From NCBI GenBank assembly GCA_964549615.1, contig CAZJVP010000075.1:1-18845 (forward strand): DNA of 18,845 bases, in the 5' to 3' direction. The translations under genes were made by a program, and so were the position numbers. Below the pieces are notes generated by a model, which saw only the letters and a list, made by a program, of their open reading frames with translations, did not search any database and was not told where the DNA came from. This DNA comes from an uncultured Thermococci archaeon. Lineage in GTDB: Archaea > CAYQAE01 > CAYVLA01. Numbering within the stretch: the first letter of the stretch is position 1; every line of letters starts with the position of its first letter. Shown here one piece after another: positions 1-18,845 of the stretch.

Positions 1-164
1 ACGTCCCTCGCGAGGTACACGAGCTTAGCCTGGCCCCTCTCGATGGTCTTGGTCACCTCGTTGGAGCCTCTCTTTATCTTCCCGGTATCCCTGGCGAGCT
101 CCAGTGCGTCGTACGCGTCCTCCGTCAGTTCCTTTGGAACTTCATACTCATCGAACAACGTCAA
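1..164 (-). CDS. rpl7ae: 50S ribosomal protein L7Ae / k-turn binding protein, 5' part (runs off the window start)
   Basis: Not in the ORF track. Manual translation from TTG at 164 gives [55 protein letters not shown], matching the L7Ae pattern EVPKEL...[32 protein letters not shown] lies at 170-176. Confidence 0.93.
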
Positions 165-253
165 AACGACACCTCCCCCTTATCCCGATGCACGTCCTCG
201 TTGGATTTGCGATGGGGATTACTAAGGGTGTTACAGGACTGCGGGAGCTATGG

Positions 254-269
254 TTCTTAAATTGTTTCG
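254..269 (-). promoter_or_regulatory. BRE/TATA promoter of rpl7ae
   Basis: Minus strand reads CGAAACAATTTAAGAA (BRE-like CGAAA followed by TTTAAG), about 90 nt upstream of the start codon. Confidence 0.65.
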
Positions 270-277
270 TATGGGGC

Positions 278-1357
278 CTAGGAACGGCCGCGCCTAGAGA
301 ACCTCGATGGGTCCGCTCCCCTGTCCGTCAACCAGTCGCGTAGCCAGCCGGACAAGACCAAGCTGGCGTCCCGAAGCTCATCCAAGCTCTTCGAGCCAGT
401 CAAGAACATTGATGCCACCATCTGCGAGTGAAACAGACGTACGTACCTGTCCACCTCCCGCTTTCCCCTCCGCAAAGCCCTCAGGAATGGCGAGGCAACC
501 CCTACGCACCTTGCGCCCAGGGAGATGGACTTGGCCGCATCAAGACCGCTACGGATTCCCCCGCTCGCGATCACGTTGAGGGTGGTTGAGCAGACGACCT
601 CGACCAGGCTTGCGGCGGTCGGTATTCCCCAATCCCTCAGGGAGTCCGCCAACATCCTGCCCACCGGGTCGGTCGCACGGTAGCTCTCGACGGCAGCGAA
701 ACTCGTGCCGCCGAGTCCACCGACATCCACCCACTCGACCCCCGCGCTCTCGAGGGATCGAGCGACATCCATCGAGATCCCCGCCCCCGTTTCCTTCACG
801 ATGATGGGCCATCTCGATTGGGACATGAACTCCCGGATGGCCGCCAGCCCTCTGGCGTATGCCGTTTCACCTTCCGGCTGGGTCGACTCGTGAAGCGGGT
901 TGAGATGAACGGCCACCGCATCGACCCCCACTTTCTCCATCGCATCCATGATCGGTGCGAATTCAAAGGAGGTCAGCTGTGGAAGCCCTATGTTGCCGAC
1001 AAGGAGGACATCGGGCGCAAGGTCCCGAACGGCATATGTCCTCAACACCGATTCATCCTCGACCATGGCCCTCATGCTGCCCAGTCCAAACCCGATCCCA
1101 TGCTCCTGGGCCACTTTCGCAAGAGCCCGGTTTATGCGGGCCGCACCTGGGTAGCCCCCCGTCATCGCGTTGATGATCAACGGCATCTCAAGCTTCTTCC
1201 CCAACACGCATGCCGTCGTCTCTATGTCCTTCCGATCGATCTCTGGGAGCGCCCTATGGACGAACCTGACGCACTCAAAACCGGAACGCCCGCCCTCCAC
1301 ATCCTTCTCCGAGACGATCCTGACATGATCGGCCTTCCTTGCCTGCGTCTCACTCAT
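278..1357 (-). CDS. fni: Type 2 isopentenyl-diphosphate delta-isomerase (FMN-dependent IDI-2)
   Basis: Motifs RKADH, INAMTGG, GS.R, HLNPLHE..QPEG, PIIVKETGAG, GLGGTSFAAVE, WGIPT, ASGGIRSG.D.AK; located in a mevalonate cluster. Confidence 0.96.
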   Translation of the reverse strand: MSETQARKADHVRIVSEKDVEGGRSGFECVRFVHRALPEIDRKDIETTACVLGKKLEMPLIINAMTGGYPGAARINRALAKVAQEHGIGFGLGSMRAMVEDESVLRTYAVRDLAPDVLLVGNIGLPQLTSFEFAPIMDAMEKVGVDAVAVHLNPLHESTQPEGETAYARGLAAIREFMSQSRWPIIVKETGAGISMDVARSLESAGVEWVDVGGLGGTSFAAVESYRATDPVGRMLADSLRDWGIPTAASLVEVVCSTTLNVIASGGIRSGLDAAKSISLGARCVGVASPFLRALRRGKREVDRYVRLFHSQMVASMFLTGSKSLDELRDASLVLSGWLRDWLTDRGADPSRFSRRGRS

Positions 1358-1425
1358 TGCCTCGCCGTCCTCAATCCCTGAGCGTGCGTAGCCAAGACGT
1401 CGCCAAAGAGCGGCATCCCGCCGAC

Positions 1426-1809
1426 TTAGATCTTCTCCACAAGGCCTTCGTCGGCCTTCACCCTTAGCCTTTCGCCGCTCCTTATCTGATCTATATCTAT
1501 CCCATCCACGCAGGGTATTCCTGCCAAGATCACGCCCGTTGCCACTATGGTCTCGGTCTCCTTGTTAACTATGGCCGCAGGCGCAACCCCGTTCTTCTTC
1601 AGTCCGTAGATCACATATGAGCCAACCGTGGAGCCCTTGCCGCAAGGGAAAACAAGGATCTTACCTGTGACCGACTGTCCTTCCAGCGGATGGCCCTTCT
1701 CTATAACCCTGCCCGTCTTGGCGTCTATTCCCCCATAGAACCCAATGGGCTCCTTGGATACGATCGCCTCGCCCTCGGCGGTGCCCGGGCTTATCGTCCT
1801 CCCCTTCAT
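1426..1809 (-). CDS. Phosphomevalonate dehydratase small subunit (AcnX swivel domain, DUF126)
   Basis: G.AEGEAIVS..PIGFYGGID..TG...EKGHPL.GQSV.GKILVFP.GKGSTVGS with the conserved Ser; overlaps the large-subunit stop codon (ATGA). Confidence 0.9.
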   Translation of the reverse strand: MKGRTISPGTAEGEAIVSKEPIGFYGGIDAKTGRVIEKGHPLEGQSVTGKILVFPCGKGSTVGSYVIYGLKKNGVAPAAIVNKETETIVATGVILAGIPCVDGIDIDQIRSGERLRVKADEGLVEKI

Positions 1810-2993
1810 CTCTCAAGCCTCCCTATCAATTCGTCAAGGTTCCCAAATACGACGCTTTGCTTACAGAAGCCAGGAAGATAGTTGGCCGCCTTGCCGGAAT
1901 CCACGGCCGTGGTCTTGTAACCCATATCCTCCAGGGGAGAGACAACCATACATGTGTCTGCCACCACCTTGCCGCCAGCGCTCTCGATTCTCTTCGTGTA
2001 CCCCATGAGGTCCGCCGCCTGCTTGACGAGCCTGGAGGTGCATATCCAGATCGGTTTCTTGAGCCTCTTGCCCTCAAGTTTGCCCGCGAGCAGGGCTATC
2101 TCCTTGAGCGACGCATGCGGACAGCCGAGAACAGCGATGTCGGGATCCTTCCCGGTGTTGAGCTTGGCATAGGTTTCTTCCAGGTCCTTTGAGGAAATGT
2201 TTACCGTCTCAAGGCCCTTCGTTTCCACGAGCGAGGCCTCCGGAGTCAGGCCCTCCACATGGTAGAGTGCCACTGCCCCCGATGCAGCCATCGCTGCGCC
2301 CAGCGCCTTGAGCTGGTCGGTGTCGGCGTCTTTCAGCCCCCTGAAGTAAGGGATCTTGTTCTTCACAAGCTTCCCCACTTGGTATCCAAGTGCCCCGTAA
2401 TCAGATCCGTAGCGCAGTTCGGCCTCGACGTTAATGACCATCTGGGGCTTGCGATTTTCGTCCAGATGCAAGCCGTAGTTCGGCGTCACCCCGCATATGG
2501 CGGCGGCAAGCGCCGAGGGGCCTCCCTCCCTGTTGGTTCTAGCACCGATCACCGAGTTGGCGAACGCCACGGCTGAGGACTCGGACCATGCAATGTGCTC
2601 CCCAAAACGCGGCAGGTTGCCGCAGAGATATGGGGTACAGGTTGCGGTCGTCACTATGCCCATCTTCTTGAAGGCCCTCATTATGCGCATCTGTTTGGCG
2701 GCAAAATCCTCCGGGAAGCCGAGCGACCTCCAGCTTTTCATGTCCATGCCCGACGGGTTGAGATACGTGAGGACCCTGACCTTCGCCCCCAGTCTCGCAT
2801 AGTCCTCCAAGAACTCCAGGCCCGGATCCCCGATCGACTTGTACGATACGCCAGCCACCTGCACGGAGCCGACCGGAATCATGTTCCGCGCCCCGTAGAT
2901 CTCCCCGAGCCTCACGAGCAACCTGAATGACCGCTCGACCACCTCGCCCTGCTCGCCGTTGAGCATGGCCTCTTGTTCTTTAGTCAGCTCCAA
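1806..2993 (-). CDS. Phosphomevalonate dehydratase large subunit (AcnX catalytic domain, DUF521)
   Basis: Motifs GVSYKSIGDPG, TCTPY, WSESSA, GARTNREGGPSAL, KALGAAMAASG, GCPH, DTC, TAVDSGKA, including the Fe-S Cys ligands. The likely start is TTG at 2993 (MELTKEQE), just after the upstream stop, rather than the ORF-track start at 3074. Confidence 0.9.
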   Translation of the reverse strand: MELTKEQEAMLNGEQGEVVERSFRLLVRLGEIYGARNMIPVGSVQVAGVSYKSIGDPGLEFLEDYARLGAKVRVLTYLNPSGMDMKSWRSLGFPEDFAAKQMRIMRAFKKMGIVTTATCTPYLCGNLPRFGEHIAWSESSAVAFANSVIGARTNREGGPSALAAAICGVTPNYGLHLDENRKPQMVINVEAELRYGSDYGALGYQVGKLVKNKIPYFRGLKDADTDQLKALGAAMAASGAVALYHVEGLTPEASLVETKGLETVNISSKDLEETYAKLNTGKDPDIAVLGCPHASLKEIALLAGKLEGKRLKKPIWICTSRLVKQAADLMGYTKRIESAGGKVVADTCMVVSPLEDMGYKTTAVDSGKAANYLPGFCKQSVVFGNLDELIGRLER

Positions 2994-2995
2994 GC

Positions 2996-4273
2996 CTATC
3001 CCTCGAGGTACTCCTTCAGGTCCAACTTCATGGGCAACTCCGGCCTCTTGAACTCCTTTGGATCCCTTCCCCACGGAATGGTCAGGTCGAAACCCATCTT
3101 GGTGGTCATCCTAGTCTGTTGGTCGGCAGATTTGTCGAGGGAAGAGCCCTCCTCCCGCTTGGACACTATGTCCGTGTCGCCCTGGAACCTGGTAGCCATC
3201 GCCCACTCTATCTCCTCTGGCTTGTGGATGTCTATGTCGTCGTCAACGACGAAGACGTGCTTGACTGACCTGTGCCCTCTAAAGGCTGCCTCGATTGCCT
3301 TCTTGCCGTCGTCCTCAGCTTTCTTCCGAATGCTGACTGCAGCATGCAGCCACGATGCTCCGCCGGGAGTGACGAGGACGTCCCGCACGTCGCAGACTTT
3401 GGCGACCTCTCTATATATGCTGGGCTCCCTAGGCATGCCCATCAGGACCTTGTGCTCCAAGCCGCCGGGCAGTAGGCCGTGGAAGAGAGCACCCTCCCTT
3501 ACGAAGATCCTTTTGACGCGGGCAACGCGCTGTTTGCGCACGATATCGGCCGTCTCGGTCAGGTCCAAGAACGGCCCCTCATCCGTCATTCGCCCGGTCA
3601 GCTCCATTATCATCACGATCTCTGACTCAGGGACCGTATGGCCGCCCAGCTGGATGACCGGGGTCGGTGAAAGCGAATTCGCAATCGCTAGCTCGTGAAC
3701 GCCCGTCGCCTCCGAGATGGCCGCCGCCACGCAAACCGGCATGGGATTTCCTATGCAAAAGGCGAACTCCTTGAGGCCCCTCTCTATGTACTTGTTGAAA
3801 TCCCTCGGCAGTATCCTCAGCACGAACTCGTCGTTGCTGACGACCATTGCACGATGGTAGGATGCGTTGATGCCATATTCCGGATCGTTTGCTATGACGA
3901 CGCCGGACGCGACATACGGTCCACCATCGAACGGGTAGTACGTCAGGATGGGAAGCCTCCTTAGATCGACCTTGATCTCAGAGTATCCCTCAGCACGCTT
4001 CAGCTCTGGCTCCTTCGGGCTCTCAATTGCGTCCATCAGGCACTTGAGCAGCCTATCCTCACTGACCCCCAGCCCCAGGGCTACCAATTGCCTAGTGGAG
4101 CATACGTTGGCCACGACCTGCATGGCGTGGCCCTTCACCTTCTCGAAGAGAAGCGGGGTTCCGTCCATCATCTTCATAATCGTCGGTATCTCGTACTTGG
4201 GCGCCGCGGGCTTCTTGATCCGCTTGAGAAGCCCCTTCCTATCGAGCAGCTCGACGAACTCTCTGAAGTTCAT
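2996..4273 (-). CDS. UbiD-family decarboxylase, most likely trans-anhydromevalonate 5-phosphate decarboxylase (AMPD)
   Basis: UbiD motifs NASYHR, EGPFLDLTE, EH..LMGMPREP, VVDDDID, EWAMATRFQ, GSSLD, TTKMGFD. Start is ATG 4273 after SD GGAGGAG. The specific function is inferred from adjacency to PMDh, mvk and fni. Confidence 0.85.
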   Translation of the reverse strand: MNFREFVELLDRKGLLKRIKKPAAPKYEIPTIMKMMDGTPLLFEKVKGHAMQVVANVCSTRQLVALGLGVSEDRLLKCLMDAIESPKEPELKRAEGYSEIKVDLRRLPILTYYPFDGGPYVASGVVIANDPEYGINASYHRAMVVSNDEFVLRILPRDFNKYIERGLKEFAFCIGNPMPVCVAAAISEATGVHELAIANSLSPTPVIQLGGHTVPESEIVMIMELTGRMTDEGPFLDLTETADIVRKQRVARVKRIFVREGALFHGLLPGGLEHKVLMGMPREPSIYREVAKVCDVRDVLVTPGGASWLHAAVSIRKKAEDDGKKAIEAAFRGHRSVKHVFVVDDDIDIHKPEEIEWAMATRFQGDTDIVSKREEGSSLDKSADQQTRMTTKMGFDLTIPWGRDPKEFKRPELPMKLDLKEYLEG

Positions 4274-4313
4274 CTTACTCCTCCAACCTACCTGCTTGAG
4301 CCTTGCCCCGCCC

Positions 4314-4328
4314 AGATATATCTTTGTC
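4314..4328 (-). promoter_or_regulatory. Probable internal BRE/TATA promoter for AMPD-PMDh
   Basis: Minus strand reads GACAAAGATATATCT, about 45 nt upstream of ATG 4273; AGATATATCT is palindromic. Confidence 0.45.
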
Positions 4329-4369
4329 AGCCCTCGCACGGCCCTGGAAGCCCGCCGATTCCCGCATCC

Positions 4370-5353
4370 TCAGACACCAATCATCGTTCTGAAGGCCTCG
4401 TACCCCTTGGCCTCCATCGCCCGCGCCACCTTCTCTTGGAGCCGCTTCTGCGGCGTCAATGCAACCATGTAGCCCCCGAGTCCACCTCCGGTCAGTTTGG
4501 CCCCGTAGGCCCCGTTCCTCCTCGCAAGTTCCACGAGCTCGTCCAGCTTGGGATGCGAAACCTCGATCTCCTGCAGAAGCGTGTGGTTCTGGTTCATGAG
4601 CCTGCCCAACGCGCGCAGATCGTACCTGCGTAAAGCCGCATCCGCCTTGCCCACGAGGGCCATTGCCTCTCTGAATATCCTGTCGTACTTCGCCGGTTCC
4701 TTCTCCTTCCTTTCCCTCACACCCGCGACTGCTGCCTTCGTGTCGGCGGTGATGCCGGTGTTTCCCATCACGATCCTGATGGGCCTCTTGACTTTGAGCA
4801 GTTCGATCCGGTTTTCCCCACCGCTTAGGTTCTTTTCGAATCGCAGGAGTCCGCCATAGGTGGATGCCGTGTTGTCTATGCCGGAAGGGGTCCCTGCGTA
4901 GGCCTTCTCTCCCTCGTACGCAATCTGGTTTATTCGCGCATCGTCGAAGCCCAACCTGAACTCATCGTTCAACGCCCTTGCCAAAGAGACGCAGACGGCG
5001 GCGCTGGCCCCTATTCCCCCTACTGCCTTCAGGTCGCCGCCCAGCGTGATCCTAATGTTGTTCTCGGTCGGGTCAAAACCTGCGGCCTTGAAAACCAAGA
5101 GGACGGACTCCTTCTGTTGTTGGTACTTTTCCTTCTTGTATCCAGGGTTTGCGGGCCTATTATCCTCCAGCACCCATCCGTCCCCCGCCATGGAGCCTTC
5201 GTTGCCGGAGGGAACCAACAGCCGCGGATCTTTCACCCTCTCGACGATGGCCTCCGTCCTCGAATCGATGGCCGATGCTATGGACGGGATGCCGTAGACG
5301 ACGAAATGCTCGTTGAACAGGATGACCTTCCCGAATCCGCTGCCTACGCCCAT
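4370..5353 (-). CDS. mvk: Mevalonate kinase (GHMP family)
   Basis: Motifs GKVILFNEHFVVYG, GIGASAA, GTPSGIDN, LMNQNH, GAKLTGGGLGG; pathway context. Confidence 0.92.
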   Translation of the reverse strand: MGVGSGFGKVILFNEHFVVYGIPSIASAIDSRTEAIVERVKDPRLLVPSGNEGSMAGDGWVLEDNRPANPGYKKEKYQQQKESVLLVFKAAGFDPTENNIRITLGGDLKAVGGIGASAAVCVSLARALNDEFRLGFDDARINQIAYEGEKAYAGTPSGIDNTASTYGGLLRFEKNLSGGENRIELLKVKRPIRIVMGNTGITADTKAAVAGVRERKEKEPAKYDRIFREAMALVGKADAALRRYDLRALGRLMNQNHTLLQEIEVSHPKLDELVELARRNGAYGAKLTGGGLGGYMVALTPQKRLQEKVARAMEAKGYEAFRTMIGV

Positions 5354-5576
5354 ACGCGCGCCTCCCTTGACCTGACCCGGTTTCTATGGCTCTTTCATAT
5401 ATTTGTGTTGGGTTGGCGAGGGGGATCAACCGCAGGCCTCGCCAGCCAGATCCTTCCTTCTCGGCCCGACCATCGTTGCCCAATCTCGCAACAAGATTAT
5501 TATTCCGCACCCCTGGACCAAGGTGCGGTCTCAGGCCGGCCGGGACCCGACAGTCGCGGATCGATAGGTGGCCTGG

Positions 5577-6401
5577 ATGCCGAATCTAGTCATAAAGATC
5601 GGCGGTTCCTTCCTCACGAAGAAATCCCGCAGCAACGACTTCCCAACCTCGATAGAGGAGATCGAGGCACAGAGGGACAGGTTCGTAGAGTGGCGATACC
5701 TTAGGTCGCTCTCCTGGGAGATCCGCAGGATCGCCAAGGCGAACCGGATGCTCATCGTTCACGGCGCCGGACCCTTCGGCCACTCGCTTGTGCAGCGCGC
5801 GCTCTCGGGCCTAAGCATCGACCCCGCCGTGATACACCGTTCCATGCTCATCCTGAACTCCGCCGTCCTTGAAGCGCTGTCCGACGCCGGACTTCAGCCT
5901 AGGACGACCAGCCCCTTCGAGACCGTCCGGTTCAACGGCAGGTTCCGAACGGACGAGCTCGTGTCCCTGATGAAGAAGCATGCGGACGAGGGACTTGTCC
6001 CGGTATCTCACGGGGACGTCGTCCGAGCGGTCTCTGCGAAGGGGCGGCTGGGGGACTATGAGGTCATATCCGGGGACCTTGTCGCCCGGGACCTAGCGCT
6101 CGCCTGGCCGGCAGATAGGCTCATTATGGTGACCGATGTCGACGGAATTCTGGATCAAGACCCCTCCGAGGGAGGTGGAAGGACGATCCCCAGGATCAGT
6201 CAGGCAGACTGTCTCTCCCTGTTGAGGGGCAGGACTGCGAAAGGCGCCGACGTCACTGGCGGGATCGCGCAGAAGATCGCCAGTTGCGAGGATTCCATCA
6301 GATCCGGCATTCCGCTCCACATCATCTCGGGCAAGAGGAAAGGCAGCCTTCTAGAGGCCGCGAGGGGGGGTAAGGTGGGGACGGTGGTCGAGGCCTCGTG
6401 A
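5577..6401 (+). CDS. ipk: Isopentenyl phosphate kinase (amino acid kinase family)
   Basis: Motifs IKIGGS, VHGAGPFGH (IPK signature His), HGDV, ISGD, TDVDGI, DVTGGI..K. Start is probably ATG 5577 after AGGTG (ORF track gives GTG 5568). Divergent from mvk. Confidence 0.88.
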   Translation: MPNLVIKIGGSFLTKKSRSNDFPTSIEEIEAQRDRFVEWRYLRSLSWEIRRIAKANRMLIVHGAGPFGHSLVQRALSGLSIDPAVIHRSMLILNSAVLEALSDAGLQPRTTSPFETVRFNGRFRTDELVSLMKKHADEGLVPVSHGDVVRAVSAKGRLGDYEVISGDLVARDLALAWPADRLIMVTDVDGILDQDPSEGGGRTIPRISQADCLSLLRGRTAKGADVTGGIAQKIASCEDSIRSGIPLHIISGKRKGSLLEAARGGKVGTVVEAS

Positions 6402-7996
6402 CCAGCGAATCCGGCCGCCAGTACATCGAGCATCCGCTGATCAAACCGCGAACGATCGAGGCTAGGCTGTATCAACAGCTCGTCTATGCCAAGGCAGTCG
6501 AATCGAACACTCTCTTCGTCGCCCCAACGGCTCTGGGAAAGACGGTGCTCTGCATCATGGTCGCAGCCCACCGGCTACAAAGGCAGGGCGGAAGGGTACT
6601 CATCCTGGCCCCGACGCGGCCCCTCGTCCTCCAGCATGCTAGGTCGTGCAGGAAGTTCCTCGCGATTCCCGAGGAAAAGATCATGGACTTCAGCGGGACC
6701 CTGGATCCGAACGAAAGGGAGGCGCTCTGGCCGACGGCTACCGTTGCGGTTGCAACCCCCCAAGTCGTTGAGAACGATATTCGGGCAGGCAGGTTGGAGA
6801 TGAGCCACTACTCGCTCGTCGTGTTCGACGAGGCGCATCGCGCCGTTGGCGACTATGCCTATGTGACGATAGCTAAGGCCTACAGGAGATCCCGTCCCGA
6901 CCCGCTCGTGCTGGGCCTTACGGCATCCCCCGGCAACAGGGAGGAGGTCGTACGCGAGGTCTGCGACAACCTGGGCATCGTCAACATCGAGGCGAGAAGC
7001 GACGATGACCCGGACGTTAGACCCTACATCAACCCCGTCGAGGTCGATTGGAGGCTCGCGACCCTGCCGCAGCCGGTCCAAGAGATAGTCAGGGGTATGG
7101 AGGACTTCCTCGAAGAGCACACAAGATCGCTGAGGGAGATCGGCTTGATCAGAACCCCAAGCGTAACTAGGAAGGACCTGCTCGAAGCGGGTAGAGTGCT
7201 CAGCATAGGGGCGGAGAGGTTTTCCGCTTCATTCGGGAGGCCCCCCTTCATGTATTACAGGGCTCTCATGGACTACGCGATTGCCCTCAAGGCCGAACAC
7301 GCGCTCGAGATGCTCGAGACACAAGGAATCGAGCAGACCCTCCGATACTTCGACAGGATGGCACAGGATGCAACCTTGAAGCAGGCTGCGAGATCGACCA
7401 AGTCCTTCATTCGGGATCCTAGGATCGCTGGGTTCGTGGCTTCGCTGCGCAGGCTTGCGAGGGCCGGGATCGAGCATCCCAAACTCCGAGAGATGGCAAG
7501 GGTGATCTCCGAGGAGCTTTCGCGCGATCCGAACAGCAGGATCATCATCTTCACGAACTTCAGGGACAGCGTGGACCTGATCGTCGGATACCTGTCCCAC
7601 GATCCTCGGGCCAGGGTCACAAGGTTCGTCGGCCAGTCCTCAATGCGCTCCAAGGGTCTGAGCCAGAAGGAGCAGGCACAGATCCTTGACCTATTCAGGA
7701 CGGGAAAGTACAACGTCCTAGTTGCCACCTCCGTCGCGGAGGAGGGCCTGGACATACCCGAGGTTCAGATGGTGGTCTTCTACGACTGTACCCCAAGCGC
7801 CATCCGCAACATCCAGAGGCGGGGTCGCACGGGCAGAAAAGGGGCGGGCAAGGTGGTCATCCTGATGACCCAGAACACGAGGGAAGAGGCTTATCACTGG
7901 GCCGGCCACCAAAGGGAGAAGAAGATGAGGGAGCTACTCAAGAGACTCGACGGCGACCTGAAAAACAGGCAGATGAAGCTCAGCGACTTTGCCTAG
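6398..7996 (+). CDS. Hef/FANCM/Mph1-like SF2 helicase lacking an ERCC4 nuclease domain
   Basis: Motifs R.YQ, APTALGKT, LAPTRPLV.QH, FDEAHRA.GDYAY, GLTASPG, HPK, FVGQ...KGLSQKEQ, ATSVAEEGLDIP, IQRRGRTGR; ends in QMKLSDFA. Confidence 0.9.
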   Translation: MTSESGRQYIEHPLIKPRTIEARLYQQLVYAKAVESNTLFVAPTALGKTVLCIMVAAHRLQRQGGRVLILAPTRPLVLQHARSCRKFLAIPEEKIMDFSGTLDPNEREALWPTATVAVATPQVVENDIRAGRLEMSHYSLVVFDEAHRAVGDYAYVTIAKAYRRSRPDPLVLGLTASPGNREEVVREVCDNLGIVNIEARSDDDPDVRPYINPVEVDWRLATLPQPVQEIVRGMEDFLEEHTRSLREIGLIRTPSVTRKDLLEAGRVLSIGAERFSASFGRPPFMYYRALMDYAIALKAEHALEMLETQGIEQTLRYFDRMAQDATLKQAARSTKSFIRDPRIAGFVASLRRLARAGIEHPKLREMARVISEELSRDPNSRIIIFTNFRDSVDLIVGYLSHDPRARVTRFVGQSSMRSKGLSQKEQAQILDLFRTGKYNVLVATSVAEEGLDIPEVQMVVFYDCTPSAIRNIQRRGRTGRKGAGKVVILMTQNTREEAYHWAGHQREKKMRELLKRLDGDLKNRQMKLSDFA

Positions 7997-8319
7997 ATCT
8001 TCCTTCTGAACTCGCGCTTCCGCAAGATCCTGAGAAGCACGCTCTTCAGCTTGTAGTTCTCGGCGCAGGCATTGTTCTTCATCTCAAACTCCACGGCGCC
8101 CAAGATGTCCTCGGTCTTGTTCTTGATGCCCTTGGCGAACATGCCCATGCTTGCCTTTCCGTAGAGATCCGCCGCCTCACGGTAGAGCTCGGCAGCCTTC
8201 TTGAGGAGCGCGACGCGAAGTTGGTGATCGCTCTTCTCGTTATAGGCTTTGATAAGGTACATATCGGCTTGGCCCTCAAGCCACGATGCCTTCCTGACGT
8301 GGTCGGCCTCGAACCTCAA
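7993..8319 (-). CDS. Small helical hypothetical protein (about 108 aa)
   Basis: Open frame filling the gap between known genes. A TATA-like AAAGAAGATTTATATTT at about 8351-8367 lies inside the ORF-track N-terminus (8382), so the start is probably TTG 8319. Confidence 0.6.
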   Translation of the reverse strand: MRFEADHVRKASWLEGQADMYLIKAYNEKSDHQLRVALLKKAAELYREAADLYGKASMGMFAKGIKNKTEDILGAVEFEMKNNACAENYKLKSVLLRILRKREFRRKI

Positions 8320-8459
8320 TCCAGCACCGGCGGTGCTCTGAATCCCATCGAAATATAAATCTTCTTTATGGAGAGTTAGCAAAAGAATATCCCGATTTTC
8401 TTTTCGGCATCTGCAATCCCATCCCAGAACGGGATAGGAACAGCGACATTCGGCTTGTT

Positions 8460-9302
8460 CTAACCCACAATCCGCAGCGCAACGTCCAAGGACTTCGGGG
8501 AATGCGTCAGGGCACCCACCGAGATGACGTCAACTCCGGTTGCGGCAATCTCGCATACGTTATCCAAAGTTATGTTCCCGGATGCCTCGACCAGCACCTT
8601 CTCCCTCAGCCCCTCGCGCTCGAGAGCAGCCAAGGTCCGCTTCATCTCCGAGATCGGCATGTTGTCCAACATCACCACATCCACCCCGGCCCTGGCCGCG
8701 CGCAATGCATCCTCGCAGTTTCCAACCTCCACCTCGATCCTCTTCATGAAACTGGCACCGGATTTTGCCCTCTCGATGCAGACCAGGATGTCGCCCACCG
8801 CGGCGACGTGGTTGTTCTTGATCAGGATGGAGTCGTGAAGGGCAAGCCTGTGCGTGTCGCCTCCTGCAAGGGCCACGGCCCTCTTGTCAAACCACCTTAG
8901 CCCAGGCCCCGTCTTCCTGGTCGCTGCGATCCTGACGTTGGGATTCACTGCGCGTGCAACCTCCACGAACTCGGATGTCAGCGTCGCCACACCGCTCATC
9001 CTCGCGATCAGGTTAAGCAGGGTTCTCTCCACCATGAGGATGGATCGGTTTAGTCCCTTCATCCGCAGAATTGGACCCGGCGATGCCTTGGAGCCATCCT
9101 CGACCGCGTCCGTGACCTGGATCTCGTACATCTCTAGGAGTTCCCTTGCCTCGGCGATCCCCGCCACCACTCCGTCCTCGCGAAGGAAAACGACCGCCTC
9201 GGCCTGCCGCGGCTCGACCACGAGCTCCGTCGTCGTGTCGCCGAACGAAAGGTCTTCCTGCAAGAAGTATCTAAGCCTGTCCCTCAGCAATGGATCGACC
9301 AA
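8460..9302 (-). CDS. nadC: Quinolinate phosphoribosyltransferase (nicotinate-nucleotide pyrophosphorylase)
   Basis: Motifs ED...GD.TT, ERTLLN...RMSGVAT, ATRKT.PGLR, HR..L.D.ILIK.NH, EVEV, MLDNM, EASGNI, GVDVIS.GALTHS. Confidence 0.96.
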   Translation of the reverse strand: MVDPLLRDRLRYFLQEDLSFGDTTTELVVEPRQAEAVVFLREDGVVAGIAEARELLEMYEIQVTDAVEDGSKASPGPILRMKGLNRSILMVERTLLNLIARMSGVATLTSEFVEVARAVNPNVRIAATRKTGPGLRWFDKRAVALAGGDTHRLALHDSILIKNNHVAAVGDILVCIERAKSGASFMKRIEVEVGNCEDALRAARAGVDVVMLDNMPISEMKRTLAALEREGLREKVLVEASGNITLDNVCEIAATGVDVISVGALTHSPKSLDVALRIVG

Positions 9303-9306
9303 CCCC

Positions 9307-10284
9307 TCACCCCGTCAGGTCCAGCATCCGCTGCGTCACCCTTCTAACGCCCTCCGCAATCCTCCGTCTCACCTTGACCTCGTGGATTCCCCGCTCAAGG
9401 CTTAGCTCCAGCTTCCTCAGGTCGGTTTCCTGCATGCTCCGGCACAGCGCGTTGTCAAGAATCGGGTGGAAGGTCTTGGTCGGAAACCTCGCGGCGAGGG
9501 TCTGTGCCATGGTCGCCTCCGTTCCAATCACGAACTCCGTTGCACTGGACTCCAAGACCCTCTTCACCATGCCGCCCGTGCTGACCACGAAATCCGCCAG
9601 CCGGACAACTTCCGGGTCGCACTCCGGGTGAACGAGCACCTCGGCTTTGGGGTGGGCCGACCTCGCCCTCAACACGTGTTCGGGACGGATCATCTTGTGG
9701 ACGTAGCAGCAGCCGTCGGAGGGCATGGGAATGATCCTTTTTCCCGGGACCTTGCCCGACACGTATAGCCCGAGGTTCCTGTCCGGACCAAAGAGAATCT
9801 CCTCGGCATCTATCCTGGAGACTATCTCCACCGCGTTTGCCGACGTGCAGAGCACGTCTGCCTCCGCCTTCGCCTCCGCCAGGGAGTTTATGTAAAGCAC
9901 GACGGCCGCGTCCGGATGCTCTCTCTTCGCCCGCCTGACCTGTTCGGCCCTAAGCATCGCGGCCATGTCGCAGGTTGCCGTTAGGCTGGGGATGAGCACC
10001 TTCTTCCCTGGGTTCAACGCCGCCGCGCTCTCAGCCATGAAGTCGACCCCGCAGAAGACTATCTCCTCGAAGCCCGACGCCCTGGTTGCCGCAAGACAGA
10101 GTTCGAGGGAATCGCCGACATGGTCGGAAACTCTCTGCACCTCAACCTTCTGGTAGTTGTGGCAGAGCAGAAGCGCTGCCTTCTGCCTCTTGAGCTCCCT
10201 GATTCGCTCCGCAATCTCTGCATTGGATTCTGACGAAATGGGCTCTGCCAATGCGCTTCGTGAACTCAACTCGATCACCCTCAT
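9307..10284 (-). CDS. nadA: Quinolinate synthase A
   Basis: Motifs HNYQ, GDSLEL, FCGVDFMAESA, C.MA, YINS.AE.KA, CTSANA, FGPD.NLG, C.VH, VHPEC, STGGM, IGTE, C..M. Confidence 0.96.
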   Translation of the reverse strand: MRVIELSSRSALAEPISSESNAEIAERIRELKRQKAALLLCHNYQKVEVQRVSDHVGDSLELCLAATRASGFEEIVFCGVDFMAESAAALNPGKKVLIPSLTATCDMAAMLRAEQVRRAKREHPDAAVVLYINSLAEAKAEADVLCTSANAVEIVSRIDAEEILFGPDRNLGLYVSGKVPGKRIIPMPSDGCCYVHKMIRPEHVLRARSAHPKAEVLVHPECDPEVVRLADFVVSTGGMVKRVLESSATEFVIGTEATMAQTLAARFPTKTFHPILDNALCRSMQETDLRKLELSLERGIHEVKVRRRIAEGVRRVTQRMLDLTG

Positions 10285-11066
10285 GCACCCAGCGACAGGG
10301 CCTCGCCCATGCCCTGTATCGACCGGATCACGGACAGGGCGGCGAGGTAGCTTGTCTTTGGGTTATCGGGCGAGGGCACGTTGGAGACTGCGATCTTCAT
10401 CTCCCCGAACGCCCCGCGGGCTACCACTTCGTGGGTATTCAGCCTCGCGTCGGGGTCCGCGACCATCCTGACTTTGACGTTTGTGCCGGAGGCAATCGCC
10501 ACCGCGGCCGCCACATTTATGTTCTTGGGAAAGAGCCTCACGGCCTCCTGGGCATCTCCCTCAAAGATGATGGTCTTTCTGGTGATCTTGCCGGCTTCCA
10601 GGCTGCTTGGATTCTTGGTCGTCGTCAGGACCACGCTGTCAAGCCCCTTCACGGCGGCTGCCTTGAGCAGGTCCAAACCACCTATCGCGCCCGAGGGGAC
10701 CACGATCCTCAACCTGTTGGCCTTAGCAAGCGAGACGAGTCTCCTCCGAAAGCCCTCGTCAAGCAGGGCGCCCACGCTCAGGACGACCAAGTTCTTGCCA
10801 GCAGACAGGATTCTCTCCGCATACGCACGGACGGCCTCTATGGAAGCCGCCTCGACGATCAAGTCCGTCGGCGCGGCGATGAACTCCTCAAAGGTCTTCT
10901 TGCACAGATCCGGCTGACCCAACGCGCCCGCCAGTGCTTCCGCCCTTCTACGGTCAGCGTCGTACAGGGCCCCGATCTCCACCTCCAGCTGGCCCTGCAT
11001 TACGGCCCTCGTTATGAAGGTTCCGACATTCCCGCACCCGAGCAATCCGATGATCGTGCCAGACAC
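10281..11066 (-). CDS. nadX: L-aspartate dehydrogenase
   Basis: GCGNVG Rossmann motif, EAAS, SVGAL, PSGAIGGLD, FEG.A.EA..LFPKNINVAA, NTHE, NVPSPDNPKTSYLAALS; operon with nadA and nadC. Confidence 0.94.
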   Translation of the reverse strand: MSGTIIGLLGCGNVGTFITRAVMQGQLEVEIGALYDADRRRAEALAGALGQPDLCKKTFEEFIAAPTDLIVEAASIEAVRAYAERILSAGKNLVVLSVGALLDEGFRRRLVSLAKANRLRIVVPSGAIGGLDLLKAAAVKGLDSVVLTTTKNPSSLEAGKITRKTIIFEGDAQEAVRLFPKNINVAAAVAIASGTNVKVRMVADPDARLNTHEVVARGAFGEMKIAVSNVPSPDNPKTSYLAALSVIRSIQGMGEALSLGA

Positions 11067-11144
11067 TTCCGTTTATGCTCGGACCATCGATCGGCGGCTA
11101 TTAAGTGTCTTCGGTTTGGCTCAGCCGGCCCTAAAAGATCTACG

Positions 11145-11576
11145 CTAAGCACTCTTCGACTCGACAACCATGATCTTCTCAAGCAGCTCCATCAGGTCCA
11201 AGAGTACCCCCGTGTTGGAGCTGATGCTCGCCGTGTCCGCCTGATCGGCCAATCTCTTCGAGTACTCGGATATGCGTTGGAGAACCACCCTCTTCAGGTT
11301 CGCAACCGTCGCGTCCAAGGCCTCCGACCCCAGATCGACCCCAGCTCGCGGCCCGCCGGATGAAGGCCGGGCAGGGGCTTTGGCCTGGGGGGGCTCCGCC
11401 TTCGCCGTCTCTGGCGAGGGAGCGCTTTCCTCCTCCCATCCGCACTTGCCGCAGAAAGTTCGCCCCTGGAACTTGAAAAGAGGCGCATTGCATTCAGGGC
11501 AGCCCCTGTTCAGCATCTTACCCCCTTTCAACAGGATGTCTGCCATGTTCTTTATCTCCGCGTTCTTACCCTCCAA
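11145..11576 (-). CDS. UPF0148 / Sjogren's syndrome-scleroderma autoantigen p27-like Zn-ribbon protein
   Basis: K.MADILLKGGKML...CPEC.APLF......FCGKC; SD GGTGA at 11581-11585; divergent from UPF0147. Confidence 0.85.
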   Translation of the reverse strand: MEGKNAEIKNMADILLKGGKMLNRGCPECNAPLFKFQGRTFCGKCGWEEESAPSPETAKAEPPQAKAPARPSSGGPRAGVDLGSEALDATVANLKRVVLQRISEYSKRLADQADTASISSNTGVLLDLMELLEKIMVVESKSA

Positions 11577-11586
11577 ATTCTCACCG

Positions 11587-11623
11587 GAAAAGAGATTTAT
11601 AGCGCTGGCTTAAAGTTTTGTTC
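11587..11623. promoter_or_regulatory. Overlapping divergent BRE/TATA promoters
   Basis: Plus strand GAAAAGAGATTTATAG (11587-11602); minus strand GAACAAAACTTTAAG (11623-11609). Confidence 0.6.
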
Positions 11624-11637
11624 AGGAGGATTGTACC

Positions 11638-11895
11638 ATGGATATTGAGGAGAAGATAAATGCCGCTTCTCGAGTTCTTGAGCAGATCACGGAGGATACG
11701 TCCGTCCCAAGGAACATAAGGCGGGCCGCCAAGGAAGCGGTGGACTGGCTGCAAGACAGGAAGCACACCCCGGGCGTCAGGGCGAGCTCGGCTGTGAACA
11801 TTCTGGACGAGATCAGCGAAGACCCCAACATGCCCGTCCATACCAGGACCATGATCTGGAACGTCGTTAGCGAGCTTGAGGTAATTCAAGACTAG
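11638..11895 (+). CDS. UPF0147 family protein
   Basis: D.SVPRNIRRAA......L......PGVRA..A...LDEIS.DPNMP.H.RT.IW...S.LE; SD AGGAGG. Confidence 0.92.
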   Translation: MDIEEKINAASRVLEQITEDTSVPRNIRRAAKEAVDWLQDRKHTPGVRASSAVNILDEISEDPNMPVHTRTMIWNVVSELEVIQD

Positions 11896-12032
11896 GCCCT
11901 TCCGGATGCCCGCCACCGACCTTCAGGCGATCCTCGCCATCGCTCGGGTGAAGGCCGAACCGGCTTGCTTGCGCGCTAGGAGACGTCGGGGCACAAGGGC
12001 ACAAGGCTAACGTTTTCTCGATCTGCCCGTAC

Positions 12033-12116
12033 TCAGTAGATCACGTACTCGATGATGTACGCGACCATCGCGAAGACGAGTACCCAGTACGCGATGCTGA
12101 AATAGAGGAACCTCAA
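12033..12116 (-). CDS. Candidate 27-aa single-pass membrane microprotein
   Basis: TTG start gives MRFLYFSIAYWVLVFAMVAYIIEYVIY; preceded by SD-like AGGTGG and a BRE/TATA CAGAAAATATTTTTAAG at about 12151-12167; GC-rich third codon positions like the neighbouring genes. Confidence 0.5.
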   Translation of the reverse strand: MRFLYFSIAYWVLVFAMVAYIIEYVIY

Positions 12117-12228
12117 AGCCTTGCCACCTGCCCTCCCGGGCGCATTTCCGCTTAAAAATATTTTCTGGACGCCCTTTTGCCGCCGTGGGCAGCCTCTCGA
12201 GTTCCAGTTTTTCATTCCGCGGTCAATA

Positions 12229-12807
12229 TCACCTGCGTTTGACAATCCGGTAATGTAGCACGCTCTTTCCGTCCTCAACCGCATCCAGAATCGTCCCAGA
12301 CAGGTAGTAGAGCGCCGGATGAACCCTGTACTCGATCTGTTCGCCCTTCCTTGAGTCCTCCAAGATGAGAACCGGTCGACCCTCGGAGAGCTTGGACACC
12401 GGCGGATGAAGAGTTCGCCACAGCGCGTTTTTCTCCCTCGACCCTACAACCGGGTCCGAGGCCCTTGCTAACGAGCTCGCGCGGTTCAGGACAACCAAGC
12501 CAACGTCGGGCATCGAACCCGCGGACCGAAGGCCGCCTGCCAGCGACTCGACGTCCTCGAGATGGCTCAGCAGGATCCTCGAGGCCTCCCGCTCCGCAAG
12601 CTGAGATCTGTAGGCTTCGAAGGTGATGGTGCGATCGCAGTCCAACACGACGGCCCTCAGTCCCCTCCGCGCAGTCGCAATACAAGCTTCGACTGCTAGG
12701 TCGATGTTGGCCCGAGGGTGTCGACCCAGCAAGAGGAAGACCCCGCCACCTGCCATCAGCTGGGACACCTCACCTCGGGCCAGCAGCAGCCCCTCGTTCT
12801 GCGTCAT
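12229..12807 (-). CDS. Degenerate RecA/RadB-like P-loop fold protein (probably inactive ATPase)
   Basis: Start is ATG 12807 after GGAGG; the longer ORF-track start overlaps the tRNA. The strand/helix pattern GVFLLLG-RHPRANI-DLA...RGLRAVVLDCDRT...RILLS...VGLVVLNRAS...RPVLILE resembles RecA-family topology with degenerate Walker motifs. Confidence 0.5.
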   Translation of the reverse strand: MTQNEGLLLARGEVSQLMAGGGVFLLLGRHPRANIDLAVEACIATARRGLRAVVLDCDRTITFEAYRSQLAEREASRILLSHLEDVESLAGGLRSAGSMPDVGLVVLNRASSLARASDPVVGSREKNALWRTLHPPVSKLSEGRPVLILEDSRKGEQIEYRVHPALYYLSGTILDAVEDGKSVLHYRIVKRR

Positions 12808-12827
12808 GCCCTGCCTCCGAGAAGGGA

Positions 12828-12961
12828 TAGCCCGGTACGGATTTTCGGCCGGATTCTCCGGCATTCGAACCGCAGTCCGCGGATCTCCCCGAATCTGCTT
12901 CTCCAGAGTCCGCGATGCTTTCGTGGAGGGCGTGAACCCTTGACCACTACACCACCGGGCT
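12828..12961 (-). tRNA. tRNA-Gln(CTG) with three introns (12941-12921, 12902-12885, 12863-12842)
   Basis: Spliced sequence is AGCCCGG TG GTGT AGTGGTCAA GCAT C GCGGA CTCTGGA TCCGC GGAC TGCGG TTCGAAT CCGTA CCGGGCT A (73 nt, no encoded CCA). It has the A1-U72 pair typical of archaeal tRNA-Gln, and each intron forms a BHB-type motif. Confidence 0.93.
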
Positions 12962-12994
12962 ATGCTAGGGCACAACCACTTTGAGCGGTTTTCT

Positions 12995-13007
12995 CTTAAC
13001 TATTTCC
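12995..13007 (-). promoter_or_regulatory. Probable tRNA promoter
   Basis: Minus strand reads GGAAATAGTTAAG(A), about 35 nt upstream of tRNA position 1. Confidence 0.45.
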
Positions 13008-13099
13008 TGCCTTCGGCCCATCCACCACCCAAGTGTCCGAGGCCCCAAAGAAAGAGATAATAGGCCCACGGCGGTCGCGGGGGTCTTGGTGGTCGTGGT

Positions 13100-14125
13100 T
13101 TGACCAAGATGAAATGGGCTAATCTCGTTACCCCGACGAAGATCGTCATCGAGGAAACGGACATCCCTGAACCCAAGCCGGGCGAGATACAGGTGAAGGT
13201 GGCTGTCTGCGGCATCTGCGGGTCGGACGTCCATGCCTATGGCGGCAAACACCCGTTCGTGAAGACGCCCATAGTGCCGGGGCATGAGTTCTCCGGGACG
13301 GTTTCGGCCATCGGGGAGGGCGTCACCGGTTTTGCCATCAAGGACAGGGTCGTCGTCGAGCCATCGCTGACCTGTGGCAAGTGCTACAACTGCCGCAACG
13401 GCCTCTACAACATCTGCACAGAGCTCAAGGTGCTCGGCTGCCAAGCTCCCGGCGCCTTTGCGCAGTACATCTCGGTTCCGGCAAACAAGGTCTACAAGAT
13501 GCCTAGGCGGATGGACTTCGACGACGGAGCCTTCGTCGAACCGGCGGCCGTTGGAGTGCACGCAGTCAAGAAGAGCGAGATCAAGCTAGGGGACCGCGTC
13601 GTAATCCTTGGCGCAGGGGTCATAGGCTACATGATACTACAGGCCGCCCGGCTGGCAGGGGCCGGCGAGATCATCGTTGCGGGCCATCACGAGGAGAGGC
13701 TTGCTCTGGCCAAGAAACTCGGCGCCGACGTCACGTTCTTGGCAGGCGACACGGTGAAGTTCATCAGGGACACGTACGGCCCCGACGGAATCGACATAGT
13801 TTACGAGGCAGTCGGGGTCGGAACCACGATCAACCAGGCCATCGACATCGTTCGAAAGGGCGCTAAGGTCATCGTGGTAGGCGTCTTCGGCGAGCACCCG
13901 GCTACGAAGGTCGGACTGATCCAGGACAAGGAGATAGACATGCGGGGCAGCCTCATGTATGTGGGAACCGACTACCCCACGACGCTGAAGCTCATCTCCT
14001 CGGGCAAGATAAAGACCAAGCCCCTCATAAGTGCCAGGTTCCCGCTTGAGCGCGTCTCGGAGGCCTTCGACCTGATACGGCAGAAGAGGGCCGAGACGGT
14101 GAAGGTGCTCCTAGACATCCCCTAG
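13100..14125 (+). CDS. Zn-dependent medium-chain dehydrogenase (sorbitol/threonine dehydrogenase-like)
   Basis: GICGSDVH, PGHEFSG, structural Zn site CGKCYNC.....NIC, EP.AVGVH, GAGVIG. Start is TTG 13100 or ATG 13109. The substrate cannot be determined from sequence. Confidence 0.9.
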   Translation: MTKMKWANLVTPTKIVIEETDIPEPKPGEIQVKVAVCGICGSDVHAYGGKHPFVKTPIVPGHEFSGTVSAIGEGVTGFAIKDRVVVEPSLTCGKCYNCRNGLYNICTELKVLGCQAPGAFAQYISVPANKVYKMPRRMDFDDGAFVEPAAVGVHAVKKSEIKLGDRVVILGAGVIGYMILQAARLAGAGEIIVAGHHEERLALAKKLGADVTFLAGDTVKFIRDTYGPDGIDIVYEAVGVGTTINQAIDIVRKGAKVIVVGVFGEHPATKVGLIQDKEIDMRGSLMYVGTDYPTTLKLISSGKIKTKPLISARFPLERVSEAFDLIRQKRAETVKVLLDIP

Positions 14126-14132
14126 GAGCCTC

Positions 14133-17100
14133 TCATCTTCGTCGCAACGCCATTCGAAGGGAAAGAACGGCCAAGCAACCAACCAAGATCAGCCCCATGG
14201 CCAAGGGCAGGATCGTGGTGGGCGCCCTAACAGTGCCTATTGTACCTCCGGCCGGCCCCGGCTCCGCGGGCTCCGGCCCGAACTTTGAGGCGACCTCGCC
14301 GCTCACCACGAACTTCTGCCCAGCTGCCTCGGTGCGCACGTCCGGCTTGTAGTAGGAGTAGGCCCTGCTAGTTCCACCCAGGGCTCTTACCGGGAAAAGG
14401 GCCCTGATCTTGAAACCGATCCGCAACTCCCGGCCCCTCTCCAGGTCGTCGATGTAGAAGATCACCTTCCTGCCAGCCACCTCGACCCTCGTGGCAAGCC
14501 CCTGGGATACGACTTCGTCCAGGCTGGACTGAACCGGGGCAAAGCCCGTAGGCACCGCGATGTCCAGTATCGTCATCCCCGTCGAGTTGTACGGGCCGTC
14601 GTACCTGACCCTTACGTACACGTCCACTATGTCGTCGACCTCCGCGCTGGTCGTATTGTACTTGACCTCGAGCATGAACTCGGGATTCACGAACACCTCG
14701 CCGGGCACATTGAACCGCTTCGCCAGCTGGAACATCACTTTGCCCTCGCCAGCCATGACAAGCTCCAGCCTCTTTGCACCAGCAGGCATCTGCAACACCT
14801 GAAGCACGTCGAAGTTGTCCTCGGTGAGCTTGATCTTCGCGATGGTTGAGCCGTCGACCACCACATCGATCGTTGAGTTGATGTTCCTGGACTGCAACCT
14901 TGCAGCCGTCATGAGCGCCTTCATCGCCATGACGGTATCCTGGGTGCTGCAGAAGCCGCCAAGGGAGTTCCTTTGGCAAGCTATCCACCGAACGGCGGGC
15001 TCAGCCTCCGATCTCCCCGCCAGCATCAGTGCGAGAGCGGCATACGCGGTGGTCTCCACGGCGTTTGCCCTCTCCCTCCCTGGGGCCCAGTACATCCCGT
15101 TCTCATCAGTCTGCGCCAACGCCAGAAGCCTGAGCAAAGCGGCTTCGGCCTTGGGCGATCCAACCTTCTGTAGCAGAAGCGCGGTCAAGGCCAGGGAGTA
15201 GACGTCATCGGTGATCCCGTAGGCCTCAAGGTAGGACACCGCCCTTCTGAGCGAATCTTGGTTCCCCGAGCCATAGTCCGTCAGCGCGATGGCAACGAAC
15301 GCCGTCAAGGCGGATTTCGCCTCGGGCCGCAGGCCGCCCATCATCTCTTGGTGGCACACGAAGCCGAACGGGCTCCATGAGCCATTGGCGTTCTGGAGCG
15401 ACTCGATCCACGACGCGGCCTCCTTCAGCACGACCTCGTCAATGCTCAACACCTCCCTTGCCTCGCTGAAGACATCCAGGACGAAGGCCGTCAGCCACAG
15501 GCTGCCCTCCTTGTCGCTCTCGCCGAAGGCCGAGAAGGAGCCGTCCTTGCGGCGGAACGTGAGCTCCCTCTGGTAGCCGGTGATCAGGTACAGCTCGGCC
15601 TTCGCCCTCACCTCTGGCACAACTTGGTCCGTCGCGTCGAGGTACCTGAGTATCTCAAGGTCGGGCGCCATGAACATCATGTTCTGCTCTCCGCACCCGA
15701 AGGGCATCCCCAAGAGGTCCTCCATGCCGCTTATCGTCTGGCCGACGAGGCTGGGCGTGATGCTGAGCAATACCCGCCCGGAACCTTCGACGATCCCGTC
15801 CGGGAGGGAGAGGTCCAGACTCCTAGGCTCGGTCTGGGTTATGAACCCGTTCTCCACGATCTCCCTGGGCGTCCCCTCAGCCTCCACGAGGATGTCCCTT
15901 CTCACGGCATCGGCCCTCTCCGCGGTGCGCGCCGTGATCTCGATCTTGAACTGCCCGATCTTCTTGGGTTCGATCGTGAAGGCGACCGATGCAACCGAGT
16001 TGCCCGGCACAGCGACGATCTTCACCCTATCGTCAAGAAGCTGGAACCAGTCATCCTTCGTGATCTCAACCTGCACGGTCTGGCTCCTCTCAAGATAGTT
16101 GTAGATCTGCACGAGGACCGGGAACTGTTCGCCCCGGGTAACGGCGTAGGGCAGGTCCGGCTCGACGAAGAAGTCCTGGAAAACCTTGAGCGATGTCTCG
16201 ACCATCCCAATCCCTTCCGCGCTTGACGATACGGCGTGAAGCCTCCATGTCGTTATCGTGTCGGGGACGGTCAGCTGAACCGCGGCATGTCCGCTCCTGT
16301 CGGTCAGCAGAGACGGGTTCCAGTACCATGTCTCTGGGAAGAACTGTCTGACCCGTTGGACCTCCGCCAAGCCCTGTGCGCCGGAAGTTGGCTGGCTTGG
16401 CTGGCTTCCCTGGGCTTGGTCCGCTACCTCGACCAGTATCCATGGACCTCCTCCCTTTCCTCTGATAACCCACTCCGGCGTGCCCTGCGGGACGTTCACC
16501 GAGCTTGAAGCAATGACCTGGACGCCCGCCTCTTCGAATATCTCCTTCGCGCCCTTCGTCATGGGGCCCCACCAGAACATTTCGCCCTGCGGGTGGGCCT
16601 CGGCCTGCGGCTCCATGAAGATCTTCTCCAACTCATCGAAGATCTGCTTGAGGTTTAGCCTGCCTTCGTTCAACGCGTAGACCGATTCATCCACTATGGA
16701 GACCCCGATCATCGTGGCCACCCCCGCGCTTGACTTCAGGTCTAGAGTGACCGTACCTCCGGGCGCCGACGTCTCACTTGAGAATGAGGCCGAAAGACCA
16801 ACAGGGGGCTCCATGGCGACGTCGAAAGGCAGGGAGTCGGCAGAAACCTCCATGTTTGGGTTGAGCACATAGGCAACCAACTTGGCCTTTGGAACCATGG
16901 AGGGCGTCGCCGTGAAGGACACGTATCTGCCCGTTGTGAAGCCGGAGAAGACGGTCCTGCCACCGGCCACCACGTCGTAGTAGACCGTTCTCTTCGCGGT
17001 GCTCAGGACCTCGAAGGTCACCGTATCCCCGACCCTGACCTCGCCTCGGGAGATCTGTTTGATGTGGACGAAGTAACCGCCCGGCGAGTACACGCTTTGC

Positions 17101-18398
17101 AAGCTGATCTCGGACTTAGCACTGCCGTCGGAGACCTGGGCAGCGATGCTGGCGCTGGTGCACGTGTCTGGAACGTTCAGGTCGGTCGTGCCGAGGCCTC
17201 GGAACGTTGGGACGCGCCTAGTCTCCTTCGTTGTGCTACCGTCCTTCAGGTAGTAGGTCGCGTCGACCTGCACAACCCTGTCAAGCGGATCACCGCCCGG
17301 CGTCTCGGTCACCAGCAAGATGTCCAAGGGGAGGCCGGGCTTCACGGTCTCGCTTGAGGGGATGATCTGAACCACGATCGGTGATTGGCATATTCTCAGA
17401 AGAAGCGATTCCTTCTCCTCGTGCCCAGCGCCATCCACGACGCTGACGTTCAGCATCACCGAGCCCATGCCGCCCGCTCCGAGGGTCCCGGCGAGGTAGT
17501 TCACCTCGGGTATCTCGAACCTCGCTGCGCCATCCCTAAGCTTCGCCCTGAAAGTTGCGAATTCCTCCCAGTCAGCCAGGTACTTGTAGGCCCGGATCTC
17601 AACCATGCCGTCCACCGGCTTGCCGAAGAAGTAGTTTGCCTTCACCTCCCCCACGATCTCCTCGTCCACAAGGAACCAGTCCTTTGCGGTCGTGACGTCG
17701 ACGTCGAACTTGGGCAGGACGTACTTCTCGACCCGAATGTCGATGGTTGACATGCCTTCGGCGGCGTTCGCGAGGATCTTCCACGTCCCAAGGTTCAGCT
17801 CATTGGCCAGAAGAAGGTCAAAGCTCGCAACCCCGTACGCATCGGTGAAAAGCTCCTTGCGATATACCTTGACGCCCTTGGCATCGGATATCGAGACGTT
17901 TAGGGGGATCGCAACCGGCTTGAGCTCGGTGTTGAGGGCAAGCACCCTGCCGTGTATCGTCTGCCCCGGCTTGTAGATCGGCTTGTCCGTCTCGATCAGC
18001 AGGGTCAGGGCATCGGCAACCGTAACCTCGCCGCTTACCGATTCCCCGCGACCGGGCGAGGTGAGAACCACCTTATAAAGCCCCTTCTGCATCTGGGGGA
18101 CATCGAACCTCGCTATCAGGTGCCCATCCGGCCCGGTCCTTCCCTCGAAGATGACCAAGCCGTCGCCCTTCTGGTTTGGATCCACAAGAGTCAGCACGAC
18201 CTGCCGGTCGACGGGCTTGCCCGTCTGGGAGGAGAAGGAACTTATGCTCGCAGAGGACTGGGTCCCGACGTAGAGCCGTTTGGGGAACAGCATGATGTAC
18301 TCGGCGGAGGCCGGGTCGGCCAGGATCACGACTGGCGATATGATCTGTCCCAGGAGCAGGATCGAAACTGCCGGCAACAGCCTTCTAGTGCCCGACAT
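14133..18398 (-). CDS. Alpha-2-macroglobulin family thioester-containing protein (CD109/TEP/C3-like), with signal peptide and C-terminal transmembrane anchor
   Basis: Motifs ETDKPIYKPGQT, YVLPKF, VDESVY, VRQFFPETW, VPDTITTW, MPFGCGEQNM, GYQREL...DGSFSAFG, WLTAFV, HQEMMGG, VETTAY, GGFCSTQDT, YYKP; hydrophobic N-terminus ending ASA; C-terminal hydrophobic helix followed by RRR. Confidence 0.95.
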   Translation of the reverse strand: MSGTRRLLPAVSILLLGQIISPVVILADPASAEYIMLFPKRLYVGTQSSASISSFSSQTGKPVDRQVVLTLVDPNQKGDGLVIFEGRTGPDGHLIARFDVPQMQKGLYKVVLTSPGRGESVSGEVTVADALTLLIETDKPIYKPGQTIHGRVLALNTELKPVAIPLNVSISDAKGVKVYRKELFTDAYGVASFDLLLANELNLGTWKILANAAEGMSTIDIRVEKYVLPKFDVDVTTAKDWFLVDEEIVGEVKANYFFGKPVDGMVEIRAYKYLADWEEFATFRAKLRDGAARFEIPEVNYLAGTLGAGGMGSVMLNVSVVDGAGHEEKESLLLRICQSPIVVQIIPSSETVKPGLPLDILLVTETPGGDPLDRVVQVDATYYLKDGSTTKETRRVPTFRGLGTTDLNVPDTCTSASIAAQVSDGSAKSEISLQSVYSPGGYFVHIKQISRGEVRVGDTVTFEVLSTAKRTVYYDVVAGGRTVFSGFTTGRYVSFTATPSMVPKAKLVAYVLNPNMEVSADSLPFDVAMEPPVGLSASFSSETSAPGGTVTLDLKSSAGVATMIGVSIVDESVYALNEGRLNLKQIFDELEKIFMEPQAEAHPQGEMFWWGPMTKGAKEIFEEAGVQVIASSSVNVPQGTPEWVIRGKGGGPWILVEVADQAQGSQPSQPTSGAQGLAEVQRVRQFFPETWYWNPSLLTDRSGHAAVQLTVPDTITTWRLHAVSSSAEGIGMVETSLKVFQDFFVEPDLPYAVTRGEQFPVLVQIYNYLERSQTVQVEITKDDWFQLLDDRVKIVAVPGNSVASVAFTIEPKKIGQFKIEITARTAERADAVRRDILVEAEGTPREIVENGFITQTEPRSLDLSLPDGIVEGSGRVLLSITPSLVGQTISGMEDLLGMPFGCGEQNMMFMAPDLEILRYLDATDQVVPEVRAKAELYLITGYQRELTFRRKDGSFSAFGESDKEGSLWLTAFVLDVFSEAREVLSIDEVVLKEAASWIESLQNANGSWSPFGFVCHQEMMGGLRPEAKSALTAFVAIALTDYGSGNQDSLRRAVSYLEAYGITDDVYSLALTALLLQKVGSPKAEAALLRLLALAQTDENGMYWAPGRERANAVETTAYAALALMLAGRSEAEPAVRWIACQRNSLGGFCSTQDTVMAMKALMTAARLQSRNINSTIDVVVDGSTIAKIKLTEDNFDVLQVLQMPAGAKRLELVMAGEGKVMFQLAKRFNVPGEVFVNPEFMLEVKYNTTSAEVDDIVDVYVRVRYDGPYNSTGMTILDIAVPTGFAPVQSSLDEVVSQGLATRVEVAGRKVIFYIDDLERGRELRIGFKIRALFPVRALGGTSRAYSYYKPDVRTEAAGQKFVVSGEVASKFGPEPAEPGPAGGTIGTVRAPTTILPLAMGLILVGCLAVLSLRMALRRR

Positions 18399-18613
18399 TC
18401 AAATCACCAAGAGGCCTATGAGCTTCTTTTTACCGGGCTTCCCCGGATCACGCGCCCAATCTGGAGTGAAACGATACAAATAGCTTCCGTGAAACGGTCC
18501 GGAGTCTGCGAGTTTCCTACGGTCCGGCTTCCCTAGGGACTTTCCGGTGCCTGGCCAAGCCCGGATCTGCGGCCAACCGCATCCGGGGCCGGCCGGGCAC
18601 GCAGCTTTGGGAG

Positions 18614-18845
18614 CTACTTCTGCAAGAACTTCGACAGCTCGAACGGGATCGGGATTATCACGGTGGTGGGCTTGTCCCGGGTCGCATCCATCACCGCCCC
18701 CAACAGCCTCAAGAGCATTGCCCCCGGACTCTGGGTCATCACCTGGGTTGCCTTCGCCAGCTGGTCGGCGGCTTGCTGTTCGCCCTGGGCTATGATGACC
18801 CTGGAGCGCCTCTCCCTCTCGGCCTCGGCCTGCCTGGCCATAGCT
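18614..18845 (-). CDS. SPFH/Band 7 (stomatin-like, slipin) protein, 3' part
   Basis: AMARQAEAERERRSRVIIAQGEQQAA..L......PGAM.LR.L...TTVIIP.P.EL is the typical stomatin C-terminal coiled coil; the ORF runs off the window end. Confidence 0.9.
   Translation of the reverse strand, partial: AMARQAEAERERRSRVIIAQGEQQAADQLAKATQVMTQSPGAMLLRLLGAVMDATRDKPTTVIIPIPFELSKFLQK

Follow-up and report, generated by a model that had tools for sequence, protein, structure and literature searches.

The window (the whole 18,845-nucleotide stretch of DNA analysed) comes from a hot-spring archaeon and carries a complete 1421-residue open reading frame with an ATG start, P0001 (Table 1). Six Pfam families were found in its translation, each scoring well above its own curated cut-off: MG2 (residues 135-221), MG3 (225-274) and A2M_BRD (449-576) in the N-terminal half, and A2M, TED_complement and A2M_recep in the C-terminal half. 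P0001 is the sole match to the thioester domain (TED) in the 3.2-Mb genome. Its Pfam domains keep the canonical order of the superfamily (MG domains, bait-region domain, A2M, TED, MG8). P0001 is thus a full-length member of the alpha-macroglobulin/TEP superfamily with an animal-type domain plan. In this plan, the MG1-MG6 ring is followed by a flexible bait/linker, MG7, a CUB-like sandwich into which the TED is inserted, and MG8. Judged by Pfam and by the fit of the N-half model, additional N-terminal MG domains are absent, as are anaphylatoxin and C345C domains. In addition to the thioester motif, the sequence contains FPETW (starting at residue 687), GYQREL (941), DGSFSAFG (952), RNSLGGF (1143) and STQDT (1151). 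The segment RQFFPETW, just ahead of the A2M domain, is invariant in two alignments of relatives (A1, 14 sequences; A2, 75 sequences). The preliminary description of this DNA had named the same motifs and placed MPFGCGEQNM, with Cys902 and Gln905, exactly as in Table 1, and its 1421-residue frame with A2M domains and a C-terminal transmembrane (TM) helix followed by RRR was borne out by translation, Pfam and hydropathy.

Table 1. Features of P0001 in the window.
Feature	Residues	Coordinates	Strand	Basis
Complete A2M/TEP-family gene P0001, stop codon included		14133..18398	-	ORF list, translation, six Pfam domains
Signal-peptide-like N-terminus (MSGTRR, hydrophobic core, PASA|EY)	1-32	18303..18398	-	Hydropathy
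MG1 to MG6 region (beta-ring)	33-576	16671..18302	-	Pfam, N-half model
Putative bait/linker region	598-683	16350..16607	-	Low pLDDT, poor conservation; position as in CD109, A2M
Pfam A2M domain (MG7-equivalent)	690-778	16065..16331	-	Pfam E 2.5e-29
Beta-sandwich before TED (first half of CUB-equivalent)	779-879	15762..16064	-	Model strands; boundaries inferred
Thioester domain (TED, alpha/alpha toroid)	880-1163	14910..15761	-	Pfam TED_complement E 3.6e-70
Thioester motif MPFGCGEQNM (Cys902, Gln905)	898-907	15678..15707	-	Computed from sequence
His1016 codon (in VCHQEMMGG), catalytic-His position of C3, C4B, A2ML1, CD109	1016	15351..15353	-	Alignment
Beta segment after TED (second CUB-equivalent half)	1164-1270	14589..14909	-	Model strands, structural alignment; boundaries inferred
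A2M_recep (MG8/RBD-equivalent)	1271-1356	14331..14588	-	Pfam E 4.9e-15
Gly/Pro/Glu-rich flexible linker	1366-1393	14220..14303	-	pLDDT <50 at model residues 705-722
C-terminal TM helix and RRR tail (...ILPLAMGLILVGCLAVLSLRMALRRR)	1394-1421	14136..14219	-	Hydropathy, model

The CGEQ core of the thioester motif was kept in all 80 related loci compared, archaeal and bacterial, which had been retrieved via other motifs and have 43-84% overall identity. Hydroxyl-reactive TEPs have a catalytic His about 110 residues past the thioester Cys, and judged by alignment His1016 occupies this position in P0001. It aligns with the His of CD109 in ...VIHSELQGG, does not vary in A1 and reaches 90% conservation or more in A2. 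The retention of CGEQ together with this His indicates selection on the thioester chemistry. According to sections of PMC9156758, C3, C4B and A2ML1 react with hydroxyl groups by virtue of the catalytic His.

Residues 598-683 are a candidate bait region because of their position, which matches that in CD109 and A2M. In alpha-macroglobulin protease inhibitors (A2M, A2ML1, CD109), the bait is an insert in MG6 that is exposed, flexible and variable. The pLDDT of the N-half model falls below 50 in two stretches (residues ~578-609 and 649-683). Identity to 74 relatives is 0.23-0.41 over residues 598-683, with 7-18% gaps, next to a block (568-597) that is 80% conserved. Residues 58-87 and 388-417 are equally variable, and the putative bait region is therefore one of three poorly conserved stretches.

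Among characterised proteins, human CD109 matched P0001 best (residues 131-1320, E 3.4e-119), followed by A2M, A2ML1, TEP1, C4 and C3. AlphaFold models were built for the two halves of the protein (pLDDT 86 for the C-half and 81 for the N-half). The C-half model superimposed on native CD109 with TMq 0.77 and an rmsd of 4.0 A over 701 columns at 32% identity, an alignment that takes in MG7, CUB, TED and MG8. Its TMq to other native forms was 0.78 (A2ML1), 0.77 (A2M), 0.73 (TEP1) and 0.72 (C3), the last two answering the comparison with C3 and TEP1 that the preliminary description had proposed. Activated forms were fitted poorly (C3b 0.33, active CD109 0.37, induced A2M 0.43), and the native-like packing may partly reflect AlphaFold having learned from solved TEP structures. 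In native TEPs, MG8 covers the thioester. The N-half model is all-beta, with TMq 0.67-0.77 to the C5, C4 and C3 beta chains (MG1-MG6) and 0.72 to CD109.

The two most hydrophobic places in P0001, scanned in 19-residue windows, are residues 7-27 and 1394-1418. The former has a mean hydropathy of 2.25 (windows starting at residues 7-8) and forms the core of a signal-peptide-like N-terminus, in line with the signal peptide first proposed; its PASA|EY cleavage site was assigned by eye, and the closest relative, L003, has the same N-terminal pattern. The C-terminal segment reaches the maximum for the protein (2.57), coincides with a helix at positions 724-747 of the C-half model, and leads into the end ...LRMALRRR. 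On sequence grounds, this topology, with a signal peptide at one end and a TM helix plus basic tail at the other, is consistent with an ectodomain tethered to the surface. The anchor itself appears from the sequences to be a feature of this small lineage and no family trait: the linker at 1366-1393 is missing in 85-92% of relatives, and similar TM and basic tails were found, among the 80 loci, only in three Hadarchaeota loci and one Hydrogenedentota locus. Lipobox-like N-termini were found in all four sampled Methanosarcinales/Altiarchaeales members having an upstream region, so that tethering recurs across the family by different means. The earlier view of P0001 as a TM-anchored, surface-tethered analogue of CD109 thus agrees with the topology, whereas the TM anchor does not extend to the family. 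Archaeosortase substrates (PGF-CTERM, PEF-CTERM and similar types) bear a short signature motif immediately ahead of the C-terminal TM helix and basic tail, and their genomes encode a cognate archaeosortase. The present genome contains two exosortase/archaeosortase-family genes, and ~8 of its 56 TM and basic tails carry a P[IV]PE or VPEP motif. P0001 has ILPL at the place of this motif and was matched by none of the NCBIfam CTERM models; it is simpler to read its tail as a plain TM anchor than as that of an archaeosortase substrate.

P0001 is not new as a family. At least 573 homologous loci were counted, and Methanolobus, Methanococcoides, ANME-2, Planctomycetota, Omnitrophota and Chloroflexota all have annotated homologues of ~50% identity. 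Databases label them 'alpha-2-macroglobulin family protein' or, at JGI, 'CD109 antigen', in cultured Methanolobus and Methanococcoides as well as many MAGs, as the preliminary description had suspected. Makarova et al. 2021, in the part concerned with these proteins, already described archaeal A2M homologues with an intact CxEQ and considered a Methanolobus psychrophilus homologue (WP_015053894.1) probably of bacterial origin. The GCGEQ type is also carried by Planctomycetota, Omnitrophota, Chloroflexota, Hydrogenedentota and Nitrospirota. With five bacterial phyla among its carriers, the original contrast between an animal GCGEQ and a bacterial YGCLEQ lipoprotein proved too simple.

In our trees, P0001 lies among prokaryotic GCGEQ proteins, archaeal members group with bacterial ones, and Chloroflexota-type proteins are the partners of the eukaryotic clade. 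A clade made up of archaea and eukaryotes alone was rejected (p-AU 5e-5), and with it any special archaeon-to-eukaryote link. Tentatively, the prokaryotic GCGEQ proteins, this archaeal clade among them, could be an ancient pool that gave rise to the eukaryotic TEP, A2M, CD109 and complement proteins, and not recent loans from animals, although we regard this as doubtful. If true, it would overturn the frequently repeated view of bacterial A2Ms as acquisitions from metazoan hosts, and free-living archaea and bacteria would be a place for studying the primordial thioester trap.

The contig is a genuine archaeal sequence and no chimera, in agreement with the archaeal gene context first described. 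Neighbours identified by Pfam include the small and large subunits of AcnX, a UbiD-like protein, a GHMP kinase, an amino-acid-kinase-fold protein (IPK-like) and an FMN-dependent IDI2-like protein, a set which we take to be the archaeal modified mevalonate pathway. As a whole, the gene block has its nearest relatives in archaeal MAGs. Next to the A2M gene lie an alcohol dehydrogenase (ADH) gene and an unassigned partial gene. An artefact, in which mis-assembly or mis-binning placed a bacterial or eukaryotic gene on an archaeal contig, might be suspected because the A2M gene lies <450 bp from the contig end and the genome consists of 104 contigs with an estimated contamination of 2.8%. However, the order A2M-ADH-orf12229-p27-aspDH-nadA-nadC-orf7993-Hef is identical in L003 (a 109-kb contig) and L004, both titled Ca. 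Hadarchaeota, and L072 has A2M, ADH and orf12229 in common with the window. The A2M gene is conserved and syntenic in 4/4 genomes of the host family, from 3 genera. In an independent Logan assembly made from run X1, which may be the source sample, one 35,961-bp contig spans window positions 9000-18098, including the junction, with 4 differences, and GC content is flat over the window (0.57-0.63). This effectively refutes the artefact, which keeps next to no probability, and settles the concern about a chimera raised earlier. Among the compared loci, no conserved neighbour gene hinting at function was found, nor a conserved pbpC-like partner, and PADLOC gave no match.

We consider it reasonably probable that P0001 is a monomeric, surface-tethered, conjugation-dependent protease trap like CD109, A2ML1 and ECAM. 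The mechanisms of CD109 and A2ML1, as set out in sections of PMC12927315 and PMC9156758, served as our model. After export via its signal peptide, P0001 would be fixed to the external face of the archaeal membrane by the single C-terminal TM helix, with the RRR tail in the cytoplasm. A foreign protease would cut the exposed bait, upon which P0001 would rearrange and expose the Cys902-Gln905 thioester, previously buried between TED and MG8. Trapping would thereby shield the envelope proteins of the cell. Our data establish the sequence, domains, motifs, fold similarity, topology signals, authenticity in the genome and phylogenetic position of P0001, from which we infer that a thioester forms, that the bait is cut, that the protease is captured and that the cell is thereby protected; the trap is favoured by the disordered, poorly conserved putative bait region, the model resembling native TEPs, and the conservation of CGEQ and His1016. 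Our literature searches found no paper with biochemistry of any archaeal A2M/TEP member.

The protease trap is not the sole reading, as tagging of hydroxyl-bearing surfaces would likewise agree with a His in the catalytic position. In tagging of the complement/TEP1 kind, the activated thioester and His1016 would attach P0001 to sugars or proteins of foreign particles (viruses, DPANN-type epibionts or competing cells), which would be immobilised or marked at the archaeal surface. The position of His1016, which sections of PMC9156758 link to hydroxyl reactivity in C3, C4B and A2ML1, is compatible with such a role, the likeness of the model to native C3 and TEP1 nearly equals that to CD109, and Makarova et al. 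2021, in the part on these homologues, treat them in the context of immunity and conflict. We nevertheless judge tagging unlikely: anaphylatoxin and C345C domains are absent, as are convertase-like or LRIM-like partner genes nearby, PADLOC offered no support, and anchorage to its own cell would make P0001 a poor diffusible opsonin. Moreover, the closest characterised relatives, CD109, A2M and A2ML1, are protease inhibitors according to sections of PMC12927315 and PMC9156758.

The thioester could instead serve as a covalent adhesin, fixing the cell to mineral-associated organic matrix, biofilm polymers or a syntrophic partner. Gram-positive bacteria have thioester adhesins, which reach an analogous outcome with a different fold. 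Organisms of sediments and hot springs and those that form consortia commonly carry the family, ANME-2, Methanoperedens and Planctomycetota among them. P0001 is predicted to be tethered at the cell surface, and His1016 would permit reaction with carbohydrate hydroxyl groups. Yet all characterised TEPs bury the thioester until proteolytic or chemical activation, the model shows such buried, native-like packing, and the conserved bait-like insert argues for triggering by a protease, which makes an adhesin quite unlikely. We regard as very unlikely a structural or scaffold protein of the envelope that keeps the TEP fold and does not form or use a reactive thioester, given the selection on chemistry seen in CGEQ and His1016. 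Members of the superfamily can do without a thioester, as do C5, which is among the matches of P0001, and Pseudomonas MagD.

As a candidate protease trap, P0001 can be compared with several known systems. The bacterial A2Ms of known structure, E. coli ECAM/YfhM and Salmonella A2M, are monomeric, membrane-tethered proteins of the same superfamily; they carry a thioester motif (CLEQ in YfhM) and, according to sections of PMC9156758, covalently trap proteases. However, the TED of P0001 is very distant from that of YfhM (E 0.05-0.25), and neither protein is among the best 50 structural matches of the C-half model. YfhM has 1653 residues, adjoins pbpC and is called a lipoprotein in PDB entries, none of which holds for P0001; the N-terminal 60 residues of P0001 contain no Cys, so an ECAM-type lipoprotein signal is lacking. 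The N-half model fits the six-domain animal ring, unlike YfhM with the extra N-terminal MG domains reported in sections of PMC9156758. An ECAM/YfhM-type A2M was thus ruled out by the GCGEQ motif, TED scores, neighbours, N-terminus and number of MG domains. The animal CD109/A2M/TEP architecture proposed at the outset is upheld by the structural matches and by phmmer scores of the TED against PDB sequences (CD109 197 bits, A2M 153, TEP1 139, C3d 120, E. coli YfhM 14-16).

The annotated prokaryotic relatives belong to the same family as P0001. Those of Methanolobus psychrophilus R15 (AFV24188.1), Methanococcoides methylutens, ANME-2 MAGs and Anaerobaca lacustris are examples, with 49-51% identity to P0001 over 94-96% of the length and with GCGEQ, the His and all its Pfam domains in common. 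They end directly after MG8, whereas the host lineage (4 genomes) adds a ~55-residue linker, TM helix and basic tail. C3/C4 and insect TEP1 share the MG ring, CUB, TED and MG8 fold (TMq 0.72-0.77), GCGEQ and the catalytic His. Unlike them, P0001 has no chain-processing site or partner genes; where C3, C4 and C5 have ANA and C345C/NTR domains, its linker and TM helix directly follow MG8. In sequence, P0001 is closer to CD109 and A2M than to C3/C4 or TEP1. Human CD109 (PDB 8S3O, native; 9FX3, active), a GPI-anchored monomeric alpha-macroglobulin protease inhibitor, is alike in domain order, GCGEQ, catalytic His, a putative bait-type insert, C-terminal membrane tether and length (1445 vs 1421 residues). 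P0001 differs in its TM anchor with a basic tail instead of GPI, falls in the prokaryotic clade of the trees, outside the eukaryotic CD109 clade, and has just 7 Cys, hence no disulphide framework of the animal kind. CD109 has a furin site before MG8, whereas inspection of P0001 residues 1163-1271 by eye found no polybasic furin-type site. Surface release after activation is therefore not expected for P0001, and its complex would stay attached to the cell, not shed as CD109 is.

The ORF that encodes the window protein is real, and the protein is authentic. The positions of its motifs were computed from the sequence: besides the thioester motif, FPETW, GYQREL, DGSFSAFG, RNSLGGF and STQDT were located, and every motif named in the preliminary description stands where it had been placed. 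Pfam matched MG2, MG3, A2M_BRD, A2M, TED_complement and A2M_recep in canonical order, all above their cut-offs, with an E-value of 3.6e-70 for TED_complement. With NCBIfam, the toroid of the thioester domain (TED) gave only weak squalene-cyclase-like matches, far below cut-off. Hydrophobicity peaks in two windows of the protein, residues 7–27 and 1394–1418; its C-terminal end is RRR, and it contains only seven cysteines.

Positions of the features discussed in the text
Feature	Position (strand)	Remarks	Basis
Mevalonate-type gene cluster, compact	278-6401	upstream genes	Pfam
AcnX large-subunit ORF	1806-3074	overlaps the UbiD-like ORF as listed	
UbiD-like ORF	2996-4339	overlaps the AcnX large-subunit ORF as listed	
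orf7993	7993-8382 (-)	79-80% identity in Hadarchaeota-titled relatives	
orf12229	12229-12975 (-)	42-46% identity in Hadarchaeota-titled relatives	
A2M gene	14133..18398 (-)	ATG start, 1421 aa	ORF list, translation
Thioester motif MPFGCGEQNM	15678-15707	residues 898-907, with Cys902 and Gln905	computed from sequence
Fragmented stretch in the X1 assembly	18069-18644	short alternative contigs	Logan assembly
Partial gene	18614-18844 (-)		

The assignment to the CD109/TEP type rather than to the ECAM (E. coli YfhM) type was borne out by searches of known structures and by modelling. Among all PDB sequences, human CD109 was the best match (E 3.4e-119, residues 131–1320), followed by human A2M, A2ML1, mosquito TEP1, C4, C3 and C5; no bacterial A2M occurred among the best 60 of the 80 PDB matches listed. 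The TED alone scored 197 bits with CD109, 153 with A2M, 139 with TEP1 and 120 with C3d, as compared with 14–16 bits (E 0.05–0.25) with YfhM. AlphaFold models of both halves were built from 75-sequence alignments. The C-half model (residues 674–1421; pLDDT 86, pTM 0.77) fitted native CD109 with a TMq of 0.77 and an rmsd of 4.0 Å over 701 columns at 32% identity. The fit to other native forms was similar for A2ML1 (TMq 0.78), A2M (0.77) and C5 (0.75), and the likeness extended to native TEP1 (0.73) and C3 (0.72). In contrast, the activated forms fitted poorly (C3b, 0.33–0.34; induced A2M, 0.43; active CD109, 0.37). The N-half model (residues 28–683; pLDDT 81) matched the MG1–MG6 beta chains of C5, C4 and C3 with TMq 0.67–0.77 and that of CD109 with 0.72. 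The PDB matches, the TED scores and the model comparisons therefore agree on a predicted animal-type domain plan.

The archaeal context of the gene was confirmed by Pfam matches of the upstream genes, by the nearest homologous loci and by their gene order. The compact upstream cluster matched FMN-dependent IDI2-like, AcnX small and large subunit, UbiD-like, GHMP kinase and amino-acid-kinase-fold (IPK-like) families, a set that we take to be the archaeal modified mevalonate pathway. The overlap of two ORFs in this cluster probably stems from over-long start calls. A Hef-like helicase is also encoded in the window, and three genes were read by eye from their translations as putative nadC, nadA and aspartate dehydrogenase genes. 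Among the best 80 of at least 573 loci, the nearest ones belong to MAGs titled Candidatus Hadarchaeota (L003 at 74% identity, L004 and L072 at 64%). The order A2M-ADH-orf12229-p27-aspDH-nadA-nadC-orf7993-Hef is the same in the window, on the 109-kb contig of L003 and in L004; in L072, A2M, ADH and orf12229 match as well. The syntenic orf12229 and orf7993 are conserved in these relatives, and neither they nor the partial gene at the end of the window (possibly stomatin/SPFH-like) had a Pfam match. Scans for tRNAs and Rfam families across the window gave no match.

The window is one entire contig of a 3.21-Mb genome (104 contigs, estimated 99.5% complete and 2.8% contaminated), in which the window gene is the only one that bears a TED. 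In the grouping used, the gene occurs in four of the five genomes of the phylum, namely in all four of the same family, which span three genera; the one genome that represents the other family was without a match. The stretch is present in three sequencing runs, all labelled as hot-spring metagenomes, with fractions of sampled words of 0.96 (X1), 0.18 (X2) and 0.08 (X3). In the Logan assembly of X1, one 35,961-bp contig spans window positions 9000–18098 with four differences, and a second one extends beyond the window end; as X1 is possibly the source sample, the independence concerns the assembly and not the sample. Together with the synteny in the Hadarchaeota relatives, the separate assembly indicates that the junction is sound, and excludes an assembly chimera or contamination for practical purposes.

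Over the 5′ end of the A2M gene and the upstream spacer, the X1 assembly breaks into several short alternative contigs (61–203 bp, 0–9 differences), one of them with a 1-base insertion near 18605. This fragmentation suggests strain variation or a repeat, which may also be the cause of the contig end at 18845.

The family to which the window protein belongs, as an ordinary member, is already annotated, is widespread in anaerobic archaea and bacteria and has been briefly described. The novelty considered in the preliminary description was therefore not upheld. From 5.8 billion clustered proteins, 8000 candidates were scored, of which 3348 matched; many of the best 120 bear the name "alpha-2-macroglobulin family protein" (NCBI) or "CD109 antigen" (JGI). 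The named sources among these 120 include Methanolobus (M. psychrophilus R15 AFV24188.1, M. tindarius DSM 2278), Methanococcoides methylutens, Methanomethylovorans, ANME-2, Ca. Methanogaster, a "Theionarchaea" MAG and Planctomycetota; the homologues in cultured Methanolobus and Methanococcoides strains are 50% identical. Residues 680–1421, compared without a profile with 1.84 billion cluster representatives, matched 13,721 of them at E≤1e-3 and 2825 at the stricter limit of E≤1e-30. Scanning one genome per prokaryotic species gave at least 599 pattern matches, at least 573 of which encode a relative. The best 80 of these loci come from Hadarchaeota, Methanosarcinales, Methanoperedens, Altiarchaeales and Micrarchaeota among the archaea, and from Planctomycetota, Omnitrophota, Hydrogenedentota, Nitrospirota and Chloroflexota among the bacteria.

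Archaeal TEDs have been published: in the excerpted text of Makarova et al. 2021 (PMC8416519), TEDs with an intact CxEQ are reported in 27 proteins of 24 archaeal genomes, and those of Methanomicrobia are placed near bacterial homologues and considered probably acquired from bacteria by transfer. The M. psychrophilus protein named there, WP_015053894.1, may differ from AFV24188.1. Our literature searches found no paper that deals with A2Ms of Hadarchaeota or with biochemical work on an archaeal A2M member. In two Sedimentisphaerales loci (L057 and L059), a second ORF of 1800 aa with CTEQ or GCLEQ and a different C-terminus adjoins the GCGEQ-type gene; A2M paralogues of different types thus seem to lie side by side in some Planctomycetota.

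For phylogenetic analysis, the region homologous to residues 680–1365 was cut out. The FastTree input had 190 rows: the window protein, YfhM, 74 named loci and 114 representatives or relatives that passed a coverage filter (from 119 cluster representatives of at least 1150 aa plus P0002, P0007 and P0010). When rooted on YfhM, this tree had a basal clade of 74 unnamed GCFEQ-motif proteins and a GCGEQ clade (support 99) with two groups, one uniting the Chloroflexota type with a Cys-rich clade (98), the other the Omnitrophota type, the Planctomycetota type and Archaea (99). The GCFEQ representatives, among P0154–P0269, lie outside the GCGEQ clade, are 1500–1900 aa long, have few cysteines and are 31–36% identical to the C-half of the window protein; three that were looked up carried no source name.

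The Cys-rich clade is that of the eukaryotes, and for nine of its rows a source name is given: fish and skate CD109, a snail TEP, a mussel protein, the sponge Oscarella, Trichoplax CD109, an annelid A2M, a horseshoe-crab PZP-like protein (named via a cluster member) and the green alga Cymbomonas. The remaining rows were assigned by clade membership, Cys content and GPI-like tails. The partial Cymbomonas tetramitiformis protein and several unnamed Ala-rich, Cys-rich proteins with GPI-like tails (together P0192, P0155, P0156, P0200 and P0217) fall within this clade but outside the named animal sequences; unless these sequences are contaminants, TEPs may occur in non-animal eukaryotes.

An IQ-TREE analysis (LG+C20+F+G4 PMSF, quick search) used 71 rows hand-picked to represent all clades. 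YfhM, whose branch measures 3.5 units, was excluded for that reason, so the root of this tree rests on the unnamed GCFEQ clade. The GCGEQ clade was recovered with support of 100, Eukaryota with 98, Eukaryota plus the Chloroflexota type with 99, and Archaea plus the Planctomycetota and Omnitrophota types with 86. A Hadarchaeota-type clade (6 rows) had support of 100 and a Methanosarcinales/Micrarchaeota/Altiarchaeales clade (12 rows) 98; monophyly of all archaeal rows reached only 45. Constraining archaea and eukaryotes to one exclusive clade cost 77.4 log-likelihood units and was rejected (p-AU 5.4e-5); this group was defined after the first tree had been seen, and is still the hypothesis implied by the finding. 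The trees thus place the window protein apart from the ECAM type, as had been proposed, but they give the archaeal protein no closer tie to animal TEPs than its bacterial relatives have. Both the YfhM and the GCFEQ rootings put eukaryotes within prokaryotic diversity, with long branches involved, and an unrooted tree does not reveal in which direction the ancient exchange between prokaryotes and eukaryotes went. Any bearing on how complement arose is indirect, through the whole prokaryotic GCGEQ radiation, and is not specific to the window archaeon.

The only local peculiarity of the window protein is its C-terminal TM anchor. The tail of ~55 aa, with a Gly/Pro/Glu linker, a TM helix and a basic end, is limited to L003, L004 and L072 among the best 80 of at least 573 loci, with another form in one Hydrogenedentota locus. 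In archaeal relatives outside the Hadarchaeota lineage, and in most of the bacterial ones, MG8 is the last part of the protein; some Planctomycetota relatives have other C-terminal extensions. Seventeen N-termini were compared from the first Met of each ORF. Of the Methanosarcinales/Altiarchaeales proteins among them, the four with an upstream region (L011, L019, L040 and L047) all show a lipobox-like ...SGC or ...GGC; in the window protein and in L003, the signal looks cleavable and ends in PASA/EY (slash, putative cleavage point). Tethering to the surface is thus found repeatedly, achieved in different ways, and this speaks for a role at the cell surface.

The genome has two archaeosortase-family genes (contig C88, 53688-54371; C51, 56558-57319), which match no named Art subtype above cut-off. 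Among 6124 ORFs, 56 have TM+basic C-terminal tails, and ~8 of the 56 carry P[IV]PE or VPEP. These ~8 are large proteins (contigs C54, C48, C88, C101, C76, C9 and C16) in which the motif is followed by a TM helix and Arg/Lys; together with the archaeosortase genes, such tails could be an undescribed pair of sorting signal and sortase. The motif does not occur in the A2M tail, which is accordingly read from its sequence as a putative plain anchor.

The residues expected for thioester chemistry are conserved. CGEQ is present in all of the best 80 of at least 573 related loci, and it was not among the motifs used to retrieve them (RQFFPETW and ETDKPIY). It lies in the longest ORF of 76 loci, and in L026, L057, L059 and L067 in the family ORF used for the 75-sequence alignment, where the invariance of the motif is partly by construction because ORFs were selected for GC[GL]EQ. 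His1016 (VCHQEMMGG) aligns with the CD109 His in the TED alignment, is invariant in a 14-sequence alignment and at least 90% conserved in the 75-sequence one. In A2ML1, C3 and C4B, this His leads to an acyl-imidazole intermediate that reacts with hydroxyl and amine groups, according to the excerpted text of PMC9156758. The putative bait (residues 598–683) follows an 80%-conserved block (residues 568–597) and is disordered in the model, with identity of 0.23–0.41 and 7–18% gaps; residues 58–87 and 388–417 are equally variable.

By analogy with CD109, described in the excerpted text of PMC12927315 as a monomeric surface-bound inhibitor, we lean towards a protease trap at the cell surface as the function of the window protein. 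Cleavage of the bait would trigger a conformational change, which would expose the thioester, and the exposed thioester would conjugate the protease. The same protein could instead tag foreign surfaces in a complement-like manner, mediate covalent adhesion or serve as a non-reactive scaffold. Neither the gene neighbourhood nor PADLOC helps to choose between the trap and these rivals: clustering of 1027 flanking ORFs of the loci gave no partner gene conserved across phyla that would be equivalent to pbpC, and the PADLOC defence-gene search gave no match. The sole flanking family that crosses phyla, an ABC-transporter-like group in 12 loci, is taken to be chance.

The window protein itself adds little; less familiar is its wider prokaryotic setting. 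TEPs far nearer to human CD109 than to the two structurally studied bacterial A2Ms are encoded by a very large number of free-living anaerobes, both archaeal and bacterial (13,721 cluster representatives at E≤1e-3, at least 573 genomic loci). In the excerpted texts of PMC9156758 and PMC13069473, which are recent, bacterial A2Ms are still described as structurally distinct from animal ones, or as mostly host-associated and animal-derived. Through the homologues of cultured Methanolobus and Methanococcoides, the action of a thioester trap at the surface of an archaeon could be studied directly. As for the known systems, ECAM and Salmonella A2M have extra N-terminal domains (excerpted text of PMC9156758) that the window protein does not share, and the ANA and C345C domains of the complement type had no Pfam match in it. 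It also differs from CD109 itself, since the furin-type site before MG8 is missing by eye; the trapped complex should therefore remain on the cell, unlike shed CD109.
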